Shown: positions 1 to 53,850 of the stretch, piece by piece
Layout of the letters: every line of letters starts with the position of its first letter
How positions within the stretch are numbered: the first letter of the stretch is position 1
Assembly (NCBI GenBank): GCA_028699175.1
Contig: JAQVVC010000001.1
Location: 1-53,850 of the forward strand
DNA length: 53,850 nt
From: Bacilli bacterium
GTDB lineage: Bacteria; Bacillota_I; Bacilli_A; RF39; UBA660
Direction of reading: 5' to 3'
Made by a program: the position numbers and the translations under genes
Notes under the pieces: model-generated
What the model was told of the DNA's origin: nothing
Database searches by the model: none
The model's input: the letters and a program-made list of their open reading frames with translations, nothing else

Positions 1-1
1 A

Positions 2-91
2 AAGAAAACGGCAGAATTATTAAAAGAAACAGCTACTAAACTTGATAATAAGCAAAAAGAAAGTACTCCTAAAACAACACCTAAAAAATAA
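2..91 (+). CDS. 3' end of an upstream ORF (partial, unknown function)
   Basis: Frame 2 is open from the window edge (...KKTAELLKETATKLDNKQKESTPKTTPKK*) with TAA at 89-91. A short hairpin (aacac/gtgtt) and T-run follow at about 90-110. Too short to assign a family. Confidence 0.4.
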   Translation, partial: KKTAELLKETATKLDNKQKESTPKTTPKK

Positions 92-126
92 CACTACAAG
101 TGTTTTTTTATTTTAAACTATCATGA

Positions 127-155
127 TTGACTTAAAAAATATATTTTGTTATACT
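127..155 (+). promoter_or_regulatory. sigma-A type promoter for the T-box/dut-tyrS unit
   Basis: TTGACT (127-132), 17-nt spacer, TATACT (150-155). Confidence 0.55.
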
Positions 156-159
156 TTAT

Positions 160-292
160 TTGTTAATGAAGAAGGGATTTACACTCCTGAAGTTAAAGCG
201 TATTCTTGCGTTAAAAGATAAAGAGCATGCAATCATGAATTAAGGTGGTACCGCGGCATTAGTCGTCCTTTAGTTTATGATTTTTTTTGGAG
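160..292 (+). promoter_or_regulatory. T-box leader (candidate tRNA-Tyr specificity)
   Basis: Canonical T-box sequence GGTGGTACCGCGG at 244-256 and a T8 run at 281-288, just before the SD GGAGG (289-293). UAC followed by A at 180-183 is a candidate specifier, and tyrS is in the operon. The leader is short and I could not trace a full stem I by eye. Confidence 0.7.
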
Positions 293-299
293 GTAAAAG

Positions 300-779
300 A
301 TGCGAAATTTTGAAAAAATATCATTTAATCAATATAAGAAAGATGTAAAAGATGATAAAAAATTATATGATACCTTTTCTTTACCAAAAAGAAAAACTAA
401 GTATTCAGCCGGTTATGATATAATTTCTTTAATTGAATATGAATTATTACCAGGTGAAAGTAAAGTTATTCCCACTGGATTAAAATGTATCTTCCCTGAG
501 GATGAATTTTTAATGATTGTTATTAGAAGTTCATTAGGATTTAAATATGGGATTAAATTAGCTAATCAAGTGGGGATAATTGATGCAGATTATTATAATA
601 ATGAAGATAATGAAGGCCATATTTTAGTTAAATTAGAAAATACTAGTAAAGAACCTTTTAAAATAAATATTGGTGATAGAGTAGCCCAAGGTATATTTAT
701 AAAATATAATATTGTAGATAATGAAGAAGAAATAAAAGATATTAGAAAGGGTGGATTTGGTTCCACAACGTGTAATTAA
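300..779 (+). CDS. dut: dUTP diphosphatase (trimeric dUTPase)
   Basis: 159 aa with AGYDI, GIIDADYY (G-x-ID-x-x-Y motif) and C-terminal RKGGFGST (motif V). Strong SD 7 nt upstream. Confidence 0.9.
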   Translation: MRNFEKISFNQYKKDVKDDKKLYDTFSLPKRKTKYSAGYDIISLIEYELLPGESKVIPTGLKCIFPEDEFLMIVIRSSLGFKYGIKLANQVGIIDADYYNNEDNEGHILVKLENTSKEPFKINIGDRVAQGIFIKYNIVDNEEEIKDIRKGGFGSTTCN

Positions 780-780
780 G

Positions 781-1956
781 ATGAAATTATTTGATGAATT
801 AAAATGGCGAGGACTAATTCAAGATGTAAGTAGTCCAAAATTAGAAGAAATGATTAACAAGGGAGACTTAACTTTTTATATTGGGACTGATCCAACTGCA
901 GAGTCTATGCATATAGGTCATTATTCTTCTTTTTCAGTAGCTAAAAGGCTTGCTGATGGGGGACATAAACCCATTTTATTAGTTGGGGGAGCAACTGGTT
1001 TGATAGGGGATCCTAAACCTAATAGCGAAAGACCAATGATAACGAAAGAAGAGTTAGAAAAAAATTATAAAGGATTAAGAAAACAAGTTGAAGATATCTT
1101 TGGTTTTGAAGTTGTAAATAATTATGATTGGTCTAAAGATATTAATTTTATCGATTATTTAAGAGATTATGGCAAATATTTTAGTTTAAATTATATGCTT
1201 GCTAAAGATACCGTTAAATCAAGATTAGATATTGGAATAACCTATACGGAATTTTCTTACATGATTCTTCAAGCTTTAGATTTTTTATGGTTGTATGAAA
1301 ATAAAAATTGTCTTCTTCAAATCGGTGGGCAAGATCAGTGGGGAAATATTACTGCTGGGATAGAATTAACTAGAAAAAAGATTGGGGCTGAAGTATTTGC
1401 TTTTACGATGCCACTTATTTTAGATGCCCATGGTAATAAATTTGGTAAAAGTGAAGGAAATGCTATTTGGCTTGATAAAAATTTAACTACTCCTTATGAA
1501 ATGTATCAATTCTTTATCAATCAAGATGATAAAATGATTATTAAATATTTAAAAATGTTATCTTTTTTAACTCCTGATGAAATTATGGAAATTGAAAAAT
1601 TGCATAATCAAAAACCAGAATTAAGAATCGCTCAAAAAGCTTTAGCTGAAGATATAATTACTTTTTTACACGGCAAAGAAGAGTTTATTAAAGCTCAAGA
1701 AATAAGCATTAAAATATTTAATGGTGAAAATACTGATATGATGCCAACATTAGTTATTTCAGGAAGTAAAAATATTATTGATGTTTTAGTTAATTCAAAT
1801 ATAGCCCCCTCAAAAAGTGAAGCTAGAAGACTTATTACTCAAGGTGGGATTGAAATAGACAAAGTAAAAATAATCGACCCTAATTATGAAATTGTTAAAA
1901 ATGAAGTTATTATCAAAAAGGGTAAAAAAAGTATCAACAAGATTATCTTAAAATAA
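781..1956 (+). CDS. tyrS: tyrosine--tRNA ligase
   Basis: Class I signatures MHIGH and KFGKS, plus a C-terminal S4-like domain (SKSEARRLITQGGIEID). Start placed at ATG 781 (MKLFDELKWRGL, a typical TyrS N-terminus) instead of the track start 751, which would overlap dut. Confidence 0.93.
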   Translation: MKLFDELKWRGLIQDVSSPKLEEMINKGDLTFYIGTDPTAESMHIGHYSSFSVAKRLADGGHKPILLVGGATGLIGDPKPNSERPMITKEELEKNYKGLRKQVEDIFGFEVVNNYDWSKDINFIDYLRDYGKYFSLNYMLAKDTVKSRLDIGITYTEFSYMILQALDFLWLYENKNCLLQIGGQDQWGNITAGIELTRKKIGAEVFAFTMPLILDAHGNKFGKSEGNAIWLDKNLTTPYEMYQFFINQDDKMIIKYLKMLSFLTPDEIMEIEKLHNQKPELRIAQKALAEDIITFLHGKEEFIKAQEISIKIFNGENTDMMPTLVISGSKNIIDVLVNSNIAPSKSEARRLITQGGIEIDKVKIIDPNYEIVKNEVIIKKGKKSINKIILK

Positions 1957-1957
1957 A

Positions 1958-1996
1958 AATACATAAGTGATTATTTCATTTCACTTATGTATTTTT
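1958..1996. terminator. bidirectional intrinsic terminator between tyrS and the convergent gene
   Basis: Stem aatacataagtga / tcacttatgtatt flanked by an A-run and a T-run. The 3' end of the minus-strand ORF lies inside the hairpin. Confidence 0.7.
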
Positions 1997-2279
1997 TTAA
2001 TGTTCTAGCATTTGGCTTAAAGATAATTTTTAATTGATTGTCTATTTCAACAATACCTTTAGCTCCTAATTTTTGAATAGCATCTTTATCAGCTAGAGTA
2101 ACATCTTTTAAAGTAACTTTAAATCTTGACATATTTACTTCGGTATCTAAAATATTGTCTTTTCCACCCAAATATTGAACTAATTTATTGATTTCAAAAG
2201 TAAAGTTTTTTTTGTTTAATTTTACTACAATTAAAGATATTATAGCTAAAACCGAAAATATAACAATATATTGCCACAT
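1971..2279 (-). CDS. small membrane-anchored protein with a PTS EIIB(Glc)-like domain lacking the phospho-cysteine
   Basis: N-terminal TM helix (WQYIVIFSVLAIISLIVV). Then LVQYLGGKDNILDTEVNMSRFKVTLKD...GAKGIVE...QLKIIF follows the EIIB pattern (L-GG-xNI....hC-TRLR), but Met-Ser replaces Cys-x-Thr. Confidence 0.55.
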   Translation of the reverse strand: MWQYIVIFSVLAIISLIVVKLNKKNFTFEINKLVQYLGGKDNILDTEVNMSRFKVTLKDVTLADKDAIQKLGAKGIVEIDNQLKIIFKPNARTLKKYISEMK

Positions 2280-2384
2280 AATTTATCACCATAACAATTA
2301 TACACCATATGTTAATAAAATTAAATCACTATTTTATAAAATCGACATAAAATATATTGAGTATATATGAAAGGGTGAAAATAT

Positions 2385-2840
2385 ATGTGTAATAATGAAA
2401 GACGCGATGGTGAAAACTGCATCGCGGAAATAATAAATGTTATAAACGTTTTACAACAAAATGCTTGTCCAAATAATTGTACTGATACATGTGATCGACC
2501 AACATTAGGTGGGGGACCAAGTTGTTTAATATGTAATACTCGACCAATTCAATTGTTTACATGTTGTGGTAACGGAGTACCATTTAGCATGCCAGTATGT
2601 AAAGATGATGTAGAAGTATGTTCTAATCCGGAAGAATTAAATCCTTCTCGTGATTGTTCTTCAGTATTTAGAGTTGAAAAACTAGAAGGAAATTGTGCTA
2701 CATTTAGAGTATTAATACCTAATAAAGGTCATGATGAATGTAATATGCCATGGTTAGCTACAAATAGTTTCTTTACAATGGATTTAAACTGTGTTTGTGC
2801 AGTAAGATGTTTAAACGATACTTTTGTCGAATGCGTATAA
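2385..2840 (+). CDS. CotZ/CotY-family spore coat / exosporium-like cysteine-rich protein
   Basis: 151 aa with 18 Cys. VFRVEKLEGNCATFRVL and DLNCVCAVRCLND resemble my recollection of B. subtilis CotZ (FFRVERVHGSCATL; DLDCFCAINCLNP). SD GGGTGA upstream; monocistronic between two terminators. Confidence 0.7.
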   Translation: MCNNERRDGENCIAEIINVINVLQQNACPNNCTDTCDRPTLGGGPSCLICNTRPIQLFTCCGNGVPFSMPVCKDDVEVCSNPEELNPSRDCSSVFRVEKLEGNCATFRVLIPNKGHDECNMPWLATNSFFTMDLNCVCAVRCLNDTFVECV

Positions 2841-2868
2841 AAAAACGAGTTTTAATCTCGTTTTTTTT
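2841..2868. terminator. bidirectional intrinsic terminator
   Basis: aaaaacgag-ttttaat-ctcgttttttt: stem flanked by an A-run and a T-run, between convergent genes. Confidence 0.65.
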
Positions 2869-3571
2869 ATTTATAAAAATTATTTATATATTCTTGATAG
2901 GCCTTATATTCATAAGTATCGGTTATTTCTTGATATTTAATTTTCTTTTTAATTAAAATATCTTTGACAATATAATCTGTGAAATGAGGATTTCTTATTA
3001 ATAAAGGTCCAATTAAATATGTTGCGAAAAAATTATTTTCTCGATATCCTTCATATGATGATTTATAATTATCAGCATATCCATTTATCACATTAAATAA
3101 ATGATTATAATTATTTTGCATTACGCAAGCTCTATTTTGAAATCCAATAATGGGAGGTAAATCTTTAAATTCCATTATTGATTCTCCGATAATTCTAACG
3201 GGATTTTGTTTAGCGTAATAATCAAATATATTTAATGCTTTATATTTAAAATTATTGATTTGAATAAATTTACCAAATAAATCTTTGGAGTTACCAGTTG
3301 AAATAAAATATTTATCTTTTTTTATATACTCTCTTATATCTTGAGTATCTTTTTTTAAATCATTAAGAGCTAGTAATAAATTTTCTTCACTACCACTACC
3401 AATATAAATAATATCATATTTATTAAATTTTTTATTATCTCCAATCGACAATAAATCAATAGTTACATCGACATTTTGCTTGTTAAAAGCATTTGTTAAA
3501 GCCAAAATATTTCCTTGTTCGCCATATAAATTTAATAAATCGTAATAAAGATGGGCTATTTTAATTTTCAT
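2867..3571 (-). CDS. gatD: GatD-like (CobQ-type glutamine amidotransferase) partner of MurT, apparently missing the Cys/His catalytic pair
   Basis: N-terminus MKIKIAHLYYDLLNLYGEQGNILAL and overall layout match GatD. It overlaps the murT stop. Start chosen at the second Met (3571). The nucleophile elbow reads FISTGNSKDLFGK (expected CGGxQxLGK) and the His motif reads TYLIGPL (expected TYLHGP). Confidence 0.7.
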   Translation of the reverse strand: MKIKIAHLYYDLLNLYGEQGNILALTNAFNKQNVDVTIDLLSIGDNKKFNKYDIIYIGSGSEENLLLALNDLKKDTQDIREYIKKDKYFISTGNSKDLFGKFIQINNFKYKALNIFDYYAKQNPVRIIGESIMEFKDLPPIIGFQNRACVMQNNYNHLFNVINGYADNYKSSYEGYRENNFFATYLIGPLLIRNPHFTDYIVKDILIKKKIKYQEITDTYEYKAYQEYINNFYK

Positions 3572-4913
3572 TATCTTCACCATTTTCTTCTTTTAAAAAT
3601 AAATTCTTTAATATCTCGATCATATCAAAACATACCATTGTAAAGATAGTACCAGTACTATTTTCTTTTAATATATTAATAATATCATCAATATTATGAA
3701 CTAAAATAATTTTATCTTCATCTAGACCAGAATTTATTAACCTTGTAGCAACATCAAATCTAAATCTTCCAATACAAAATATCCGATCAATATTCTCAGT
3801 ATCTAAACAATTAAAATCAATATCATAAAGCCATGATAAATCATTATATTTATAACGTCTTGATACATTATTGAAACCTAAAATAATTGTTTTATTATCT
3901 TTATATTGATTAATTATATTTAAACTTTGTAAATAACTTAAATTGTTTTCATTTTTTGATTCAAGCATAATAACTTCGCGATTATCTAGTCTTAAATTAT
4001 GCATTCTTTTAGGTTTAGATACATTTTCATTAAGTGATTTTAATATCTCTTCATCTTTTAAACCAATTGTTTTACATAAAGTATAAGCTGCTAAAGTATA
4101 GTAGGCTGCAAATAATACGCTTGTATTTAAATGAACTTTATTATTTTCGATAAACATTTCTGATAATTCTAAATTTACTTTTTTTCCTTTATAATCTAAT
4201 TTTCTTTGATAATTACAATTATCACATTTATAGTTTCCTAAATGTCCATAGTGATAAAAACTATAATTTAATTTTTTATTACATACTGGGCAGTAAGCAG
4301 CATCAATATTATTACTTATGGGGGTATTTATACTATAAAGCGTTTTATCTATCCCATAAGTTGTTATCTTGCCTTGATGTTTTAACGTCATTTGATTTAC
4401 TAATGAGTCATCAACATTTAGTATTAAATGAGTATCTTCTGTAATCGATGTCAATATTTTATTAAAAATAGATTCTGGTGTGCTGTTTCTAGCTGGTTGG
4501 TCTCTAGTAATATTAGTAACTATTAGATGAGTTAAAGTACTTTGTTTAAATGTTTCTTTAATAAAAGATTCATCTAATTCTAAAAGTAAAATATCGGCTT
4601 TTATTTTAGTTGTTAATGTACTACTATTATTTAATATTAAGGTAGCTATTCCATTTAATAAATTACTACCTGATTTATTCCATACTACTTTATAATCATT
4701 ATCCTTTAATATATGCGCTATTAAGTTAGTAGTAGAACCCTTACCTGATGAACCAGTAACACCAATTACATATTTAGGATATTTTATTTTTTCTAATATA
4801 TTTCGATCTAGTTTTAATACTAAACTAGCAGGAAAAACACTAGCATTTCGACCTAATAACTTACATATTAAGGTAATTAGTTTATTTAATAATATTATAA
4901 TTCTTAATTTCAC
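3561..4913 (-). CDS. murT: MurT, lipid II isoglutaminyl synthase ligase subunit (Mur ligase family with DUF1727-type C-terminus)
   Basis: P-loop VIGVTGSSGKGSTTNLIA and the MurT-typical Cys4 ribbon CPVCNKKL...YKCDNCNYQR, with a GatD-like gene immediately downstream. Confidence 0.85.
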   Translation of the reverse strand: MKLRIIILLNKLITLICKLLGRNASVFPASLVLKLDRNILEKIKYPKYVIGVTGSSGKGSTTNLIAHILKDNDYKVVWNKSGSNLLNGIATLILNNSSTLTTKIKADILLLELDESFIKETFKQSTLTHLIVTNITRDQPARNSTPESIFNKILTSITEDTHLILNVDDSLVNQMTLKHQGKITTYGIDKTLYSINTPISNNIDAAYCPVCNKKLNYSFYHYGHLGNYKCDNCNYQRKLDYKGKKVNLELSEMFIENNKVHLNTSVLFAAYYTLAAYTLCKTIGLKDEEILKSLNENVSKPKRMHNLRLDNREVIMLESKNENNLSYLQSLNIINQYKDNKTIILGFNNVSRRYKYNDLSWLYDIDFNCLDTENIDRIFCIGRFRFDVATRLINSGLDEDKIILVHNIDDIINILKENSTGTIFTMVCFDMIEILKNLFLKEENGEDNEN

Positions 4914-5164
4914 TCTTGCTTCACCTAACTAAATTATAACATAAATAATTACTATTATTATACACCCTCTTATTTTTTTGACACCTGATAAGACACTTTT
5001 TTATTTTTTAATTCTGGTTATAATTAAATCTTAAGTAAATGTAATATTAAATAAATAATAGGTTGACTAACTCTTGCAAAATTTTTTTAGTAAAATAAAA
5101 GAAAAAATGGTATTATATATGTTAGTATCCATATTTTTTTAAATAACAATAATTATGGTTATAA

Positions 5165-5193
5165 TTGAAATAAACTATTATCTATAGTATAAT
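5165..5193 (+). promoter_or_regulatory. sigma-A type promoter upstream of ftsA
   Basis: TTGAAA (5165-5170), 17-nt spacer, TATAAT (5188-5193). SD AGAGGGA lies before ATG 5220. Confidence 0.5.
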
Positions 5194-5219
5194 TTAAAAT
5201 GTAAAATAAGAGGGAATAT

Positions 5220-6461
5220 ATGAGAGAGATTATTAGTAGTATTGATATTGGAACTGATAAAATTAAATTAGTAGTCGGAGAGTATTTAAATAATGATTTT
5301 AATATTTTATGTGCTTTAGATGAACCTACTATTGGTTTTGAAAATTATAATATTATTAATGAATATGACCTTATTAAAGGGATTAAAAGAATTGTTGATC
5401 AAGCAAATCGAAAATTAAATTTTAAGCTTAAAAAAATAATTGTTAATATACCTACTAATTTAAATGATTTTGTTATTAGTGATGCTACTTTGACTATTAA
5501 GAATGAAGATTTAACTGTTACAAGTCAAGATATATTAAAAGTTATTAAAAATACTGCTTATAATAAAATAAATATTAATAATGAATTAATTAGTGCAATT
5601 CCTATTCATTTTAGAGTAGGGGATAATGAAACTAAAGATCCATTTAATAAAAAAGGTAAGAATATTAGTGCTAAAACAGTCTTAGTTACAGCATCTAAGA
5701 GAGAAGTTTATGATATAATATCAATTGTTGAAAAGTGTGGATTAGAAGTAATTGAAATAACAACAACTGGTCTAGTAGATTATTATAATTTTAGAAATGA
5801 TTATTTAGATAGTAAAACTGGTATTATAGTTAATATAGGTCATTCTAAAACTCAAGTTAGTGTTTTTAGTAAAGGAATATATATAAATAATGAAGTACTT
5901 CCAATAGGGGGAGAAAATATAAATAAAGATATTTCTTTTATATATAAAGTAAAAAGAAAAGATGCTATTAAATTAAAAGAAAATTTAGCCTTAGCTAATA
6001 TTAGAAGAGCAAATCCCAAAGAAAAGATGATATTAACTAATAAAGAAGGAGAAAAGCTAGATATAAACCAATATGAATTAACGGAAATTGTATCTAGTAG
6101 AGTAATAGAAATACTAAAATTGATTAAAACTTCAATTAACCACTTAACAAAAAAGAAAATTAGTTATATAATTATAACAGGAGGCTTAACGGAGTTAAAA
6201 GATTTTAATATTTCTTTAACATCTTTATTTGGAGATACCGCACAAATAGGAGAAATTAACAATTTAGGTGCTCGTAATAATAAGTATAGTGTATGTATAG
6301 GAATGATAGAGTATTTTAAAGATAAGCTGAGATTAAGACATAGGAAGTATTCAACAGTAGGTAATATTGATATTGAATTAATGTGTAATACCGATTCTAA
6401 AATATCGGAGGCAAATGATTCAATATTAGGAAAAGTATTTGGATATTTTTTTGATAATTAA
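5220..6461 (+). CDS. ftsA: cell division protein FtsA
   Basis: Actin-like ATPase motifs (SIDIGTDKIKLVVGE, ITGGLTEL) and a C-terminal amphipathic tail (ILGKVFGYFF). Directly upstream of ftsZ. Confidence 0.9.
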   Translation: MREIISSIDIGTDKIKLVVGEYLNNDFNILCALDEPTIGFENYNIINEYDLIKGIKRIVDQANRKLNFKLKKIIVNIPTNLNDFVISDATLTIKNEDLTVTSQDILKVIKNTAYNKININNELISAIPIHFRVGDNETKDPFNKKGKNISAKTVLVTASKREVYDIISIVEKCGLEVIEITTTGLVDYYNFRNDYLDSKTGIIVNIGHSKTQVSVFSKGIYINNEVLPIGGENINKDISFIYKVKRKDAIKLKENLALANIRRANPKEKMILTNKEGEKLDINQYELTEIVSSRVIEILKLIKTSINHLTKKKISYIIITGGLTELKDFNISLTSLFGDTAQIGEINNLGARNNKYSVCIGMIEYFKDKLRLRHRKYSTVGNIDIELMCNTDSKISEANDSILGKVFGYFFDN

Positions 6462-6473
6462 GGAGAGATTATA

Positions 6474-7523
6474 GTGTTTGGATTAGAAATGGATCAAATT
6501 GCAAAAATTAAAGTTATAGGTGTTGGTGGCGGTGGATGTAATGCCGTTAATCGCATGATTGAATCTGGCGTTAAAGGAGTCGAGTTTATAGTAGCTAATA
6601 CTGATTTGCAAGTATTAAATGCTTCTAAAGCTACTAATAAATTACAAATGGGAGAATCCATGACTGGAGGACTTGGCGCTGGTGCTAACCCTGAAGTAGG
6701 TCGTGAAGCTGCTCTTGAAAGTAAAGAAGAAATTAAAGAATCTTTAAAAGGAGCAGATATGGTTTTTGTTACTTGTGGTATGGGTGGAGGAACTGGTACT
6801 GGTGCAGCACCAATTATTGCCGAAATAGCTCAAGATTTAGGAGCTCTTACCGTAGGTATTGTAACTAAACCATTTCGATTTGAAGGAAAGAAAAGAACTG
6901 AACAAGCAGTTATTGGAATAGATGAATTAAGAAAACATGTTGATACTTTAATAGTTATCCCTAATGATCGATTAAGAGATATTATTGATAAAGCAACTCC
7001 AATGTTAGATGCTTTTAAAGAAGTAGATAATGTCCTTCATAGAGGGGTCCAATCGATAAGTGATTTAATAGCAGTATCTGGTTTAGTTAACTTAGACTTT
7101 GCTGATGTTAAAGCTGTTATGGAAAAAAGAGGTAATGCCTTAATAGGTATTGGTTTAGGAGTTGGAGAAAATAGAGCAATTGAAGCTGCTAAACAAGCTG
7201 TCTCTTCACCATTATTAGAAACAAGTGTAAGTGGAGCAAAAGATGCTATTGTAAATGTAACCGGTGGGATAAATTTAGCATTATTTGAAGTTGAAGATGC
7301 CGTTGAAGTAGTAAGACAATCTGCTAATACGGAAATTAATATTATTTTTGGGGCAGTCATAAATGAAAACTTAAATGATGAAGTAATAGTAACCGTAATT
7401 GCTACTGGATTTGATGATGATGATGGTACTATTAATAAATTAGAAGAAAGACCAAGATCAATTATTGATGATGAAACAGATTTTGATATTCCACCATTTT
7501 TAAGAGATCGCGAAAATTTATAA
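6474..7523 (+). CDS. ftsZ: cell division protein FtsZ
   Basis: [17 protein letters not shown], tubulin signature [12 protein letters not shown], and a conserved C-terminal peptide DIPPFLR. GTG start 5 nt after AAGGAGAG. Confidence 0.97.
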
Positions 7524-7538
7524 TAAATAAGAAAATAC

Positions 7539-7565
7539 GACACAAAATACAGTGTCTTTTTTTTA
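7539..7565 (+). terminator. weak intrinsic terminator after ftsZ
   Basis: gacac-aaaataca-gtgtc followed by T9. The stem is only 5 bp. Confidence 0.45.
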
Positions 7566-7577
7566 TAATCAATTTAG

Positions 7578-8351
7578 GTGATGCCTATTATTATATATAT
7601 TGATTTAGTAATATTAATTAATTTTATTATTGATTTATTACTTCTTATTAGTGTCGATCTCCTTTTAAAAAGAAAAACAAAATTTAAAAGAATAATTATA
7701 GCATCTCTATTAGGAAGTATATCTACTTTATTATTATTTTATATTAATAATAATTTTATATTATTATTATTTAAACTTTTAATTAGTATATTAATGGTTG
7801 TAATAGCTTTTAAATATGAAACATTTAACTATTTTAAAGATAATATAATATGGCTTTATATATTAGGAATAATATTAGGAGGAACAATATTTCTTCTTAA
7901 TAATCAAATCGCTCTAGTTAATAATGGTTTAGTATTTTCAGAAAAGGGTTTTAAAATTAATATAATTATTTTATGTATTATAAGTCCAATAATAATTTAT
8001 AAATATTTACAATATCACAAAAGTTTTCAAGATATCTATTCTGAAACTTATGATGTAGACATATATTATAAAGGAATCAAAATTACAGGTACTGGTTTTT
8101 TAGATACTGGTAATAGATTAAAAGACCCATATTTTGGAAGACCAATCATCTTAATTAATAAAGATCTTATTAAAAAAAAAGTTAATACTTTTTTAGTTCC
8201 TTATAATTCTGCCGGATACAAAGGCATGCTTAAAGTATTTAAACCTGATAAAGTTATAATAAATGATAAAAGCACTAAAAAAGTATTAATTGGTTTATCG
8301 GATGTTAATTTAAACGGTATTAAAATAATTTTAAATACGGAGGTAATATGA
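7578..8351 (+). CDS. spoIIGA: sigma-E processing peptidase SpoIIGA
   Basis: Five N-terminal TM helices and the aspartic protease motif GFLDTGNRLKDP. Position upstream of and overlapping sigE. The start may be ATG 7581. Confidence 0.9.
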   Translation: MMPIIIYIDLVILINFIIDLLLLISVDLLLKRKTKFKRIIIASLLGSISTLLLFYINNNFILLLFKLLISILMVVIAFKYETFNYFKDNIIWLYILGIILGGTIFLLNNQIALVNNGLVFSEKGFKINIIILCIISPIIIYKYLQYHKSFQDIYSETYDVDIYYKGIKITGTGFLDTGNRLKDPYFGRPIILINKDLIKKKVNTFLVPYNSAGYKGMLKVFKPDKVIINDKSTKKVLIGLSDVNLNGIKIILNTEVI

Positions 8352-9040
8352 AAAAAATATTATTATGGTTATGTAAAATATTAAAAATAAGAAGTGAATT
8401 ATTATTTGTTGGTAGTGCTGATATTCTTCCCCCTCCTTTATCAAAAGAAGAAGAATTAAATTATATTTTAAGTTTTAAAAAAGGAGACCTAGAGGCAAGA
8501 GATAAACTTATTGAACATAATTTAAGACTAGTTGTTTTTTTATCTAAAAAATATGAAAGTACTGGCTATGATATTGAAGATTTAGTAAGTATTGGATCAA
8601 TTGGTTTAATTAAAGGTATTCAAACTTATAAACCAGATAAAAATATTAAATTAGCAACCTACTGTAGTAGATGTATTACTAATGAAATATTAATGTTTAT
8701 TAGAAAAAATAAACGCCGAAAATCTGAAATTAGTTTTGAAGATGCTATTAATTTTGATCCGGAAGGAAACGAATTACATTTAGAAGATATTTTAGGTACT
8801 GAAGAAGATGTTGTATATAAAAGTTTTGAAGAAAAAATCGATAAAGAAAATTTAGAAAAAGAATTAAATTTACTTACCGAAAGAGAAAAAATAATTATGA
8901 CATTAAGATATGGTTTAAATAATACTGATGATTATACCCAAAAAGAAGTAGCTGAAATGTTAGGGATAAGTCAGTCATATATATCAAGAATCGAAAAAAA
9001 AGTTATTAAAAAAGTTAAGTCATTATTAGAAAGTAGATAA
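8348..9040 (+). CDS. sigE: sporulation sigma factor SigE (pro-sigma-E)
   Basis: N-terminal pro-sequence, then ILPPPLSKEEE, region 2 HNLRLVVFLSKKY and region 4 HTH QKEVAEMLGISQSYISRIEKK. Overlaps spoIIGA by ATGA. Confidence 0.93.
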   Translation: MKKILLWLCKILKIRSELLFVGSADILPPPLSKEEELNYILSFKKGDLEARDKLIEHNLRLVVFLSKKYESTGYDIEDLVSIGSIGLIKGIQTYKPDKNIKLATYCSRCITNEILMFIRKNKRRKSEISFEDAINFDPEGNELHLEDILGTEEDVVYKSFEEKIDKENLEKELNLLTEREKIIMTLRYGLNNTDDYTQKEVAEMLGISQSYISRIEKKVIKKVKSLLESR

Positions 9041-9050
9041 TTTGAATAAA

Positions 9051-9091
9051 AAAAGCTCCTTAAAACCAAGATAACTTTGGAAGGAGTTTTT
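9051..9091 (+). promoter_or_regulatory. hairpin that terminates the spoIIGA-sigE unit and sequesters the sigG ribosome-binding site
   Basis: aaaagctcctt (9051-9061) pairs with aaggagtttt (9081-9090) for about 11 bp including one G-U, with a 19-nt loop and a following T-rich tract. The 3' arm is the AAGGAG SD of sigG. Confidence 0.55.
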
Positions 9092-9094
9092 TAT

Positions 9095-9868
9095 TTGAGT
9101 AAATATAAAGTAGATATAATAGGAATTGATACTAATAAATTAAAAGTACTAAAAAAAGATGAAATGGATGATTTATTTAAAAAATTTCAAAATGGTGATA
9201 ATAATGCTAAAGAAGAATTAATAAATGGTAATTTAAAACTAGTTCTTAGTATTATTAAAAAATATAATAATGGTAAATATGATATGAATGATTTATTCCA
9301 AATTGGATGTATTGGTTTAATTAAAGCCGTTGATAATTTTTCTCTTAATTATAATGTTATGTTTTCTACCTATGCTGTTCCTCTAATATTAGGAGAAGTA
9401 AAAAGATATATTAGAGATTCAAGTGCGGTAAGAATTAGTCGTAGTATTAGAGATAATGCTTATCAAATATTAAAATATAAAGAAAAATATTTACTTGAAA
9501 ATGGTGTCGAACCAACTTATGATGAGATATGTAATTATTTAGGAATATCCGAATATGAATTATCATCAGCTTTAGAAAGTTTAATTACTCCAATTAGTAT
9601 TTTCAGTCCGATATATAATGATGGAGGAGATACAATATATTTACTTGATCAATTACCTGATAAAAAAGAAAGAATTGATAAAGATGATTCAATTAGTTTA
9701 CAAAGAGCATTAAGTAAAATTAATGATCGAGAATCAAGTGTCCTTTATGCTAGGTATATTTATGGTAAAACCCAAATGGAAATTGCTGATGACCTAGGTG
9801 TTTCACAGGCCCAAGTATCAAGAATCGAAAAAAATGCAATTAAGAATGTCAAGCGTTTAATGAAATAA
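9095..9868 (+). CDS. sigG: sporulation sigma factor SigG
   Basis: NLKLVLSIIKKY, YAVPLILGEVKRYIRD and QMEIADDLGVSQAQVSRIEKNA. I prefer the TTG at 9095 (8 nt after AAGGAG) over the track's TTG at 9077, which precedes the SD. Confidence 0.9.
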   Translation: MSKYKVDIIGIDTNKLKVLKKDEMDDLFKKFQNGDNNAKEELINGNLKLVLSIIKKYNNGKYDMNDLFQIGCIGLIKAVDNFSLNYNVMFSTYAVPLILGEVKRYIRDSSAVRISRSIRDNAYQILKYKEKYLLENGVEPTYDEICNYLGISEYELSSALESLITPISIFSPIYNDGGDTIYLLDQLPDKKERIDKDDSISLQRALSKINDRESSVLYARYIYGKTQMEIADDLGVSQAQVSRIEKNAIKNVKRLMK

Positions 9869-9904
9869 TATATATTAAATTCCATATAATTAATTGGTGG
9901 TAAT

Positions 9905-10135
9905 ATGTTAATGAGTGATCTTCAAAGAAAAGATATAGTTAATATTATAAATGGAGTTAGGTTAGGTAAAATAGTTGATATAGATGTAACTAAAGAAGGT
10001 TATATTAACAGTTTAATAGTTGAACCAGTTAAATTAATGAGAAAAATAAGTTATGGTAATGAAGTAAATATTACCTTTAGTCAAATAGTTACTATTGGAA
10101 GTGATGTAATATTAGTTGATTTATCAATTAAATAA
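9905..10135 (+). CDS. YlmC/YmxH-family PRC-barrel sporulation protein
   Basis: 76 aa. LQRKDIVNIINGVRLGKIVDIDV...GYINSLIV fits the PRC-barrel YlmC/YmxH pattern. Located after sigG, as in many spore formers. Confidence 0.7.
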   Translation: MLMSDLQRKDIVNIINGVRLGKIVDIDVTKEGYINSLIVEPVKLMRKISYGNEVNITFSQIVTIGSDVILVDLSIK

Positions 10136-10185
10136 TTCATCTTTTTTTAATTTCATTTTAATGATAAAATAAGTATGAGGTATTT

Positions 10186-10659
10186 ATGAATAAAAAAATA
10201 TTAATTTATGCAAGTATAATTTTATTTTTAGATCAAATTTCGAAAATATTAGTTGATTTATATTTAAGTATCAATGATTCATTTCCAGTTATTAAAAATT
10301 TTTTTCATATTACCTATATAAATAATTATGGAGCAGCATTTGGAATATTAAATAATAAACTTTGGTTATTAATTATATTTACATTATTAGCTTTTTTTAT
10401 TATATATAGATATATAAATACTTTTAAAATAAATAAAAGAAATGAAATAGCTTTTAGTTTTTTATTAGGTGGAATATTAGGTAACTTAATCGATCGATTA
10501 TTTTTAGGATATATTAGAGATTTTTTAGATTTTAATATTTTCGGATATAATTTTCCGGTCTTTAATTTAGGAGATTCATTTATCTTTTTGGGAGCGATTT
10601 TATTAATAATAGCAATTTATAAAGGAGAAGACAATGCAAATAGTAGTAAATCAAGATAA
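10186..10659 (+). CDS. lspA: lipoprotein signal peptidase II
   Basis: NNYGAAFG, GNLIDRL and IRDFLDF motifs with 4 TM segments. Confidence 0.9.
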   Translation: MNKKILIYASIILFLDQISKILVDLYLSINDSFPVIKNFFHITYINNYGAAFGILNNKLWLLIIFTLLAFFIIYRYINTFKINKRNEIAFSFLLGGILGNLIDRLFLGYIRDFLDFNIFGYNFPVFNLGDSFIFLGAILLIIAIYKGEDNANSSKSR

Positions 10660-11524
10660 AATTAGAATTGATAAATATTTAAGTAATGTTACTGAATATT
10701 CCCGTTCTTTAATTCAAAAAATGATTGACGGAGGATATATATTAGTAAATAATAATAATATTAAAGTCAAGCATTTGCTTCAATATGGAGATATTATAAT
10801 AATAAAAGATGGCTTTATCAAAGAGTCCCATTTAGAACCTGAAAAAATAAAATTAGATATTGTCTATGAAGATCAAGATTTAATTGTAATTAATAAACCT
10901 TCCGGAATGGTAGTTCATCCTGGTAATGGTAATAAAACAGGTACTCTAGTTAATGCATTACTTCATCATACTAATAAATTAAGTAATAAAGAAAGTGACA
11001 TTAGGCCTGGTATTGTTCACCGAATTGATAAAGATACGAGTGGATTATTATTAATTGCAAAAAATGATCATGTTCATGAGTTGTTAGCTACGGAATTTAA
11101 AAATAAAACTATAATCCGGGAATATATTGCCCTTCTAATCGGAGAATTAAAAACTGATACAGCTACAATTGATGCTCCCATAGGAAGAGATGTTCATGAT
11201 CGCATGAAAATGAATGTAACTAATGTTAATGCTAAAAAAGCTGTCACTCATTTAACAGTATTAAATAGATATCAAGGTTATACTTTAGTTAATTTTAAAT
11301 TAGAAACGGGGCGAACTCATCAAATTAGAGTTCATGCTAAATATATAGGTTATCCAGTATATAATGATCCAGTATATACTAAAAATAAGTGTACATCTTT
11401 TGGTCAGTTTTTACATTCTAGTAAATTAGAGTTTATTCATCCTATTACAAAAAAGCATTTAATTTTTGAGTGTTCTTTACCGAAAGAATTCAATGATTTT
11501 TTATTTAATTTAGAAACCAAGTAA
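10634..11524 (+). CDS. rluD: 23S rRNA pseudouridine synthase, RluD family
   Basis: N-terminal S4 domain, catalytic HRIDKDTSGLLLIAK, and GRTHQIRVH. The lspA-rluD pairing is typical. Confidence 0.9.
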   Translation: MQIVVNQDKIRIDKYLSNVTEYSRSLIQKMIDGGYILVNNNNIKVKHLLQYGDIIIIKDGFIKESHLEPEKIKLDIVYEDQDLIVINKPSGMVVHPGNGNKTGTLVNALLHHTNKLSNKESDIRPGIVHRIDKDTSGLLLIAKNDHVHELLATEFKNKTIIREYIALLIGELKTDTATIDAPIGRDVHDRMKMNVTNVNAKKAVTHLTVLNRYQGYTLVNFKLETGRTHQIRVHAKYIGYPVYNDPVYTKNKCTSFGQFLHSSKLEFIHPITKKHLIFECSLPKEFNDFLFNLETK

Positions 11525-11963
11525 AAGTAAATATTATTATATTATAAACAAGCCAAAATAGATAAAATATTATCATATATGATAGTTTATTATTAATTTT
11601 TTTAGTTTCAATAAATAAATATAAAGTACTTATTAATATCGATATTATTGAAATTATAAATAATAATAAATTATTAATTTCATAAAGCATAAAATTATAT
11701 AGCCAGTTGGATAATAAATTTAATATCAAAGCAAATAGATAATTATTATTAATTTTTTCATACTTTATAATAGTAAAGATACTAGTTGTAATAAAAATAA
11801 AAGCAATAACTGAACCTAAATAATAAATTGACACATTTGGAATTAACCAAGTTAAATTTAAAGTATTAAAATAATTAATATCAAGAGGGAAAAATAAAAA
11901 AGGCATAAAGTATAAAAAGAATATTATCGTCATTGAAAAAGCATTTTTTATAATTATCATCAC
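11505..11963 (-). CDS. TspO/MBR-like five-TM membrane protein (divergent)
   Basis: 152 aa, polytopic. FPLDINYFNTLNLTW... and LILNLLSNWLYNF... echo the TspO pattern (FP-D--WY--L-KPSW; LN---N--W) from memory. A weak call. Confidence 0.4.
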   Translation of the reverse strand: MMIIIKNAFSMTIIFFLYFMPFLFFPLDINYFNTLNLTWLIPNVSIYYLGSVIAFIFITTSIFTIIKYEKINNNYLFALILNLLSNWLYNFMLYEINNLLLFIISIISILISTLYLFIETKKINNKLSYMIIFYLFWLVYNIIIFTFTWFLN

Positions 11964-12019
11964 CCTTTACATAACTAAAATTTTGTTATAAAATAATATA
12001 TGCAGAAGGAGAATATAAT

Positions 12020-13141
12020 ATGAGTTTAACTGTTAATAATAGAGATGAAATAATCATGAGATTAGTTCATTATTTTGTTACTGAAGAAAATTATCAACCA
12101 ATAATTGTAAATGGTGTTAAAAATGAAATCTGGCTTGAAAATTTAGAAGCTCCATACCGCATCATTCGTATTAATTCTAATTATATCCATAATAATGATC
12201 AATTAATTTTTGATAATTATAAAGTTAAAAGTATTGCTAAACAAGTAAAGAAAAAAACTTTATCTTTTAAAGTTAATATTTTAAATATTTTATTAGATTT
12301 AAATGAGGATATAAATATTCAAGAAGATAAAAATATCGATACTTTTAATATTAAAACTTTAAAAGATGTTAGAAAAGATAATGGATTATCAAGTCTTTTT
12401 CCAAAATTAAAAACCTTCACTTTAAATAAAGAGAATAATGTTGAATTAATTGTTAATATAACTAATGATATAAATAAAAAAACTGAAAAGAATAATATTA
12501 ATTATGAAAATATTTTTAAACCGAAGAAGATAATAGTTACTAAAGTGTTAATTGTAATAAATATTATGATGTTTATCTTTAGTGTTTTATATCCTAATAT
12601 TTTTAATTTATTTTTTCTTAATTCTGATTTAGTTAAAACAGGTGATTACTGGAGATTATTTACAGCGGCATTCCTACATGCTAATATAATTCATTTATTA
12701 GTAAATATGTATTCTCTATATATTATAGGAACTCAAGTAGAAACCTTTTTAGGGAAAAAGAAATTTTTAATTGTTTATTTTGGGACTGCAATATTAGCTA
12801 GTTTAATGTCTGCAGTTATTACGCAAGGTAATAGTGTTGGGGCATCAGGTGCTTTATTTGGTTTATTAGGATGCTTATTATATTTTGGTTATCATTATCG
12901 AGTATATTTTGGTAGTGTCTTAACAAGTCAAATTATACCAGTTATCGTAATTAACTTATTAATCGGATTTACAGTTCCGATGATCGATAATGCTGCTCAT
13001 ATAGGGGGCCTAATTGGTGGAGTATTTTTAACAATGGCTATTGGGGTAGGTAAGAAAGATGATAAAGCAACAATGATAAATGGGACCATAGTTAGTTTTA
13101 TTTATATGGCATTTTTAGCATATTTATTATTTTTAAATTAA
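12020..13141 (+). CDS. rhomboid family intramembrane serine protease (GluP-like)
   Basis: HLLVNMYSL, catalytic GASGALFGLLG and AHIGGLIGG. About 170-aa cytoplasmic N-terminal extension. Confidence 0.88.
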   Translation: MSLTVNNRDEIIMRLVHYFVTEENYQPIIVNGVKNEIWLENLEAPYRIIRINSNYIHNNDQLIFDNYKVKSIAKQVKKKTLSFKVNILNILLDLNEDINIQEDKNIDTFNIKTLKDVRKDNGLSSLFPKLKTFTLNKENNVELIVNITNDINKKTEKNNINYENIFKPKKIIVTKVLIVINIMMFIFSVLYPNIFNLFFLNSDLVKTGDYWRLFTAAFLHANIIHLLVNMYSLYIIGTQVETFLGKKKFLIVYFGTAILASLMSAVITQGNSVGASGALFGLLGCLLYFGYHYRVYFGSVLTSQIIPVIVINLLIGFTVPMIDNAAHIGGLIGGVFLTMAIGVGKKDDKATMINGTIVSFIYMAFLAYLLFLN

Positions 13142-13168
13142 AAAGCAGTAAAAATATTTACTACTTTT

Positions 13169-13417
13169 TTAATGATTTTTAATGTTTAAACAATCGGGGA
13201 TATAAATAACTTCTTTTTTATCAGTTATTAAATAATTATTGGTTTTAGCTATTATTCTAGCTTTAAAGATTCGATCTTTAGTTTCAATTATAGCATCAAT
13301 TGGTAATTGATTTAAATCTATATTATTAATATTTCTATTAGATAAGCCATAATATGTATACTGAGAGTTTTTGATGTTTTCATCGATTTTATTTTTAAAT
13401 ATTTTGGGTAAATTCAT
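13169..13417 (-). CDS. hypothetical protein
   Basis: 82-aa ORF with SD GGAGGG upstream on the minus strand. No motif recognised. Confidence 0.45.
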   Translation of the reverse strand: MNLPKIFKNKIDENIKNSQYTYYGLSNRNINNIDLNQLPIDAIIETKDRIFKARIIAKTNNYLITDKKEVIYIPDCLNIKNH

Positions 13418-13479
13418 TCTTATCCCTCCACTTATAATATTATATGTATATAAAGCCTAAATGAGATAAAAATAATAAT

Positions 13480-14535
13480 ATGAAAAAAAATATTCCCCTT
13501 TTACTTACACTTATTTTATTAATGTTACTTAGTTTAATTAATAATTATAGTGCTAAATATATATCGCTAGACTATGATAATTATTTTATTAAACAATTAA
13601 TTTGGTATATAGTAGGTTTTTTTATTATTTTTATTATCAATAAAATTAATCTTAATTATCTTTTTAAATATAGTTTTTGGTTATATTTATTTGGTAATTT
13701 ATTATTAATAATTACTTTATTTTGGGGAGTTAATGTTAATGGCAGTAATTCTTGGCTTAGTTTAGGTTTTATTAATTTTCAACCTAGCGAATTAGTTAAA
13801 GTTATTTTAATAATATATTTATATTCATTTAGTAAAAAATATATTTACTTAAGTAACTTAAAATATATTTTGCTTACTTCATTAATAATATTAATACCTA
13901 GCATATTAACTTTCTTAGAGCCTGATACAGGAGCGATATTAATTTATATTATTATTTATATATCATTTCTGATATCGAGAAATTTAAATAGATGGTGGTA
14001 TATATTAGGTATTATTTTAATTGTTTTAGTAATTGGTTCGTTTTTAGTATTATATTATTTTTTTCAAGATACTTTTATAAATATATTTGGAACTACATTT
14101 TTCTATCGAATGGATCGCATAACTGATTTTATTAATGGGGAGGGTTATCAAATAAATAAAGCTTTAATTGCTATAGGATCAGCAGGTTTATTTGGTAGAG
14201 GAATTAGAAATATCCCTGAATATTTTCCTGAAGCCCCAACTGATTTTGCTTTTACTTTACTTATTAATAATATAGGATTAATAGGAGCGGTTATCTTTTT
14301 AATAGTATATTTTTATTTTATATATTTAATTATTAATAAATATTATTTAAATAAAAAATTAATCTTACCAATTATATTGCTATTAATGATTCAATTTTCA
14401 ATTAATGTATTAATGAATATTGGATTATTACCTATTATCGGAATAACCTTACCTTTTATTAGTTATGGAGGAAGTAGTTTAATCTCTTATATGATACTTA
14501 TTGGATTAGTTATCAATGTAAAAAGTATCAAATGA
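13480..14535 (+). CDS. SEDS family glycosyltransferase (RodA/FtsW/SpoVE family)
   Basis: Polytopic. FQPSELVKV, PEAPTDFAF and LPFISYGGSS are SEDS hallmarks. Confidence 0.88.
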   Translation: MKKNIPLLLTLILLMLLSLINNYSAKYISLDYDNYFIKQLIWYIVGFFIIFIINKINLNYLFKYSFWLYLFGNLLLIITLFWGVNVNGSNSWLSLGFINFQPSELVKVILIIYLYSFSKKYIYLSNLKYILLTSLIILIPSILTFLEPDTGAILIYIIIYISFLISRNLNRWWYILGIILIVLVIGSFLVLYYFFQDTFINIFGTTFFYRMDRITDFINGEGYQINKALIAIGSAGLFGRGIRNIPEYFPEAPTDFAFTLLINNIGLIGAVIFLIVYFYFIYLIINKYYLNKKLILPIILLLMIQFSINVLMNIGLLPIIGITLPFISYGGSSLISYMILIGLVINVKSIK

Positions 14536-14541
14536 TACTTA

Positions 14542-14748
14542 TTAACGATAATAATAAGGGTTATAATTATAACCACCATAATAACTATATCCATAAGGAT
14601 AATAAGGTGGATAATATACTGGAGGATTAACATAAACAGGTCTTGGTCGAGCAGCTGAAGCAATAGCAGCTCCTCCTAAACCACCTAAAAGAAAAGGTAC
14701 TAGAAAATATCTATCTCCAATATTATGGGGAATATTTGTATAATACAT
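14542..14748 (-). CDS. 68-aa Tyr/Pro-rich small protein with central Gly-rich hydrophobic segment
   Basis: ATG at 14748 sits 8 nt after AAAGGAG. MYYTNIPHNIGDRYFLVPFLLGGLGGAAIASAARPRPVYVNPPVYYPPYYPYGYSYYGGYNYNPYYYR. The track's longer 110-aa version overlaps the upstream gene and has no SD. Confidence 0.6.
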   Translation of the reverse strand: MYYTNIPHNIGDRYFLVPFLLGGLGGAAIASAARPRPVYVNPPVYYPPYYPYGYSYYGGYNYNPYYYR

Positions 14749-14794
14749 AATAAAAGCTCCTTTCATTTTATTATATGAAAAGAGCTTGTTTGTG

Positions 14795-15628
14795 TTAGTT
14801 ATTATATAAACGATAAAAATTAAAGGAAGGGCAGTTAAATAATCTAATTGGATATTTGCTAGTACCAAGACCACTTGAAATATATAGATCAGTATTATTT
14901 AATTGATATTTTTCATCATAATAGGTTTTAGCTCCATCAGGAGTGTATATAGCTCCGACAAAAGGAATTCTAATTTGACCATTATGAGAATGACCTGCTA
15001 ATACTAAATCAATATCTAGTTTAATATCTAGTATTGTATCGGGTTCATGAGTAAGTAAAATAGTATAATAATCTTTATTATAATTTGTAAAAGCTTTTGA
15101 AATATCTAATTTATTTTCGAGTTTACTTTCTACTCCAATAATATTTATTGGAGTATTATCTTGATAATAAAAAGTAACTAATTCATTTTTTAAGACTTTA
15201 AAAGAAGTATTATCAATTATTTTATCAAAAGTTTCACTATAATCATGATTACCTTTAATTAAGTAGTAAGAAATATTAGCTTTCATTTTATTAAATTCTT
15301 TTAAAAAATTATCTATTTCATTATTTTTCATATTATGATGTTTATCAATTAAATCCCCAGTAAATAGTATTACATCAGGATTTAATAAATTAATTTCTTT
15401 AACAATTTTCTTTAAATCATTTAATTTTATAGATGTTCCATAATGTAAGTCGGAAAAATGCACTATTTTTAAACCTTGATGGTTAATATTTATTTTATTA
15501 TTTATAATTGCATATTCTTTGACATTTAAACTTTTAATTGAAGTGCTGTATAAAATAGTGACTACTAATAATATAATTATTAAATAAAATATTTTTCTGA
15601 TTGTTCCTTTTTTTTCTTTTTTTTTCAC
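14795..15628 (-). CDS. membrane-anchored metallophosphoesterase (YkuE/calcineurin-like)
   Basis: N-terminal TM, then HFSDLHYG, TGDLID, GNHD and AGHSHNGQ. Confidence 0.85.
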   Translation of the reverse strand: MKKKEKKGTIRKIFYLIIILLVVTILYSTSIKSLNVKEYAIINNKININHQGLKIVHFSDLHYGTSIKLNDLKKIVKEINLLNPDVILFTGDLIDKHHNMKNNEIDNFLKEFNKMKANISYYLIKGNHDYSETFDKIIDNTSFKVLKNELVTFYYQDNTPINIIGVESKLENKLDISKAFTNYNKDYYTILLTHEPDTILDIKLDIDLVLAGHSHNGQIRIPFVGAIYTPDGAKTYYDEKYQLNNTDLYISSGLGTSKYPIRLFNCPSFNFYRLYNN

Positions 15629-15730
15629 AATAGTCTCCTTATCAATTATTTTAACATATTTTTTCAGAATATAGTTTTAAAAAAAAAAAGATTATGATAT
15701 ACTAGATATAATAATTAAGGAGTGTAAGTT

Positions 15731-16462
15731 ATGATTAAGATATATAAAATGGTATTTTTCATAGTAATTACTTTATTTATAAGCAATATAGAAGCGTTTT
15801 CAATAAGCACTACGTGTACTTATGAAGAGAAAGCCAATTTAAATGATATAGCAGGAAAAATCACTGCTAATTATAAAATTGATGAAATAAAAGAAAAATA
15901 TGAATTTACCAATCCTGATACGGGTGAAAAATCGATGGAAGAGCAAATAAATATTCAGTTTAATGTAAGTATTTATAATATATTAGATGATGTTTATATT
16001 GTTCAAACTAATGATTTTGATAGTGAAGAAGTAAGTATCTATTATGATGAAGCAACTAAAGGTGTATATACGTTTAAAACCGATAATACTTCTGATATCA
16101 TAAAATACACTTATAATATTTATTCGAACTTAGAAGGATGTCGAGGAGAAATATTAAAAACTTTTATTTTTACAAAACCAAAAATTAATATGTATTCTCA
16201 ATATGGAATATGCAAAGGTTTAGAAGATACTGATTTTTGTCAAAAGTATATAACAGAGGAATTAAATCTTACTGAAAGTCAACTTTATGAAAAAGTTAAA
16301 GCATTGCAAAAAACAACTGTAAAAGATAAAAAAGATAAGAATAATAAAGAGGGTATATCAGATTTTATAATTGATAATTATATTTATTTTATAATTGGTA
16401 CTGTTGTAATAGGTGGTACAGTTGTAGGATACATAATTGTTAGAAAAAGGAGTGCCCTATGA
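15731..16462 (+). CDS. secreted protein with C-terminal membrane anchor (first gene of the Tad-like operon)
   Basis: N-terminal signal-like helix and C-terminal TM (YFIIGTVVIGGTVVGYIIV) followed by RKRS. SD AAGGAG upstream. Stop overlaps the next start (ATGA). Confidence 0.6.
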   Translation: MIKIYKMVFFIVITLFISNIEAFSISTTCTYEEKANLNDIAGKITANYKIDEIKEKYEFTNPDTGEKSMEEQINIQFNVSIYNILDDVYIVQTNDFDSEEVSIYYDEATKGVYTFKTDNTSDIIKYTYNIYSNLEGCRGEILKTFIFTKPKINMYSQYGICKGLEDTDFCQKYITEELNLTESQLYEKVKALQKTTVKDKKDKNNKEGISDFIIDNYIYFIIGTVVIGGTVVGYIIVRKRSAL

Positions 16463-19400
16463 GACAATTAAAATATGGGATATTTTTATTAATAAGTTTA
16501 TTATTTATTACTGTAGAAGTGAATGCTAATACGGGAATATGTACAGGAAAAGACATGGATCCTTATGGCTATTGTAATATTACACCTGTTAAAATAGATG
16601 GTTCGGCAATTCCAGAACAACTAATTAAATTTACTGATGGTACATCAGCTATTATTAATAGTTATTCAGGTTTTGTAATTGATAGAAATCAAATGATGTT
16701 TTGCATCGATGCTAATCATAATGCTCCTGGAGATCAATTATATGGGCTTGCTAGGCCATTTGATGTAACAAGCTCAGCTTATGACCGCTCAATAGCTAAA
16801 GTTTATGGAGCTTATATTAATGAAGTAATATGGTTAATGAATCAAGGCAATTCTAAAGAGGCTGCTTATAATCGTTATTTACAAATGATAAATGTTGTAA
16901 TGAGAGCAATTACAATTAAATATGATTATTATATGCAAGGAGGATCCTCACAATTTTTTATTAATAATTTATTAGCATATGAAAATGTTGTTAAACAATT
17001 AGAGGGGTCAAAACCTACTGGTAAGAAATTACAAGAAGATGCTACTTATTACCCGATTCTTAAAAAATGGTATACAGAAGCAATGAGTGGTGCTCAGCCA
17101 GTTCAAATTAAACTTGATTTTAATTCAAAAAATGAAGATATTACTACTGAATATATTGGTAATAATTTTACTCAAACAATACCAGTAACAGTAAAAGGAC
17201 TAGGTGAGTTTACTAATCCTAAATATTCAGTTACCAATCCTAGTTTTAAAATTAAATCAGTAAAATGTGAAAATGAAAAATTAAATTGTAGTTTAGAAAA
17301 TACAACTCCTGTTAATACCAATTTATTATCAGGAATAACTGGGGATAAATTTGAATTTAAAGTTATTGTAAAAGGTGATAAAACCAACTTTTTAGATGAA
17401 TCTTCAACAAAAGTTATTATTGAATACGAAAAATATCATATTTTAGATATTGATAATTTAGCAGTTTTAAGATATTCAAATACCGAGCAACAAAGACAAA
17501 GAATGATAGCATTAATGCCTGATACTCCTCAAACTGCATCAGTAAAAATAAATATATCTATGCCATCTATGTGTGAAGCAGAAGTTACTGGCGGAGTTCA
17601 AAAATATTTATATGGTGGTACACCAATGAGTGAACTTAATTATTTAAAAACAGGATGCTGCAATGTTGATTATGATTACTTGAAAAATGAGGAAGCAAAA
17701 GAATATTATTTAGACAATTGCTCTACGGGAGATATAATTCATTTAGTAAATGTATGCAATAATGAAACTAATGAAATGTCTCACTCTTATGTATACCAAA
17801 AAGAAATTAATAAAATAATGGATCAGGTTAATGGAGCAGAAGATATGTATATTAAGGGTTCTTATTCTCTTGGTACATTAAAAAACACCTTAAGTAATTA
17901 TGATAACAATATCGACCGTGTCTATTCTGAAGATGGTATATCTCCAAGAAATGATTATTGTAAAATGTATACTAGCGAAAAACAAGATATCTATTATCCT
18001 GGAACGGCTGAATCAACTGGTGGACAATTTTTTGTATTTCGTGAGATAGGTACAAACAAATTTTTACAACCTAAAGTAAATGGTGAAATTTATGCTAATT
18101 TTCATACTGATGTTAATAGATGGTTAGATGATTATAAAAAAGCAATAGAAAAAGAAAAAGAAGCTTATACTAGTTGGCAAGAAGCTGCTGCTTTAGAAAA
18201 TGCAATAGGTAAATTAACTAGTTGTTATTCTTCTGGCGATTGTGGTTGTTGCAGCGATAAATGTACAGGAAGTTGTAAAACAAGATATAGCGGATCAAAT
18301 ACAGCATATGCCGATGCTGGCACTTATTTTAAAGCAGATGGCACTGATTTAAAAACTGTTAGAGCTCGACAATCATGTGGTTGTGGATCTAGTTCTAGAA
18401 CATCAAAACCATCACCTTCAGCTTCTCAAAGAAGAAACACTTATAATAAAGCTAAGGCGGATAGAATTAAATTAGAAGATTTTAAGGAAGAATGTGAAGC
18501 GAAAACCAATATTAAAGATGATTGGAAATATCAATTATCTCCTGAATTAACTTTTTATTACAAACAGAGAATAAATGCAGAAAGTGAAGATGCCCCAAAT
18601 CCCGCAGAATTACTAACTGAAAGTGTACCGATGGAAATTTCTAAAGAAAAGGTTAAATATTGGGAAGGAATAAGTCAAAATCCGATTGAAAAATCATATT
18701 TTGGAAAACCAGAAAAAATTATAATTGATGAAACATATGGAGATGCAAAAGGTGATCGAATAATCGAGTTTCCTTATGATAAAACTAAAGATTATCAAAT
18801 TGGTTATACTCAAGAATTATTTTATAAACCCTCTGTATATTATTATAGTTTAGTGCCTTCAGGTAAATATATTAAATCACAAGAGAAAAAAGAAGGGAAA
18901 AGCGTCTTAGATGTTGGATATGTATTTAATATTGACATAACAAATTATGAAGGTTTTTATGAAACATGGTTTGAAATAGAAAATATTGGTCATTTAATGA
19001 AAGATCCAGAAGATAAACCAAAATTAAAATCAAATATTCAAAAATCTGTTGATGACTACATTGACGATAATAAAGATAAATATTTAGATCATGAAGATAA
19101 AGTTAATACACAATTATTTGCAAGTAAATGCTTTTATCATAATAAAGAAGTATTATATAAAAGAGATTGTTTAGATTGTACTGATCCTAGTTTTGAAGCT
19201 CAATTCTTTTATCGTACTATTTCACTAAATAATGTTAATCCTAATGATCGTGTTAATACTAATTGGACGTCGACTAAAGGTGACCTAGCTAAAAAATCTG
19301 TTCAATCATTAGGTGATCAAATTTATAATGATAATACTAGAGAATATTTAGAATATTCATTTATATTAGACCCTAATGATATGAAAGATATAAAAGATTA

Positions 19401-19632
19401 TAATAATAAAAATAAATACAGTGATTTTCAATTAGAATGTGAAAATGGTAAAGAATGTGAAAGTGATTTTCTTACTTTGTGGGCGAAAAACTCTAATACT
19501 GAAGAATTATTAAATGATACAAGAAATAATAAATGGAAATATTTTATAAATGGAGCTTGGACTAGTGGTAATATATCTGATTTAATGGGAGGATATCCTC
19601 CAGAAACAAAAAATCTAACGGATTGGCCATAA
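16459..19632 (+). CDS. 1057-aa secreted cysteine-rich protein of unknown function
   Basis: Signal peptide MRQLKYGIFLLISLLFITVEVNA and no C-terminal anchor or LPXTG. Cys cluster SCYSSGDCGCCSDKCTGSCKTRY...SCGCGSSS. Translationally coupled on both sides. Confidence 0.7.
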   Translation: MRQLKYGIFLLISLLFITVEVNANTGICTGKDMDPYGYCNITPVKIDGSAIPEQLIKFTDGTSAIINSYSGFVIDRNQMMFCIDANHNAPGDQLYGLARPFDVTSSAYDRSIAKVYGAYINEVIWLMNQGNSKEAAYNRYLQMINVVMRAITIKYDYYMQGGSSQFFINNLLAYENVVKQLEGSKPTGKKLQEDATYYPILKKWYTEAMSGAQPVQIKLDFNSKNEDITTEYIGNNFTQTIPVTVKGLGEFTNPKYSVTNPSFKIKSVKCENEKLNCSLENTTPVNTNLLSGITGDKFEFKVIVKGDKTNFLDESSTKVIIEYEKYHILDIDNLAVLRYSNTEQQRQRMIALMPDTPQTASVKINISMPSMCEAEVTGGVQKYLYGGTPMSELNYLKTGCCNVDYDYLKNEEAKEYYLDNCSTGDIIHLVNVCNNETNEMSHSYVYQKEINKIMDQVNGAEDMYIKGSYSLGTLKNTLSNYDNNIDRVYSEDGISPRNDYCKMYTSEKQDIYYPGTAESTGGQFFVFREIGTNKFLQPKVNGEIYANFHTDVNRWLDDYKKAIEKEKEAYTSWQEAAALENAIGKLTSCYSSGDCGCCSDKCTGSCKTRYSGSNTAYADAGTYFKADGTDLKTVRARQSCGCGSSSRTSKPSPSASQRRNTYNKAKADRIKLEDFKEECEAKTNIKDDWKYQLSPELTFYYKQRINAESEDAPNPAELLTESVPMEISKEKVKYWEGISQNPIEKSYFGKPEKIIIDETYGDAKGDRIIEFPYDKTKDYQIGYTQELFYKPSVYYYSLVPSGKYIKSQEKKEGKSVLDVGYVFNIDITNYEGFYETWFEIENIGHLMKDPEDKPKLKSNIQKSVDDYIDDNKDKYLDHEDKVNTQLFASKCFYHNKEVLYKRDCLDCTDPSFEAQFFYRTISLNNVNPNDRVNTNWTSTKGDLAKKSVQSLGDQIYNDNTREYLEYSFILDPNDMKDIKDYNNKNKYSDFQLECENGKECESDFLTLWAKNSNTEELLNDTRNNKWKYFINGAWTSGNISDLMGGYPPETKNLTDWP

Positions 19633-19649
19633 GAGGATGTGAATAATAA

Positions 19650-20066
19650 ATGAAAGAAAGTTTATGGGGCTATTGGCTTGTGGTCTTAGGATTATTTATA
19701 ATATCGGTAATGATGTTGCTTCAAAATTATACAACAACAAATGAACAAGATTATTATTTATTAAAGGAAGTAACTGAAGCTTCAATGGCTGAGTCAATTG
19801 ACCTTGCTCATTATAGATTATATGGTGAAGTTAGAATTATTAAAGAAAAGTTTGTTGAAAATTTTTTAAGAAGATTTTCTGAAACAGTAAATATTAATAA
19901 AACTTATAAAATTGATTTTTATGATATTTATGAAGCGCCACCAAAGGTAAGTGTTAAAGTAACAACTAGTACTCAAGAATATGCTATAATGTCAGATACC
20001 GGTGATTTTGGGGTTGTTAATAAAATAGATTCAATTATTGAAGTATTAAATAATAAGGAGGAATAA
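19650..20066 (+). CDS. small N-terminally anchored protein (possible pseudopilin/TadE-like role)
   Basis: 138 aa with a single N-terminal hydrophobic helix (WGYWLVVLGLFIISVMMLL). No canonical prepilin cleavage motif seen. Confidence 0.5.
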   Translation: MKESLWGYWLVVLGLFIISVMMLLQNYTTTNEQDYYLLKEVTEASMAESIDLAHYRLYGEVRIIKEKFVENFLRRFSETVNINKTYKIDFYDIYEAPPKVSVKVTTSTQEYAIMSDTGDFGVVNKIDSIIEVLNNKEE

Positions 20067-20068
20067 GA

Positions 20069-20896
20069 ATGGGAAATATAGGGATATCGATAAAAAGATT
20101 TTTAGGTAATAAAAATACAGTTACAATTTTAGGTGTTATAATTGGAATATTAGTATTATATTTTGGTTATAACTGGCGAGTAAATCAAGCGATTGAACCT
20201 CTAACTGTTCCTTTTGCTAAAGAAGAAATACTTGGTAATGAACTTATTACTGATGAGAAAATCGGAACTGTTAAAGTTTCTAAAAACATGGTTGATACTA
20301 CTGATACTCTAATTACTAATCAAGCTCAAGTTAGAGGTAAATATGTTAGGTATGATACAACTATTCCTAAAGGAGGACTATTTTACAGTACCCAATTAAT
20401 GCTCGAAGAAGAATTACCTAATTCAGTTATAAAGGATATACCAGAAGGATACACTTTATATAGTTTAGCAGTTGATTTACATAGTACTTATGGTAATTCA
20501 ATAATGCCAGAAGATTATATAGATTTATATTTCAAAGCTGTAAATGATAATAAATTTGTTATGTTTGGTAAATTTATCGAAAGCATCAAGGTTTTAGCCG
20601 TAAAAGATTCGGCTGGAGAACATGTGTTTTCATCATCTTCTGATGGTGATCCTGCAGAATTATTATTTGCTGTACCTGATGATTATTACTTACTTTTAAG
20701 GAAAGCTGGTTTTATAACTACCAATAATATCGAAATAATTCCGGTACCAAGAAATAAAGATTATAGTGAAAATCCTACTGATACAGTAATTACTAGTGAA
20801 GAAATCAAAGCTTTTATTAATTCAAAAGCAGTAGATGCTAGGCAAAATGTTGGAACTAATCCAATTGATACAGAACCAATAGAAGTAGCAGAATAA
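20069..20896 (+). CDS. CpaB/RcpC-like pilus-assembly protein
   Basis: N-terminal TM and a SAF-like segment (PFAKEEILGNELITDEKIGTVKVSKNMV). Then GYTLYSLAVDLHSTYGNSIMPEDYIDLYF and IKVLAVKD follow the CpaB pattern. Confidence 0.55.
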   Translation: MGNIGISIKRFLGNKNTVTILGVIIGILVLYFGYNWRVNQAIEPLTVPFAKEEILGNELITDEKIGTVKVSKNMVDTTDTLITNQAQVRGKYVRYDTTIPKGGLFYSTQLMLEEELPNSVIKDIPEGYTLYSLAVDLHSTYGNSIMPEDYIDLYFKAVNDNKFVMFGKFIESIKVLAVKDSAGEHVFSSSSDGDPAELLFAVPDDYYLLLRKAGFITTNNIEIIPVPRNKDYSENPTDTVITSEEIKAFINSKAVDARQNVGTNPIDTEPIEVAE

Positions 20897-20924
20897 AGTT
20901 TAAGAATAAAAAGGAGGCCCAAAA

Positions 20925-22025
20925 ATGACAGATGCAATTTTTTCACAATTAGATTTTGGTCCATTAAATGAATTTATTAACGATGATAATATTACTGATG
21001 TTTCATACAGCAATGGGGGTCAAGTTTGGCTAAAAACCCTTGATAAAGGGGTATATCAGGTTCAAAGGCCAGAAATTAATAATGCTTTAATGGAAAAGCT
21101 TGCCTTTCAGTGTTCAAATGTCATGGGAAAAACATTTAATATGGCTCATCCATTTTTAGATGCTGAAAGTGCTGAACTTCGTTTGAATTTTGTTCATGAT
21201 TCAATCGCAACAAATGGAATAGCTTGTGTTATTCGTAAAACACCAGCTAAAATAAGATTAAAAAAAGAAAAATTATTAGATGAAAAATATGTTACATTGC
21301 AAGTACATGATTTTCTTATTAAATGTGTTGAAGGGCATTGTAATATTATTGTTAGTGGTGAAACTGGTTCAGGTAAAACCGAACTTGTTAAATATCTAGC
21401 AAGTCATACAAAAGAAGATGAAAAACTTATTACAATTGAAGATACATTAGAACTTCACCTTGATAGAATATTTCCTCATCGTGATATAGTGGCGATGAAA
21501 ACAAACAATATTGCTTCTTATTCTGATGTTCTTGTTACTTGTATGAGACAAAATCCAAGATGGATTTTATTATCTGAAGTACGTAGTGCAGAAGCGGTAA
21601 TGGCAGTTCGTAATTCTATTTCATCAGGTCATAATATTTTATCTACTATTCATTCAGATAAAGCTGAAAGTATTCCAATGAGAATGTATTCACTACTTGA
21701 AGGGGATCAAGATATTGAGCAATTTTTATCTTCCATTCATAGATATGTTCAACTTGGAGTATATGTAAAAGGTTATATGAGCAAAGAACGAGGTAGGTTT
21801 CATCGAGAAATAATGGAAGTTTGCGAATTTTTTGTTGATGAAAATAATGTCGCTTGTAAGAATATTATTTATAAAAAAATGATGGATGGAACCTTCTTTA
21901 TGAAAAATCCAACTAAATATTTGCTTGAGTATTTATCAATACAAGGGGTAATTCTTCCAAGTGATACATTTAAATTAGGCAGTGAAAATGACGGAAGTCA
22001 AAAAGAAGTCAAAATGACTTCATAA
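20925..22025 (+). CDS. CpaF/TadA/VirB11-family secretion ATPase
   Basis: Walker A VSGETGSGKTE, Asp box ITIEDTLEL, Walker B RQNPRWILLSEVR and His box GHNILSTIHS. Confidence 0.85.
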   Translation: MTDAIFSQLDFGPLNEFINDDNITDVSYSNGGQVWLKTLDKGVYQVQRPEINNALMEKLAFQCSNVMGKTFNMAHPFLDAESAELRLNFVHDSIATNGIACVIRKTPAKIRLKKEKLLDEKYVTLQVHDFLIKCVEGHCNIIVSGETGSGKTELVKYLASHTKEDEKLITIEDTLELHLDRIFPHRDIVAMKTNNIASYSDVLVTCMRQNPRWILLSEVRSAEAVMAVRNSISSGHNILSTIHSDKAESIPMRMYSLLEGDQDIEQFLSSIHRYVQLGVYVKGYMSKERGRFHREIMEVCEFFVDENNVACKNIIYKKMMDGTFFMKNPTKYLLEYLSIQGVILPSDTFKLGSENDGSQKEVKMTS

Positions 22026-22044
22026 TATAAAATGGAGGTGCATA

Positions 22045-22938
22045 ATGGAATTAATTGTTTTATTATTAATAGCAATATTTGTATTAACATATCGAAAAAA
22101 TACCGGCGATAATTTTTATAAATTTCTTATGAATGAATTAGGAAATATTTATGGTAAATATGCACCTTATAGCTTTCAAATGGTCCGAGAAAAAACAAAA
22201 GAATTAGGGCAAGAATATACCGTGAAAGAATATATTTCCCAAATTACGATATTCGGTTTTTTAGGAGCCGTAGTAGGATTTTTATATTTTCAAAGTATAA
22301 TATGGGCAATTTGTTATGGTTTAGTTGCAATAGCTTTTATACCCTTTTTAGCTTATTTAAGATGTCAAAGAGTATATAGTGAGTATATATTTGAACAAAT
22401 CCAAGTGTATACAACTAATGTTATTATGGAGTTTAATACAACACAAAGTTTTGTTAGAGCTTTAGAAGGTGTAGCAGAATCAGGAGTACTAGAAAGTCCA
22501 GTATTAGATGATGTTAAATTAATGATTGATTTATCTTATCAAAATGGTACGATAGATGAATCTATTCAATATTTTGATAATAAATATCCTTATTATATGG
22601 TTAAAAATATGCATCAATTATTTTTACAAATAACTAAAGAAGGAGCTAAAGATTCAGGAGAATCACTAGAAAATATGCTTCTAGATATTGATATGCTTGT
22701 TGAAGGTGTATATCGTGATAAAATGGATCGAGCAACATTTCATAAGAAATTTTTGACCTTTGGTTTTGCCTTATATTTTTTAGTTATGTTAACTCAATTT
22801 CTATTAGGTAGTGATAATTATATAAAAATGTTAGAAGAATGGTATGTTCAGTTTTTACTTCATGCTATTTTAATCATAAATACCTACTTCTTAATAAATG
22901 GCGAGAAATTTTATAATGAAGATACGGGGGCTGAATAA
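22045..22938 (+). CDS. TadB-like (T2SSF-family) inner-membrane platform protein
   Basis: N- and C-terminal TM helices flank a cytoplasmic helical domain with the T2SSF-like pattern. Directly follows the ATPase. Confidence 0.55.
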   Translation: MELIVLLLIAIFVLTYRKNTGDNFYKFLMNELGNIYGKYAPYSFQMVREKTKELGQEYTVKEYISQITIFGFLGAVVGFLYFQSIIWAICYGLVAIAFIPFLAYLRCQRVYSEYIFEQIQVYTTNVIMEFNTTQSFVRALEGVAESGVLESPVLDDVKLMIDLSYQNGTIDESIQYFDNKYPYYMVKNMHQLFLQITKEGAKDSGESLENMLLDIDMLVEGVYRDKMDRATFHKKFLTFGFALYFLVMLTQFLLGSDNYIKMLEEWYVQFLLHAILIINTYFLINGEKFYNEDTGAE

Positions 22939-22940
22939 CG

Positions 22941-23729
22941 ATGTTAATAGAAGTCTTATTATTAGGAGTCCTTTTATATATTATCTTAGAATATAATGGC
23001 AGTATTAGTACTAATAAATTTATTATTGATAACAGTAATATATTTATAAAATTAAAAGAAAAAGATTATGATTTTTATGTTAAAGCAAAATATGGAGATT
23101 CAATTGATGTTGAAAAATTATTTAATATTAGATTGCGAAATGGTTTGTTTGTGATACTAATAATGCTCTTTCTTTTTATAACTAATATAAATTTTGCCAA
23201 TATTTTATTTTGTATAATAGCGGGTTATGGAGTATATAAATTATCTTATTTGTCACTTAAAAAATATTATAAAACTCATTTACATACAATAGATTTAATG
23301 CTTCCTTATTATTTAAAAAATTTAGAAATATTAGTTCAACATTATACTGTTCCAGTTGCATTAGGTAAATCAGTAGAAGATGCTCCTAAAATTTTTAGAG
23401 AAGGCTTAAAAACTTTAATTGAAAAAATTAATGCCGGTGATAGTACTATTAATCCTTATATGGATTTTGCTAAAGATTATCCTGTAAGGGATTCAATGAG
23501 AATGATGAGGTTATTATACCGTTTAAGTCTAGGTAGTAATGAAAGAAAACAAGAGCAATTATTAACTTTTTCTCGTAATATATCGAATTTACAACAAAAA
23601 GCTAGAGAATCAAGATATAAAGAAAGATTAGAAAAGATGGAAAGTAAAACAATGGTTATGTTAGTAACTACAGGGGTAGGAGTAATGGTATTGTTAATTA
23701 TTTCAATTTTGATGATGTTTACATCTTAA
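22941..23729 (+). CDS. TadC-like (T2SSF-family) inner-membrane platform protein
   Basis: Same architecture as the previous gene (LPYYLKNLEILVQHYTVPVALGKSVEDAP..., C-terminal TM). Confidence 0.5.
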   Translation: MLIEVLLLGVLLYIILEYNGSISTNKFIIDNSNIFIKLKEKDYDFYVKAKYGDSIDVEKLFNIRLRNGLFVILIMLFLFITNINFANILFCIIAGYGVYKLSYLSLKKYYKTHLHTIDLMLPYYLKNLEILVQHYTVPVALGKSVEDAPKIFREGLKTLIEKINAGDSTINPYMDFAKDYPVRDSMRMMRLLYRLSLGSNERKQEQLLTFSRNISNLQQKARESRYKERLEKMESKTMVMLVTTGVGVMVLLIISILMMFTS

Positions 23730-23753
23730 TATAAAGCAAAAAAATATAAAAAT

Positions 23754-23775
23754 TGACAAATTTGTCATTTTTTTT
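23754..23775 (+). terminator. perfect 14-bp palindrome plus T-run after the Tad-like operon (terminator or operator)
   Basis: tgacaaatttgtca (23754-23767) followed by T8. The stem would be short, so an operator role is equally possible. Confidence 0.35.
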
Positions 23776-23785
23776 AATTTAGGGG

Positions 23786-23814
23786 TTGCTTTTTATAAAA
23801 TTAATCGATATAAT
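23786..23814 (+). promoter_or_regulatory. sigma-A type promoter of a non-coding unit
   Basis: TTGCTT (23786-23791), 17-nt spacer, TATAAT (23809-23814). Confidence 0.5.
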
Positions 23815-23820
23815 ATAATT

Positions 23821-24214
23821 GCTTAAGGTAAATTAGAACAATCAATTAATGACTTGCATAATTTTTCCAAAAGAAAAGTTATGCATAAAAATTATTAGAA
23901 ATAATAATTTTATAAATTTATTTATTAAATTTAACAAAATAATTTTTACTAAAATTAAAATTATTAAAAATTTAATAAATGATAATTAATTTTGTTTTAA
24001 TTAAAGTAATGAAGTTTTACGAAAGTAAAATCTTATCTACGGTAAGCGGGACAATTGTTTTCGGAGAGTGTGTTACTCCAAATGATAGGTAGTTACCGGG
24101 TTGTACTGATAATACTCCGCAATCATATATATTATATTTTTAATTAAATATAATGTGTATTGTGACTATTCATCAAACCAGACTAGATAATTTATCAGAT
24201 TATCTAGTTTTTTT
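23821..24214 (+). ncRNA. unassigned non-coding transcript with structured GC-richer core and intrinsic terminator
   Basis: No SD-preceded ORF. GNRA hairpin gttttac-GAAA-gtaaaat (24014-24031). Helix cggtaa (24040-45) / ttaccg (24093-98) encloses ggag/ctcc pairings. Strong terminator ctagataa...ttatctag plus T7 (24181-24214). Confidence 0.45.
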
Positions 24215-24215
24215 G

Positions 24216-24244
24216 TTGCATTAAGTGTTTTGATTTGTTATAAT
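24216..24244 (+). promoter_or_regulatory. sigma-A type promoter of the 4-gene McrB-like cassette
   Basis: TTGCAT (24216-24221), 17-nt spacer, TATAAT (24239-24244), immediately after the upstream terminator. Confidence 0.55.
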
Positions 24245-24272
24245 TTATTATAGAATAGAGGTTTATTAAGGG

Positions 24273-25400
24273 ATGAATGATTGGATTAGTGTGTATAAAA
24301 AAAATAAAAAAACAAATCTTTATCAATATATGTATTTAATATCCAACATATTGTCCATTGATAATAAAAAAATCTTAGGTAGTAAAAAAAGAACCTCTGA
24401 AATTTTAGAAAAAATATGTGAAATATATATCGACGAGATTTATTTAAATAATAATAAGAAAATTAATTTAAGTAACATGTTTATAGAAAATAAATATATT
24501 GATGATTATAAATTACATAAAGAAATATATTCGGTGATCAAATTTTTTATAAAAAATAATATTGTTCTTGATATTAAAAATAATGAAAAAGATATTATCT
24601 TAATTGCAGTATTTATTAAATTAGCTATCGAATTGGACAGTTTAACAAATCCATTTACAAATGAAAAAATAAATATATATAATTTAGCTACTGAATATAT
24701 AAATTTATATCACAAAATAGATTTTATTTATTTGATAGATCAAGGTAAGAAGAATACTAAGTTATTAATTGATGCAATTAAAATAAACTTTGTAAAAGAA
24801 AAAAAGTTTTTTAGTATTTTAACAAGTGATAACTCATTTAATAAATATATTAGAATAAATGAAAATGTTCCCTATTATATTACTCAATATAATTACTATA
24901 TTAAAAGTTTAGAAAATTATAATCCAAAACCGATAAAAAATGTTTATGAAACATCAAAAATAGATGAGCAATTCACTTTTATAAGTATTGAATTAGCAGT
25001 TATTACTTTAGTAAAAGAAATCGCAGTTCAAAAAGATTTAAGCACTTTCTTAATTCCTGTTAAATTAGATTTTTTTGAAAAAGACAAAAATATAAAGGAT
25101 TTAAAATCAATATTTGAATTAAAAATAATCAATAAAAAAATAAAAATACTTATAAATTATGATGATATAAATAATAATTTACTTAATATATTAAAAAGAA
25201 ATAAAATAGATTATTATATATATTGTAATAAAAATGCAACTATAACCAATTTTGAAGAGAATGAAAAATATGTTTTTAGTAAAGAATTTATTAAAAAATA
25301 TCAACTTGAAGCAAGAAATAACGTTATACTAGAAACAATAAATGTATATATGAAAGATAATGATATATTATTTTTGAAAGGTAAGGAGAATAAAATATGA
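24273..25400 (+). CDS. hypothetical cytoplasmic protein (cassette gene 1)
   Basis: 375 aa, very Lys/Asn/Ile-rich, with no TM and no motif recognised. Stop overlaps the next start (ATGA). Confidence 0.6.
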   Translation: MNDWISVYKKNKKTNLYQYMYLISNILSIDNKKILGSKKRTSEILEKICEIYIDEIYLNNNKKINLSNMFIENKYIDDYKLHKEIYSVIKFFIKNNIVLDIKNNEKDIILIAVFIKLAIELDSLTNPFTNEKINIYNLATEYINLYHKIDFIYLIDQGKKNTKLLIDAIKINFVKEKKFFSILTSDNSFNKYIRINENVPYYITQYNYYIKSLENYNPKPIKNVYETSKIDEQFTFISIELAVITLVKEIAVQKDLSTFLIPVKLDFFEKDKNIKDLKSIFELKIINKKIKILINYDDINNNLLNILKRNKIDYYIYCNKNATITNFEENEKYVFSKEFIKKYQLEARNNVILETINVYMKDNDILFLKGKENKI

Positions 25401-26905
25401 ATGTATATGGGGAATTTTTCCTAAAGTTTATGGAGCCCTTTTTTGGAGGTATAATAAGTTTATTTACTGAACTAGGTAAGTCACTTTTTAGAATATTTAA
25501 TATCCTTACTTATATTGATATTATTAAAGAATATATAACTGAATTAAGTGGCATAGGAATAGTTATGGTAGTTATAGCTACACTTTGCTTATTATTATTG
25601 TTTGGTTTATTCTTCTTCTTTGTTTATAAATTAATAAGTAATTTTGTAAAATATCGTCAAAGAATGAAACATCAAGAATCATTAGTTGAAGAAATAGATA
25701 ATTTAAATAATGAAGTTATAAAACTTAAAAGTGAAAATGAAAAATTTCTTAATATGACTGATCCTAATTCTGGTGAAATTGAGTATGATGAAGAGGGAAA
25801 TGTAATTAATAAATTATCAGAAGGTGAGAGCAGATTCTTTAAATTAACTCAAGTAGATAATATGATGGAAACTTATGAAGCAAAAATATATGCAGAAATT
25901 ACATCTTTAGAAAGTTTATGTCAAGATTTTTTAAATTATTCAGCTTCTAAATTAGGATTATATTATGATATTTCTTTAATAAGATTATTTGTAGCTGCAT
26001 TTGCTTCAAATAGATTGATAATATTGCAAGGTATATCAGGTACTGGTAAAACATCACTTGCATATGCTTGGGGAAACTTTGTCAATAATAATACTGTAAT
26101 AGCACCTGTTCAACCTTCTTGGCGAGATAGTTCAGAGTTATTTGGATATTTTAATGAATTTACGAAAAGGTTTAATGAAACTGAAGTATTAACTAAGATG
26201 TATGAAGCTAAATATCTAGATAATGTATATACAATATTGTTAGATGAAATGAATATATCACGTGTTGAATATTATTTTGCTGAAATGCTTTCGATATTGG
26301 AACTTCCATCGGCAGATGAATGGGTTATTGATTTAGTTCCGAATACATGGGCTAATGATCCGAAATTACTTGAAAATGGACGTTTAAAAATCCCATTTAA
26401 TATGTGGTATGTAGGGACAATAAATAATGATGATTCTACATTTATGATAACTGATAAAGTATATGATCGTGCTATGCCAATAAATATTGATACAAAAATA
26501 CCTCCATTTGAAGCTCCCGATACTGAAGCAATTAATTTATCAAGCAAGAACTTCATTGATTTATTTAATAAATCAAAAGATGAACATCCAGTTAGTGAAG
26601 AAACATTAAATAAAGTGGCTGAAATGGATGATTATGTTATAACTCATTTCCGGATTGCATTTGGTAATCGTATTGTCAAACAACTAAGAGATTTTATTCC
26701 TGCTTATGTTGCTTGTGGTGGTGATGAAATGGTGGCAGTTGATTACATAATTGCTCATAAGATATTGAGAAAGTTTGATCAATTAAATTTATCATATATA
26801 AGAAATGAAATAGATGGATTTATTACCTTTTTAAATCAAACATTTGGACAAGATGTAATGAAAGAGTGTATTATTTATTTAGAAAGACTTAAAAAAACAA
26901 TATAG
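25397..26905 (+). CDS. membrane-anchored, coiled-coil McrB-like AAA+ (AAA_5 / COG1401-type) NTPase (cassette gene 2)
   Basis: TM helix GIGIVMVVIATLCLLLLFGLFFFFVY and coiled coil ESLVEEIDNLNNEVIKLKSENEKF. Walker A ILQGISGTGKTSLA, then VQPSWRDSSELFGYFN. Walker B ILLDEMNISRVEYYFAEMLSILE and VGTINNDDSTFMITDKVYDRA. The last three are McrB-family hallmarks. Confidence 0.75.
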   Translation: MNVYGEFFLKFMEPFFGGIISLFTELGKSLFRIFNILTYIDIIKEYITELSGIGIVMVVIATLCLLLLFGLFFFFVYKLISNFVKYRQRMKHQESLVEEIDNLNNEVIKLKSENEKFLNMTDPNSGEIEYDEEGNVINKLSEGESRFFKLTQVDNMMETYEAKIYAEITSLESLCQDFLNYSASKLGLYYDISLIRLFVAAFASNRLIILQGISGTGKTSLAYAWGNFVNNNTVIAPVQPSWRDSSELFGYFNEFTKRFNETEVLTKMYEAKYLDNVYTILLDEMNISRVEYYFAEMLSILELPSADEWVIDLVPNTWANDPKLLENGRLKIPFNMWYVGTINNDDSTFMITDKVYDRAMPINIDTKIPPFEAPDTEAINLSSKNFIDLFNKSKDEHPVSEETLNKVAEMDDYVITHFRIAFGNRIVKQLRDFIPAYVACGGDEMVAVDYIIAHKILRKFDQLNLSYIRNEIDGFITFLNQTFGQDVMKECIIYLERLKKTI

Positions 26906-26920
26906 TAAAGGAGTAATGTT

Positions 26921-28021
26921 ATGACTGAAGGATTATTAGATTTAGTTAATAATGTCCCAACTGATGATTTAGATTTGTTTTCATCCAAAACAAAATCAAT
27001 ATTAACTGCAAAAAAATATGTTGAAAAAGTATCAGTAGATTTTTCATGGGTAGATGAGATTTATGAATCAATTCCTTATATCGACAATATAATTCGTAAT
27101 CCAAGGCGTTTTATTACTCAAGAAGAAGACGTAATTAGAATTGAAAAAGTTAAAAAAGTTAGTGAAGAATCAATAAAGCACCTAGCTCAACATACTTCTT
27201 TAATTCAAAAAGTTGATCAAGATGGAACGGTAAAACCGCTTAAATTATTAAATGTATTTAAAGAAGAAACAATTGATTTATATGAAAATAGATTTATTTA
27301 TTCATTAGTAAATAATTTAAATGTATTTATTCAAGGTCAGTTAATATATAAAGATGAAGAATCATTTAATAAAGAAGTTAAAACAGTTAATTATGAAGCT
27401 CAAACAAAATTTGAAAAAGAAGATATTACAATTAAACTTTTAATAAGATCAGCTAATTATGAAAACTTAACTATATCTAATGAAAAAGCCAAAGATTTAA
27501 AAGAAAAATTGAATTACATTGCTGATATTTTAGATGATTTTATGAGTAGTGTTTTTATGAAAACTATGAGAAATGCTACGCCAGTTAGATCACCAATTAG
27601 AAAAACAAATATAATACTTAAAGATGTTAATTTTATTTATGCTTTAAAATTATGGGAATTTTTAGAAGGCTTTCAAGTTGAAACACCTCTTAAAAAATAT
27701 AAAGAGACGATTGATTTAGCTAATAACAAACTCGATAGTAATTATGCTTTAACTTATTATTTAAATTATTATTTTTTAAATGATAGAGATCGTAATGAAA
27801 CTGATGAAACTAGTAAACATGCTGGTTTAAAAAAAATAATATTTGACACTGCTAAAGATTTTGATAATGATGAAATTGAATTAAGAAAATTATTAAATAA
27901 TGAATTAAAATTAGCGGCAAAGTATAAACAAGATCAAATAAAGGGAATTAGTATTTCATTTAAAGATTTTATTGATAATCATCGTAACAAAATGAAAGAA
28001 GCATTATTCATTTTAAAATAA
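26921..28021 (+). CDS. hypothetical protein in the McrC position, no PD-(D/E)xK motif visible (cassette gene 3)
   Basis: 366 aa with SD AAGGAG upstream. DLYENRFIYSLVNNL weakly recalls DUF2357/McrC-associated regions (from memory). I found no D...ExK nuclease signature. Confidence 0.55.
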   Translation: MTEGLLDLVNNVPTDDLDLFSSKTKSILTAKKYVEKVSVDFSWVDEIYESIPYIDNIIRNPRRFITQEEDVIRIEKVKKVSEESIKHLAQHTSLIQKVDQDGTVKPLKLLNVFKEETIDLYENRFIYSLVNNLNVFIQGQLIYKDEESFNKEVKTVNYEAQTKFEKEDITIKLLIRSANYENLTISNEKAKDLKEKLNYIADILDDFMSSVFMKTMRNATPVRSPIRKTNIILKDVNFIYALKLWEFLEGFQVETPLKKYKETIDLANNKLDSNYALTYYLNYYFLNDRDRNETDETSKHAGLKKIIFDTAKDFDNDEIELRKLLNNELKLAAKYKQDQIKGISISFKDFIDNHRNKMKEALFILK

Positions 28022-28048
28022 TTTTAAATTAATGGAAGGGAGAAAAAA

Positions 28049-29338
28049 ATGGCTAATAAAAATAAAAAAGAATCTAAGATTAACCCAATATTGGGCCGAG
28101 CTGGACAATCTATTGATTTAGTAAAATTTAATATTAAAAAGGAACAAGATCAGTTTACTGAAATCGAAAAAATATTAAAAGAAATATATCAAAATGATCT
28201 AAAAATTAATAGAAAACATATTTTAAAGTGTTTGAAATTAACCTGGTCAGTTAATGATGATTTTATATTTCTTCCTTTTAATTTAAAAGTTTCAAAAGAA
28301 AAATTCACTTTAAAATTTGATGTTCAACCTAAAAAAGGTATTGGTTTTGGTTGGGTAATATTCGCAATTTGGTTATTTTTATTTGCCTTTATTGGTGCTA
28401 CCTATGCTGGTTTTACATATCTAAGTATTGCAAATTTAAATAAAGATATTGATGGAGATGGAATAGCAGATATTAATATTGATATTAATAATGATAAATT
28501 AGCTGAAATAAATGTTGATATAAATAATGATGATATACCAGATTTAAATATAGATTATAAAGGAAATCGGAGAGCGGTATTTAATATTGATACGGATAAT
28601 GACCAAAAACCCAATTATAATATAGTAAATGATGCAACAGGTGGTAAAGCATGTTTAATTAATTGTGATTTAGATGGAGATGGATGGCCTGATATAAATT
28701 TAGATTTAGATGGTGATGGTATAATAGACATAGATATCGACACTGATAATGATAAAGTACCAGACTTAAATTTAGATGTAAATGGTGATGGTCTTTGTGA
28801 CATAATGTGTGATACAAACGGGGATAAAGTTTGCGATATTAAATGTATAAAAGTTGTAGAACAAAATGAAGATGTAAAAACCGGATCATCTACCCAAACA
28901 GGTGAAGCAAATGTCGAAACTTCTACACCATATTTATTAATAAATTATAATGATGGTATAACAGTAAATGTCAGAGGTCTGTTACCTGATGATCAACCTG
29001 AAATTGCTGGACTTCCAGTTGTAAAACCAGTTAAAGAATTTACTGTTGAGAATTTATCTGATTACCCTATATATTATGGTATAAGATGGAATGTAAGTAC
29101 CAATACCTTTGTATCAGATAATTTAAAATATACTATTCAAGGTACAAATGGGGCTCCCAATTTGGAACCTACACCTATGCCGGTAACATCAAGATCAATA
29201 TATGAGCGAGTATTAATTATGCCTAGAGTAACTCAAAAATTTAGGATTCAAATAAATCTTCATGGTACTGGATTACCTCAAAATGAAGATCAAGGGAGAG
29301 AATTTATAGGTCAAATTGAAATTAATTTAAATAATTAA
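28049..29338 (+). CDS. single-pass membrane protein with extracellular Asp-rich calcium-binding-type repeats and a C-terminal beta-rich domain (cassette gene 4)
   Basis: About 95-aa cytoplasmic head and TM GFGWVIFAIWLFLFAFIGATYAGFTYL. Repeats DGDGIADINIDINNDK / DLDGDGWPDINLDLDGDGIIDIDIDTDNDKVPDLNLDVNGDGLCD (DxDxDG, thrombospondin-type-3-like), then a roughly 140-aa C-terminal domain. Confidence 0.65.
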   Translation: MANKNKKESKINPILGRAGQSIDLVKFNIKKEQDQFTEIEKILKEIYQNDLKINRKHILKCLKLTWSVNDDFIFLPFNLKVSKEKFTLKFDVQPKKGIGFGWVIFAIWLFLFAFIGATYAGFTYLSIANLNKDIDGDGIADINIDINNDKLAEINVDINNDDIPDLNIDYKGNRRAVFNIDTDNDQKPNYNIVNDATGGKACLINCDLDGDGWPDINLDLDGDGIIDIDIDTDNDKVPDLNLDVNGDGLCDIMCDTNGDKVCDIKCIKVVEQNEDVKTGSSTQTGEANVETSTPYLLINYNDGITVNVRGLLPDDQPEIAGLPVVKPVKEFTVENLSDYPIYYGIRWNVSTNTFVSDNLKYTIQGTNGAPNLEPTPMPVTSRSIYERVLIMPRVTQKFRIQINLHGTGLPQNEDQGREFIGQIEINLNN

Positions 29339-29362
29339 ACACTATCAATTAGTGTTTTTTAT
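29338..29362 (+). terminator. intrinsic terminator ending the cassette
   Basis: aacacta-tcaat-tagtgtt followed by a T-run. Confidence 0.7.
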
Positions 29363-29424
29363 TTTACCTATGAGGATTTTTTTCTAATTTAACTTATTTT
29401 TGCATATAATTGATTGGTGATAAA

Positions 29425-31329
29425 ATGTTTTACTACAAAATCCAGAAAAGATTATATTTAACTTTTTTAATATTATTATTAATTTTTTTAGCCATCATAT
29501 TAAGACTTTTTTATATTCAAGTATTTAAAACTAAAAGTTTAAATGAACTTGCCAGTAATTTGTGGAGTAGAAATTTACCTATTTTAGCTGATCGTGGTTT
29601 AATAACTGACCGAAATGGTATTGTATTAGCTGAAAATATTACTACTACAAGTTTAGTAGTTATCCCTAATCAAATTAAAAATAAAGAAAAAGTATCAGCT
29701 GATATTGCTAAAATATTAAACACAGATTATTTAAATATTTATAAATTTGTTAGTAAAAGAAGTTCAATAGAAAGAGTTCACCCTATAGGAAGAGGACTTA
29801 GCTATGATATAGCTGAGAAAATAAATAATTTAAATTATGATGGAGTATATTTGGTTAAAGAATCAAAAAGATATTATCCTTATGAAACTATGTTATCACA
29901 TGTTTTAGGTTATGTAGGAATCGATAATCAAGGCTTATCAGGTATTGAACTAGAATATGATAAATATCTAAAAGGAAATGATGGAGCAATTAAATATTTT
30001 TCAGATGGTAAAGGAAACCGACTAGACCTAAGTGAAGTTTACACTGAACCGGTTAAAGGTAATAATTTATCATTAACCATTGATGCTAAAATTCAAGAAA
30101 TGGTTGAAAGAGAACTTGATAATGTAATGATTTCTTTAAATCCTGATCAAGCTCTTGTATTAATAATGGATCCTAATACTTCAGAAGTTATTGCTATGAG
30201 TAGTAGGCCTAATTTTGATAGTAATAAATATCAAAATTATGATATTGAAACTATCAATCGTAATTTGCCAATATGGGGAACTTATGAACCAGGATCCACT
30301 TTTAAAATAATAACATTAGCAGCTTCTTTAGAAGAAAAAACGATTAATTTATTTGAAGATCATTTTCATGATAGTGGATCAGTTACAGTAGAAAGTGCTA
30401 GAATAAAATGTTGGAAATCAGGAGGACATGGTTCTCAAACTTATTTAGAAGTAGTCCAAAACTCCTGCAATCCTGGATTTGTATCTTTAGGTCAAAAATT
30501 AGGAACTAATCTTTTATATAATTATTTAATTAAATTTGGTTTTGGAACTAAAACTGGTATCGATTTAAATGGTGAAAGTTCGGGAATATTATTTAAACTC
30601 GATCAAATGGGTCCTATAGAAACTGCTACAACAGCTTTTGGTCAAGGTATAAGTGTAACCCCATTGCAACAAGTAAGGGGTGTGAGTGCTGCTATTAATG
30701 GAGGAAAATTACATATACCATATATCGTAAGAAGTATTAGTGAACCAGAAACTAATGAAGTCATAGTACTTAATAAACCTAAATTAGTTAAAGAAGTTAT
30801 TTCGGAAGAAACTTCTAAATTAGTCAGATATGCTTTAGAAACCGTAGTAGCTCATGGAACGGGTCGAAATTCTTATATTGAAAATTATCGAGTTGGAGGT
30901 AAAACTGGTACAGCTCAAAAAGTAAAAGATGGTGTTTATATGGTCGGTAATTATATTTTATCATTTATTGGTTTTTTTCCCGCTGATAAACCTGATTATG
31001 TAATTTATGTTGCTGTTGATAATCCAAAAGGAATAACTCAATATGGAGGAACAGTATCAGCTCCCATAGCTAAAAATATTATGTTAAGTATTATTGATTA
31101 TCTACATTATAAACCAGTAAAAAATGAATTACAAAAAGAATATTTTTGGCTTGATACCAAATATTTATATTTAGAAAATGTAGTAGGTCAAAATATTAAA
31201 GAAGTAAAAAAACAATTAAAGAACTTTAAAATTGAGTATAGTGGTAGTGGAACAAATATTATTGAGCAAAATCCTAAAGGGGATACTTATGTCAAGGAAG
31301 GTAGCACTGTAAAGTTAATGCTTAATTAA
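29425..31329 (+). CDS. class B penicillin-binding protein (SpoVD / PBP2B type) with C-terminal PASTA domain
   Basis: N-terminal TM, STFK (SxxK), SCN (SxN) and KTGTA. C-terminal PASTA-like VVGQNIKEVKKQLKNFKIEYSGSG. ATG 29425 preferred over TTG 29410. Confidence 0.9.
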   Translation: MFYYKIQKRLYLTFLILLLIFLAIILRLFYIQVFKTKSLNELASNLWSRNLPILADRGLITDRNGIVLAENITTTSLVVIPNQIKNKEKVSADIAKILNTDYLNIYKFVSKRSSIERVHPIGRGLSYDIAEKINNLNYDGVYLVKESKRYYPYETMLSHVLGYVGIDNQGLSGIELEYDKYLKGNDGAIKYFSDGKGNRLDLSEVYTEPVKGNNLSLTIDAKIQEMVERELDNVMISLNPDQALVLIMDPNTSEVIAMSSRPNFDSNKYQNYDIETINRNLPIWGTYEPGSTFKIITLAASLEEKTINLFEDHFHDSGSVTVESARIKCWKSGGHGSQTYLEVVQNSCNPGFVSLGQKLGTNLLYNYLIKFGFGTKTGIDLNGESSGILFKLDQMGPIETATTAFGQGISVTPLQQVRGVSAAINGGKLHIPYIVRSISEPETNEVIVLNKPKLVKEVISEETSKLVRYALETVVAHGTGRNSYIENYRVGGKTGTAQKVKDGVYMVGNYILSFIGFFPADKPDYVIYVAVDNPKGITQYGGTVSAPIAKNIMLSIIDYLHYKPVKNELQKEYFWLDTKYLYLENVVGQNIKEVKKQLKNFKIEYSGSGTNIIEQNPKGDTYVKEGSTVKLMLN

Positions 31330-31379
31330 TTTTACTTTATATAAAAGAAAATAGTATAATGATTATGAGGTGAGAATAT

Positions 31380-32372
31380 ATGTTAATATTAGCTAAATCA
31401 ATATTAGGTCTTATGCTAGGATTTGTTTTATCTTTGATAACAGCGATAATATTAATACCAATATTAAAAAAATTAAAAGCAGGTCAAACAGTAAGTCGGT
31501 TAATTAATAAAAGGCATTTAGAAAAAGATGGAACTCCTACTTTAGGGGGATTAATATTTATAATTCCTACTATTGTTATAATGGGACTTTTATATTTAAA
31601 AGGAAGTATTGAAATTACAGCTTCTCTAAGTATTTTAATATTAGTTTTTCTTGCTTATGCATTGTTAGGTTTTATTGATGATTATAAAAAAATAAAATAT
31701 AAAAACAATAAAGGTATATCAACGATTAATAAACTTATATTCCAAACGATTATTGCAATCATATTTTATGTTATTTTTATTCAATATGGTGGTGATTCTA
31801 ATTTAATTATTTCTTCTCTAGGTATAAACATTCCTTTAGGATGGTCATTTGGTATTTTCATATTATTAGTTTTAGTAGGAACAACTAATGCTGTTAATAT
31901 TACTGATGGTTTAGATGGTTTATGTGGAGGGCTTTCTGTAATGGCTTTTCTAGCTTACGGAGTTATTGCTTGGGGAACTTCATGGCTAGCTGGTTATCAA
32001 GAAATTGCTATCTTCTCATTTGTTTTGATAGGAAGTATATTAGGTTTTTTAGTCTTTAATACTCATCCTGCTAAAGTATTTATGGGTGATACTGGATCAC
32101 TTGCTTTAGGAGGAGCTCTTGCTACAATTGCTATATTAACAGCTCATGAACTATCATTATTAGTAATTGGTGGAGTATTTGTTGTTGAAACTTTATCTAG
32201 TTTAATTCAAATAATAGCAATTAGAAAATATAATAAAAAAGTATTTAAAAAAGCCCCTCTTCATCATCATTTTGAAGAACTCGGGTGGATTGAAACCGAT
32301 ATTGTTAAATTATTCTGGACGATAGGTTTATTACTTGCTATGTTAGGAATTTTATACGGAGTTTGGTTGTAA
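31380..32372 (+). CDS. mraY: phospho-N-acetylmuramoyl-pentapeptide transferase
   Basis: NAVNITDGLDGL, MGDTGSLALGG and PLHHHFE. Confidence 0.95.
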   Translation: MLILAKSILGLMLGFVLSLITAIILIPILKKLKAGQTVSRLINKRHLEKDGTPTLGGLIFIIPTIVIMGLLYLKGSIEITASLSILILVFLAYALLGFIDDYKKIKYKNNKGISTINKLIFQTIIAIIFYVIFIQYGGDSNLIISSLGINIPLGWSFGIFILLVLVGTTNAVNITDGLDGLCGGLSVMAFLAYGVIAWGTSWLAGYQEIAIFSFVLIGSILGFLVFNTHPAKVFMGDTGSLALGGALATIAILTAHELSLLVIGGVFVVETLSSLIQIIAIRKYNKKVFKKAPLHHHFEELGWIETDIVKLFWTIGLLLAMLGILYGVWL

Positions 32373-32398
32373 AAATAATTATTAATGGGGGTTAAATA

Positions 32399-33481
32399 AT
32401 GAATAAGAATATTGGTATTATAATACCTGTAGTAATATTAACTTTATTTGGTTTACTAATGGTATATTCATCAAGTAATATTTGGAGTGAATATAAATAT
32501 AATGATTCTTTTCATTATTTAAGACATCAAAGTATTTTTGTTGTTGTGGGTTTTATAATCATGTATATATTATCTAAAATTGATTATAAAATATATTATA
32601 AAAAAGCAAATTGGATTTTACTAATTTGCTTTTTATTATTAGGGCTTGTCCTTATACCAGGTATTGGTATCATAAGAAATGGATCAAGAAGTTGGTTTGG
32701 TATAGGTGCTTTTGGAATTCAACCTAGTGAGTTTGCTAAGATATGTTTAATTATCTTTATGGCTAAGTATTTAAGTAATAATGTTAAAGATATGAGTAAT
32801 TTTAAAAAAGGTGCCTTACCTATTTTAATAGTGATATTTATCTTTTTTGCTCTTATTATGTTAGAGCCAGACTTTGGAACTGGCATGGTTATAGTAATAA
32901 GCTTAATAGGAATGTTATTTATATCAAATATTAAACTAAACTTTTTTGCATATGCAGGCGTTGCTGGTTTAGTTGGTATGATAGGTTTAATAATAGCTGC
33001 TCCGTATCGAGTAGCAAGAATAGTTTCTTATTTGAATCCTTGGAGTGATCCTTTAGGATCAGGATTTCAAATTATTCAAAGTTTATATGCAATTGGACCT
33101 GGTGGTTTATTTGGCTTAGGACTAGGTAATTCTATTCAAAAACATTTTTATTTACCTGAACCACAAACAGATTTTATTTTTGCTATAATTTGCGAAGAAT
33201 TTGGTTTTTTAGGAATTATAATCTTAGCTAGTCTATATTTATATTTATTTTATAAAGTATTAAAAGTAAGTATTAATATTAATGATTTATTTGGTAAATA
33301 TTTAGCTTTTGGACTTATTTTTGGGATAATTTTTCAAACAGCGTTAAATATTTGTGTTGTAATTGGTTTACTTCCTGTAACGGGAGTAACTCTACCATTT
33401 TTTAGTTATGGGGGCTCTTCATTATTAGTATCTTTAGCAAGTATTGGAATTATTTTAAATATTGGTAAAAATGTGAAATAA
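32399..33481 (+). CDS. SEDS protein FtsW/SpoVE
   Basis: IQPSEFAKI, PEPQTDFIFA and LPFFSYGGSS, positioned after mraY. Confidence 0.9.
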   Translation: MNKNIGIIIPVVILTLFGLLMVYSSSNIWSEYKYNDSFHYLRHQSIFVVVGFIIMYILSKIDYKIYYKKANWILLICFLLLGLVLIPGIGIIRNGSRSWFGIGAFGIQPSEFAKICLIIFMAKYLSNNVKDMSNFKKGALPILIVIFIFFALIMLEPDFGTGMVIVISLIGMLFISNIKLNFFAYAGVAGLVGMIGLIIAAPYRVARIVSYLNPWSDPLGSGFQIIQSLYAIGPGGLFGLGLGNSIQKHFYLPEPQTDFIFAIICEEFGFLGIIILASLYLYLFYKVLKVSININDLFGKYLAFGLIFGIIFQTALNICVVIGLLPVTGVTLPFFSYGGSSLLVSLASIGIILNIGKNVK

Positions 33482-33536
33482 AATATATCTAAAATATTTA
33501 TAGTATAATATAATAAAAATAGGAGGAAAGATATAG

Positions 33537-34121
33537 ATGATGGAAATGATAACTTTACCATATAAATATAATGATTTTAGTTTTATAAGTGAAGAAACAA
33601 TGAAAAATCATTATGAAATATTATATAAAGGATATGTTAATAATTATAATAGAGCATTTTTAGATTTACGCAAGGCAAGAGAAGAAAATGATTATATTAA
33701 TATAAAAGCATTAGAAAAAAATTTAGCTTTTCAAGGAGCAGGAGCAGTTTTACATCAATTGTTTTTTGAAAATATTAGTCCAATTAAGAAACCTATAGAC
33801 CAAATATTAACTAATAAAATTAATGAAGATTTTGGTTCCTTTGAAGCATTTAAAAATCAATTTATTAATAATATTACTAATATTGAAGGTAGTGGGTGGG
33901 GAATACTTGGTTATAGTAAAATGTTAGATAAATTAATTATCCTTCAAGTTGAAAAACATCAAGACCAAACTATATGGGATTTTGTTCCTTTATTAGTAAT
34001 AGATATATGGGAACATGCTTATTACTTAGATTATAAAACTAAGAAAAAAGAATATATAAATGATATTTTTAATTATATTAATTGGGCCATAGTTAAAGAA
34101 AGATATAAAAATGAAGGATAA
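33537..34121 (+). CDS. sodA: Fe/Mn superoxide dismutase
   Basis: LPYKYNDF...ETMKNHYEILYKGYVNNYN, LHQLFF and DIWEHAYYLDY. The metal ligands appear retained. Start uncertain among three Met codons (33537-33546). Confidence 0.85.
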   Translation: MMEMITLPYKYNDFSFISEETMKNHYEILYKGYVNNYNRAFLDLRKAREENDYINIKALEKNLAFQGAGAVLHQLFFENISPIKKPIDQILTNKINEDFGSFEAFKNQFINNITNIEGSGWGILGYSKMLDKLIILQVEKHQDQTIWDFVPLLVIDIWEHAYYLDYKTKKKEYINDIFNYINWAIVKERYKNEG

Positions 34122-34180
34122 ACTTCTTTTTTTATGATTATTTTGTTATACTAAATTAGTAAGAAAGTAGGTATAAAAAC

Positions 34181-34960
34181 ATGGTTCTAAATAGTAAAAG
34201 AGTAATTGTAACTGGAGGTGCATCAGGGGTAGGAAAAGAATTAGTAAAACAATTATTAGAAAAAGGTGCATATGTAAGTGCATTAGATATTAATATCGAA
34301 AATTTAAAAAAGTTAAAAGCTGAATTAAACAATGATAAATTATTTATTTATCAAGTTGATGTGACAAATGATAAAAATATTAAAGACTTTAAAAAAGATT
34401 ATTTTAAAGATCAACCTTGGATTGATGTTTTAATAAATAACGCGGGTATAATTCAACCATTTATTAATATAAGTGACTTAGATATAAATATTATTGAAAA
34501 AGTAATGAATGTCAATTATTATGGCCCTTTAAAGTTAATAAAAACTTTTATTAACGAATTAAAAGAAAGAGACGAGGCATATATATTAAATGTAAGTAGT
34601 ATGGGAGGTTTTTTTCCTTTTCCAGGTCAATCAGCTTATGGAGCTTCTAAGGCAGCATTAAGTTTACTTACAGAAGGATTATATTCTGAATTACTTGATA
34701 CTAATATTAAAGTATCACTAGTACTGCCTGGTGCTATGGCAACAGATATTGCTAAAAATTCGGATATTGAAATAAAAGAAAATAATTCTAAAGAAATAAA
34801 AATGATAACCGCAAGTGAAGCAGCTGATAAAATAATAAAAGTAATTGAAAAAAATAAATTTAAATTATACTTAGGTAATGATTCTAAATTTATGAATTTT
34901 ATGTATAAATTAAATGCTAAAGCCGCTATTAAATTTATAACTAAATTAATGAAAAAATAA
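34181..34960 (+). CDS. short-chain dehydrogenase/reductase (SDR)
   Basis: TGGASGVGK, NNAGI and the YGASKAAL catalytic motif. Confidence 0.85.
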   Translation: MVLNSKRVIVTGGASGVGKELVKQLLEKGAYVSALDINIENLKKLKAELNNDKLFIYQVDVTNDKNIKDFKKDYFKDQPWIDVLINNAGIIQPFINISDLDINIIEKVMNVNYYGPLKLIKTFINELKERDEAYILNVSSMGGFFPFPGQSAYGASKAALSLLTEGLYSELLDTNIKVSLVLPGAMATDIAKNSDIEIKENNSKEIKMITASEAADKIIKVIEKNKFKLYLGNDSKFMNFMYKLNAKAAIKFITKLMKK

Positions 34961-34970
34961 GGAGTTTTTT

Positions 34971-36269
34971 ATGTATCATTTTATTGGAATTGCTGGTTCA
35001 GGAATGAGCTCTTTAGCTTTAATTATGTATAATTTAGGATTTAAAGTCAAAGGTAGTGATATAGGTAAAGATTTTTTTACGACAGAAGAATTAAAAAAAT
35101 ATGTAAAAATTACTATATTTGATGAAAAAAATATAACTAAAGATTTAATTATTGTCCAAGGAAATGCTTTTAATGATGATAATGTTGAAGTAAAAAAAGC
35201 CAAACAATTAGGGCTTAAAATATATAGTTATCAAGAAATGGTAGCTAAGTTAACTAAAATGTTTGAAACGATAAGTATCTCGGGTTGTCATGGAAAAACA
35301 ACGACAACATCAATGTTAAGTCATATTCTTAAAAATATCTGTGGTACTAATTATTTAATTGGTGATGGGACAGGTTATGCAAGTAAAGAAAATAAAACTT
35401 TTGTTCTTGAAGCATGTGAATATAAAAGACATTTTTTAGCTTATAAACAAAAATATACAATTATTACTAATATTGATTTAGATCATATTGATTATTATAA
35501 AGATATTGAAGATGTTATTGATGCTTACAGAAGTTTTGCATCTAATACTGAAAAATGGATAATAACTTATGGAGATGATCCATATACAAGGGAATTAAAG
35601 ATTAACAAAGATATCTTATATTATGGATTAAAAGAAAATAATGATGTAGTAGCTAAAAAGATAAAATATGATTCTAATGGTACAACATTTGAGGTTTATA
35701 TTAATAAAGAATATTATAATACATTTTTTATTAGATTTACTGGAGAACACATGGTTTTAAATTCATTAGCGGTTATAAGTCTATGTTATTTAGAAAAGTT
35801 AAATAAAGATAAAGTAAAGCATGAATTAGGTACTTTTCTTGGTGCAAAAAGAAGATTTTCAGAAGAAAAAATTAACAATAATATTATTGTTGATGATTAT
35901 GCTCACCATCCTAAAGAAATTGAAGTAACAATTAAAGCTGCTAAATTAAAATATCCTAATAAAAAAATAATAACTATTTTTCAGCCCCACACATTTTCAA
36001 GAACAAAAAAGTTTATTAATGAGTTTATTAAAGTATTAAATGAAAGTGATATAACTTATGTATTAGATATCCATCCATCAAGAGAAAAGTTAGAAAATTT
36101 TCCTAATATTAATTCAAAAATAATAATATCTAAATTAAAAAAGGGTTTTTATATTAGTAAAAATAATGCTGATGAATTATTAAAATATAATAATGTAGTT
36201 TTATTATTTTTAAGTCCTAATAGTTTAAAAGGATTAATCGATGATTATAAAAATAAAATAAAAAGTTAA
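34971..36269 (+). CDS. murC: UDP-N-acetylmuramate--L-alanine ligase
   Basis: MYHFIGIAGSGMSSLA, SGCHGKTTTTSM and DDYAHHP. Confidence 0.92.
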   Translation: MYHFIGIAGSGMSSLALIMYNLGFKVKGSDIGKDFFTTEELKKYVKITIFDEKNITKDLIIVQGNAFNDDNVEVKKAKQLGLKIYSYQEMVAKLTKMFETISISGCHGKTTTTSMLSHILKNICGTNYLIGDGTGYASKENKTFVLEACEYKRHFLAYKQKYTIITNIDLDHIDYYKDIEDVIDAYRSFASNTEKWIITYGDDPYTRELKINKDILYYGLKENNDVVAKKIKYDSNGTTFEVYINKEYYNTFFIRFTGEHMVLNSLAVISLCYLEKLNKDKVKHELGTFLGAKRRFSEEKINNNIIVDDYAHHPKEIEVTIKAAKLKYPNKKIITIFQPHTFSRTKKFINEFIKVLNESDITYVLDIHPSREKLENFPNINSKIIISKLKKGFYISKNNADELLKYNNVVLLFLSPNSLKGLIDDYKNKIKS

Positions 36270-36290
36270 AAAAATTTAACTTTTTATTTT
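36261..36290 (+). terminator. intrinsic terminator after murC
   Basis: Perfect 10-bp stem aaaagttaaa / tttaactttt with a 4-nt loop and T-run (A/T-rich stem). Confidence 0.5.
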
Positions 36291-36309
36291 ACATTGGCAC
36301 TTGTTTTCT

Positions 36310-36338
36310 TTGCAAATACTACATGTTTAAGTTATAAT
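36310..36338 (+). promoter_or_regulatory. sigma-A type promoter upstream of ftsK/spoIIIE
   Basis: TTGCAA (36310-36315), 17-nt spacer, TATAAT (36333-36338). Confidence 0.5.
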
Positions 36339-36358
36339 TATTTTAAGGTGTGAGGCTA

Positions 36359-38542
36359 ATGGCTAAAAAGAAAAAAAGAAAAGAAGATAATAATAAAGTC
36401 AAATTCAGTACTGAGTTAACTGGTTTAATATTAGTTTTAATTAGTGTTATTGGTATTGGTTCTTTTGGTCCTGTTGGAAACTTAATAAAAGATTTCACTA
36501 TATTTGTTATGGGTGCATGGTGGGCTATATTAATTGTATTATTTTTAGTTTTAGGAACATATATGATATTAAAAAGAACTTTACCAAAGTTTTTTACTAC
36601 TAGGTTAATAGGTTTTTATATATTATTAATAGCTCTTTTAACTTTATCTCATATGGAATATATTAAAAATAATCCTGATATTATGATAAATTCAATTTTT
36701 AAAGAAACAGTAGATAATTTTTTAAATACAATCAAAAGTGATAATTATTTTAATTTAAAAAATATGGGTGGAGGAATTATTGGAGCAGCATTTGCATGGT
36801 TATTAGTACTAGCAATTGATATAAAGGGAACATATATTGTATTAATTGTTTCAGCGATATTTGGTCTGATAATGTTATTAGATATAAGTTTTGCAGATAT
36901 CTTTAATAAACTTAAAAAAATATTAAATAGTATAAAAGAAAATGCAAAAGATAGTAGATTATTTAAAATGCCTGATGATGAAGATAATTATGATAATAAT
37001 GTTTCTGATAAAATAATTGTATCAAGTGCTGAAGATATTAAAAATATGAATCTTAATTATGTTTCAGGAGAAAATTATCAACCAGAAAATTCTACTAATG
37101 GTAATTATAAATTACCTTCTATAAATATACTTGATCCAGTAAAAAAATTAGGCAGAGTAAATCCCACGGAATTTATAAATGCTAATAAAATAGCCCTTGA
37201 AAAAGTTCTAAATGATTTTCAAATTACTGGAAAAGTCGTTGATATTCATGAAGGACCTGCTGTTACTCAATATGAAATTGAAATAAAAGCAGCTACTAAA
37301 TTAAATAGAATAACTAGTATTCATCGTGAAATAGCTTTAGCTTTAGCGGCTAAAGATGTTAGAATAGAAGCTCCTATTCCTGGTAAAAGTACAGTGGGAA
37401 TTGAAATACCAAATAAGCAAATTGCATCTGTACCAATTAGAGAAATATTTACAACAATTCCAAAAAATATGCAAAATGCCCAAATTTTAGTAGCTTTGGG
37501 AAAAGATATAAAAGGTCGGACATGTTGTGCGGATTTATATAATATGCCACATTTATTAGTAGCAGGAGCTACTGGTTCAGGAAAATCAGTATGTATTAAT
37601 AGTTTTATTGCTTCGATATTAATGTATAAAAGACCTGAAGAAGTAAAATTAGTATTAGTTGATCCCAAAAAAGTTGAATTATCTAATTATAATGGAGTAC
37701 CTCATTTACTTTGCCCAGTAGTAACCGATCCAAAAAAAGCTAATATTGCTCTTCAAAAAATAGTTTCAGAAATGGATCGTAGATATGGTATTTTTGAAGA
37801 CAAAGGGGTTAAAAATATATTAATATATAATGAAATGATTACTAAACAAAATAAAAAAAATGATACAGATATACCGCTTTTACCTTATATAGTGGTAATT
37901 ATTGATGAGCTTGCTGATTTAATGCTAGTTGCAGCTAAAGAAGTAGAAGATTCAATAATGAGAATTACTCAAATGGCAAGAGCAGCAGGGATTCATTTAA
38001 TTGTTGCTACCCAAAGACCATCAACTGATATAATAACGGGAATAGTAAAAGCAAATATTCCTTCAAGGATATCATTTACTGTTGCTTCCTATATTGATTC
38101 AAGAACTATATTAGATACAACAGGAGCTGAAAAATTATTGGGCCGTGGGGATATGTTATATTTACCAATGGGTGAAAATCATCCTCAAAGAATACAAGGG
38201 ACTTTTATTAGTGACGATGAAATCAGTAGATTAATTGAATATGTATCTAAAGAACAAAAGGCTAATTATGATAATACATTACTTGTTCAAGAACCTAATC
38301 ATATGGCAGCTGGAGATGGGTATGAACAAGAAGAATATGAAGATCCAATTTATAATGAAGTAGTCCAGTTTGCTTTAGAAGCTGGTAAAATAAGTGCATC
38401 TTTACTTCAAAGAAGATTTAGAGTAGGATATAATCGTGCTGCACGCATAATTGATTTATTAGAAGAAAGAGGAATTGTCGGTCCTGCTAATGGATCAAAA
38501 CCTAGAGAAGTTCTAATGGCATTAGATAAATCAGATAAATAA
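36359..38542 (+). CDS. DNA translocase FtsK/SpoIIIE
   Basis: N-terminal TM helices, Walker A GATGSGKSVCIN and Walker B VVIIDELADLM. C-terminal gamma wHTH SASLLQRRFRVGYNRAARIIDLLEERGIV. ATG 36359 preferred to GTG 36350. Confidence 0.93.
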   Translation: MAKKKKRKEDNNKVKFSTELTGLILVLISVIGIGSFGPVGNLIKDFTIFVMGAWWAILIVLFLVLGTYMILKRTLPKFFTTRLIGFYILLIALLTLSHMEYIKNNPDIMINSIFKETVDNFLNTIKSDNYFNLKNMGGGIIGAAFAWLLVLAIDIKGTYIVLIVSAIFGLIMLLDISFADIFNKLKKILNSIKENAKDSRLFKMPDDEDNYDNNVSDKIIVSSAEDIKNMNLNYVSGENYQPENSTNGNYKLPSINILDPVKKLGRVNPTEFINANKIALEKVLNDFQITGKVVDIHEGPAVTQYEIEIKAATKLNRITSIHREIALALAAKDVRIEAPIPGKSTVGIEIPNKQIASVPIREIFTTIPKNMQNAQILVALGKDIKGRTCCADLYNMPHLLVAGATGSGKSVCINSFIASILMYKRPEEVKLVLVDPKKVELSNYNGVPHLLCPVVTDPKKANIALQKIVSEMDRRYGIFEDKGVKNILIYNEMITKQNKKNDTDIPLLPYIVVIIDELADLMLVAAKEVEDSIMRITQMARAAGIHLIVATQRPSTDIITGIVKANIPSRISFTVASYIDSRTILDTTGAEKLLGRGDMLYLPMGENHPQRIQGTFISDDEISRLIEYVSKEQKANYDNTLLVQEPNHMAAGDGYEQEEYEDPIYNEVVQFALEAGKISASLLQRRFRVGYNRAARIIDLLEERGIVGPANGSKPREVLMALDKSDK

Positions 38543-38544
38543 TA

Positions 38545-38571
38545 AAAAGCAAATGGTTAGTTTGCTTTTTC
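38545..38571 (+). terminator. intrinsic terminator after ftsK/spoIIIE
   Basis: aaaagcaaa-tggttag-tttgctttt plus T-run. Confidence 0.7.
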
Positions 38572-38604
38572 TATGCGGGAATGATAAAATTATTTCGGTG
38601 ATTA

Positions 38605-39372
38605 ATGATGCTTAAAATAGAAAACTTAAATGTTAAAATAAATAATAAAGATATTCTAAAAGATTTTAATTTAGATATAAAACTAGGCGAAATTCATGGA
38701 ATTATGGGACCAAATGGAATCGGTAAAAGTACAATATGTAAAACAATAATAGGTGATCCTATTTATTTAGTTACCAAAGGAAAAATTTTTTTTAATTCTA
38801 AAGATTTACTTAAATTAAATATTACCCAAAGAGCAAAAGAAGGAATATATTTAGTTAATCAAAATCCGATCGAGATACCCGGTGTTACTAACGCTGAAAT
38901 GTTAAGAGTAGCTCTTTTTGAAAAAACCGGTGAAGTAGTAAATATATATGAATTTAATAAAAAATTAGAGGAAACATGTGATAAATTATCAATTCCAAGA
39001 AGTTTTATTCATCGAGGTATTAATGAAGGAATGAGTGGTGGAGAAAGAAAGAAAAATGAACTTCTTCATCTTTGGATGTTAGAACCTAAATTAATTATTT
39101 TAGATGAAATAGATAGTGGTTTAGATGTTGATAGTATTAAAGTAGTATGTGATAATCTGAAAGAATATTATAAGAATCATAAAGTTAGTATATTAATAAT
39201 AACCCATGGTCCACAATTATTAAAACTACTCAGTGCAACTCATATCCATATTTTAAATGAAGGAAAAATAATAGCAACCGGCGACTATAATTTAGCTTTG
39301 AAAGTTGGAAAAGAAGGGTATAAGAAATATAATAAGGCATATTTAGTAAGCGAGAATGAAAAAAATGAATAA
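38605..39372 (+). CDS. sufC: Fe-S cluster assembly ATPase SufC
   Basis: GPNGIGKST, SGGERKKNE and ILDEIDSGLD. Confidence 0.92.
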   Translation: MMLKIENLNVKINNKDILKDFNLDIKLGEIHGIMGPNGIGKSTICKTIIGDPIYLVTKGKIFFNSKDLLKLNITQRAKEGIYLVNQNPIEIPGVTNAEMLRVALFEKTGEVVNIYEFNKKLEETCDKLSIPRSFIHRGINEGMSGGERKKNELLHLWMLEPKLIILDEIDSGLDVDSIKVVCDNLKEYYKNHKVSILIITHGPQLLKLLSATHIHILNEGKIIATGDYNLALKVGKEGYKKYNKAYLVSENEKNE

Positions 39373-40003
39373 ACTAAATATGAATAATAGTATCATAAAT
39401 GATGAAAATAATAATATTATAGTTTCCAAAGATTCTATATATACTATTATGAATCATAGTTTAAAAACTTTTAATATAGAAGTAAAAAGTAATTGTAAAG
39501 TTATAATAAATGATTTTAGAATAATAGATAAAGAAGATACTAATATAAAAATAAAAATAAATGGTAAAGCTAGTTTAATATATAATCATTCATTTATTAA
39601 TAAGAATAAATATGAATTAAATATTAATACGACTTATAAAAGTGAAGAGTCAGAAATAATATTAAATATTCATGGTATAAATGATAAGGGTTTTAATACA
39701 ACAAATGTTAGTGGGATTATGAGCGATAAAAAAAACAATATTTTAATTGAGGATATAAGACTAATTAATATAAATAATGGCAGTGGAATAATAATACCTA
39801 ATATTTTAGCAGAAACTAGTAAGATAATTGCTAATCATAATACAACTATAGGTACTATTTCAGAAGATGAATTATCCTATTTAATGAGTAAGGGTATAAG
39901 TGAAACTGAAGCTAAAAATTTAATATTAACTGGTTTCTTAATCAATATATTTAAAGATAAAGGGTTAATAACCAAAATAAAAGAAATAATTTATTGGAGG
40001 TGA
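39356..40003 (+). CDS. short SufD/SufB-family protein
   Basis: Only 215 aa. The C-terminus ELSYLMSKGISETEAKNLILTGFL matches the conserved SufB/SufD tail. Sits between sufC and sufS. Confidence 0.65.
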   Translation: MKKMNKLNMNNSIINDENNNIIVSKDSIYTIMNHSLKTFNIEVKSNCKVIINDFRIIDKEDTNIKIKINGKASLIYNHSFINKNKYELNINTTYKSEESEIILNIHGINDKGFNTTNVSGIMSDKKNNILIEDIRLININNGSGIIIPNILAETSKIIANHNTTIGTISEDELSYLMSKGISETEAKNLILTGFLINIFKDKGLITKIKEIIYWR

Positions 40004-40007
40004 AATA

Positions 40008-41201
40008 ATGCATAGAGAAGATTTTCCAATGCTTAAACAAGACTACATTTATTTAGATAATGGGGCAACAACATTTAAACCACAAATAGTTATCAATGCT
40101 ATTAATGATTATTATTGTAATTATTCAGCAAATGCTCATCGAGGCGACTATTCAATTAGTTATAAAGTTGATCTTGAATATGAAGGAGCAAGAAAAAAAG
40201 TTGCTGAATTTATCAATGCGGATATAAATGAAATCGTATTTAATAGTGGTGCAACTGAAGGATTAAATACCATAGTAACTGGTTTTTTTGATAATTTACT
40301 TGAGCCGGGTGATGAAATTATTATTAGTAAAAGTGAGCATGCTAGTAATGTTTTACCATGGTTTAGATTAGCTAATAAAAACAATTCAAAAATTGTCTAT
40401 GCTCCACTAGATGCAAATTTACATATTACTTTAGAAGGAATAAAAAGTGTTATTACATCTAATACAAAAATAATTGCTTTAGCAGAAACAACAAATGTTG
40501 TAGGAGACGTAAGACCAATTAAAGAAATTTGTGAATATGCTCATAAAAATAATATTTTTGTTGTTGTAGATGGAGCCCAAAGTGTACCTCATAAAAAAAT
40601 AGATGTAAAAGATAATGATGTTGATTTTTTAGTATTTTCCGGTCATAAAATGTGTGGCCCTACTGGTATTGGAGTTTTATATGGAAAAAAAGAATTGTTA
40701 GAAGAATTAGATCCCTTAATACTAGGAGGGGGCATGAATGAATCTTTTGATAGTGAAAAAGAAATATATTTAAAAGAAATACCTCAAAGATTAGAAGCAG
40801 GAACTCCTAATATTGCTGGAGCAATCGGATTAGGTGCAGCTATCGATTATTTACAAAACATAGGAATGGATAATATAAGTATTTATGAACAAAAATTAAA
40901 AGACTATTTAGTATCAAAATTATTAGAAATAGAACATATAAAAATTATCAATGAAGAAGCAGAAAGTGGTATAATAGCATTTAATATTGAGGGAATATTT
41001 AGTCAAGATGTAGCTTATTATTTGAATAAATATAATATATGCACTCGAGCTGGTAATCACTGTGCTAAAATATTAAAAAGTGTGACAGGAGTAAAAAACA
41101 CGGTCAGAGTAAGCCTATATTTTTACAATACTTATGAGGAAATAGATTCCCTAATTGAATTATTAATGGATAAAGAAAAAATATTAAAGGAAATGATATA
41201 A
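40008..41201 (+). CDS. sufS: cysteine desulfurase SufS
   Basis: PLP lysine motif SGHKMCGPTG and catalytic RAGNHCA. Confidence 0.92.
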   Translation: MHREDFPMLKQDYIYLDNGATTFKPQIVINAINDYYCNYSANAHRGDYSISYKVDLEYEGARKKVAEFINADINEIVFNSGATEGLNTIVTGFFDNLLEPGDEIIISKSEHASNVLPWFRLANKNNSKIVYAPLDANLHITLEGIKSVITSNTKIIALAETTNVVGDVRPIKEICEYAHKNNIFVVVDGAQSVPHKKIDVKDNDVDFLVFSGHKMCGPTGIGVLYGKKELLEELDPLILGGGMNESFDSEKEIYLKEIPQRLEAGTPNIAGAIGLGAAIDYLQNIGMDNISIYEQKLKDYLVSKLLEIEHIKIINEEAESGIIAFNIEGIFSQDVAYYLNKYNICTRAGNHCAKILKSVTGVKNTVRVSLYFYNTYEEIDSLIELLMDKEKILKEMI

Positions 41202-41630
41202 GTGGATACTGAATTAAAAAGACAAATTATGTTAGAAAATTATTCCAATCCTTTTCATAAAGAAACAAAAGGTGAAGATTATATTAAAACCAACGCCAAT
41301 AATATTTCTTGTATTGATGATATAAATTTATATTTGAAAATAGAGAATAATATCATTAAAGATGCTTACTTTGATGGTGAAGCATGTGCAATAAGTACTT
41401 CAAGTACATCGATAATGCTTAAAAATATTATAAATAAAAGCATCAATGATGTAAAAGAATATATTAATAATTTTGAGAATATGATTTATGAAAAAGAGTA
41501 TAATAAAGAAATCTTAAAAGAAGCTCTTGTCTATGATGAAATTTATAAACAAGAAAATCGAAAAACATGTGCAACACTTCCTTATGAAGCTTTAAAAAAA
41601 GCAATTGATAAAAATAAAGAAATATGCTAA
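41202..41630 (+). CDS. sufU: SufU (IscU-like) sulfur-transfer / scaffold protein
   Basis: GTG start abutting the sufS stop. Conserved Cys positions in SCIDD, GEACAIS and KTCATLP. Confidence 0.8.
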   Translation: MDTELKRQIMLENYSNPFHKETKGEDYIKTNANNISCIDDINLYLKIENNIIKDAYFDGEACAISTSSTSIMLKNIINKSINDVKEYINNFENMIYEKEYNKEILKEALVYDEIYKQENRKTCATLPYEALKKAIDKNKEIC

Positions 41631-41684
41631 TATTATTGAGTAAGAAAGCAATTATATAGGACTATAATTAATACCTAATTATAT

Positions 41685-41836
41685 AGAGAGTTAACGCTTG
41701 GTGAAAGTTAATTAATTGGATTAATGAATCTCCCTATTAGTGAAGTTAAAATCTTCCGGTCTTAAGACCGTTATTAAAAAAAAGAAAAATAAAGGATGGT
41801 ACCGTGCATATGCACTCCTAATACCATCTTTTTTTG
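41685..41836 (+). promoter_or_regulatory. T-box leader upstream of serS
   Basis: Stem I motifs AGAGAG (41685-90) and GCTTGGTGAAAG. T-box sequence AAAGGATGGTACCGTG (41791-41806). Terminator arm gatggta (41795-801) / taccatc (41822-28) plus T7. Candidate Ser specifier UCU/UCC near 41728-41734, not resolved. Confidence 0.75.
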
Positions 41837-41940
41837 TTAGAAAGGATATATAATGAAAATAATTAATGATATAATAATGTTTAGAAAGACGAGGGCCTTT
41901 TTAAATAAATTAAATAAAGAAAAAGAAAGAAGATGAAAAA

Positions 41941-43221
41941 ATGATAGATATTAAATTAATAAGAGAAAATCAAGAAAAAGTAAAAGAAAATATAAAAAAG
42001 AAATTTCAAGATGATAAATTATCTTTAGTAGATGAAATATATAATTTAGATATAACATATCGCGAAATTAAACAAAAAGCTGATAATTTAAGAAGTGATA
42101 AAAATAAGACTAGTGATAAAATTGGTTCTTATATTCGTGATAAAAACCAAGAAGAGGCAAATAAATTAAAAAATCAAGTTCGAAATTATAGTAATGAAAT
42201 AGCAGCATTAGAAAAAGAAGAATTAAAATTAGAACAAGATATCCGAAATAAAATGATGTTAATTCCCCAAATAATACATGATACAGTTCCAATAGGTAAA
42301 GATGATACAGAAAATGTTGAAATTGAAAAATTTGGCGAACCAATAATACCTGAATTTGAAATACCATATCATGCTGATATTTTAGAAAGAATTGCTGGAC
42401 TTGATAAAGAATCATCAGGTAGAACTAGTGGTTCAGGATTTTATTATTTAATTGGCGATGCTGCTAGATTACATTCAGCTATGATTAGTTATGCCAGAGA
42501 TTTTATGATTGATAAGGGATTTACTTATTGTATTCCTCCCTTTATGATTCGATCTGATGTTGTTACTGGAGTTATGTCATTTACCGAAATGGAAAATATG
42601 ATGTATAAAATTGAAAATGAAGATTTATATTTGATTGGTACAAGTGAACACTCTATAATAGGAAGATACAAAGATCAAATAATAAAAGATGAAAGTCTTC
42701 CCATTACTTTAACTTCTTACTCACCTTGTTTTAGAAAAGAAGTAGGAGCTCATGGTATTGAAGAAAGAGGAATATATAGGGTTCATCAATTTGAAAAACA
42801 AGAAATGGTAGTATTATGTAATGAAGAAGATCATTTAGATTGGTATAACAAAATGTGGTCATACACGGTTGAGTTTTTTAGAAGTTTAGATATTCCTGTT
42901 CGAACTTTAGAATGCTGTTCTGGGGATTTAGCTGATTTAAAAGTTAAATCATGTGATGTCGAAGCATGGAGTCCAAGACAAAAAAAATATTTTGAAGTTG
43001 GTTCTTGTTCAACTTTAGGAGATGCTCAAGCTAGAAGACTAGGAATTAGAACTAAAACTAATAAAGGCACCAAATATGTTTATACTCTTAATAATACGAT
43101 ATTAGCAACACCAAGAGGTTTAATTGCTCTTCTAGAAAACAATGTAAATGAAGATGGTAGCATTAATATCCCGATAGTTTTAAGACCATATATGGGGAAT
43201 AAAGAATTAATTAAACCATAA
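41941..43221 (+). CDS. serS: serine--tRNA ligase
   Basis: N-terminal coiled-coil arm and a class II core (GTSEHSI, FRKEVGAHG, YRVHQFEKQE, NNTILATPR). Confidence 0.93.
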   Translation: MIDIKLIRENQEKVKENIKKKFQDDKLSLVDEIYNLDITYREIKQKADNLRSDKNKTSDKIGSYIRDKNQEEANKLKNQVRNYSNEIAALEKEELKLEQDIRNKMMLIPQIIHDTVPIGKDDTENVEIEKFGEPIIPEFEIPYHADILERIAGLDKESSGRTSGSGFYYLIGDAARLHSAMISYARDFMIDKGFTYCIPPFMIRSDVVTGVMSFTEMENMMYKIENEDLYLIGTSEHSIIGRYKDQIIKDESLPITLTSYSPCFRKEVGAHGIEERGIYRVHQFEKQEMVVLCNEEDHLDWYNKMWSYTVEFFRSLDIPVRTLECCSGDLADLKVKSCDVEAWSPRQKKYFEVGSCSTLGDAQARRLGIRTKTNKGTKYVYTLNNTILATPRGLIALLENNVNEDGSINIPIVLRPYMGNKELIKP

Positions 43222-43284
43222 AAAAATTCTAAGTGAAATAATAAACATTTTCTTTTATAGGCATATTATATATTGGGTGATGAA

Positions 43285-43521
43285 ATGAAGGACGAAGTTT
43301 TTGATAAAGTAGAAAATAAAACGCATGTTGATAAAGCGACGATATTAGAGTTAGCTAAACAAGTTAATGATAATGGCTTAAAAGATGAAAAGACTTTAAA
43401 ATCAGTAATAAGTAAATTATCAGTAATAACAGGTAAAAATGTATCAAAAGAAATGGAAGAAAAAATTATAAAAACCATTTTAGAAGACAAAGTACCTAAA
43501 GATGTCGAAAAAATGTTTTAA
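43285..43521 (+). CDS. spoVIF: stage VI sporulation protein F (SpoVIF/YjcC family)
   Basis: KDEKTLKSVISKLSVITGKNVSKEMEEKIIKTI parallels my recollection of B. subtilis SpoVIF (KDENTVRSVINRVAQMANRRVPKELEDKIVESI). Start is ATG 43285 or TTG 43273. Confidence 0.65.
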   Translation: MKDEVFDKVENKTHVDKATILELAKQVNDNGLKDEKTLKSVISKLSVITGKNVSKEMEEKIIKTILEDKVPKDVEKMF

Positions 43522-43557
43522 AAATATTATAACTTTAGTTTTATAATATTTTTTTAT
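43521..43557 (+). terminator. A/T-only hairpin terminator after spoVIF
   Basis: Perfect 12-bp stem aaaatattataa / ttataatatttt with an 8-nt loop and T-run. Confidence 0.4.
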
Positions 43558-43585
43558 TCATAGAATTTATAAATAAACATAAGTT
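43558..43585 (+). promoter_or_regulatory. candidate sigma-E type promoter for spoIVA
   Basis: TCATAGA (43558-64), 13-nt spacer, CATAAGTT (43578-85), compared with the remembered consensus kmATATT / CATACAnT. spoIVA is sigma-E dependent in B. subtilis. Confidence 0.3.
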
Positions 43586-43607
43586 TTAAATGAAAGGGAA
43601 GAAGAAA

Positions 43608-43985
43608 ATGGAAAAGAAAGAGATTATTAGTAGCATCTCTGCATGGGGACAAGGAGAAATATATTTAGGAGTAGTAGGAGCTGTTCGTACTGGTAAATCG
43701 ACATTTATAAAAAAAGTAATCGAAAATTTAATAATTCCTAATATTAAAGATGAAGATGATAAAAAAAGATGTTTAGATGAAACTCCACAAAGTGCTCCTG
43801 GTAAAACCATTATGACTACTGAACCTAAATTTGTACCCTCTACTGGTGCTATGATAACAATTGATGAATTTACAACTAATATTAAATTAATTGATTGTGT
43901 TGGTTATATAATAAAATCAAGTAATGGTTATGAAGACGATTTAGGAAATCCTAGGCTTGTTAAAACTCCTTGGGGTGTTATATAA
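43608..43985 (+). pseudogene. spoIVA: 5' fragment of spoIVA (first ~122 codons), interrupted
   Basis: MEKKEIISSISAWGQGEIYLGVVGAVRTGKSTFIKK...TPQSAPGKTIMTTEPKFVP...LIDCVGY...GYEDDLGNPRLVKTPW tracks the B. subtilis SpoIVA N-terminus (492 aa) up to TPW (TGG 43971-73). It then reads GVI-stop into unrelated DNA. Confidence 0.85.
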
Positions 43986-44090
43986 AAATGGATACCCCTT
44001 AAATAACAGCACAAACCCTTATAATATAAGGCATAATGATATATTTTCTTACTAAGCTTTGCATTTAAATTATTAAGAAAAGGAGAAATT

Positions 44091-45065
44091 ATGTTGAAAA
44101 CAGAAAATTATTATGAAAAGTCCTTTACTGATTTAGCAAAGTTATATTATGATAAATTTCAAATTCCATTTCCTATTTCATTATTAAAAGCAGTTGAAAA
44201 TAAAGAAATAAAAACTAAAATAATAAATTGCTTAATTTCTGGTGAATTATATAATTATTATGATGATAGAAAATTCCGTATAAATAAAATAAATAATAAA
44301 ATTGATTATGTTGAATTGATAAATTTAATAAAACAAAGCATGGATGAAATAGGATATGATTATCAAAAAATGATTAATGATATTAATTCTGTAGTTAATC
44401 TTAGACTTAATGGAAAAACATTTTCTTTTGAAGAACATTTAGAGGCACTAGTACTTGCTCAATTGAGCAATCATCGATGGGGCGATGAAACAATAATTAG
44501 AAACAGAGAAAATTTAAGATATATTTTTAAATTTTACAATAGAGAATATTTAAAAAAAATCGATCCCGAAGTTTTAACTAAAGAAGTAATAAATATAAAT
44601 TGTGGTAATGCTTCAATATATAGACAAATGAAAGCATTAAGTTATAATATAACAATACTAGAAAAAATTGAAAAAGATTATGAACACTTAGATTGTTTTG
44701 TTGCATCAGCTGAACCGAATACAATAGCCAATATATTGTATGATGGTAAATATAAACTAAATCAAGTAGGAAAAGCTTTTGCATTAGATTATTTAAAAAA
44801 AGTTGGAATAAACACTTGTAAATCGGATTCACAAATAACTAGATTATTTGGTTCTAATAGATTATCTTTAGTCAATAATCATATAGCTACAGCTTTAGAA
44901 ACTATGTCAATAATAAAAAAAATAACAAACGATCCATTAATTTCTGAAATAGAAGTTAATTCTTTGTTGTGGCAATTTTGTTTGCCAAGAGGTGCAAATA
45001 TATGTACTAAAAATCCAAATTGTTATTTATGTAAATTAAATCATTTGTGTAATTATAACAATTAG
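44091..45065 (+). CDS. HhH-GPD / endonuclease III-like superfamily protein
   Basis: HhH-like LNQVGKAFALDYLKKVG followed by KSDSQITRLFG. C-terminal Fe-S-type Cys cluster CTKNPNCYLCKLNHLC (C-x5-C-x2-C-x5-C, against x6 in EndoIII). Confidence 0.5.
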   Translation: MLKTENYYEKSFTDLAKLYYDKFQIPFPISLLKAVENKEIKTKIINCLISGELYNYYDDRKFRINKINNKIDYVELINLIKQSMDEIGYDYQKMINDINSVVNLRLNGKTFSFEEHLEALVLAQLSNHRWGDETIIRNRENLRYIFKFYNREYLKKIDPEVLTKEVININCGNASIYRQMKALSYNITILEKIEKDYEHLDCFVASAEPNTIANILYDGKYKLNQVGKAFALDYLKKVGINTCKSDSQITRLFGSNRLSLVNNHIATALETMSIIKKITNDPLISEIEVNSLLWQFCLPRGANICTKNPNCYLCKLNHLCNYNN

Positions 45066-45143
45066 TAATATCGTATTTTTATATAACTTGCAGAAAAGAT
45101 ATAAAAGTATTATAATAAATCTATAAAATGAAAGGGAAATTTA

Positions 45144-45707
45144 ATGAAAAATAAAGAAACTGTTATTAATTTCAATGAAATTAAATTTGAAACAGAGAGA
45201 TTAATTATTAGAAGAATTAAAAAAGAAGATTGGCAAGACTATAATGAAATTATGGGAAACGAATTAACTATGAATTTTTTAGGACGTGCTAATACTTTAG
45301 AAGAAGTTAAAGGTTATGTGGAAAATCAAAGTAATCAAGATTATAATAACTTAAGTGGAAATTATGCTATCGTTTTAAAAGAAGAAAACAAAGTAATAGG
45401 TCAATTTGGATTAGAAATTAATACTAAACATTCAAAAGCTTCGATTAGTTATCTATTTAATAGTAAGTACTGGAATAAAGGGTATGCAATAGAGTGTGCT
45501 AAATTTATGGTGGATTATGCTTTTAATGAAATTAATTTAAATAGAATAGAAGCAGATTGTGTAAAAGAAAATGAAGCATCCTTAAAAATATTTAAGAAAT
45601 TAAATATGAATTTTGAGGGGGAATTTAAAGAATCTCGTTATAATAAAAGACTAAACAAATTTTTTGATGTAGTATATTATGCGATATTAAGAAGCGACTA
45701 TAAATGA
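45144..45707 (+). CDS. GNAT family N-acetyltransferase (RimJ/RimL-like)
   Basis: ETERLIIRRIKKEDWQDY..., YWNKGYAIE and NRIEADCVKENEASLKIFKKLNM. Confidence 0.8.
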   Translation: MKNKETVINFNEIKFETERLIIRRIKKEDWQDYNEIMGNELTMNFLGRANTLEEVKGYVENQSNQDYNNLSGNYAIVLKEENKVIGQFGLEINTKHSKASISYLFNSKYWNKGYAIECAKFMVDYAFNEINLNRIEADCVKENEASLKIFKKLNMNFEGEFKESRYNKRLNKFFDVVYYAILRSDYK

Positions 45708-45778
45708 ACTTAATAATGTATTTTATTATACTAATAAATTAGAATTAAAAGCAAAATTAGAGTAACTTTTTCAAAATA

Positions 45779-45817
45779 ATTACAAACTGTATAAAGAGTT
45801 GTGATTACAAACTGTAT
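45779..45817 (+). repeat. tandem direct repeat attacaaactgtataaagagt; the second copy is split by the IS
   Basis: Copy 1 is at 45779-45799. Copy 2 starts at 45804-45817 (attacaaactgtat) and resumes after the IS at 47402-47408 (aaagagt). Confidence 0.7.
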
Positions 45818-47393
45818 GTTAGTGTAAAGAGTTTTTGGGATTTTTAGAAGGATTCATTAAAAATATAATTGTATTTTAAAATTAATAACGAAAGTTGTTA
45901 ATTTTTTAGTATTTATAAGATAAAGCAATTGTTGGTAACTTTGGAAGTTTTGGTTTAGTATCTTTATGATACATATCAAAGATACTATAATTAATATTTT
46001 CTAAATCAATAATAATTTGTTCTTTATTATTGTGGTTGTTTAAATATAATTTTTTTAAATTGTAATTATTTTTATATAACATACGATGTTCCATTAGTTT
46101 GTCTATCATTTTTAAAGAATAAGCTTTAGGCCTTGAAGTAAATAGATCAGCTATATTATGCGAAATATTAGATTCCATACAACATCTTAAGTTATTGTTA
46201 TAAGAATTAAGAATGTATTGCCAATTATTAAGAATATATGTTTCCTTTTCCAAGATGGTTTTTTGTCGATGAGGATAACTTATTATTAAATTAGTGCACA
46301 GTTCTTTAAAAGTTTGTTTATCATCATTTAAAATATAGGTAGTAGCGTTATATTCTAAAAGTTCATTTTGACATATGTGATGCAGTGCCTGTTTGAAATG
46401 GAATTTATCAAGTCCAAAAATAACATTGGTATTAGTGGTAAATTTAAAATAATTTTTAATATTTTTAATCCATCCAGCACCATCACCCATATAATATATA
46501 TTTTTAATTTTATCTGTATTATATACTTTGTATATGTAATCTAGAACATTATCAACAATAGAACCACTATAGTTAGAAAATATCATTTTATTAATTAGTT
46601 TAATTCGATTACCATCATTGTTGATTTTATCGAAAACTACAATTGACTTTATAATTGCATCTTTCTTATTATTGCGTTGGGTATGAATAAATTTTTCATC
46701 AGCCATGATGTAGATACTATCTACATCATTAATCGGTTCACATTTAGGAATTGGCATAACGCTTTTTAGAATGATATTACGTACTATTTGCCTAGATAAT
46801 AAACAATCCTTTGATAAGTTTATTCTATTACCAATCATTTCAGAAATAAGACTACCGGTCTTTTGAAATGAATATTTAGTAGAATAATCAATCACCAATG
46901 CTTTAATGTAAGGATCAAAATAATCGTACTTATTAAGACCTAGAAACCAATCTAAATAACAAAATGAGCCTTTATTATGCTTGTCTGAATAGAATGTTCT
47001 TTTAAATGTTATTTCTCCAAAGATGGTCATAAGTGATCTTGTATGATGGGCTTTAATATGATACTTTCTTTTCCTGTCATAAGAGTTTCGATATCCTCTG
47101 TCTATGGCTTCAAATATAGTTATTAAGCTTTCTTTAGCAATTTTACATAAAGACTTGTCCAGTGATGAAAGAAGATTAATATAATTGAATACAGTGGGAT
47201 TGCTATCTATTTTATTCAATTCTTGTTCAAGGTTATTAGAAAAGTTTGAAATAATCATATTTTTTAATACATTTATATAATTGTTTGGTATAATATTCAT
47301 ATGGAAGACCTCCTAAAATATTGTTTTACAATTATATTTTAACATGAAGGTCTTCCTTTTGTATGTGTAATCCCAAAACTATTTTACACAATC
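45818..47393 (-). mobile_element. 1576-bp insertion sequence with imperfect terminal inverted repeats and 8-bp target-site duplication
   Basis: Left end GTTAGTGTAAAGAGTTTTTGGGATT. The reverse complement of the right end is GATTGTGTAAAATAGTTTTGGGATT. AACTGTAT is duplicated at 45810-45817 and 47394-47401. Confidence 0.85.
45906..47300 (-). CDS. IS transposase (possibly ISLre2/UPF0236-like)
   Basis: 464-aa single ORF filling the IS, with SD GGAGG upstream on the minus strand. The family guess rests on size and Firmicute context only. Confidence 0.7.
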   Translation of the reverse strand: MNIIPNNYINVLKNMIISNFSNNLEQELNKIDSNPTVFNYINLLSSLDKSLCKIAKESLITIFEAIDRGYRNSYDRKRKYHIKAHHTRSLMTIFGEITFKRTFYSDKHNKGSFCYLDWFLGLNKYDYFDPYIKALVIDYSTKYSFQKTGSLISEMIGNRINLSKDCLLSRQIVRNIILKSVMPIPKCEPINDVDSIYIMADEKFIHTQRNNKKDAIIKSIVVFDKINNDGNRIKLINKMIFSNYSGSIVDNVLDYIYKVYNTDKIKNIYYMGDGAGWIKNIKNYFKFTTNTNVIFGLDKFHFKQALHHICQNELLEYNATTYILNDDKQTFKELCTNLIISYPHRQKTILEKETYILNNWQYILNSYNNNLRCCMESNISHNIADLFTSRPKAYSLKMIDKLMEHRMLYKNNYNLKKLYLNNHNNKEQIIIDLENINYSIFDMYHKDTKPKLPKLPTIALSYKY

Positions 47394-47409
47394 AACTGTA
47401 TAAAGAGTA

Positions 47410-47438
47410 TTGACAAATATCCAAAAAACAGTTATCAT
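47410..47438 (+). promoter_or_regulatory. sigma-A type promoter of the peptide-modification cluster
   Basis: TTGACA (47410-15), 17-nt spacer, TATCAT (47433-38). Lies 9 bp from the IS target duplication. Confidence 0.6.
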
Positions 47439-47446
47439 ATCACTAA

Positions 47447-47521
47447 ATTTGGGAGTTGTCCCCAAATCTAATGATACAACAAGAAGTTATTGGGGATTCT
47501 AATTTTAGAATCTCCTTTTTT
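47447..47521 (+). promoter_or_regulatory. leader with three mutually exclusive hairpins ending in an intrinsic terminator (attenuator candidate)
   Basis: tttggg (47448-53) / cccaaa (47461-66). ccccaa (47460-65) / ttgggg (47490-95). Terminator ggggattcta (47492-501) / tagaatctcc (47506-15) plus T-run. Confidence 0.5.
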
Positions 47522-47568
47522 AAAAAAAAGATAAAATATATAAGTTTATAAATTTATAGGGGGAATTT

Positions 47569-49569
47569 ATGGAACAAGAAAAAATTACAGTAGTAATACC
47601 AATGTATAATAGTAAAGATTATATAGAACGTTGTTTAAACTCGATTTGTAATCAAACTTATAAAAATTTAGAAATAATAGTTATTGATGACGGAAGCCAA
47701 GATAAAAGTAAAAGTATAGTAGAGGAATTTCAGCAAAAAGATTCTAGAATAAAATATTTTTATCAAGAAAATCAAGGACCTGGTGTAGCGAGAAATGTCG
47801 GAATAGAAAAAGGAACTGGAAAATATATTTCGTTTATTGATAGTGATGATGAAATAAGAGAAAACTTTTTTGAAATTTTATCTAACACAATACAAGAAAA
47901 TGATAGTTTTGCATTAACTGGTGGATATATGATTTTTCCTGATGGTACATTTCAAAAATCATTTTTAACAAATGAAACTGAAACAAGAAATTTTAAAGTA
48001 CCTATATCTTGTAATAAACTATTTAATTTTGAATTAATAAGAGAAAAAAATTTAAGATTTAAAAGTTTATATTATGCTGAAGACATAGACTTCTGGGGCA
48101 GACTTTTAATGATAAATGATAAGTTTTCTATAGCAAATGATTATTTATATTTGTGTTATTTTAGAGAAGATTCTTTAACAAGAAGTTATACCGAAAAAGA
48201 TACTATTTATCAAATTTTTCAAGTTATTTCAAATATAGAAGATAGTGCAAAAATAAACAATAAGTATGAAAGTTTAAAAGAAAACTTTGAATTCTTGAAT
48301 ATAAAAGAAGTTTTAATTAGAGCAATGAAACAAATTAGTCAGCTTTCAGATTTTGGAGAATATGATGTTATTAAAATGTTATCATATGTCGAAGATAAAT
48401 ATCCTAATTGGTATTACAATAAATACATAAAATTATCATTTGATAAATACAGAAAAAAGAGACTAGAGCTATTGTTTAAAAAAGACTATAAGGGGATAAT
48501 CAATTATCTTCGCCAAATGAATTCAGGTCATGTAATAAAAACAGATGAAGAAATGCTTGCAGAAAACATAGTAGATCATTCTATTTCAGTTGAAAAAGAT
48601 CAAATAATTCAAATAAGATATAAAAGCACAGAATGTAATCCTTTAGTAGTCCAATTAATCAGAGAAATACAAAATCGAGGAGCGGTAGCTATTCCCAGAT
48701 TACAAGATTTAGACTTAGAAAGAGTCGCAAGGGAAACCTATGATAGTGCAGCTATGCAACAGTTAGCTGAAATAATTACCAAAGAAGCAGATTTTTATAG
48801 TTCATATATATCTATAGGTTATAGTGAAAATGATTATGATTTTTCAAGAAATAATGAAAATCCTGCTTTTAGATTGTTGATTAGTTATTTAACTGAATAT
48901 AACAAAATTGTAAGAAGCAAAAAAAGTGTTAGTGTATTTTATCCGTCTCCATTAGATGCACATAAAGCAAAAATGACTACCGAAGATTATAAAAAATATG
49001 CATTTTCGATTATGAATTATGATTATAAAAGTTTAAAAGTAAAGATGGAGCATTTAAAAGAAATGATGGATAAAACATCTCAAGTAGCAATAATAGGTAA
49101 AGATACAGACTTAACTTTTTCAAAAAAAGATATTCCATCTATTATTTTATCTGGAGAAGTAAATATCCCCGATGGAGAAGTTTATACATCTCCTATAAAA
49201 GATAGTGTAAATGGAACTATAAGGTTTAATGTTGCTACTAAATATATGGGCAATATATTTGAAAGTATATTATTAGAATTTAAAAATGGGAAAGTCGTAG
49301 ATTTTGATTGTAGTGACCCTAATGAATTAAGAAATATATTGGATATAGATAAAGGAAGTAGATTTATAGGTGAGTTTGCATTAGGAGTCCATCCACTTAT
49401 ATTATATCCAATAATTAATACATTGCATGATGAAAAAATTTATGGAAGTTTTCATTTAGCATTAGGTCAAGCATATAGAAATGCTTATAATGGAAATGAC
49501 TCAAATGTGCATTGGGATTTAATAAATATTCAAAGAGATGATTTTGATACAGGCAAAATTTTTCTTTGA
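47569..49569 (+). CDS. fusion protein: family-2 glycosyltransferase (N-terminal) plus M29 (AmpS/PepS-type) aminopeptidase (C-terminal); the 3' tail is frameshifted
   Basis: GT2: ITVVIPMYNSKDYIERCLNSICNQTYKNLEIIVIDDGSQD and IDSDDE. M29: NIPDGEVYTSP, GEFALG, HLALG and NVHWDL. The conserved tail FFDDILIRENGEFV... continues in another frame at 49562-49666. Confidence 0.75.
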   Translation: MEQEKITVVIPMYNSKDYIERCLNSICNQTYKNLEIIVIDDGSQDKSKSIVEEFQQKDSRIKYFYQENQGPGVARNVGIEKGTGKYISFIDSDDEIRENFFEILSNTIQENDSFALTGGYMIFPDGTFQKSFLTNETETRNFKVPISCNKLFNFELIREKNLRFKSLYYAEDIDFWGRLLMINDKFSIANDYLYLCYFREDSLTRSYTEKDTIYQIFQVISNIEDSAKINNKYESLKENFEFLNIKEVLIRAMKQISQLSDFGEYDVIKMLSYVEDKYPNWYYNKYIKLSFDKYRKKRLELLFKKDYKGIINYLRQMNSGHVIKTDEEMLAENIVDHSISVEKDQIIQIRYKSTECNPLVVQLIREIQNRGAVAIPRLQDLDLERVARETYDSAAMQQLAEIITKEADFYSSYISIGYSENDYDFSRNNENPAFRLLISYLTEYNKIVRSKKSVSVFYPSPLDAHKAKMTTEDYKKYAFSIMNYDYKSLKVKMEHLKEMMDKTSQVAIIGKDTDLTFSKKDIPSIILSGEVNIPDGEVYTSPIKDSVNGTIRFNVATKYMGNIFESILLEFKNGKVVDFDCSDPNELRNILDIDKGSRFIGEFALGVHPLILYPIINTLHDEKIYGSFHLALGQAYRNAYNGNDSNVHWDLINIQRDDFDTGKIFL

Positions 49570-49667
49570 TGATATTTTAATTCGAGAAAACGGAGAATTT
49601 GTTCCTGATAATTTAAAAACTCTAAATGATGAACGAGCAAGAATATTAACAAAAAGGAGAAGATAGT

Positions 49668-50774
49668 ATGGAAAGAGTGCCGTCACTAATTGTTTTAAAT
49701 CTCACATCTGACTGCAATTTAAGATGTAAATATTGTTACGCTTCGGCTGGGACATTTAAAGAATATATGACATCTGAATGTGCGATAGAAATAATAAGAC
49801 AAGTAGCAAAATACAACAATACAATTGAATTGTTATTTCATGGAGGAGAACCGTTATTGGTCTTTGATGTAATCAAAGAGGTCATAGATTATTGTAAAAA
49901 CAATCTGAAAAGTAAAGAAATAAGATATTATATACAGACTAATGGAGTGTTATTAACTGCAGAAAAAGCCAAGTATTTGATAGATGAAAACGTAGAAATC
50001 TGTTTGAGTATTGATGGACATACTGAAACAAGTAATCAATGCAGAATTTATCCTGCTGGGCAATCAAGTTTAAAAATGTTGAAAAATCGAATTGATTTAT
50101 TAAAAAGTATGAATTATAATACAACTGTTTTAGCAGTATTAAATAAGAAAAATAAGAACGAAATAGAAGATTTTATAGATTTTTTAATAAATAATAAAAT
50201 ATTTAATTTTTCTTTAAATTATTTTATAAAAGGAGGAAGAGGGAATGAAAACAGTGATCTCGCTTTAAGCCCTGTAGAGTTATATGAAGTAACAAAGAAT
50301 GTAATATCAAAGATTTTGAGCTATCACGAAAAAAACATAAAAGTAGTTGAAAGAAATATTTCTCATCTTTTAAGGAACATATTTACAGAAAAAAAAGGCT
50401 ATATGTGTATGAATAGCCCGTGTGGTGCTGGGAACCATTTATTAGGATATACACCAAATGGTGATATATATCCCTGCGATGATTTAAGTTCTGTTGAGCA
50501 ATTTAAAATAGGTAATATTTTTGATGGAGATATTAAAGATATATTAAAAGATAACGATGTAATTAATTTTTTTAATTATTGTTCTTATGAAAATATTCCT
50601 AAATGTTGTGATTGTAAAATTAAAAATAAATGTGGTGCTGGATGTGCTTCGAGAAAATTTTATGAAAATGGGACAATCTATGAAGTGGATCCAATTTGTG
50701 AATTTTATAAATTAATAGTACCATATATTGAAAATTTAATGATCGAAAACCCATCAATAAAGGAATTAGTATAA
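49668..50774 (+). CDS. radical SAM enzyme with SPASM domain (peptide maturase 1)
   Basis: CNLRCKYCYA (CxxxCxxC), FHGGEPLL, and auxiliary-cluster cysteines YMCMNSPCGAG, YPCD and CCDCKIKNKCGAGCASR. Confidence 0.85.
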   Translation: MERVPSLIVLNLTSDCNLRCKYCYASAGTFKEYMTSECAIEIIRQVAKYNNTIELLFHGGEPLLVFDVIKEVIDYCKNNLKSKEIRYYIQTNGVLLTAEKAKYLIDENVEICLSIDGHTETSNQCRIYPAGQSSLKMLKNRIDLLKSMNYNTTVLAVLNKKNKNEIEDFIDFLINNKIFNFSLNYFIKGGRGNENSDLALSPVELYEVTKNVISKILSYHEKNIKVVERNISHLLRNIFTEKKGYMCMNSPCGAGNHLLGYTPNGDIYPCDDLSSVEQFKIGNIFDGDIKDILKDNDVINFFNYCSYENIPKCCDCKIKNKCGAGCASRKFYENGTIYEVDPICEFYKLIVPYIENLMIENPSIKELV

Positions 50775-50775
50775 A

Positions 50776-51462
50776 ATGAAAACTACAGTAATTAGAAGAA
50801 TAATGAAAAATCAAACTAACATAATTAACAACTTGTTAAAAAACAACAACAAAATAATTTTTATAAAATCTATACCTCAAACAGGAAAATCAACAATATT
50901 AAAAAAATTATTTGATATGAATCATGAAGAGATAAAATTATTTATAACTGGATGTGATCCTAAAAACATGTCTTTAATTAATGATGAAATATTAGCAGAA
51001 ATTGAAAGTTGTCTAATCAAAAATAAAGAAAAAAATATTACGATTTATTTTGATGAATATTATAATGATGAAATATTATATTATTTGCAAACTAATAAAC
51101 ACAAAAATATAAAGGTATTTATAACTACAAACAAAATAATAAAAAAAATGAATTTTAATTATGGAATAATAGATATATATAAAGATATTTTTAACGAAAT
51201 AGATAAATATATGCTTGAAGAATATAATATTAATATTGAGGACAAATTATCAAAAAGAAAAATATCGGTAACTGAATTGATTAAAATAGCAGGTTGGCTT
51301 GATAAAAACGCTAATTTAAATTACAATATTAATGAAATTTTAAATATATTGAAAGATGAATTAGATGAATTAGAAAAAGCTAGATTTTTACCAACAACAA
51401 CAGCAATATTATGTATACATAAATATTTTAGAACTTTTAAAACGTTTGATTTTGAAGATTAG
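50776..51462 (+). CDS. small P-loop-like protein of unknown function
   Basis: Deviant Walker A SIPQTGKSTILKKL and Walker B-like ITIYFDEYY. Abuts the upstream stop. Confidence 0.5.
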   Translation: MKTTVIRRIMKNQTNIINNLLKNNNKIIFIKSIPQTGKSTILKKLFDMNHEEIKLFITGCDPKNMSLINDEILAEIESCLIKNKEKNITIYFDEYYNDEILYYLQTNKHKNIKVFITTNKIIKKMNFNYGIIDIYKDIFNEIDKYMLEEYNINIEDKLSKRKISVTELIKIAGWLDKNANLNYNINEILNILKDELDELEKARFLPTTTAILCIHKYFRTFKTFDFED

Positions 51463-51477
51463 TAAGGAGATTTTATT

Positions 51478-52785
51478 ATGGATTTATCACTTATAGTAGA
51501 AAAAGGAATAGACATTTTGATTAATAAAAACACAGGGAAATGGATAGCTATAAAAAATAATGAAGAACAAGATTTAAAAATTATAAAAAAAATCAGCCGA
51601 GAATTATTAATAGATAAATTCGGGAACAAATTTGGTACATATTTATGGAGCAAAAGAATTGAAATGTCAGAAAAAATTGAAGACAAGTTTTGTCATCAAA
51701 TGAATTGCTTAGTTATAAATGTTACTGATAGCTGTAATTTAAAATGCCAATATTGTTATGCTAACAATGAAAATAAAATTAAAATGATTGATTCTGAAAC
51801 CATAATTAAAGCCGTAGAAAAATTTTCTGAAAGAATATATCCAAATAATTTAACTGTTATTTTTCATGGTGGAGAGCCTTTGCTTGCTTTTGAAAAAATT
51901 AAAGAAGCAGTAGAGAATCTTAAACATATTAAAAATGTCGTTTACTCTTTACAAACGAACGGAACTTTACTAACTCAGGAAAAATTAATTTTTTTCAAAA
52001 AAAATAAATTTTTAATAGGGTTAAGTATAGATGGAATCAGTGATGAAAACAATTCACTAAGAAATATAGACGGAAAGATAAAAGATTATACAAATAAAAA
52101 TTTGGAAATTCTAAAAAATAATAAATCATTTGTAAAGCCTCTTATTGTAGTACATAAAAAAAATATTAACAATATAAAAGAAATAGTAAACTTTTTTAAA
52201 AATAATGATTTCGATGGACTCGTATGTAACTTATTGTTTGAACCAGAAAATTTTGACAATTGTGTTTTAGATGATTCATTATTTGATAACATGAGATATA
52301 TTCTTGATTTAATGATGGAAAATTATGATGGAGAAAATTTTGCGTTTTCTGAACGAGACATCAGATTGTTATTTAGAAAAGTAATATATGGATTTATAGA
52401 TGAATATATGTGTATGAATAGTCCATGTGGTGCAGGAAAAGAAACAGTTGCAGTAGACTACAAAGGGGATGTATGGGCTTGCAATGTTTTGATTTCAAAA
52501 ACAGAAAAGGATAACTACATGGGCAATATATTTGAAAATTCAATTAATGAAATTTTAAGTAAAGAAGTAAAAATTTCCAAAAGAAATATTGATTCAATTC
52601 CTATATGTAATGAGTGTCCATATAAAAAATTATGTGGTGGTGGTGGATGTTGTGGTTTTGTTACTAATCAAAGAAATAATTTGAAAGATAAAAGTATATA
52701 TTGTGACTACCATTTTAAGCTTATAACATATATGATAGATAGTGTTATGAGATATTACGAAAGTGATATTATAACAAATTTTTAA
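51478..52785 (+). CDS. radical SAM enzyme with SPASM domain and ~75-aa N-terminal extension (peptide maturase 2, possible RRE)
   Basis: CNLKCQYCYA, FHGGEPLL, YMCMNSPCGAG, WACN and CNECPYKKLCGGGGCCGF. A paralogue of the enzyme at 49668-50774. Confidence 0.85.
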   Translation: MDLSLIVEKGIDILINKNTGKWIAIKNNEEQDLKIIKKISRELLIDKFGNKFGTYLWSKRIEMSEKIEDKFCHQMNCLVINVTDSCNLKCQYCYANNENKIKMIDSETIIKAVEKFSERIYPNNLTVIFHGGEPLLAFEKIKEAVENLKHIKNVVYSLQTNGTLLTQEKLIFFKKNKFLIGLSIDGISDENNSLRNIDGKIKDYTNKNLEILKNNKSFVKPLIVVHKKNINNIKEIVNFFKNNDFDGLVCNLLFEPENFDNCVLDDSLFDNMRYILDLMMENYDGENFAFSERDIRLLFRKVIYGFIDEYMCMNSPCGAGKETVAVDYKGDVWACNVLISKTEKDNYMGNIFENSINEILSKEVKISKRNIDSIPICNECPYKKLCGGGGCCGFVTNQRNNLKDKSIYCDYHFKLITYMIDSVMRYYESDIITNF

Positions 52786-52800
52786 AGGAGGTGAAAAATA

Positions 52801-52923
52801 ATGACTAAGGACAAAAAATATGATGCAATCATGAAGAAATTAGCTACAAAAAGAGCAAAAGTAAATGTACCTACTTATGACAGTAAGGTAATGATGGCTC
52901 ATTGGAGCAATGGTTACAATTAA
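52801..52923 (+). CDS. 40-aa candidate RiPP precursor peptide (not in the ORF track)
   Basis: ATG 52801 lies about 9 nt after AAAGGAGGTG. MTKDKKYDAIMKKLATKRAKVNVPTYDSKVMMAHWSNGYN, TAA at 52921-23, with a terminator immediately after. No Cys; Lys-rich N-terminal half and aromatic C-terminus. Confidence 0.65.
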   Translation: MTKDKKYDAIMKKLATKRAKVNVPTYDSKVMMAHWSNGYN

Positions 52924-52924
52924 G

Positions 52925-52952
52925 AAAAAAGCTACTAATTGTAGCTTTTTTT
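52925..52952 (+). terminator. intrinsic terminator after the precursor gene
   Basis: aaaaaagctac-taatt-gtagctttttt. Confidence 0.75.
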
Positions 52953-52976
52953 GTATATTGTTTGTGGTTAATATGT

Positions 52977-53402
52977 TTATAAATCACAAATTTTTTCAAT
53001 TGAGATATTAAATTTTTTAGCAATTAAGAGTATATATTTTGTTAGAATTAGTACCTTACCATTTAGAAAAGCAGAAATTGTTGATTGTGTTGTATTCAAT
53101 TGCTTAGCTAATTTAATTTGTGTTAAATTATTATCATTGCATATTTTTTTTATGTTTTTACCTATTATAATTTTATCAAGTTCTTTAATTTGATTTTTAT
53201 TTTGAATAGGAGATAAGCCAGCTAAATAATCCATTGAGATATTATAAAACTTTGCTAATAAAAGTAATTTCTTTAGTGGTATTGTTTCTAGTCCGTTTTC
53301 CCATTTACTATAATTCGCTTGTTGAGTATTTATAATATTAGCAATATATTCTTGTGTATAATTATTTTTAATCCTTATCGCTTTTAATCTTTTAAAGTTC
53401 AT
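52977..53402 (-). CDS. XRE-family regulator with two tandem HTH domains
   Basis: Two Cro/C1-type units: LKAIRIKNNYTQEYIANIINTQQANYSKWENG and NIKKICNDNNLTQIKLAKQLNTTQSTISAFLNG. Confidence 0.8.
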   Translation of the reverse strand: MNFKRLKAIRIKNNYTQEYIANIINTQQANYSKWENGLETIPLKKLLLLAKFYNISMDYLAGLSPIQNKNQIKELDKIIIGKNIKKICNDNNLTQIKLAKQLNTTQSTISAFLNGKVLILTKYILLIAKKFNISIEKICDL

Positions 53403-53416
53403 ATAATTATACCTCT

Positions 53417-53850
53417 TTACTTATTATAAGTGTAATCAAATTTTCCTAATACTCCATCAATAGAAAAATTATATTTTACTGCTAATATATACAATTTATC
53501 TAATTTTATTTGAGTTTTCCCATTTTCATAGGCAGCATAGGATGACTGTTTAATCTTTAAATCTTCTGCTAAATTTTCTTGTGATAATCTATTATATCTT
53601 CTTATCTTTCTAATTTGTTTGCCTAAATCATCAAAATTAGCTGATAGAGGATTGATCATATATCTTTTATTATTAGTGATTCCAGTTAAATAATCTATAC
53701 TTAAATTATAATAGTCTGATAATTTTTCGATAATTGGAAGTGGAAAAGATACTATACCATTTTCCATAGCAGTATATATTCCTCTTTTTATTCCCAAAAT
53801 TTCAGATATTTCTTTTTGTGTTAAATCCAAGTCTTCTCTTGTAAATTTTA
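53417..53850 (-). CDS. second XRE-family regulator with two HTH domains (5' end probably outside the window)
   Basis: LTQKEISEILGIKRGIYTAMENG and IRKIRRYNRLSQENLAEDLKIKQSSYAAYENG. The frame stays open to the window edge (KFTREDLDLTQ...), so the track's TTG start is doubtful. Confidence 0.7.
   Translation of the reverse strand, partial: KFTREDLDLTQKEISEILGIKRGIYTAMENGIVSFPLPIIEKLSDYYNLSIDYLTGITNNKRYMINPLSANFDDLGKQIRKIRRYNRLSQENLAEDLKIKQSSYAAYENGKTQIKLDKLYILAVKYNFSIDGVLGKFDYTYNK

Follow-up and report, generated by a model that had tools for sequence, protein, structure and literature searches.

A Tad-like operon with a giant cysteine-rich protein as the likely proximal half of a chromosomal, pLS20-like T4SS supercluster in a family of gut Bacilli

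Among the described systems, the closest to the locus presented here is the conjugation operon of pLS20 (genes 34–54), known from B. subtilis plasmids and reported for the pAW63 family too. A large surface adhesin, which in pLS20 is a thioester-domain protein, precedes a module whose members from gene 36 onwards lead into VirD4, VirB6, VirB3-like and VirB4 genes located after gene 40. But what does this module do? Genes 36–47 are listed as unknown and gene 37 as a putative VirB11 (PMC8557374). The Tad/Flp systems (Cpa of Caulobacter, Tad of Aggregatibacter) offer a second point of comparison, with their CpaF-family ATPase, CpaB/RcpC-like SAF protein, two membrane proteins (TadB and TadC) and small pilins. 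A third is the integrated conjugative element (ICE) of Mycoplasma, with a pilin-like protein (Mbov_0395), a TM protein (Mbov_0396) and a VirB4 (Mbov_0397). To our knowledge, the Mycoplasma ICEs are mobile and have no Tad-like ATPase module, and a fibre is generally said to be missing from Gram-positive T4SSs.

The window (the whole stretch of DNA analysed, 53,850 nt) contains seven consecutive genes, referred to here as A to G (Table 1). The sequence-only reading described them as a tightly packed operon, which is confirmed: the stop of A overlaps the start of B by 4 nt (16459/16462), 2 nt separate C from D (20066/20069) and F from G (22938/22941), and the other gaps measure 17–28 nt. A weak AT-rich hairpin followed by eight T probably closes the operon here; it was found by eye and missed by the terminator scanner, its AT content being above the criteria of that program. 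No integrase flanks the operon in the window. Translations, Pfam searches and inspection of the flanking sequence also bear out the earlier observation that genes for a pilin, a peptidase (A24) or a TadZ-type protein are missing from the operon, and they are missing from its flanks as well. We consider it likely, with a probability of about 0.65, that these seven genes form the proximal half of a chromosomal supercluster in which a pilus-type module is joined to a pLS20-like Gram-positive T4SS. We know of no prior study of such a supercluster in this family of gut bacteria.

Table 1. Features of the operon, in positions of the window
Feature	Position	Strand	Description
Gene A	15731-16462	+	ORF, 243 aa
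Gene B	16459-19632	+	ORF, 1057 aa
Gene C	19650-20066	+	ORF, 138 aa, DUF5411
Gene D	20069-20896	+	ORF, 275 aa, CpaB/RcpC-like
Gene E	20925-22025	+	ORF, 366 aa, CpaF/VirB11-family secretion ATPase
Gene F	22045-22938	+	ORF, 297 aa, polytopic membrane protein, TadB's position
Gene G	22941-23729	+	ORF, 262 aa, polytopic membrane protein, TadC's position
AT-rich hairpin, weak (TGACA-aatt-TGTCA), then T8	23754-23775	+	by eye from sequence

What kind of motor is encoded here? E matches the Pfam family T2SSE (2.3e-27) and has the four boxes expected of a CpaF/TadA-type ATPase, as first read from the sequence (Walker A GETGSGKT, Asp ITIEDTLEL, Walker B RWILLSEV, His HNILSTIHS). It is the sole T2SSE ATPase in the assembly, which is incomplete. 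Its matches to the NCBIfam models VirB11, TadA and TrbB are all under the cut-off (100.9 bits against 373 for TadA, with VirB11 scoring equally well), and its nearest PDB chains are CpaF (1.2e-17), VirB11 (4e-16) and FlaI (5e-15). The TadA of pLS20, encoded by gene 37, shares 33% identity with E and scores 150 bits (tblastn), compared with 68 bits for CpaF (phmmer); judged by sequence similarity, E is the orthologue of gene 37. Homologues of E are present on 648 plasmids, mostly from Bacillus, more than half of which are typed as conjugative. D has an N-terminal TM helix followed by SAF and RcpC domains. Although the window copy matches RcpC weakly (Pfam, E 0.007), 39 of 40 members of its family match this domain (best 6.2e-7), 18 match SAF and 19 ChapFlgA, so the CpaB-like assignment stands. 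D is duplicated in tandem in one related locus, L053, and in many others. The motor core (CpaB-like protein, ATPase and two polytopic proteins) lies in one operon with A, B and C, as originally proposed.

The classification of F and G as T2SSF-like platform proteins did not survive the searches, with neither Pfam, hhalign nor Foldseek tying them to that family. The two proteins have no Pfam, NCBIfam or PDB sequence match, and hhalign finds no similarity between them or to the genome's own PilC (probability below 1%). The AlphaFold model of F (pLDDT 72) gives a best Foldseek E-value of 2.5, its distant relatives carry no T2SSF domain, and its close relatives in metagenomes (more than 8000) are all unnamed and devoid of Pfam domains. 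F and G do occupy the positions of TadB and TadC and have a comparable topology, and are putative counterparts of these proteins. C matches PF17424 (DUF5411; 6.6e-58) and has an N-terminal TM segment that extends as a long helix and, behind it, a small α/β domain, a pilin-like topology; its family alignment shows invariant motifs including YEAPP. Its AlphaFold model (pLDDT 73; helix at residues 2–48 and a sheet of four to five strands) resembles a pilin-like lollipop. Is C, or perhaps A, then a canonical pilin? The sequence of C has no class III signal motif and its model returns no significant Foldseek match, and neither protein turned out to be one.

It is the comparison with pLS20 that gives these proteins relatives. 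Family HMMs of C, E, F, G and a 150-aa family encoded further downstream match pLS20 genes 36, 37, 38, 39 and 40, in this order, with E-values of 2.9e-7, 4e-49, 1.7e-4, 1.1e-6 and 9e-4, in a search scored against only 24 proteins, with weak matches for genes 38 and 40. In the reverse direction, tblastn with pLS20 proteins recovers C (E 1e-3 with p36 against the whole genome), E, VirD4 and VirB4 in this genome. By these matches C is the homologue of gene 36, and F and G are those of genes 38 and 39.

A and B are of a different nature. As read from its translation, A has a Sec-type signal peptide, four cysteines and, at its C-terminus, a TM helix with a short basic tail, and it matches no Pfam or NCBIfam family. 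B has a Sec-type signal peptide and 25 cysteines without a TM helix or LPXTG anchor, and neither B nor six of its positional equivalents match Pfam; wide conservation is confined to residues ~900–1000. B is a hypervariable giant surface protein and probably an adhesin, for which A would probably be the membrane anchor or partner. Since B brings its own Sec signal, display as an adhesin is more likely than export by the machine, and with ordinary Sec signal peptides on both A and B a dedicated exporter is not needed. A large surface protein ahead of the module recalls pLS20, but the Cys-rich giant is unrelated to the thioester-domain adhesin.

Is this arrangement conserved? The best 80 of 585 confirmed ATPase matches in species-representative genomes were compared. 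The median identities of C-D-E-F-G, found in essentially all 80 loci, are 56, 47, 81, 67 and 65% (74 loci in the case of G). Orthologues of A are recognized in 62 of them (median identity 29%), always upstream of the giant ORF, and a single giant ORF of 914–1962 aa lies between A and C in all 61 loci holding both, so that the coupling of the motor core to a giant ORF, noticed in one sequence, is kept across relatives. Eight of the 80 loci have D-E-F-G with no A, B or C upstream, several of them beginning just before D; together with the seven of 50 sampled family genomes in which no DUF5411 match is present, this indicates that the front genes may not be obligatory. In 38 loci a phosphoesterase gene is the upstream chromosomal neighbour.

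Downstream of G, the relatives carry what the window does not. Small pilin-like genes directly follow G in 35 of the 80 loci (65 ORFs have the N-terminus MK[ED]A[TS]GEL), and in 34 these are followed by two paralogous N-anchored proteins and a gene in the position of TadZ. The pilin-like proteins start with MKEATGELN..., a short charged leader, then a Gly and a hydrophobic helix; they match no Flp or other pilin model and have no G/XXXXEY motif. At the presumed cleavage site a Glu occupies +1, and in one genome a Ser replaces the Gly at −1, making processing by the single PilD doubtful. The TadZ-position protein is conserved (330–360 aa); its P-loop-like motif is degenerate (GxxNxTEHAGATT), and it has no match in Pfam, the PDB or a ParA profile. 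The full order can be put together from L053, which covers A up to the small 2-TM genes, and, for the T4SS part, from three genomes whose cluster is split and has a second locus (G001, G004 and G416): A to G would be followed by small pilin-like genes (one or two), N-anchored proteins of 150–170 aa (one or two), the TadZ-position protein, small 2-TM proteins, VirB6-like, VirB3-like, VirB4, wall hydrolases and VirD4. The three second loci contain the pilin, the 150-aa protein, the TadZ-position gene, the 2-TM proteins and the VirB6-like gene; those of G001 and G004 continue via VirB3-like to VirB4, and that of G001 further to the hydrolases and VirD4, thereby clustering the pLS20-type T4SS set (VirB4, VirD4, VirB6-like, wall hydrolase). 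The small 2-TM proteins are weakly similar to T4SS pilins. Distal-half proteins also match the three Mycoplasma ICE proteins weakly and in the same order, with all NCBIfam matches below the curated cut-offs.

In the lineage of the window the cluster, unlike pLS20, is in two pieces, broken after G. Its distal half lies on contigs C21, C39 and C32, which hold the genome's VirB4, VirD4, VirB6-like and hydrolase genes, with a VirB4 on C39 and a VirD4 on C32 that are 88 and 64% identical to those of G001. Where is the pilin? None was found in this assembly. The nearest genome, whose ATPase is 97% identical, encodes a pilin-like protein of 83 aa just upstream of the orthologue of C21, from which we infer that the pilin here falls in an assembly gap. 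An A24 prepilin peptidase is present exactly once per genome, here on C17 beside a PilC-like gene and outside both cluster halves; neither half has a dedicated TadV/FppA, and the window has no Flp-type prepilin. The idea of a system without pilin, peptidase or TadZ holds for the operon and probably fails for the machine, given the pilin-like and TadZ-position genes of the relatives and the peptidase on C17: the machine as a whole is probably not pilin-less, though the operon is.

How widespread is the system? The family comprises gut Bacilli with genomes of 0.7–1.6 Mb. DUF5411 occurs in 43 of 50 sampled family genomes and in 3 of the 349 genomes from the rest of the class. With one exception, the 49 family genomes searched have an orthologous VirB4 (48 of 49; 68–79% identity), and every one of the 40 genera sampled is represented; five genomes have distant second copies (24–32%). 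In most family genomes VirB4 is located 10–13 kb from the DUF5411 gene on the same contig, and the whole set appears to be contiguous in most members. Conservation of the ATPase (~80% across the best 80 loci) is far tighter than that of FtsW at the same loci (45%); MraY, in two loci only, reaches 73%. Relaxases were sought in 12 genomes using three families, with the proviso that MAGs can miss genes: PF03432 was found in one, PF02486 and PF03389 in none, and the pLS20 relaxase has no match in this genome. The near absence of these relaxase families, combined with vertical inheritance, speaks for a domesticated machine rather than a mobile element, and this is probably what the system is. In contrast to pLS20, the system resides on the chromosome, is passed on vertically and is near-universal in one family, and it has a CpaB/RcpC-like protein, pilin-like genes of the MKEATGEL type and a protein in the TadZ position, all three missing from the plasmid. 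Fewer than half of the family genomes (20 of 49) carry an McrB-like gene, which usually lies on a different contig; it adjoins the operon in 7 of the 80 loci, only in the closest relatives. Membership in CoCoPALM, the McrBC-like, ‘pilus assembly linked’ system (Bell et al. 2024, PMC11090510), was considered and rejected, as the McrB-like cassette is not consistently linked to the pilus-type genes and is not part of the system described here.

How might the parts work together? The hexameric ATPase E would dock on F and G in the membrane, with D as a ring or scaffold on the outside of that membrane. Such a module could then polymerize the pilin-like subunits into a short fibre crossing the wall, for which C and its N-anchored relatives may act as primers. 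A and B would be exported by Sec and A anchored by its C-terminal helix, from where it may hold or present the fast-evolving, disulfide-rich B as an adhesin, comparable to the adhesin gene 34 before the pLS20 module. Upon contact, a VirB4/VirB6/VirD4 channel would move a macromolecule.

Three other explanations have to be set against the supercluster. The sequence-only reading proposed a self-contained, pilin-less machine derived from Tad that exports or assembles B, with A and C. This would account for the tight linkage of A, B and C to D-E-F-G (61 of 61 loci), for the translational coupling of A and B, for an operon that in this lineage stands alone with its own end, and for F and G not being demonstrably classical platform proteins. 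It is quite unlikely, as A and B have ordinary Sec signals, pilin-like genes come directly after G in 35 loci and at a second locus in the nearest genomes, and the core is collinear with the pLS20 module and contiguous with VirB4 in most family members; the proposed repurposing for export of B is not supported. Could the locus instead be an ordinary Tad/Flp adhesion pilus that relies on the distant PilD for the processing of its pilins and has a functionally separate T4SS as a neighbour by chance? The CpaB/RcpC-like protein, CpaF as the nearest solved ATPase, the pilin-like genes with their charged leader, Gly and hydrophobic helix, and the one A24 peptidase per genome are what such a pilus would have. 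However, F and G give no T2SSF signal, no Flp motif or Flp Pfam match is detected, there is no dedicated TadV or demonstrable TadZ/CpaE, the ATPase is far closer to pLS20 gene 37 than to CpaF, and the order is that of pLS20 genes 36–40, with 2-TM proteins and VirB6/VirB4 following in the same direction, and the module is embedded in a T4SS. An ordinary Tad/Flp pilus is accordingly unlikely.

The T4SS genes themselves raise the opposite question: is the whole cluster an ICE, in which a mobile T4SS equipped with mating pilus and adhesin has spread horizontally among these gut bacteria? VirD4, VirB4, VirB6-like protein, hydrolases and an adhesin-like protein make up the usual Gram-positive conjugation kit, and the closest characterized relatives are conjugative plasmids. 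Nevertheless this is very improbable in view of the one orthologous VirB4 in 48 of 49 genomes and all 40 sampled genera, the ATPase that is 77–97% identical over the best 80 of 585 matches, the phosphoesterase gene upstream in 38 loci, the window free of a flanking integrase and the three relaxase families absent in 11–12 of 12 genomes.

The supercluster, the reading preferred here, bears on pLS20 as well as on the family. The only studied relatives of the module are pLS20 genes 36–47, still ‘function unknown’ in a model conjugative plasmid, and the gain of a CpaB-like protein and pilin-like genes by the module here argues that the VirB11-type ATPase of Gram-positive T4SSs drives fibre assembly. 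A bolder and tentative idea, which we regard as rather improbable, is that of a domesticated organelle with no detectable relaxase that defines the family, in which a fibre spanning the wall, with fast-diversifying Cys-rich adhesins at its tip or flanks, docks onto neighbouring cells and the VirB4/VirD4 channel imports or exchanges DNA or other macromolecules; if true, it would correspond, on the Gram-positive side, to the pili that ultra-small episymbiotic bacteria rely on. More generally, the fixation of the machine on the chromosome in almost all of the family, with 11 of 12 genomes free of the tested relaxases, suggests that it was taken over for a core lifestyle function, which may be contact, uptake or exchange, in a widespread, uncultured and genome-reduced gut lineage.

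The seven genes described here (A to G, 5' to 3') probably belong to a chromosomal T4SS of the pLS20 type with a pilus-type assembly module, of which they form the proximal half. ORF calling and translation confirmed the seven plus-strand ORFs of the sequence-only reading and their tight packing: one pair overlaps by 4 nt (16459/16462), two junctions leave 2 nt (20066/20069 and 22938/22941), and the remaining spacers measure 17, 28 and 19 nt. The window (G+C ~25%) is one contig of an 805-kb MAG (73 contigs, 89% complete), and sporulation and cell-wall genes surround the operon (lspA, rhomboid, FtsW/SpoVE, PBP and MraY). Could it encode something else? A spoIIIA-type channel was weighed because the organism sporulates, and rejected, as the gene order differs and no spoIIIA model is among the NCBIfam matches listed. 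A plasmid origin was rejected as well, megablast with the operon and tblastn with C giving no match in 72,556 plasmids; the ATPase E is the only operon product with plasmid homologues, at ~31-33% identity.

What do the products themselves tell us? E (366 aa) belongs to the T2SSE family of ATPases (Pfam, 2.3e-27), and all four boxes can be read in its translation. In NCBIfam it lies equally near VirB11, TadA and TrbB, each far under cut-off, and its nearest solved structures are CpaF (1.2e-17), VirB11 (4e-16) and FlaI. D (275 aa) alone matches RcpC weakly in Pfam, but RcpC is matched by 39 of 40 members of its family and SAF by 18 of the same 40, making it CpaB-like. C (138 aa) is a DUF5411 protein (Pfam, 6.6e-58) modelled as a 47-residue N-terminal helix plus a small sheet, a pilin-like lollipop topology. 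As a recognisable pilin or pseudopilin it was rejected, because Foldseek gives nothing significant (best E 0.07, to unrelated chains) and its N-terminus is without the class III motif. F and G had been read as T2SSF-like platform proteins, which the searches failed to bear out. Neither has a family in Pfam or NCBIfam, and hhalign finds no similarity between the two or between either and the genome's own PilC. A profile search of the PDB with F found nothing, and Foldseek matches its all-helical AlphaFold model (pLDDT 72) to no structure below E 2.5. Among 1.84 billion representative proteins, the F profile retrieved 298 relatives, and a Pfam scan of ten full-length distant ones detected no T2SSF domain. 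These negative searches leave position and topology as the basis of the label. Both A and B carry a Sec-type signal peptide; a TM helix closes A, and B, with its 25 Cys, is unanchored.

Searching a species-representative genome collection with the ATPase gave 585 confirmed matches, and the best 80 loci (77-97% identical, all from uncultured gut MAGs, mostly labelled Bacilli or 'Tenericutes') were kept for comparison. The order C-D-E-F-G is essentially invariant in these 80, with median identities of 56, 47, 81, 67 and 65%; A can still be recognised, at 29%, and a phosphoesterase gene often lies upstream of the operon. The proposed coupling of the operon to a giant protein held up, as a single ORF of 914-1962 aa sits between A and C in 61/61 loci holding both. 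Only a ~100-residue segment (900-1000 in the window's B numbering) is widely conserved, and no Pfam domain is found in B or in six proteins at its position in relatives. Thus the coupling is real and the giant protein evolves very fast. The only giant with Pfam repeats (Cadherin-like and Listeria-Bacteroides) belongs to a second locus of the relative G001. Loci L019-L022, L026, L032, L035 and L036, several of which begin just before D, have D-E-F-G without detectable A, giant or DUF5411 in the upstream DNA covered, and seven genomes of the window's family keep VirB4 with no DUF5411 match; some genera may do without A, B and C or use other genes in their place. Two further loci (L054 and L061) have their DUF5411 gene after G instead of before D, a longer ATPase ORF (463-519 aa) and, ahead of D, an additional ORF of 233-236 aa.

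Does the operon end at G? In Clostridium sp. CAG:609 (locus L053) it runs on into further genes (see table), as it does in 34-35 of the 80 loci, which together contain 65 pilin-like ORFs (N-terminus MK[ED]A[TS]GEL). By hhalign the pilin-like paralogues are related at 4e-44 and the N-anchored pair at 3e-51. For the 330-360-aa protein encoded where TadZ would sit, Pfam, PDB and ParA hhalign give no support for a TadZ identity; the in-frame stops in two copies of its gene may reflect pseudogenisation or assembly error. In close relatives a second locus encodes, in order, a giant Cys-rich protein, two anchored and likewise Cys-rich proteins, a 2-TM protein and a pilin (76-83 aa); after these come a ~150-aa protein, the product of the TadZ-position gene, 2-TM proteins and a VirB6-like protein. 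Genomes G001 and G004 add a VirB3/TcpE-like protein and then VirB4, and in G001 the locus extends to an M23/lysozyme hydrolase, a GDSL/NlpC-P60 protein and VirD4. The cysteine protease of G001 could process small 2-TM or pilin-like proteins; the window's genome assembly has no homologue of it.

Features in the window, in other contigs (C) of its genome, and in loci (L) and genomes (G) of relatives
Feature	Location	Strand	Size	Remarks
Operon A-G	window 15731-23729	+		
PGK RNA motif (Rfam RF03040)	window 24025-24119	+		sub-threshold, 41.9 bits vs gathering score 50.8, E 8.5e-4, full model length; GC-richer core of the non-coding DNA between operon and cassette
Putative CoCoPALM cassette	window 24273-29338			
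Two small pilin-like genes	L053, after G			products start MKEATGELNMTVVTVVAIAAV..., Cys-rich knob at end
Two paralogous N-anchored proteins	L053, after pilin-like genes		150-170 aa	
Cytoplasmic protein	L053, TadZ's position		329 aa	
Two small 2-TM proteins	L053			weak T4SS-pilin likeness (PF18895 0.0016, Mbov_0395 0.024)
TadZ-position gene, in-frame stops	G419:C82:10759-11564			
TadZ-position gene, in-frame stops	G005:C3:33922-34767			
Peptidase_C39-like cysteine protease	L098 (G001) 3652-4551	-		2.9e-19; membrane-anchored; among distal-half small 2-TM proteins
Pilin-like protein	L100 (G004) 7433-7663	-		starts MKEASSELS; Ser at -1, Gly in all others
Type IVa pilus or Com-like set	C17:6129-12315			canonical
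Pilin of that set	C17, 5 kb upstream of PilD/PilC-like pair			classical GFTLVE pilin, starts MILMRKGFTLVE
PilC-like protein	C17, beside PilD		532 aa	
PilD (A24 prepilin peptidase)	C17		252 aa	
Second ParA/MinD-type protein	C30:3309-6862			canonical KGGVGKTT loop; between 129-aa N-anchored protein and FtsW-like gene
Pilin-like protein	near C30 ParA/MinD-type gene		219 aa	MKLNTKGISLVE...

The window's own genome holds pieces of this distal half on other contigs. C21 (2961 bp) carries the TadZ-position gene, truncated by the contig end, then two 2-TM proteins and the VirB6-like gene; C39 carries VirB4 (88% identical to G001) and C32 VirD4 (64%). Searching all six frames by regex and HMM turned up no pilin-like or 150-aa gene in the assembly. 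A tblastn match on C46 was rejected as a pilin gene, falling inside an unrelated 563-aa protein, and C43 has a weak A-family match, also unrelated, within the dcw region. In the nearest genome, G416 (ATPase 97% and TadZ-position protein 87% identical), the pilin and 150-aa genes lie immediately upstream of the point matching the start of C21, which makes an assembly gap the likely reason for their absence; judging from G416, the organism likely has a pilin. The pilin-like leader has Glu at +1, and the Ser preceding it in G004 counts against a strict prepilin-peptidase site. A single A24 prepilin peptidase is encoded in the genome, on C17, in a pilus gene set separate from the system described here; relatives likewise have exactly one. 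PilB and PilT are missing from the assembly, probably for assembly reasons, since 13 of 14 relatives checked have a PilB-like and 11 a PilT-like protein.

The closest known counterpart is on a plasmid. Homologues of E occur on 648 plasmids, 541 of them from Bacillus, pLS20 gene 37 being among them (33% identity). HMMs built from the families of C, E, F, G and the 150-aa protein match pLS20 genes 36, 37, 38, 39 and 40 collinearly, the matches to 38 and 40 being weak. In the window's genome, pLS20 VirD4 matches C32 and pLS20 VirB4 matches C39, and the pLS20 relaxase has no match. In the pLS20 literature, genes 36-47 count as unknown, with gene 37 taken for a putative VirB11; the adhesin listed there is gene 34, immediately upstream (PMC8557374). 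Compared with that of pLS20, the module here is more Tad-like, having a CpaB-like protein and pilin-like genes.

How widespread is the system? DUF5411 was looked for in 399 genomes of the class: 43 of the 50 from the window's family (genomes of 0.7-1.6 Mb) have it, as do 3 of the 349 others. A VirB4 orthologue (68-79% identity) is present in 48/49 family genomes, most of which carry it on the DUF5411 contig at a distance of 10-13 kb, so the unsplit cluster is the common state, and probably the ancestral one. Three major relaxase families are absent from 11, 12 and 12 of 12 genomes, respectively. The putative CoCoPALM cassette adjoins the operon in the closest relatives only, and its McrB-like gene occurs in 20/49 family genomes and 16/40 genera, mostly on contigs other than that of the T4SS/pilus cluster, and is present twice in two of the genomes. 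A functional link with the operon was rejected given this patchy, unlinked distribution: the cassette is no part of the cluster and marks its breakpoint in the window's lineage.

How might the whole work? The sequence-only reading of a Tad-derived exporter that lacks a pilin is disfavoured. In the T4SS proposed here, E, F, G and D would assemble a short fibre out of the small pilin-like proteins, and C, going by its modelled helix and sheet, which have no structural match, may be a minor or priming subunit. Sec would export A and B, which would serve as a fast-evolving adhesin, while the VirB4/VirB6/VirD4 channel would move a cargo.

What the first reader, a model, noticed from the sequence alone, without database searches (positions are those of the whole stretch)
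24216..29362. Self-contained 4-gene cassette built on a membrane-anchored McrB-like AAA+ protein with no visible nuclease: candidate novel envelope-associated system
The cassette has its own promoter (24216-24244), four coupled genes (ATGA overlap at 25397-25400, then gaps of 15 and 27 nt) and its own terminator (29338-29362). Gene 2 carries the McrB/COG1401 hallmarks: GISGTGKT, VQPSWRDSSELFGYFN, LLDEMNISRVEYYFAEMLS and GTINNDDST...DRA. Its N-terminus is a TM helix plus a coiled coil rather than a DNA-binding domain. Gene 3 sits where McrC normally is, but I find no PD-(D/E)xK motif. Gene 4 is a single-pass membrane protein that displays Asp-rich Ca-binding-type repeats outside the cell. Gene 1 has no recognisable domain. 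By eye the cassette is even more AT-rich and Lys/Asn-rich than its neighbours, and it sits between two unrelated loci, which suggests horizontal acquisition. Coiled-coil McrB relatives exist in known type IV restriction-like systems. The membrane anchoring, extracellular repeat protein and missing nuclease together do not fit any system I know. Possible roles are phage sensing or abortive infection at the envelope, or a surface-remodelling machine.
Basis: partly seen in the sequence, partly recalled or inferred. Interest (0 to 1): 0.72.

Follow-up and report, generated by a model that had tools for sequence, protein, structure and literature searches.

The report
Membrane-anchored, nuclease-free McrBC-like (CoCoPALM) cassette
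Four co-transcribed genes in an uncultured gut-type Bacilli genome encode a membrane-tethered relative of the McrBC restriction motor that has lost its nuclease and DNA-binding parts and is paired with a calcium-repeat surface protein; it is a reduced variant of a class named "CoCoPALM" in 2024 whose function nobody has tested.

Summary
The sequence features are real: four coupled ORFs, a phylogenetically conserved TTGCAT-17-TATAAT promoter, and a weak terminator. Gene 2 has a TM helix, a short coiled coil and a McrB-type AAA+ core. Gene 3 is DUF2357 (McrC N-domain) with no nuclease by motif, model or fold search. Gene 4 is single-pass with eight DxDxDG-type repeats and a jelly-roll domain. 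The claims of unusual AT-richness and horizontal acquisition are not supported.

The system is not unknown. Bell et al. (eLife 2024) named this clade CoCoPALM: NxD-type McrB GTPase fused to an FtsB-like TM and coiled coil, plus a McrC homologue, linked to signal-peptidase/pilus genes. It got one paragraph and no experiments.

Full-length gene-2 relatives occur in at least 584 species. In 49 of 52 loci of the other type, genes 2-3 sit among SipW signal peptidases and proteins with SipW-type "ATYAWF" signals. The window's G1-G2-G3-G4 type (30 loci) has SipW nearby in only 3. Gene 4, whose anchor ends in "ATYAGF", takes the place of those proteins.

Best reading: a GTP-driven switch on the inner membrane face that controls a surface protein or fibre, not DNA restriction. 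Defence and cell-division roles remain possible. This is a new variant of a known but uncharacterised kind.

The parts
24005..24120 (+). Conserved structured RNA upstream of the cassette, resembling the PGK motif. Whether it belongs to the cassette is uncertain.
   Evidence: Rfam RF03040 at 41.9 bits, below the gathering score of 50.8, E 8.5e-4, full-length match. The same element lies upstream of gene 1 in L001, L010, L011 and L029, and upstream of a longer operon in L018. 5 of 20 predicted pairs show compensatory changes.
24180..24214 (+). Hairpin plus T7 run that ends the upstream RNA.
   Evidence: -14.4 kcal/mol. Stem covaries and loop TTATCAG is invariant across six loci. The loop is complementary to the invariant CTGATAA in the RNA's 3' hairpin (read from the sequence).
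24216..24244 (+). Sigma-A-type promoter: TTGCAT, 17-nt spacer, TATAAT, with TG at the extended -10 position.
   Evidence: Conserved as TTGCA(T/A)-17-TATAAT in five diverged loci. Its distance from the upstream terminator varies, but its distance from the gene-1 start is fixed.
24257..24262 (+). Shine-Dalgarno sequence (AGAGGT) of gene 1.
   Evidence: The block AATAGAGGT(A/T) is conserved before the aligned start codons.
24273..25400 (+). G1: cytoplasmic, fast-evolving accessory protein (375 aa). Its C-terminal half may be beta/alpha.
   Evidence: No family hit. No invariant column among 26 homologues. The profile hits only a designed TIM barrel (E 5.4e-8). A weak colinear hhalign match to local EAL proteins was found (E 0.018, probability 2.6%). 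G1 lies immediately upstream of G2 in most Bacilli-type loci (58 ORFs matched the G1 profile). It is fused behind a SipW peptidase in L088.
25397..26905 (+). G2: membrane-anchored McrB-like GTPase of the NxD type (502 aa).
   Evidence: Profile against PDB hits McrB only (E 1.1e-6). PADLOC PDC-M26A at 4e-39 over the AAA core. Full-length relatives at 50-68% identity occur in at least 584 species genomes.
25550..25648 (+). G2 transmembrane helix (residues about 52-84). Predicted orientation is N-out, C-in.
   Evidence: Kyte-Doolittle mean 3.05. Hydrophobic in all homologues. KYRQRMKHQ follows it; orientation is an inference from the positive-inside rule.
25664..25756 (+). G2 short cytoplasmic coiled coil (residues about 90-120).
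   Evidence: 3-4 spacing of L96, I100, L103, V107, L110 and F117, read from the sequence. Weak hits to DivIC (E 0.084), FtsL (0.074) and geminin coiled coils (0.36).
26030..26053 (+). Walker A motif, GISGTGKT.
   Evidence: Invariant in alignment A1. G(L/I/M)SGTGK(S/T) in 150 representatives.
26237..26254 (+). Walker B motif, LLDEMN.
   Evidence: Invariant D283, E284, M285 and N286. Aligns to DEIN of E. coli McrB.
26423..26434 (+). McrB signature motif, here N-N-D-D (NxD followed by D).
   Evidence: Across 150 representatives at 50% identity the conserved pattern is N-x-D-(D/E), with position 344 variable. This matches the NxD clade described in PMC11090510.
26921..28021 (+). G3: McrC N-terminal-domain (DUF2357) protein without a nuclease, with a helical tail (366 aa).
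   Evidence: Pfam DUF2357 E 1.3e-8, residues 54-140. All 1312 relatives found are about 360-370 aa and DUF2357-only in the listed set. AF2 pLDDT 75, residues 187-366 mostly helical, last helix 318-365. Foldseek against PDB gave nothing below E 0.008 and no nuclease. The profile against PDB sequences gave nothing.
28049..29338 (+). G4: bitopic surface protein (429 aa). It has a cytoplasmic N-domain, a signal-anchor, Asp-rich repeats and a jelly-roll.
   Evidence: AF2 pLDDT 83. 686 relatives, none with a Pfam domain. Follows G3 in 30 non-redundant loci.
28340..28432 (+). G4 transmembrane helix (residues about 98-128).
   Evidence: Kyte-Doolittle mean 2.34. AF2 helix at 100-128. Lys-rich before and acidic after, giving an N-in, C-out orientation by inference.
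28397..28414 (+). ATYAGF motif at the outer end of the G4 anchor. It resembles the SipW-dependent signal motif.
   Evidence: A117 and Y119 are nearly invariant. The motif resembles ATYAWF of the SipW-linked f3 proteins and GATYAYF of large proteins next to G4 in relatives. hhalign of this segment gives E 0.002, probability 14%.
28445..28837 (+). Eight 12-residue D-x-D/N-x-D/N-G/D/K-x-x-D/E repeats of calcium-binding type. Predicted to be extracellular.
   Evidence: Repeat starts at residues 133, 145, 157, 207, 219, 231, 243 and 255; 24% Asp. Modelled at pLDDT of about 90. Calcium binding is inferred from motif type only.
28931..29326 (+). G4 C-terminal jelly-roll / beta-sandwich domain.
   Evidence: Foldseek against PDB finds CBM61, PA14, CBM6 and others, plus the TasA fibre 8aur (E 4e-4 to 3e-3, probability 0.98-1.0). 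The viral library gives generic tail-fibre and CBM-like folds. A weak match in the same register to the last strands of the SipW-linked f4 family was found (E 0.0098).
29337..29363 (+). Terminator-like AT-rich hairpin with a T-run.
   Evidence: -8.0 kcal/mol. It fails the scan's requirement for at least 3 G-C pairs, so it is plausible but weak.

Best explanation
This is a reduced four-gene variant of the CoCoPALM class, a derivative of McrBC that has lost DNA binding and the nuclease and works at the membrane.

SHOWN.
- G2 has a McrB-type AAA+ core with the NxD(D/E) signature, behind one TM helix and a short coiled coil.
- G3 is a McrC N-terminal (DUF2357) domain with a helical tail and no nuclease.
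- G4 is a single-pass protein with a SipW-signal-like anchor, Asp-rich repeats and a jelly-roll.
- G2 and G3 are always adjacent. In other lineages they sit among SipW peptidases and SipW-substrate-like proteins.

INFERRED.
- G2 forms a hexameric ring on the cytoplasmic face. GTP is cytoplasmic and the positive-inside rule places the C-terminus inside. Its conserved first 50 or so residues would face outward.
- G3 inserts into the ring and stimulates GTP hydrolysis, as McrC does for McrB.
- The G2-G3 GTP switch acts on the cytoplasmic N-domain or signal-anchor of G4. In other genomes it would act on the TasA-like subunits and their membrane-bound f4 partner. It would control release, SipW-type processing at ATYA|GF, or assembly and anchoring of a calcium-stabilised surface adhesin or fibre.
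- G1 is a cytoplasmic adaptor or regulator that works next to the peptidase.

Transcription is from a vegetative sigma-A-type promoter.
For: - McrB relationship and NxD motif.
- TM helix and coiled coil in G2.
- DUF2357 with no nuclease in G3.
- G2-G3 adjacent in 76 of 82 loci; G1-G2-G3-G4 order in 30 non-redundant loci.
- SipW identified next to G2 (NF046067 E 3.8e-27; TIGR02228 71.9 bits, above its cutoff of 51.85).
- SipW present in 49 of 52 non-G4 loci.
- The neighbouring f3 proteins carry K/R-hydrophobic-(S/T)YAWF N-termini; 4 of 20 match the SipW-cognate signal model TIGR04088.
- f3 and f4 share a C-terminal motif (hhalign probability 98.6%).
- G4 anchor motif ATYAGF and jelly-roll with TasA among the fold matches.
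- SipW-G1 fusion in L088, with G1 placed after the peptidase's second TM helix.
- Class description in PMC11090510.
- Strong conservation of G2 (same length, 50-68% identity across Bacilli and Clostridia).
- Precedent for McrB-family proteins recruited to non-restriction roles (PcdA, PMC10602043).
Against: - No experiment exists for any member of the class.
- No SipW gene lies within 25 kb on either side in the window, and only 3 of 30 G4-type loci have one within 10 kb. G4 processing by SipW is therefore conjecture.
- The sequence links are statistically weak: G4 to f3/f4 (E 0.002 and 0.0098, probabilities 14% and 4%) and G1 to EAL (probability 2.6%).
- The G3 model did not retrieve McrC by Foldseek. 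The McrC link rests on the Pfam profile alone.
- The FtsB homology claimed for the class is not reproduced here beyond E of about 0.03-0.08. The predicted topology puts the coiled coil inside the cell, which is opposite to FtsB.
- I could not check the window protein against the authors' CoCoPALM list.
Confidence: 0.55

Rival explanations
1. Envelope-level anti-phage defence or abortive infection. G4 would sense or act as a decoy for phage adsorption outside the cell. The G2-G3 GTPase would transmit the signal and kill or arrest the cell, for example through its membrane segment.
For: The ancestry is from a defence system, McrBC. The nearest annotated relative of the AAA core is a PADLOC candidate-defence model (PDC-M26A, 4e-39). 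Soluble NxD relatives occur on plasmids in CoCoNuT-like contexts. The flanks of the cassette differ between lineages. G1 evolves fast.
Against: No effector domain is recognisable. G1, G3 and G4 have no PADLOC hit. There is no full-length copy on plasmids or phages. G2 is unusually conserved and of uniform length. Composition is native. The cassette has a stable position in the dcw region in a dozen species and is consistently embedded in SipW surface-protein clusters elsewhere. No defence genes were seen in the flanks that were annotated.
Confidence: 0.2
2. A cell-division or cell-wall accessory module. A McrB-family NTPase would be recruited to the divisome or to peptidoglycan synthesis, as PcdA is in Staphylococcus aureus. 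The FtsB/FtsL-like TM and coiled coil would serve as the targeting device.
For: The cassette lies directly upstream of PBP-MraY-FtsW in the window and in relatives. It lies between mraW-(99 aa)-PBP and PBP-mraY-ftsW in L016, L025, L027, L028 and L030. Weak DivIC and FtsL hits were found in the G2 N-terminus. PcdA provides a precedent.
Against: The dcw linkage is confined to one related group, about 12 of 30 G4-type loci, so it may be inherited synteny. Clostridial and other Bacilli homologues are not near dcw genes but sit in SipW clusters. The coiled coil is predicted to be cytoplasmic, unlike FtsB and FtsL. The cassette has its own promoter and terminator.
Confidence: 0.12
3. An ordinary type IV (McrBC) restriction enzyme whose nuclease or DNA-binding domain was simply not recognised.
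For: McrB-type AAA core with an adjacent DUF2357 gene.
Against: No DNA-binding domain is present. The N-terminus is a conserved TM helix plus coiled coil. G3 has no conserved acidic/lysine triad, a helical C-terminus and no nuclease fold match. No other nuclease is encoded in the operon.
Confidence: 0.02

Closest known systems
[quoted passage not shown]
   Same: NxD-type McrB-like GTPase fused N-terminally to a TM helix plus coiled coil. An adjacent McrC (DUF2357) homologue without an evident nuclease. Full-length orthologues of G2 at 50-55% identity sit next to SipW-family signal peptidases and have coiled-coil-extended McrC partners.
   Different: In the window and 27 of 30 loci of its type no signal peptidase lies nearby. 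G3 has only one long terminal helix instead of a long coiled coil. Two components not mentioned in the paper are fixed parts of the unit: G1, and the calcium-repeat protein G4. The class itself is described in one paragraph and is untested.
E. coli McrBC (type IV restriction; PDB 6hz4, 6ut6)
   Same: The AAA+ core aligns over about 200 residues, including Walker A, Walker B (DEMN against DEIN) and the Asn/Asp signature loop. The partner carries the McrC N-terminal domain. It probably works as a ring plus an activator finger.
   Different: No DNA-binding N-domain and no PD-(D/E)xK nuclease. NxD rather than NxxD. Membrane-anchored.
CoCoNuT systems (CnuB/CnuC; same paper)
   Same: Same NxD branch of McrB GTPases. 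Coiled coils are present and McrC homologues often lack an active nuclease. Soluble 600-870 aa relatives of G2 with a C-terminal AAA domain are abundant.
   Different: CoCoNuTs are soluble, have long coiled coils, and are always associated with HEPN or other nucleases and RNA-binding domains. None of these is present here.
SipW-TapA-TasA (Bacillus subtilis) and SipW-BsaA/B/C (Clostridium perfringens, PMC11580942) fibre operons
   Same: In related loci the G2-G3 pair is embedded among archaeal-type signal peptidase I (SipW) genes and several secreted proteins with SipW-type signals. G4 carries a similar motif and a jelly-roll that matches the TasA fibre among others. BsaA oligomers are reported to be membrane-anchored (section heading).
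   Different: The known TasA and BsaA operons have no McrBC-like NTPase. The window has no SipW. A TasA-like fold for the f3/f4 proteins was not tested.
PcdA of Staphylococcus aureus (PMC10602043)
   Same: A McrB-family AAA+ NTPase recruited from restriction to an envelope-related cellular role.
   Different: PcdA is soluble, has EVE domains, binds FtsZ and DivIVA, and has no McrC-like partner. No specific sequence relationship was tested.
PADLOC candidate system PDC-M26 (component A)
   Same: Best PADLOC hit of G2 (E 4e-39), covering the AAA core.
   Different: The model is 724 positions long and matches only G2 residues 155-303 plus a second stretch. G1, G3 and G4 match nothing in PADLOC. 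It is a candidate system, not a validated one.

Membership tests
CoCoPALM (Bell et al. 2024) | McrB-like GTPase of the NxD signature clade | tested here: met
   The conserved pattern across 150 representatives is GT(A/I)N-x-D-(D/E)-ST, with position 344 variable. This matches 'NxD usually followed by E or a second D'. In the window the motif reads NNDD, so NxxD is also formally readable. No phylogeny against the authors' tree was possible.
CoCoPALM (Bell et al. 2024) | GTPase fused to an FtsB-homologous TM plus coiled-coil domain | tested here: inconclusive
   The TM-plus-coiled-coil architecture is present and conserved. Sequence similarity to DivIC, FtsL and FtsB is only marginal (E 0.028-0.084). 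No FtsB structure was hit by the profile. The predicted topology is opposite to FtsB.
CoCoPALM (Bell et al. 2024) | Adjacent McrC homologue (DUF2357) | tested here: met
   G3 matches Pfam DUF2357 at 34.8 bits, above the cutoff of 23.3. It is adjacent in 76 of 82 loci.
CoCoPALM (Bell et al. 2024) | Association with signal-peptidase-family genes | tested here: not met
   No SipW-like ORF was found in the 53.8-kb window. The only peptidase hit is LspA. SipW occurs in 3 of 30 G4-type loci against 49 of 52 other loci. The feature is met for the family but not for this locus. The rest of the genome was not available.
CoCoPALM (Bell et al. 2024) | [quoted passage not shown] | tested here: inconclusive
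   G2 has about 30 residues of heptad pattern. G3 has only one long terminal helix, 318-365. Clostridial G3 proteins of 600-890 aa have long coiled coils.
McrBC type IV restriction | McrC with a PD-(D/E)xK nuclease domain | tested here: not met
   No conserved motif, a helical C-terminal half and no nuclease fold match.
McrBC type IV restriction | N-terminal DNA-binding specificity domain on McrB | tested here: not met
   Residues 1-190 consist of a conserved short N-segment, a TM helix, a coiled coil and a linker. No DNA-binding family was hit.
McrBC type IV restriction | McrB-type AAA+ GTPase core | tested here: met
   The profile hits 6hz4, 6ut6 and 7vsr (E 1-3e-6) over Walker A through the signature loop. 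GTP specificity itself cannot be tested here.
CoCoNuT | Tandem or associated nucleases (HEPN and others) and long coiled coils | tested here: not met
   No nuclease or HEPN hit was found in any of the four proteins.
   Only McrB chains were found among PDB AAA+ proteins at E up to 10. Pfam AAA_5 is the shared superfamily model and the match is weak.
SipW-dependent (TasA/BsaA-like) secreted proteins, as a classification for G4 | SipW-cognate signal peptide and a cognate SipW gene | tested here: inconclusive
   The ATYAGF motif lies at the outer end of the anchor. It resembles ATYAWF and GATYAYF of neighbours in related loci, with hhalign E 0.002. G4 has a 95-residue cytoplasmic extension that is atypical for a signal peptide. 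No SipW lies nearby.
Validated anti-phage defence systems (PADLOC) | All components match a known system | tested here: not met
   Only G2 matches, and only a candidate model (PDC-M26A). G1, G3 and G4 have no hits.

The most novel reading that the evidence does not exclude
The G2-G3 pair is a GTP-powered motor or checkpoint derived from McrBC. It would drive or gate assembly, anchoring or release of SipW-dependent (TasA-like) surface fibres and adhesins from the cytoplasmic side. That would be a previously unrecognised, NTP-dependent pilus or fibre biogenesis mechanism in Gram-positive bacteria. The window's cassette would be its minimal form: one motor, one activator, one adaptor and one calcium-binding adhesin as client.
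Probability: 0.3. Interest if true: 0.8.

Novelty: new variant of a known kind. Interest (0 to 1): 0.45.

Why it matters
TasA-type fibres are thought to assemble outside the cell without an energy source. A conserved GTPase module wired into such clusters in hundreds of gut Firmicute species would change that picture. It would also give another example of a restriction motor recruited for a cellular job. The four-gene form found here is the smallest version of the system. It therefore suggests which parts are essential, and it is a convenient unit for reconstitution. If the system instead turns out to be a defence system, it would be one without a recognisable effector. At present it is a named but untested class, so the value lies in the hypotheses and the defined parts list, not in a demonstrated function.

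Tried and rejected
- Single-sequence searches of G2 and G3 against PDB sequences gave nothing useful. The G3 and G1 family profiles likewise gave no informative structure.
- Foldseek of the G3 model found no McrC and no nuclease. This may partly reflect the extended, non-globular model (pTM 0.47).
- Foldseek of G4 against the viral library gave only generic jelly-rolls.
- PHROGs gave nothing relevant.
- Rfam at gathering thresholds gave nothing in the window, and no tRNA was found.
- The terminator scan found none, because it demands G-C-rich stems.
- An apparent relationship between G1 and SipW, seen in my iterated HMM, was rejected. It came from the L088 fusion protein. G1 itself does not match the SipW profile.
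- The idea that window ORF 10186-10659 is a SipW was rejected. It is LspA.
- The idea that the Tad-like operon upstream belongs to the system was not supported. It is adjacent only in the window and in L029.
- The idea that the hairpin at 24180-24214 is an attenuator directly controlling the cassette was weakened. A conserved promoter lies between it and gene 1.
- The supplementary files of the CoCoNuT paper held as text contain no CoCoPALM entries. No follow-up paper was found.
As a result G1 and the f3/f4 proteins could not be modelled.

Full report
**What is in the sequence.**
- The window is a 25% GC contig. Identical proteins in public data are labelled 'MAG: Bacilli bacterium'.
- Four same-strand ORFs occupy 24273-29338, with a 4-nt ATGA overlap and gaps of 15 and 27 nt.
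- Upstream lies a Tad-like pilus operon, with a T2SSE ATPase at 20925-22025.
- Downstream lie a PASTA-containing PBP, MraY, FtsW, a Mur ligase and FtsK.
- Cassette GC is 0.242 against 0.252 for the window. The sd for same-length windows is 0.015, and 22.5% of such windows are as low or lower. GC3 is ordinary. Only gene 1 is extreme, at 17.5% GC and 27% Lys+Asn. The compositional argument for horizontal transfer therefore fails.

**Promoter and terminator.**
- A consensus scan is uninformative in this AT-rich DNA: 56 promoter-like sites against 55.1 expected, and no terminator because G-C-rich stems are required.
In the window, L001, L010, L011 and L029, a TTGCA(T/A)-17-TATAAT element with TG upstream of the -10, followed by AATAGAGGT, sits at a fixed distance from the aligned gene-1 start. 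Its distance from the preceding hairpin varies from 0 to about 60 nt.
- The hairpin after gene 4 (29337-29357, -8.0 kcal/mol, then a T-run) is a plausible weak terminator.

**Gene 2.**
- Residues 52-84 are the most hydrophobic stretch in the cassette (Kyte-Doolittle mean 3.05). The stretch is hydrophobic in all homologues.
- It is followed by KYRQRMKHQ and a heptad-patterned segment.
- A single-sequence search of PDB finds nothing. A profile of 18 homologues hits only E. coli McrB (6hz4, 6ut6, 7vsr; E 1-3e-6). The alignment runs from before Walker A through Walker B (DEMN against DEIN) to the signature loop.
- Across the 150 best representatives of a 1.84-billion-protein library, the signature is GT(A/I)N-x-D-(D/E)-ST with the second position free. 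That is the 'NxD' variant.
- The library holds 720 clusters at 50% identity with E up to 1e-30. Of the top 150, 81 carry one, two or four TM helices before Walker A. Others are soluble proteins of 600-870 aa.
- PADLOC's candidate model PDC-M26A matches the AAA core (4e-39). Nothing else in the cassette matches PADLOC.

**Gene 3.**
- Pfam DUF2357, the McrC N-terminal domain, matches residues 54-140 above threshold.
- In alignments of 28 and 40 homologues the conserved blocks are RNPRRF, HLAQHT, P-K-LN..KEE..DLYENRF and PVRSPIRKTN.ILK. No invariant residue lies beyond position 249.
- The AlphaFold model (pLDDT 75) shows long beta-hairpins in the first half and helices from 187 onwards, ending in a 48-residue helix.
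- Foldseek against PDB returns nothing below E 0.008 and no nuclease. The 'no nuclease' observation stands.
- The structural link to McrC could not be confirmed independently of Pfam.

**Gene 4.**
- The model (pLDDT 83) has four parts: a small cytoplasmic alpha/beta domain (20-92), a helix at 100-128, a confidently modelled irregular repeat region, a disordered linker, and a beta-sandwich at 295-426.
- Eight 12-residue repeats of the DxDxDGxxD type lie at 133-263.
- The beta-sandwich matches carbohydrate-binding modules, PA14 and the TasA fibre, among others (E of about 1e-3).
- The flanking charges indicate an N-in, C-out orientation. This is an inference.
- The outer end of the anchor reads GATYAGF, with A117 and Y119 nearly invariant.

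**Gene 1.**
- It has no family hit and no invariant column.
- Its profile hits only a designed TIM barrel.
- It aligns weakly but colinearly with EAL proteins from related loci (E 0.018, probability 2.6%). I treat this only as a lead.

**Relatives and context.**
They come from uncultured Bacilli ('Tenericutes'-labelled MAGs) and Clostridia (Ruminococcus, Oscillospiraceae and others). Identity is 50-68% over the full length.
- In 82 non-identical loci, G2 and G3 are adjacent in 76.
- Two architectures appear.
  - In 30 Bacilli loci the order is G1-G2-G3-G4, as in the window.
  - In 52 other loci G2-G3 lie inside larger same-strand clusters.
- Those larger clusters contain the following:
  - One or two archaeal-type signal peptidases I of the SipW kind (NF046067 E 3.8e-27; TIGR02228 above cutoff).
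  - Several paralogous proteins (f3, 245-1460 aa) whose N-termini are K/R-rich, then hydrophobic, then (S/T)YAWF. Four of 20 match the SipW-cognate signal model, and one carries a CBM26 starch-binding module.
  - A membrane protein family (f4) that shares the f3 C-terminal motif (hhalign probability 98.6%).
  - Often an EAL-domain protein.
  - In Clostridia, G3 is 600-890 aa long with a coiled-coil extension.
- SipW lies within 10 kb in 49 of 52 of these loci, but in only 3 of 30 G4-type loci. None is in the window.
- Several G4-type loci have large proteins with a GATYAYF signal right after G4.
- In L088 a complete G1 is fused behind a SipW peptidase, after its second TM helix. This places G1 in the cytoplasm next to the peptidase.
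- In the window's own lineage the cassette keeps a position in the dcw region, next to PBP-MraY-FtsW. In five species it lies between mraW-(99 aa)-PBP and PBP-mraY-ftsW.
- No full-length G2 relative is present in the plasmid or phage collections.

**Literature.**
[quoted passage not shown] Analysis was deferred to a later paper.
- I found no later paper. The supplements held as text contain no CoCoPALM entries.
- The Clostridial relatives found here fit that description feature by feature, and the window's G2 is their full-length orthologue. I therefore file the cassette in this class.
- It is a variant, however. The local signal-peptidase association is not met. The McrC coiled coil is reduced to one helix. 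G1 and G4 are fixed components that the paper does not mention.
- FtsB homology is not reproducible here beyond marginal scores. The predicted topology puts the coiled coil in the cytoplasm, unlike FtsB.

**Mechanism.**
- Shown: the domain make-up, the invariable G2-G3 pairing, the loss of nuclease and DNA-binding parts, the membrane anchor, and the linkage to SipW-type surface-protein genes.
- Inferred from McrBC structures (PMC6624300 and PMC7680126; abstracts): a G2 ring whose GTPase is switched on by the G3 finger.
- Further inferred: the ring sits under the membrane and acts on the cytoplasmic N-domain or signal-anchor of G4, or of f4/f3 proteins elsewhere. It would control processing, release or anchoring of a calcium-stabilised adhesin or fibre, with G1 as adaptor.
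- I give this reading 0.55 overall. Class assignment is about 0.8. The surface-protein function is about 0.45-0.5.
- Rivals: envelope defence (0.2), a division or cell-wall role suggested by the dcw synteny and the PcdA precedent (0.12), and ordinary restriction (0.02).

**Verdict.**
- Novelty: a new variant of a known, uncharacterised kind.
- Interest is moderate.

Noticed in passing
window 24005-24214 (+): A conserved structured RNA of about 115 nt gives a full-length but sub-threshold match to the Rfam PGK motif (41.9 bits against 50.8). It is followed by a strong hairpin and T7 run. The same unit precedes the cassette promoter in L001, L010, L011 and L029, and precedes a 369-aa/703-aa/G1 operon in L018. 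The invariant terminator loop TTATCAG is complementary to the invariant CTGATAA in the RNA's last hairpin, which suggests alternative pairing. It could be an independent small RNA or a regulator. Ligand and role are unknown.
   Followed up: partly
window 15731-23729 (+), with a hairpin and T-run at about 23748-23775: A Tad-like pilus operon lies directly upstream. It includes a 1057-aa protein, DUF5411, an RcpC-like protein, a T2SSE ATPase and two polytopic membrane proteins. It is adjacent to the cassette only here and in L029, so it is probably not part of the system.
   Followed up: partly
window 9077-9868 (+): A SigF/SigG-family sporulation sigma factor is present (best match is to a SigG model, but below its curated cutoff). 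This suggests that this small-genome Bacilli lineage may sporulate.
   Followed up: no
L088:7821-10001: A single 726-aa ORF fuses a SipW-type signal peptidase (residues 5-195, two TM helices), an acidic linker and a complete G1 homologue (364-703). It is a Rosetta-stone link between G1 and the peptidase, unless it is an assembly artefact.
   Followed up: partly
L052:17228-18742 and neighbouring genes: In a Ruminococcus MAG, one of the SipW-substrate-like proteins after G3 carries a CBM26 starch-binding module. This hints that these clusters build substrate-binding surface fibres.
   Followed up: no
L074:5460-6215, L082:5381-6136 and others: EAL-domain (c-di-GMP phosphodiesterase-type) proteins head many Clostridial clusters. 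G1 occupies the equivalent upstream position in Bacilli and aligns weakly with their barrel.
   Followed up: partly
L074:13787-20962, and the same position in L077 and L082: A giant protein of about 2390 aa directly follows the long G3 in Ruminococcus sp. CAG:488-type loci. It was not characterised.
   Followed up: no
protein P0027 (646 aa): One G2 homologue contains an internal duplication of about 145 residues covering the signature loop and the C-terminal helices. It may be a real duplication or an assembly error.
   Followed up: no
L016, L025, L027, L028, L030 (upstream of G1): In these loci the cassette lies between mraW (confirmed as RsmH) / a 99-aa gene / a PBP, and a second PBP / mraY / ftsW. 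It is therefore inserted within the dcw region in this lineage.
   Followed up: partly
window 13480-14535 and 32399-33481: Two FtsW/RodA/SpoVE-family paralogues lie on either side of the Tad-cassette block. A rhomboid protease is at 12020-13141.
   Followed up: no

What the first reader, a model, noticed from the sequence alone, without database searches (positions are those of the whole stretch)
43558..53850. spoIVA is split after codon 122 by at least 9.9 kb of foreign DNA: candidate sporulation-gene intervening element
From ATG 43608 the product tracks the SpoIVA N-terminus (Walker A GAVRTGKSTFIKK, PQSAPGKTIMTTEPKFVP, LIDCVGY, GYEDD...PRLVKTPW). It breaks right after TGG 43971-73, where B. 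subtilis continues YEEPIPF, and reads GVI-stop. Everything downstream to the window end is accessory-type: an HhH-GPD protein, a GNAT, an IS, a peptide-modification cluster and two XRE regulators. SpoIVA is essential for coat and cortex assembly. The other sporulation genes in this window (spoIIGA, sigE, sigG, spoVIF, the coat protein, spoVD-type PBP) look intact, which argues against general decay of sporulation. The known precedent is mother-cell-specific excision of intervening elements (skin in sigK, and others in spoVFB, spoVR, gerE, spsM) by a recombinase encoded in the element. I do not recall spoIVA being a well-described target. Near the junction there is a GGGGT (43972-76) / ACCCC (43994-98) dyad and a CCTTATA-A-TATAAGG palindrome (44017-44031), either of which could be a recombinase or operator site.
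Basis: partly seen in the sequence, partly recalled or inferred. Interest (0 to 1): 0.8.

Follow-up and report, generated by a model that had tools for sequence, protein, structure and literature searches.

The report
Mobile element splitting sporulation gene spoIVA
The spore-coat gene spoIVA of this uncultured gut/digester bacterium is cut in two by a mobile DNA element that a large serine recombinase inserts at one exact codon; this is a new target for the known class of elements that must be cut out again before a spore can form.

Summary
spoIVA (ATG 43608) ends after Trp122 (TGG 43971-73), reads GVI-stop, and foreign DNA follows to the window end.

The join is real, not a misassembly:
- An independent contig matches 100% across it.
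- A 99.8%-identical strain has an empty site, and its homology stops exactly at 43973.

- Two relatives carry, on single contigs, 5' spoIVA, a 6.7 or 12.7 kb element, a large serine recombinase (LSR), then 3' spoIVA.
- A contig from the same or a sister species ends the LSR gene with AGGTATCCATTT-N12-TGG and runs into codons 123-492. That arm is the inverted repeat of the window's AAATGGATACC (43986-96).
- Joining the two halves in silico gives a 492-aa SpoIVA.

The elements look conjugative or mobilizable (Mob_Pre, VirB4/T4CP) rather than phage-like. Their recombinase resembles TnpX/TndX, and they move between hosts: 99.4%-identical LSRs sit in hosts whose SpoIVA is 56% identical. Six of 55 related species representatives are split at this codon, and three more at codon ~403.

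Excision in the mother cell is inferred, not shown. I found no report of spoIVA as a target. This is a new member of a known kind.

The parts
43558..43585 (+). Sigma-E-type promoter-like sequence of spoIVA (TCATAGA-N13-CATAAGTT)
   Evidence: Found by eye in an alignment of spoIVA upstream regions from 35 loci of the clade. They share kCATAww-N13-CATAnnnT about 25-30 nt before the ATG. This is an inference, not a test.
43608..43973 (+). spoIVA 5' segment, codons 1-122 (Walker A through ...LVKTPW)
   Evidence: Pfam SpoIVA_ATPase positions 1-122 of 237, E 3e-48. It is 98% identical to P0001, which continues uninterrupted.
43971..43973 (+). Recombination core: TGG (Trp122), shared by attL, attR and attB; the crossover is probably at TG 43971-72
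   Evidence: Homology with the empty site L011 ends here. Every attL and attR examined shares TGG. TG lies at the symmetry centre of the reconstructed attP of L007. Some alleles end in ...TPC, as expected if the third base comes from the element.
43974..43998 (+). Element-side half-site of attL (P' arm), with the distal motif TGGATACC at 43989-43996
   Evidence: Nine distinct element left ends carry (A/T)GTGATACC or TGGATACC 14-15 nt after TGG. The reverse complement GGTATC(A/C)(C/A) lies 15 nt before TGG at all attR junctions.
43974..43985 (+). Element-encoded tail GVI plus TAA stop that ends the truncated product
   Evidence: Equivalent tails (VMLNK, VLLNK, EV..KVIP and others) occur in at least 58 other allele clusters.
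44017..44031 (.). Palindrome CCTTATA-A-TATAAGG just inside the left end
   Evidence: Sequence. Similar hairpins lie at the same relative position in L012, L046, L068 and L016. No terminator call was made for it, and its function is unknown.
43974..53850 (+). Left 9.9 kb of the intervening element; it runs off the window
   Evidence: It continues in L002 for about 5 kb more: XRE152, an AMP-binding protein, a HisKA/response-regulator hybrid and a 245-aa ORF.
44091..45065 (+). Conserved left-end ORF (324 aa) of this element family, function unknown
   Evidence: It is 48-51% identical to the first ORF of the elements in L012, L046 and L068. It has no family or PDB match and a low-confidence model.
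45144..45707 (+). GNAT acetyltransferase (cargo)
   Evidence: Pfam Acetyltransf_3, E 7e-28. A GNAT is also present in the L012 element.
45906..47300 (-). UPF0236 / ISLre2-like transposase gene (an IS inside the element)
   Evidence: Pfam UPF0236, E 7e-37. NCBIfam ISLre2 family, E 1e-48, below the curated cut-off.
47569..52923 (+). Cargo cluster: GT2-M29 fusion protein, radical-SAM/SPASM, 228-aa P-loop-like protein, radical-SAM/SPASM, 40-aa ORF (possible precursor peptide)
   Evidence: Pfam. NCBIfam peptide-maturase families, all below their cut-offs.
52977..53850 (-). Two double-HTH XRE regulators; the second is cut by the window end. Likely element repressors
   Evidence: Pfam HTH_3 twice in each. 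Homologous XRE genes occur in the L012, L046 and L068 elements.

Best explanation
**What it is.** The window holds the left junction (attL) and the first 9.9 kb of a mobile element. The element belongs to a family of integrative conjugative/mobilizable elements that a TnpX/TndX-like large serine recombinase (LSR) inserts into a coding-constrained site of about 45 bp inside spoIVA. Strand exchange occurs at the TG of the Trp122 codon.

**Effect of insertion.**
- It separates codons 1-122, which keep their sigma-E-type promoter, from codons 123-492.
- The LSR gene sits at the far end of the element, next to the 3' fragment, and is preceded by a conserved 37-64 aa ORF. That ORF is a candidate recombination directionality factor.

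**How the gene is restored.** Precise LSR-mediated excision rejoins the halves into a 492-aa SpoIVA. I think the most likely setting is the mother cell during sporulation, as for skin, gin and SPbeta. The forespore chromosome would then keep the element. The same excision would also produce the circle needed for horizontal transfer.

**What is shown.** The exact junction, the att-site architecture, the LSR, complete elements in relatives, the empty site in a 99.8%-identical strain, horizontal spread between hosts, and in-silico restoration of the ORF.

**What is inferred.** That this copy still has its LSR end in the same genome, that it excises, and that excision is timed to sporulation.
For: **Junction and empty site**
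- The truncation is at codon 122.
- The empty-site strain L011 is 99.79% identical and diverges exactly at 43973.
- L181 (100% identical) and L180 reproduce the junction.

**Complete elements on single contigs**
- L007: 5' fragment, 6.7 kb element, 522-aa LSR (Resolvase+Recombinase+Zn_ribbon), then a 375-aa 3' fragment.
- L012+L182: 12.7 kb with Mob_Pre, XRE, GNAT, a 60-aa ORF and a 528-aa LSR.

**Right end of the window type**
- L186 reads ...AGGTATCCATTTAAGAGTACACCG-TGG|TATGATGAAGAAATACCG.... The P arm is the inverted repeat of window 43986-96. By my count the first ~80 bases after TGG differ from the empty site L011 at 3 positions; blastn gives 95% over a 127-nt stretch that spans the junction.
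- It comes from sample ERZ27250894, which also holds the window's cargo at 99.95% identity (L003).
- L177 supplies the full 530-aa LSR plus T4CP and VirB4 genes.

**Restoration and mobility**
- Window 5' + L186 3' translates to 492 aa; rejoined L007 also gives 492 aa.
- All left ends share GTGATACC/TGGATACC at +14/15, and all right ends share GGTATCAC/GGTATCCA at -15.
- LSRs of L182 and L111 are 99.4% identical while their host SpoIVA C-terminal parts are 55.7% identical.

**Prevalence**
- 6 of 55 species representatives are split at this site.
- At least 58 of the 120 listed allele clusters are truncated right after W122.

**Host and precedent**
- The other sporulation genes in the window are intact.
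- The LSR is related to TnpX, SprA and TndX.
- A conserved small ORF precedes every LSR. This parallels GirX, CD1234 and Skr (PMC5595907, PMC5025042, PMC6957869).
Against: - The window does not contain the right end. The link between this copy and an LSR/attR rests on a separate metagenome contig whose host DNA is about 94-96% identical to close relatives of the window's strain.
- This copy carries an IS and lacks a relaxase in its first 9.9 kb, so it could be decayed.
- TnpX and TndX are, from my own knowledge, able to excise without a directionality factor and are not known to be sporulation-controlled.
- No convincing conserved sigma-E or sigma-K promoter was found upstream of the small ORF and LSR (by eye only).
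- The empty site in a 99.8%-identical strain, together with frequent horizontal transfer, shows that insertions are recent. Intact gene halves therefore do not prove continued selection.
- No attP or circular form was found.
Confidence: 0.6

Rival explanations
1. A dead-end or merely tolerated insertion. An ICE/IME uses the conserved spoIVA site as a landing pad. Carriers cannot sporulate, or sporulate only after rare, unregulated excision. There is no developmental control.
For: - Insertions are recent and spread horizontally.
- The LSR clade (TnpX/TndX) belongs to transposon-like elements, not developmental switches.
- No sporulation promoter was identified.
- This copy carries an IS.
- One 3' fragment (L146) has an apparent frameshift, and one LSR (L183) is split into two ORFs.
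Against: - The state is common: about 11% of species representatives at this site, about 16% with site 2, and dozens of allele clusters. That is hard to reconcile with loss of an essential transmission trait.
- All the other 5' and 3' fragments examined are intact ORFs.
- The neighbouring sporulation genes are intact.
- Every experimentally studied LSR element inside a mother-cell sporulation gene excises during sporulation (PMC4191935, PMC5595907, PMC5025042, PMC10747680).
- The L146 contig has only 1.2x coverage, so its frameshift may be a sequencing error.
Confidence: 0.3
2. spoIVA pseudogene: the 3' two-thirds of the gene was deleted and unrelated DNA lies next to the stump.
For: No 3' fragment lies within the window or within the 5 kb added by L002.
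Against: - The break is at the exact base used by a whole family of LSR elements, and it is followed by their conserved half-site.
- Same or sister-species contigs carry codons 122-492 or 123-492. One starts exactly at TGG (L176). One is preceded by an LSR gene and the matching arm (L186).
Confidence: 0.04
3. Assembly artefact: a chimeric join at about 43974.
For: Metagenome assemblies often break near this site. L041 ends at the TG of the Trp codon, L176 starts at TGG, and several contigs end 49-146 nt inside the element.
Against: The same junction occurs in independent assemblies and samples (L181 at 100%, L180, L016). Equivalent junctions occur in many other species, including inside a 1.03-Mb contig (L007).
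Confidence: 0.01

Closest known systems
gin element in gerE of Bacillus cereus ATCC 10987 (GirC LSR + 6.5-kDa GirX RDF; PMC5595907)
   Same: A non-phage element that interrupts a mother-cell sporulation gene. It has an LSR plus a very small accessory ORF, a short core inside inverted-repeat att arms, and a suspected link to conjugation.
   Different: - The target here is spoIVA, not gerE.
- The LSR lineage differs (RLSREDGDD motif, TnpX/TndX-like).
- The elements here carry relaxase or T4SS genes themselves.
- Excision and RDF function are untested here.
skin elements in sigK (B. subtilis SpoIVCA/Skr; C. difficile CD1231/CD1234; PMC5025042, PMC6957869)
   Same: - The layout is 5' gene fragment, element, LSR at one end, 3' fragment.
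- A small ORF lies just upstream of, or overlapping, the LSR start. In L007 a 42-aa ORF overlaps the LSR start, as skr overlaps spoIVCA.
- Independent elements hit different sites in the same gene: sigK there, codons 122 and ~403 of spoIVA here.
   Different: - skin is a degenerate prophage that is inherited vertically. The elements here are conjugative or mobilizable and move between distant hosts.
- The interrupted gene is a structural morphogenetic ATPase needed early, not a late sigma factor.
SPbeta/spsM, vfbin/spoVFB, vrin/spoVR, yin/yabG, phi3T/kamA (PMC4191935, PMC10747680, PMC6957869)
   Same: Mobile elements that interrupt sporulation genes and are excised to reconstitute them. In the SPbeta (SprA/SprB) case an LSR and a directionality factor do this. 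SprA (PDB 9dxh) is a detectable homologue of the LSR here (E 2e-19).
   Different: - Those are prophage or prophage-like elements in cultured Bacillus and Clostridium.
- The hosts here are uncultured low-GC 'Bacilli' MAGs from gut and digester samples.
- spoIVA was not listed as a target in any paper I could search.
Tn4451/Tn4453 (TnpX + TnpZ Mob) and Tn5397 (TndX) of clostridia
   Same: The closest characterised recombinases: the TnpX catalytic domain (PDB 2mhc, E 7e-29) and TndX (~40% identity over 360 aa). The L012-type elements combine an LSR with a Mob_Pre relaxase. From my own knowledge, Tn4451 does the same.
   Different: From my own knowledge, those transposons use many GA-centred targets and are not tied to a sporulation gene. 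The elements here use one conserved site with a TG core.
fdxN element excision by XisF in Anabaena heterocysts
   Same: An LSR-mediated, developmentally programmed excision in a terminally differentiated cell that restores a gene. There is a weak NCBIfam match to recomb_XisF (E 4e-24, below the cut-off).
   Different: A different phylum, gene and regulators. This is an analogy of logic only.

Membership tests
Sporulation-gene intervening element (skin/gin/SPbeta type) | Interrupts the coding sequence of a mother-cell-expressed sporulation gene | tested here: met
   SpoIVA_ATPase positions 1-122 of 237, then a stop. Mother-cell (sigma-E) expression of spoIVA is established for B. subtilis and C. 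difficile (PMC5025042). A sigma-E-like promoter here is seen by eye only.
Sporulation-gene intervening element (skin/gin/SPbeta type) | 5' and 3' gene fragments lie in the same orientation, and precise joining restores the full ORF | tested here: met
   Met on single contigs in relatives (L007; L012+L182). For the window it is met only by combining it with the separate contig L186, which gives 492 aa. Physical linkage for this copy is not shown.
Sporulation-gene intervening element (skin/gin/SPbeta type) | A site-specific recombinase is encoded at one end of the element | tested here: inconclusive
   Present in L007, L029, L111, L168, L177 and L182, and as the C-terminal 102 codons in L186. 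It is not inside the window, whose element runs off the end.
Sporulation-gene intervening element (skin/gin/SPbeta type) | A short identical core at attL and attR, flanked by imperfect inverted repeats | tested here: met
   The core is TGG. The arms are GGTATC(A/C)(C/A)-N15-TGG-N14/15-(G/T)(T/G)GATACC.
Sporulation-gene intervening element (skin/gin/SPbeta type) | Excision occurs during sporulation in the mother cell, driven by sporulation-controlled recombinase or RDF expression | not testable with these tools
   No expression or time-course data exist for these uncultured organisms. Promoter inspection was inconclusive, and no attP form was found.
Sporulation-gene intervening element (skin/gin/SPbeta type) | A cognate recombination directionality factor | tested here: inconclusive
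   A conserved 37-64 aa ORF (MYET.EFxD..G.D.KEVLKSCIxxYY) lies immediately upstream of every LSR. It has no family match, and its function is untested.
Large serine recombinase (integrase) family | N-terminal resolvase catalytic domain, recombinase domain and zinc-ribbon domain in a protein of about 500 aa | tested here: met
   PF00239, PF07508 and PF13408 in the 530-aa L177 protein, with a weak DUF4368 match. PHROG integrase phrog_95, E 5e-96. PDB homologues are TnpX, SprA and the TP901-1 integrase.
Integrative conjugative / mobilizable element | Relaxase and/or type IV secretion and coupling-protein genes inside the element | tested here: inconclusive
   Mob_Pre relaxase in L012, L046 and L068. 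T4CP, a VirB4-like gene and an M23 peptidase lie upstream of the LSR in L177. None lies in the window's 9.9 kb or in L002. The only link between the window's cargo and the L177 module is the 1.9-kb contig L006.
Prophage or prophage-like element | Phage structural, packaging or lysis genes | tested here: not met
   No such genes appear among the Pfam and PHROG results for the ORFs scanned, or among the precomputed Pfam calls for the relatives. No related attP was found in IMG/VR.

The most novel reading that the evidence does not exclude
These are conjugative elements that use endospore formation as a launch window. Excision in the doomed mother cell both repairs spoIVA, so the spore is completed and the integrated copy passes on in the forespore, and frees a transfer-competent circle. 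That circle can conjugate out of a cell that has no future. This would couple sporulation to horizontal transfer at no cost to the germ line. It would also make an early, structural sporulation gene subject to control by a mobile element, in a large and barely studied clade of reduced-genome gut 'Bacilli'.
Probability: 0.15. Interest if true: 0.85.

Novelty: new member of a known kind. Interest (0 to 1): 0.6.

Why it matters
**A new target for a known mechanism.** If excision is sporulation-coupled, spoIVA joins sigK, spsM, spoVFB, spoVR, gerE, yabG and kamA as a gene rebuilt by programmed DNA rearrangement. SpoIVA is the basement-layer morphogenetic ATPase, which from general knowledge acts soon after sigma-E activation. 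Excision would therefore have to be fast and efficient.

**The carriers differ from known cases.** They are conjugative or mobilizable elements that hop between hosts whose SpoIVA proteins are only 56% identical. They are not fossil prophages.

**The gene is hit repeatedly.** Two different recombinase lineages use two sites in spoIVA.

**It says something about the hosts.** These uncultured low-GC lineages, some binned as 'Tenericutes' or 'Mycoplasma sp. CAG:956', appear to keep a working sporulation programme.

**A practical by-product.** The data give a set of natural LSR orthologues with their attB, attL and attR sequences already defined.

Tried and rejected
1. **First homologue search.** All top hits were short, which at first suggested that the whole clade has a split gene. 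The tool returns hits of about the query's length. The genome scan showed most species are uninterrupted. The peak of 121-127 aa products with element-coded tails is still real.
2. **73-aa query for the 3' part.** It returned only short fragments and was of no use.
3. **Metagenome scan with the same query.** It gave no exact match for this species, but it did yield three further attR junctions.
4. **Walking beyond L002.** The middle of the element therefore remains unknown.
5. **attP pattern scans of IMG/VR.** Each gave one hit. Both are unrelated sequences: a repeat-bearing coding region in L184 and a 57.5% GC contig in L185.
6. **Function of the 324-aa left-end ORF and of the small ORF.** Pfam, NCBIfam, PHROGs and a PDB profile search gave nothing. 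The single-sequence AlphaFold model has pLDDT 44, so no fold search was run.
7. **Sigma-70 promoter and terminator scan around the junction.** Uninformative.
8. **Sigma-E/K motifs upstream of the LSR operons.** I found only partial matches by eye in AT-rich DNA and do not count them as evidence.
9. **GC content.** It does not distinguish the element from the host.
10. **IS copies as a cause of contig breaks.** The window's IS has no nucleotide match in any other locus I fetched.

Full report
**1. The observation**

From ATG 43608 (an alternative ATG lies at 43590), the + strand encodes 122 residues. They match Pfam SpoIVA_ATPase positions 1-122 of 237 (E 3e-48). The frame then reads GGT GTT ATA TAA.

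Everything downstream is accessory-type:
- a 324-aa ORF with no family match;
- a GNAT;
- a UPF0236/ISLre2-like transposase on the opposite strand;
- a GT2-M29 fusion protein;
- two radical-SAM/SPASM genes around a 228-aa P-loop-like protein, followed by a 40-aa ORF;
- two double-HTH XRE regulators, the second cut by the window end.

Other sporulation genes in the window are intact ORFs: spoIIGA, sigE, sigG, spoVD (above the NCBIfam cut-off) and spoVIF. GC content does not separate host from insert.

**2. The join is real and the break point is exact**

- An independent ENA contig (L181) is 100% identical across 43474-44151.
- An NCBI MAG contig (L180, GCA_041672345.1) is 99.8% identical and encodes the same 125-aa product.
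- A second NCBI MAG (L011, GCA_028704855.1) is 99.79% identical to the window over 10,366 nt. It diverges exactly after TGG 43973. There it continues in frame as ...VKTPW|YDEEIPFIEAAEIGTEKVIRDH, an empty site.

Occupied and empty sites therefore coexist within one species-level population.

**3. What the insert is: evidence from relatives**

*Complete examples on single contigs*

- L007, inside a 1.03-Mb contig, has this order: spoIVA codons 1-122, a 6.7-kb insert, a 522-aa protein with Resolvase + Recombinase + Zn_ribbon_recom domains, then spoIVA codons 123-492 on the same strand.
- Contig ERZ27229654:k119_192247 (L012+L182) holds a 12.7-kb element. Its first ORF is 51% identical to the window's 324-aa ORF. 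After that come RhuM, a Mob_Pre relaxase, XRE regulators, a GNAT and cargo genes, then a 60-aa ORF and a 528-aa LSR, and finally spoIVA 3'.

*Shared junction architecture*

- All interrupted copies break after CC(N)TGG.
- On the element side, (A/T)GTGATACC follows 14-15 nt after TGG; in the window and in L016 the motif is TGGATACC.
- All right junctions read GGTATCAC or GGTATCCA, then 15 nt, then TGG, then codon 123.
- The attP reconstructed for L007 is GGTATCACTT-N..-TGG-N..-AAGTGATACC, a perfect 10-nt inverted repeat whose symmetry centre falls on the TG of TGG.
- A few alleles end ...TPC instead of ...TPW. That is expected if exchange is after TG and the third base comes from the element.
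- In the empty site an ATACC (from the Glu-Ile-Pro codons) lies 5 bp nearer the core than in the element arm. This fits the attB/attP half-site offset described for LSRs. That comparison rests on my own knowledge and I did not test it.

**4. The right end of the window's own element type**

- L186 comes from sample ERZ27250894, which also holds 6.1 kb of the window's cargo at 99.95% identity (L003).
- It carries the last 102 codons of an LSR gene, then AGGTATCCATTTAAGAGTACACCG-TGG|TATGATGAAGAAATACCGTTTATTGAGGCAGCTGAAATTGG.
- The arm is the inverted repeat of window 43986-43996.
- By my count the first ~80 bases after TGG differ from the empty site L011 at 3 positions. blastn gives 95% over a 127-nt stretch that spans the junction, and 93.7% to L176 over 1.6 kb.
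- The window's 5' part joined to the L186 3' part translates to a 492-aa SpoIVA.
- L176 (GCA_028684255.1) is a contig that begins exactly at this TGG and carries codons 122-492.
- L177 is from a second species (83% identical SpoIVA C-terminal part). It shows the full module upstream of the same attR type: a VirB4-like gene, an M23 peptidase, a T4 coupling protein, a 37-aa ORF and a 530-aa LSR.
- A 1.9-kb contig (L006) joins the window's XRE region to the interior of that coupling-protein gene. It is either a deletion derivative or an assembly chimera.

If these pieces all belong to one element type, it is at least about 25 kb long. Its middle is unknown.

**5. Mobility and prevalence**

- The LSRs of L182 and L111 are 99.4% identical, while their hosts' SpoIVA C-terminal parts are 55.7% identical. 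Left-end ORFs are 80-87% identical where host N-terminal fragments are 61-79% identical. The elements therefore move between distant hosts and land on the same base.
- The target is strongly constrained by coding. The consensus of 95 distinct empty sites is CCtAGaaTgGTtAaaACaCCtTGG|TATgatGAagaaATaCCtTTTgTaGAaG.
- Among 55 GTDB species representatives of the clade, 6 are split at codon 122. These MAGs are labelled Bacilli, 'Tenericutes', Mycoplasma sp. CAG:956, Ca. Ventrenecus and Ca. Faecimonas. One more contig ends at the TG.
- Three further representatives are split at a second site after codon ~403. One of them (L065) is complete, with a 544-aa serine recombinase of a different lineage (YARVST motif) at its right end.
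- Of the 120 listed short homologue clusters, at least 58 stop within 12 residues of W122 with element-encoded tails.
- Among 80 metagenome loci found with a 3' query, 3 were of the attR type.

**6. Mechanism**

*Shown by comparison:* LSR-mediated, site-specific integration with a TG(G) core and inverted-repeat arms; the recombinase at the right end; a conserved small ORF directly upstream of every LSR (MYET.EFxD..G.D.KEVLKSCIxxYY, 37-64 aa), overlapping the LSR start in L007.

That is the position of GirX, CD1234 and Skr in known systems (PMC5595907, PMC5025042, PMC6957869). The ORF has no family match and its role is untested.

*Inferred:* excision restores spoIVA during sporulation. The arguments are:
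- the precedent of every studied element of this architecture;
- the frequency of the split state;
- intact gene halves and intact neighbouring sporulation genes;
- a retained sigma-E-type promoter upstream of the 5' part (by eye).

*Against:*
- The recombinase is closest to TnpX and TndX, enzymes of transposon-like elements that I recall excise without a directionality factor.
- Insertions are recent.
- I found no convincing sporulation promoter upstream of the LSR operons.
- This copy carries an IS.
- I found no attP form.

I put about 0.95 on 'LSR element integrated at Trp122', and about 0.6 on the full statement that includes sporulation-coupled reconstitution.

**7. Comparison with what is known**

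The architecture is that of skin, gin, SPbeta and related intervening elements. The closest in kind is gin, which is non-phage and has an LSR plus a tiny RDF.

The differences are:
- the target gene;
- the recombinase lineage;
- the conjugative or mobilizable nature and demonstrable inter-host spread;
- the uncultured host clade;
- the use of two sites in the same gene by two LSR lineages.

Full-text searches found no paper that describes spoIVA as interrupted by an element. The listed targets are sigK, spsM, spoVFB, spoVR, gerE, yabG, kamA and spoVK. The library omits most subscription-journal papers, so this is absence in what I could search, not proof.

**8. Verdict**

The finding is real, and its interpretation is supported in structure. 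The regulatory part remains a hypothesis. I classify it as a new member of a known kind, of moderate to high interest.

Noticed in passing
L052 10001-11287; L064; L065 9029-17628: There is a second insertion site in spoIVA, after codon ~403 (...KAVAPSIHI|). L065 is complete. It has a ~7-kb insert with a 544-aa serine recombinase of a different lineage (YARVSTDKYEQ motif) at its right end, abutting the 3' fragment MHMIRVDVNSTFEPIIG....
   Followed up: partly
window 47569-52923: The element carries a possible peptide-modification cluster: a GT2-M29 peptidase fusion protein, two radical-SAM/SPASM maturase-like genes (all NCBIfam hits below their cut-offs), a 228-aa P-loop-like protein, and a 40-aa ORF (52801-52923) that could be the precursor.
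   Followed up: partly
window 53417-53850; L006; L003; L002 5092-5550: Assemblies are unstable inside the XRE152 gene. The window ends there, and L003 ends 152 nt earlier. L006 switches at about window 53577 into the interior of the coupling-protein gene of L177 (99.8% identity). This is either a deletion variant of the element or an assembly chimera.
   Followed up: partly
L176 position 1; L041 end; L008-L010, L013-L015 ends: Several contigs start or stop at or very near the att core. L176 begins at the T of TGG, L041 ends at the TG of the Trp codon, and others end 49-146 nt inside the element. This is what mixed occupied and empty (or excised) populations would do to an assembly graph, but it is not proof.
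   Followed up: no
L002 1118-2297 vs L016 687-1869; window 45483-45716 vs L016 5585-5818: Two element genes have 78-90% nucleotide matches to chromosomal genes upstream of spoIVA in L016: the HisKA/response-regulator hybrid beyond the window end, and part of the GNAT. This suggests gene exchange between the element and host chromosomes.
   Followed up: no
P0090, P0105: Some truncated alleles have the tail FNM(C/R)LRYPFKK. It would encode GGTATCC at the usual distance from TGG, but in the opposite orientation to the window's TGGATACC. This may be a variant half-site or a different arrangement. I did not look at the DNA.
   Followed up: no
L183 502-2087; L146 956-2058: The LSR of L183 is split into 371-aa and 146-aa ORFs. 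The spoIVA 3' part of L146 has an apparent -1 frameshift, on a contig with 1.2x coverage. These could be decay or sequencing error.
   Followed up: no
L186 2127-3527 (-); window 45906-47300 (-): UPF0236 transposase genes lie both inside the element and just downstream of spoIVA-HU in L186. They share no nucleotide similarity, so they are different IS copies or families.
   Followed up: partly
tool behaviour: the search for homologous proteins returned hits of about the query's length: short queries gave only short proteins. Length distributions in its output therefore cannot be read as biology without a second check.
   Followed up: yes

What the first reader, a model, noticed from the sequence alone, without database searches (positions are those of the whole stretch)
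47410..52952. Candidate RiPP gene cluster: two paralogous radical-SAM/SPASM enzymes, a P-loop protein, the GT2-aminopeptidase fusion and a Cys-free precursor
The unit runs from promoter and leader to terminator with tightly spaced genes (49666/49668; 50774/50776; a 15-nt gap; then the precursor with a strong SD). Both rSAM proteins have CxxxCxxC plus SPASM-type auxiliary cysteines and share the identical YMCMNSPCGAG block. The second has a ~75-aa N-terminal extension that could be a peptide-recognition (RRE/PqqD-like) domain. The precursor has no cysteine, which excludes sactipeptide and ranthipeptide thioether chemistry. That leaves C-C or C-O cross-links on aromatic residues (streptide, darobactin/dynobactin or three-residue-cyclophane type chemistry), epimerisation, or something new, possibly followed by glycosylation and aminopeptidase trimming. 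No transporter or immunity gene is visible in the window. The cluster rides on the element that interrupts spoIVA and sits next to an IS, so it is probably mobile.
Basis: partly seen in the sequence, partly recalled or inferred. Interest (0 to 1): 0.8.

Follow-up and report, generated by a model that had tools for sequence, protein, structure and literature searches.

The report
Uncharacterised radical-SAM peptide-maturation gene cluster
This is a real gene cluster for making a small modified peptide: its 40-residue substrate carries a 14-residue motif kept almost unchanged in distantly related gut and digester bacteria, and no paper in the searchable library describes the family.

Summary

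**Window genes.** The window encodes a GT2-M29 fusion, a radical-SAM/SPASM enzyme "A", a small P-loop protein, a radical-SAM/SPASM enzyme "B" with an N-terminal extension, and a Cys-free 40-aa ORF. A near-consensus promoter and a terminator bracket them.

**Conservation.** rSAM A, the P-loop protein, rSAM B and a small ORF recur together wherever contigs are long enough, in more than a dozen metagenomic or MAG loci. One locus lacks rSAM A. Enzyme identity falls to about 30%, yet the small ORF keeps [LIV]-P-x-[YF]-[DN]-x3-[LIM]-M-x-H-[WY]-[ST]-[ND]. It occurs in 1 to 4 copies, sometimes with almost no leader.

**Variable partners.** These are a glycosyltransferase (GT2, or GT9 with ADP-heptose genes), an M29 aminopeptidase, a GNAT, a transglutaminase-like protease and ABC exporters.

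- The GNAT at 45144-45707 belongs to the cluster.
- The IS (45817-47393) sits inside the cluster.
- The GT2-M29 gene carries a 1-nt insertion that shifts its last ~32 codons.

**Limits.** No curated family threshold is reached, and no paper was found. The chemistry cannot be computed. My best guess is radical cross-linking in H-[WY]-[ST]-N.

The parts
45144..45707 (+). GNAT (Acetyltransf_3, RimJ/RimL-like) acetyltransferase. Part of the conserved cluster: a tailoring N-acetylase or a self-protection enzyme.
   Evidence: Pfam 6.9e-28. Homologues lie next to the cluster in L055, L001, L004, L006, L078 and L083. A GNAT of the same Pfam family overlaps the end of rSAM A in L092. In L055 it lies 280 bp from the GT2-M29 gene with no IS between them.
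45817..47393 (-). Insertion sequence (UPF0236-family transposase ORF 45906-47300). It separates the GNAT from the operon promoter.
   Evidence: Pfam PF06782, 7e-37. Absent from the otherwise 99.9% identical L055. Flanked by the 7-bp direct repeat AACTGTA (45810-45816 and 47394-47400) and imperfect terminal inverted repeats, 17 of 21.
47410..47438 (+). Sigma-70-type promoter-like site for the operon.
   Evidence: TTGACA-17-TATCAT, 11 of 12, the best in the region. Identical in L055. The IS ends about 10 bp upstream of the -35 hexamer.
47440..47515 (+). 5' leader with one hairpin followed by a terminator-like hairpin and a U run. Possible attenuator.
   Evidence: -22.4 kcal/mol, z = -2.78. Not clearly conserved in L001. 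No Rfam match.
47569..49666 (+). GT2 glycosyltransferase fused to an M29 aminopeptidase. Frame 1 ends at 49569, and the last ~32 codons continue in the +1 frame to 49666 because of a 1-nt insertion.
   Evidence: Pfam Glycos_transf_2 at residues 7-132 and Peptidase_M29 at 328-655. Intact 698-aa orthologue in L001. Indel shown in the alignment with L055, L076 and L001. The same truncated allele is in L094 and L095.
49668..50774 (+). Radical SAM/SPASM enzyme A, with no N-terminal peptide-binding domain.
   Evidence: Pfam Radical_SAM, Fer4_12 and SPASM. CxxxCxxC at residue 16, and CX2CX5CX3C at 313. Closest solved structures are CteB and anSME. Identity to cluster homologues is 35% (L011), 48-53% (L004, L006, L009) and 72% (L001). 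About 28 unnamed protein clusters are at least 47% identical.
50776..51462 (+). Small AAA+/STAND-like P-loop NTPase, specific to this cluster type.
   Evidence: Walker A GK[ST], Walker B DE[YF]Y and a conserved TGC[DN]P motif. AF2 model pLDDT 90. Foldseek matches AAA+ ATPases at TM 0.3-0.49. Only 15 representatives at E<1e-3 among 1.84 billion proteins. Present in every locus with enough sequence.
51478..52785 (+). Radical SAM/SPASM enzyme B, with an N-terminal RRE-like domain of about 75 aa (about 51478-51700).
   Evidence: Pfam. AF2 pLDDT 86, with N-terminal strands 3-8, 11-16, 22-26 and 34-36 and helices 41-48 and 50-63. Full-length Foldseek matches to the peptide maturases CteB, TigE and SuiB. 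No PqqD sequence signal.
52801..52923 (+). Precursor peptide, MTKDKKYDAIMKKLATKRAKVNVPTYDSKVMMAHWSNGYN. The conserved motif P24-N37 spans 52870-52911.
   Evidence: Strong SD AAGGAGGTGA. Homologous small ORFs with the same motif occur in all related loci, in 1-4 copies.
52924..52952 (+). Intrinsic terminator ending the operon.
   Evidence: 12-bp stem followed by a T run.

Best explanation
This is a biosynthetic gene cluster for a ribosomally made, post-translationally modified peptide (RiPP) of a family I could not find described.

Shown:
- The substrate is the 40-aa ORF at 52801-52923.
- Its C-terminal 18 residues, VPTYDSKVMMAHWSNGYN, carry the family motif [LIV]-P-x-[YF]-[DN]-x3-[LIM]-M-x-H-[WY]-[ST]-[ND].
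- The conserved core machinery is rSAM/SPASM A, a small AAA+-like NTPase and rSAM/SPASM B.
- A glycosyltransferase, an M29 aminopeptidase and a GNAT are recurrent partners.

Inferred mechanism:
1. The RRE-like N-domain of rSAM B binds the peptide. In relatives with 2-4 tandem, nearly leaderless copies, the recognition element must lie inside the repeat unit itself, probably in the P-x-Y-D...[LIM]-M half.
2. The two SPASM enzymes each perform one radical modification in or near the invariant H-[WY]-[ST]-[ND] tetrad. The most likely chemistry is an aromatic-to-side-chain cross-link between residues i and i+2 (Trp/Tyr to Asn, and/or His to Ser/Thr), as in darobactin and triceptide chemistry.
3. 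rSAM A has no binding domain of its own. It probably works with the NTPase or on the product of rSAM B.
4. The GT2 domain glycosylates the peptide. Ser36 of the H-W-S tetrad is the candidate site.
5. The M29 domain trims the leader from the N-terminus, plausibly stopping before the invariant X-Pro bond.
6. The GNAT acetylates the new N-terminus or protects the producer.

In this particular genome the cluster carries an IS insertion and a C-terminal frameshift in GT2-M29, so its output may be reduced.
For: Domain content.

Synteny of rSAM A, P-loop, rSAM B and a small ORF:
- All four are seen in L001, L004, L006, L009, L011, L029, L053, L055, L076, L078, L079, L083, L087 and L092.

Precursor motif:
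- P, M8 and H are invariant in 21 distinct core units. The aromatic position 11 is W in all 21, and Y in a further locus, L092.
- rSAM B identity falls to 28-37% across the same loci.

Independent pattern scan:
- 6 of the 7 low-GC hits in 185,579 species genomes, and 15 of 16 metagenome hits, are such small ORFs. Homologues of the cluster genes flank them wherever the held DNA reaches far enough.

Precursor architecture:
- Multi-core precursors begin 3-10 residues before the first unit.

rSAM B:
- Predicted fold and full-length matches to CteB, TigE and SuiB.

Glycosylation link:
- GT2 fused to M29 in four loci. GT9 with HldE/GmhA/GmhB-type genes in others. An rSAM A-GT2 fusion, P0162.
- Every cluster where a GT was seen has Ser at motif position 12. 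The three clusters where none was seen have Thr.

Proteases:
- A transglutaminase-like protease was seen only in multi-core clusters.

Secretion and regulation in relatives:
- ABC exporters and LytTR/HK/AgrB regulators.

GNAT:
- Recurs across clades and overlaps rSAM A in L092.
Against: - No modification has been observed, so the chemistry is inference from motif conservation and family resemblance.
- Neither rSAM reaches any NCBIfam equivalog cut-off. The best scores are 171 bits for A and 144 for B, against cut-offs of 340-450.
- The RRE assignment has no sequence support.
- One relative, L013, lacks rSAM A, so two modifications are not universal.
- The Ser/GT correlation rests on about 5 against 2 independent lineages.
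- No exporter is seen in the window, nor in the 5 kb beyond it in L082.
- The window copy has an IS and a frameshift, and a near-identical contig (L094) has rSAM B split in two. This hints at decay in this lineage.
Confidence: 0.75

Rival explanations
1. The peptide is a sacrificial scaffold for a small peptide-derived cofactor or metabolite, in the manner of PQQ or mycofactocin. The rSAMs would cross-link two or three residues, peptidases would degrade the rest, and the GT would decorate the small product.
For: - The few motif residues are extremely invariant across deep divergence.
- An exopeptidase (M29) and a GT2 sit with SPASM rSAMs. Mycofactocin biosynthesis likewise uses a radical SAM maturase (TIGR03962) and a GT2, MftF (TIGR03965), both of which appear as weak matches.
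- No exporter lies in or just beyond the window.
- Several copies of the unit per precursor would raise yield.
Against: - Relatives carry dedicated ABC exporters and quorum-type LytTR/HK/AgrB regulators.
- Distribution is patchy and genomic contexts vary.
- No partner oxidoreductase is conserved.
- MftC scores 87 bits against a cut-off of 265, and PqqE appears only as a weak PDB match.
- The conserved region is 14 residues long, more than a cofactor precursor needs.
Confidence: 0.12
2. The window copy is a decaying, non-productive version of the cluster. The family is functional elsewhere, but this genome no longer makes the product.
For: - An IS lies between the GNAT and the promoter.
- A 1-nt insertion truncates the M29 C-terminus, and the allele is seen in three assemblies.
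- A contig differing by a single base (L094) has rSAM B split into 282- and 139-aa ORFs.
Against: - The promoter, all Shine-Dalgarno sites, both rSAMs, the NTPase and the precursor are intact in the window.
- Proteins are 100% identical to L055 apart from the indel.
- The frameshift removes only about 32 terminal residues, downstream of the last Pfam-matched position 384 of 406.
- The GNAT keeps its own upstream region.
Confidence: 0.25
3. The cluster is an HXS-like system, in which paired radical SAM enzymes and a small partner mature a His-x-Ser-containing effector. It would act in phage defence or cell-envelope function rather than producing a secreted natural product.
For: - The best NCBIfam match of rSAM A is HxsB (171 bits).
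- The architecture is two rSAMs plus a small accessory protein.
- The substrate has an invariant H-x-S/T.
- The HXS system was recently shown to install a modification on an SHRSS motif (PMC13128918).
Against: - HxsB scores 171 bits against a cut-off of 370, barely above PapB, CbpB and DynA.
- HxsC and HxsD are not among the listed matches.
- The substrate is a 40-aa peptide with no peptidoglycan-binding domain and no five-fold HxS array.
- PADLOC gives only generic viperin-core similarity.
- GT, aminopeptidase, GNAT and exporters are not HXS parts.
Confidence: 0.04

Closest known systems
Daropeptides and triceptides (rSAM/SPASM enzymes forming aromatic-to-C-beta cross-links between residues i and i+2, e.g. 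DarE, DynA, YhhB, GrrM/OscB, AmcB)
   Same: - SPASM-type radical SAM maturase acting on a Cys-free core with an invariant aromatic-x-polar triplet, here [WY]-[ST]-N.
- Darobactin's W3-S4-K5 C-C link has the same i/i+2 spacing (PMC10125368).
- DynA, YhhB, GrrM and AmcB all appear among the NCBIfam matches.
   Different: - Scores are far below every cut-off (DynA 161 and 138 bits against 450; YhhB 111 against 445).
- Two maturases instead of one.
- An obligatory AAA+-like NTPase.
- Glycosyltransferase, M29 and GNAT partners.
- A 14-residue conserved unit, and nearly leaderless tandem cores in relatives.
CteB / SCIFF and other sactipeptide or ranthipeptide maturases
   Same: - CteB is the closest solved structure for both enzymes by sequence (5wgg) and for rSAM B by fold.
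- The rSAM B model aligns to CteB over its full length, N-terminal domain included.
- PapB and SCIFF models are among the top NCBIfam matches.
   Different: - The precursor has no cysteine, and Cys is not conserved in the family, so thioether chemistry is excluded.
- Scores are below the cut-offs.
HXS antiphage system (HxsA-D)
   Same: Two radical SAM enzymes and a small partner protein modify a His-x-Ser motif. HxsB is the top NCBIfam match of rSAM A.
   Different: - HxsB cut-off not reached, and HxsC and HxsD are not among the listed matches.
- Small peptide substrate rather than a 214-aa periplasmic effector.
- Firmicute-type hosts.
- Different accessory genes.
Mycofactocin pathway
   Same: An rSAM/SPASM enzyme, a peptidase and a GT2 act on a ribosomal peptide. 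The MftC and MftF models give weak matches.
   Different: - Thresholds not met.
- No MftD- or MftE-type genes were noted in the Pfam lists of the related loci.
- Relatives carry exporters and quorum-type regulators.
- The conserved core is much longer.
Glycocins, and Ser O-heptosylation of autotransporters by BAHT enzymes (from my own knowledge)
   Same: Glycosyltransferases that act directly on Ser, Thr or Cys of peptides or proteins. A GT2 enzyme (glycocins) and an ADP-heptose-dependent transferase (BAHT) parallel the GT2 and GT9 versions of this cluster.
   Different: - No Cys or disulfide hairpin peptide as in glycocins.
- No solved peptide-glycosylating GT appears among the sequence matches.
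- Peptide glycosylation here is inferred, not shown.

Membership tests
rSAM/SPASM-dependent RiPP gene cluster (general) | Radical SAM enzyme with CxxxCxxC and a SPASM auxiliary-cluster domain | tested here: met
   Pfam Radical_SAM and SPASM in both enzymes. Cysteine motifs located.
rSAM/SPASM-dependent RiPP gene cluster (general) | Small precursor gene adjacent to and co-conserved with the maturase | tested here: met
   The small ORF with the conserved motif lies beside the enzymes in every related locus. The pattern scan finds it almost only in that context.
rSAM/SPASM-dependent RiPP gene cluster (general) | Peptide-recognition (RRE/PqqD-like) domain | tested here: inconclusive
   The AF2 N-domain is a beta-sheet plus helices, and full-length Foldseek matches go to CteB, TigE and SuiB. 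There is no PqqD Pfam hit at E<=10 in eight homologues.
rSAM/SPASM-dependent RiPP gene cluster (general) | Demonstrated modification of the peptide | not testable with these tools
   Needs co-expression and mass spectrometry.
Sactipeptide / ranthipeptide | Cysteine donors in the core peptide | tested here: not met
   No Cys in the window precursor, and Cys is not conserved across the family.
Triceptide / daropeptide | Aromatic-x-X3 motif in the core | tested here: met
   The [WY]-[ST]-[ND] triplet is conserved in all 22 distinct core units examined.
Triceptide / daropeptide | Maturase scoring above the curated family cut-off (DynA, YhhB, GrrM/OscB, AmcB, FxsB) | tested here: not met
   Best scores are 161 against 450 (DynA), 111 against 445 (YhhB), 97 against 310 (GrrM) and 102 against 425 (AmcB).
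Anaerobic sulfatase-maturating enzyme | Score above the TIGR03942 cut-off | tested here: not met
   145 and 122 bits against 349.
HXS system | HxsB, HxsC and HxsD proteins, and an HxsA effector with HxS repeats | tested here: not met
   HxsB scores 171 against 370. HxsC and HxsD are not among the listed NCBIfam matches, and PADLOC gives only viperin-core similarity. The substrate is a 40-aa peptide with one H-W-S.
Mycofactocin | MftC-type maturase above cut-off | tested here: not met
   MftC scores 87 against 265, and MftF 60 against 280.

The most novel reading that the evidence does not exclude
This is a new RiPP class with four unusual properties.
- A dedicated minimal AAA+/STAND-like NTPase is an obligatory partner of a pair of SPASM radical SAM enzymes.
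- The recognition element lies inside each core unit, which allows leaderless tandem cores.
- The two enzymes build an interlocked cross-link on the H-[WY]-[ST]-N tetrad.
- The product is O-glycosylated: with heptose from a dedicated ADP-heptose pathway in the GT9 clade, and with another sugar in the GT2 clade that includes this window.
Probability: 0.3. Interest if true: 0.8.

Novelty: new variant of a known kind. Interest (0 to 1): 0.62.

Why it matters
Radical-SAM RiPPs have yielded unusual chemistry and useful antibiotics such as darobactin and dynobactin. This family offers several things to test:

- A sharply defined Cys-free 14-residue motif.
- Two maturases with different conservation. 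Against the L004, L006 and L009 clusters, rSAM A is 48-53% identical and rSAM B 31-37%.
- An ATPase partner found almost nowhere else.
- Natural variants that swap GT2 for a heptosyltransferase with its own sugar-nucleotide pathway.

It occurs in human-gut, other gut-metagenome and anaerobic-digester bacteria, next to quorum-type regulators and exporters. The products may therefore be signals or bacteriocins in those communities. The tandem, nearly leaderless precursors would also be useful for understanding leader-independent substrate recognition.

Tried and rejected
- **Plasmids and phages.** Megablast of the cluster against both collections gave no match. The precursor pattern found nothing in IMG/VR viral contigs. 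There is no evidence for phage or plasmid carriage.
- **Literature.** Searches for the motif strings, heptosyltransferase or ADP-heptose with RiPP, and glycosylated cyclophane RiPPs found nothing relevant. Two RaS-RiPP surveys do not mention the motif.
- **Pattern hits in Alphaproteobacteria.** 54 of the 61 genome hits fall in one orthologous ~270-aa protein carrying PLFDRLAIMRHWSD. I judged this a single chance match multiplied by orthology. The L060/L081 hit in an Ignavibacteriaceae MAG is also chance.
- **P-loop protein.** Sequence search of the PDB found nothing. The word-based homologue search found 3 proteins. hhalign of its C-terminal part against the rSAM B N-domain showed no similarity, so the idea that it supplies an RRE for rSAM A stays speculative.
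- **RRE by sequence.** Pfam at E<=10 on eight N-domains gave no PqqD hit.
- **Other searches.** PADLOC gave only generic viperin-core similarity. Rfam found nothing in 44000-53850.
- **Leader attenuator.** Its conservation was checked in L001 and was not significant.

Full report
**1. What is in the window**

The window is about 25% G+C. Proteins identical to those of this cluster are labelled "MAG: Bacilli bacterium".

Between 47410 and 52952 on the + strand lie, in order:
- A near-consensus promoter, TTGACA-17-TATCAT, at 47410-47438.
- A 130-nt leader with a hairpin and a terminator-like hairpin.
- A GT2-Peptidase_M29 fusion gene starting at 47569.
- rSAM/SPASM "A" at 49668-50774.
- A 228-aa P-loop ORF at 50776-51462.
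- rSAM/SPASM "B" at 51478-52785.
- A 40-aa ORF at 52801-52923 behind AAGGAGGTGA.
- A terminator at 52924-52952.

The fusion gene's frame ends at 49569. A 1-nt insertion in an A/T run, relative to L055, L076 and L001, puts the last ~32 codons in the +1 frame up to 49666. The same 666-aa product is encoded on contigs from two other samples, one of them 100% identical over 4.6 kb. The allele is therefore probably real.

**2. The small ORF is a conserved substrate**

Homologues of rSAM B are rare: only 13 protein clusters scored below E = 1e-45. I fetched their contigs. Each has a small ORF with the same motif, directly after rSAM B or a few genes upstream:

| Locus | Identity of rSAM B | Small ORF |
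|---|---|---|
| L001 | 68% | ...VPTYNSKVMMAHWSNGYN |
| L004 | 37% | three copies of LPRYDERAIMMHWSNTSNQEKEM |
| L006 | 34% | two copies of LPKYDENSIMMHWSDTS |
| L009, L013 | 31% | ...IPEFDDEALMVHWTN... |
| L011 | 28% | ...VPNFDGTSLMSHWTN... |

A degenerate DNA pattern for P-x-[YF]-[DN]-x3-[LIM]-M-x-H-W-[ST]-[ND] was then scanned independently of the enzymes.
- In 185,579 species genomes it hit 61 loci. Of these, 54 are one unrelated alphaproteobacterial ~270-aa protein at about 0.6 GC. Six are low-GC small ORFs of this family, and one is a stray.
- In metagenomes, 15 of 16 hits are family members. They include 4-copy precursors that begin MKNNLPEYDE..., which is essentially no leader.
- A further clade, L092, has ...LLPDYDKETLMVHYSNTS, with Tyr replacing Trp.

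Across 21 distinct core units, P, M8, H and W are invariant. Position 2 is Y or F, position 12 is S or T, and position 13 is N or D. This conservation, set against about 30% enzyme identity, is the main evidence that the ORF is a genuine precursor.

**3. Cluster composition**

A tblastn map shows which genes are core and which are accessory.

Core (every locus long enough to show it, except that L013 lacks rSAM A):
- rSAM A, the P-loop protein, rSAM B and the precursor.

Accessory:
- GT2 fused to M29: window, L055, L076, L001.
- GT9 with HldE/GmhA/GmhB-type ADP-heptose genes: L004, L006 and L092. GT9 also lies beside the cluster in L075, L078, L083 and L089 (51-55% identical to the L004 GT9; 43% in L089), and more distantly (29%) in L080 and L087.
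- Separate M29 genes: L006, L078, L083.
- A transglutaminase-like protein, seen only in multi-core clusters.
- ABC exporters: L004, L009, L011, L013, L092.
- LytTR/HK, and in L004 also AgrB, regulators: L004, L013.
- A GNAT of the Acetyltransf_3 type: L055, L001, L004, L006, L078, L083, L092. In L092 it overlaps the end of rSAM A.
- One metagenomic protein, P0162, is an rSAM A-GT2 fusion.

The GNAT at 45144-45707 in the window therefore belongs to the cluster. In L055, which is 99.9% identical, it lies 280 bp upstream of the fusion gene. In the window a 1577-bp IS lies between them, ending about 10 bp upstream of the -35 hexamer. The IS spans 45817-47393, has a 7-bp direct repeat AACTGTA and imperfect inverted repeats, and encodes a UPF0236 transposase.

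**4. The proteins**

*The two rSAMs.*
- Neither reaches any NCBIfam cut-off. A scores HxsB 171, PapB 167, CbpB 164, DynA 161 and anSME 145. B scores CbpB 144, HxsB 140, DynA 138 and PapB 138. The cut-offs are 340-450.
- The closest solved structures are CteB and anSME.
- The AF2 model of B (pLDDT 86) has an N-terminal beta-sheet plus two helices. It aligns over its full length with CteB, TigE and SuiB, and over only about 370 columns with anSME. No PqqD signal is found in sequence, so the RRE is supported by fold only.
- rSAM A starts directly at the radical SAM core. Against the L004, L006 and L009 clusters it is better conserved than B (48-53% against 31-37%).

*The P-loop protein.*
- It has Walker A and B motifs and a conserved TGC[DN]P motif.
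- It models confidently (pLDDT 90) as an AAA+/STAND-like fold, with weak Foldseek matches to TRIP13, proteasomal Rpt subunits, Vps4, ORC and an NLR.
- It has only 15 detectable relatives among 1.84 billion representative proteins.

**5. Most likely mechanism**

Shown: a peptide-maturation cluster with a defined substrate motif. Everything below is inferred.

- Tandem precursors lack leaders, so recognition must use the unit itself. I assign the P-x-Y-D...[LIM]-M half to binding by the RRE-like domain of rSAM B.
- I assign the invariant H-[WY]-[ST]-N tetrad to radical chemistry. Trp can be replaced only by Tyr, and the spacing is i/i+2 as in darobactin's W-S-K link. Both fit an aromatic-to-C-beta cross-link, with a second link (His to Ser/Thr, or one involving Met) made by the other enzyme.
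- Every cluster where a GT was seen has Ser at position 12. The three where none was seen have Thr. This makes Ser36 a candidate glycosylation site, but only about 5 against 2 independent lineages support it.
- From general enzymology: broad-specificity aminopeptidases do not cleave X-Pro bonds. The invariant [LIV]-P would then stop M29 trimming and give an 18-residue product in this window.
- The GNAT could cap that new N-terminus or protect the producer.
- The NTPase may help rSAM A engage the peptide. No test supported or excluded this.

**6. Comparison with known systems**

It works like rSAM/SPASM cross-linked RiPPs (daropeptides, triceptides, streptide). It is not a member of any curated family: thresholds are not met, and thioether classes are excluded by the lack of Cys.

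The recently described HXS defence system has paired rSAMs, a small partner and an HxS motif (PMC13128918). It shares the two-rSAM logic and the H-x-S triplet. Its defining proteins and effector architecture are absent here.

A PQQ- or mycofactocin-like cofactor route remains a minority alternative.

**7. Novelty and verdict**

No paper in the searchable library mentions the motif or a heptosylated or glycosylated rSAM RiPP of this kind. Subscription-only literature was not covered.

I rate it a new variant of a known kind: a real, well-delimited, uncharacterised RiPP family with an unusual ATPase partner and unusual precursor architecture.

The copy in this window is slightly damaged. It has the IS and the 3' frameshift, and a sister contig has a split rSAM B. 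I give about a 25% chance that this strain no longer makes the product.

Noticed in passing
window 43590-43985: A SpoIVA N-terminal fragment of 131 aa (Pfam SpoIVA_ATPase positions 1-122 of 237) ends abruptly and is followed by unrelated genes. This fits an element inserted in spoIVA, but the other junction is beyond the window end. L082 shows the next 5 kb (an AMP-binding enzyme and a hybrid histidine kinase) without it.
   Followed up: partly
window 49557-49572: The 1-nt insertion creates ...TTT CTT TGA TGA. From my own knowledge, CUU-UGA is the shifty stop used for +1 frameshifting in prfB. A CUU-to-UUU slip here would restore the orthologous tail (GKIF-L-DDILIRENGEFV...) at the same length as in L055. 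No upstream SD-like stimulator is evident, so this is speculative.
   Followed up: partly
L094 3912-5003 (equivalent to window 51478-52569): A contig differing from the window by one base over 5 kb has rSAM B split into 282-aa and 139-aa ORFs. This suggests inactivating mutations circulate in this population.
   Followed up: partly
window 47440-47515: The 5' leader of the operon folds into a hairpin followed by a terminator-like stem and U run (z = -2.78). CCCCAA in the first hairpin could pair with TTGGGG at the foot of the terminator, as in an attenuator. It has no Rfam match and no clear conservation in L001.
   Followed up: partly
L014-L074 (Alphaproteobacteria, e.g. L014 594-1421): An unrelated ~270-aa protein family in Bradyrhizobium, Afipia and Xanthobacteraceae carries PLFDRLAIMRHWSD, which matches the whole 14-residue precursor pattern. 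I judged it a chance match multiplied by orthology.
   Followed up: partly
window 52977-53830 (- strand): Two adjacent Xre-type regulators, each with two HTH_3 domains, lie convergent to the operon just after its terminator. They may regulate the cluster or the element.
   Followed up: no
window 38605-43221: Housekeeping genes lie upstream: a SufC-like ABC ATPase, a SufBD-core protein, a class-V aminotransferase (SufS-like) and seryl-tRNA synthetase. An Fe-S assembly operon close to two Fe-S enzymes is probably coincidental.
   Followed up: no
L013 9332-9699; L009 10497-11426; L092 10465-11568: Relatives vary in rSAM content. L013 lacks rSAM A. L009, L013 and L092 carry a third radical SAM gene in which Pfam finds no SPASM domain. 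The L009/L013 clade also has two conserved proteins of 332 and 435 aa with no Pfam match between the precursor and the NTPase.
   Followed up: partly
L001 (CAZBQC010000002.1): The contig carrying the 68-72% identical cluster is filed under a Muribaculaceae MAG. It is 26% G+C, and in it the cluster lies a few kb upstream of an S10-type ribosomal protein operon. The taxonomic label may be a binning error.
   Followed up: no
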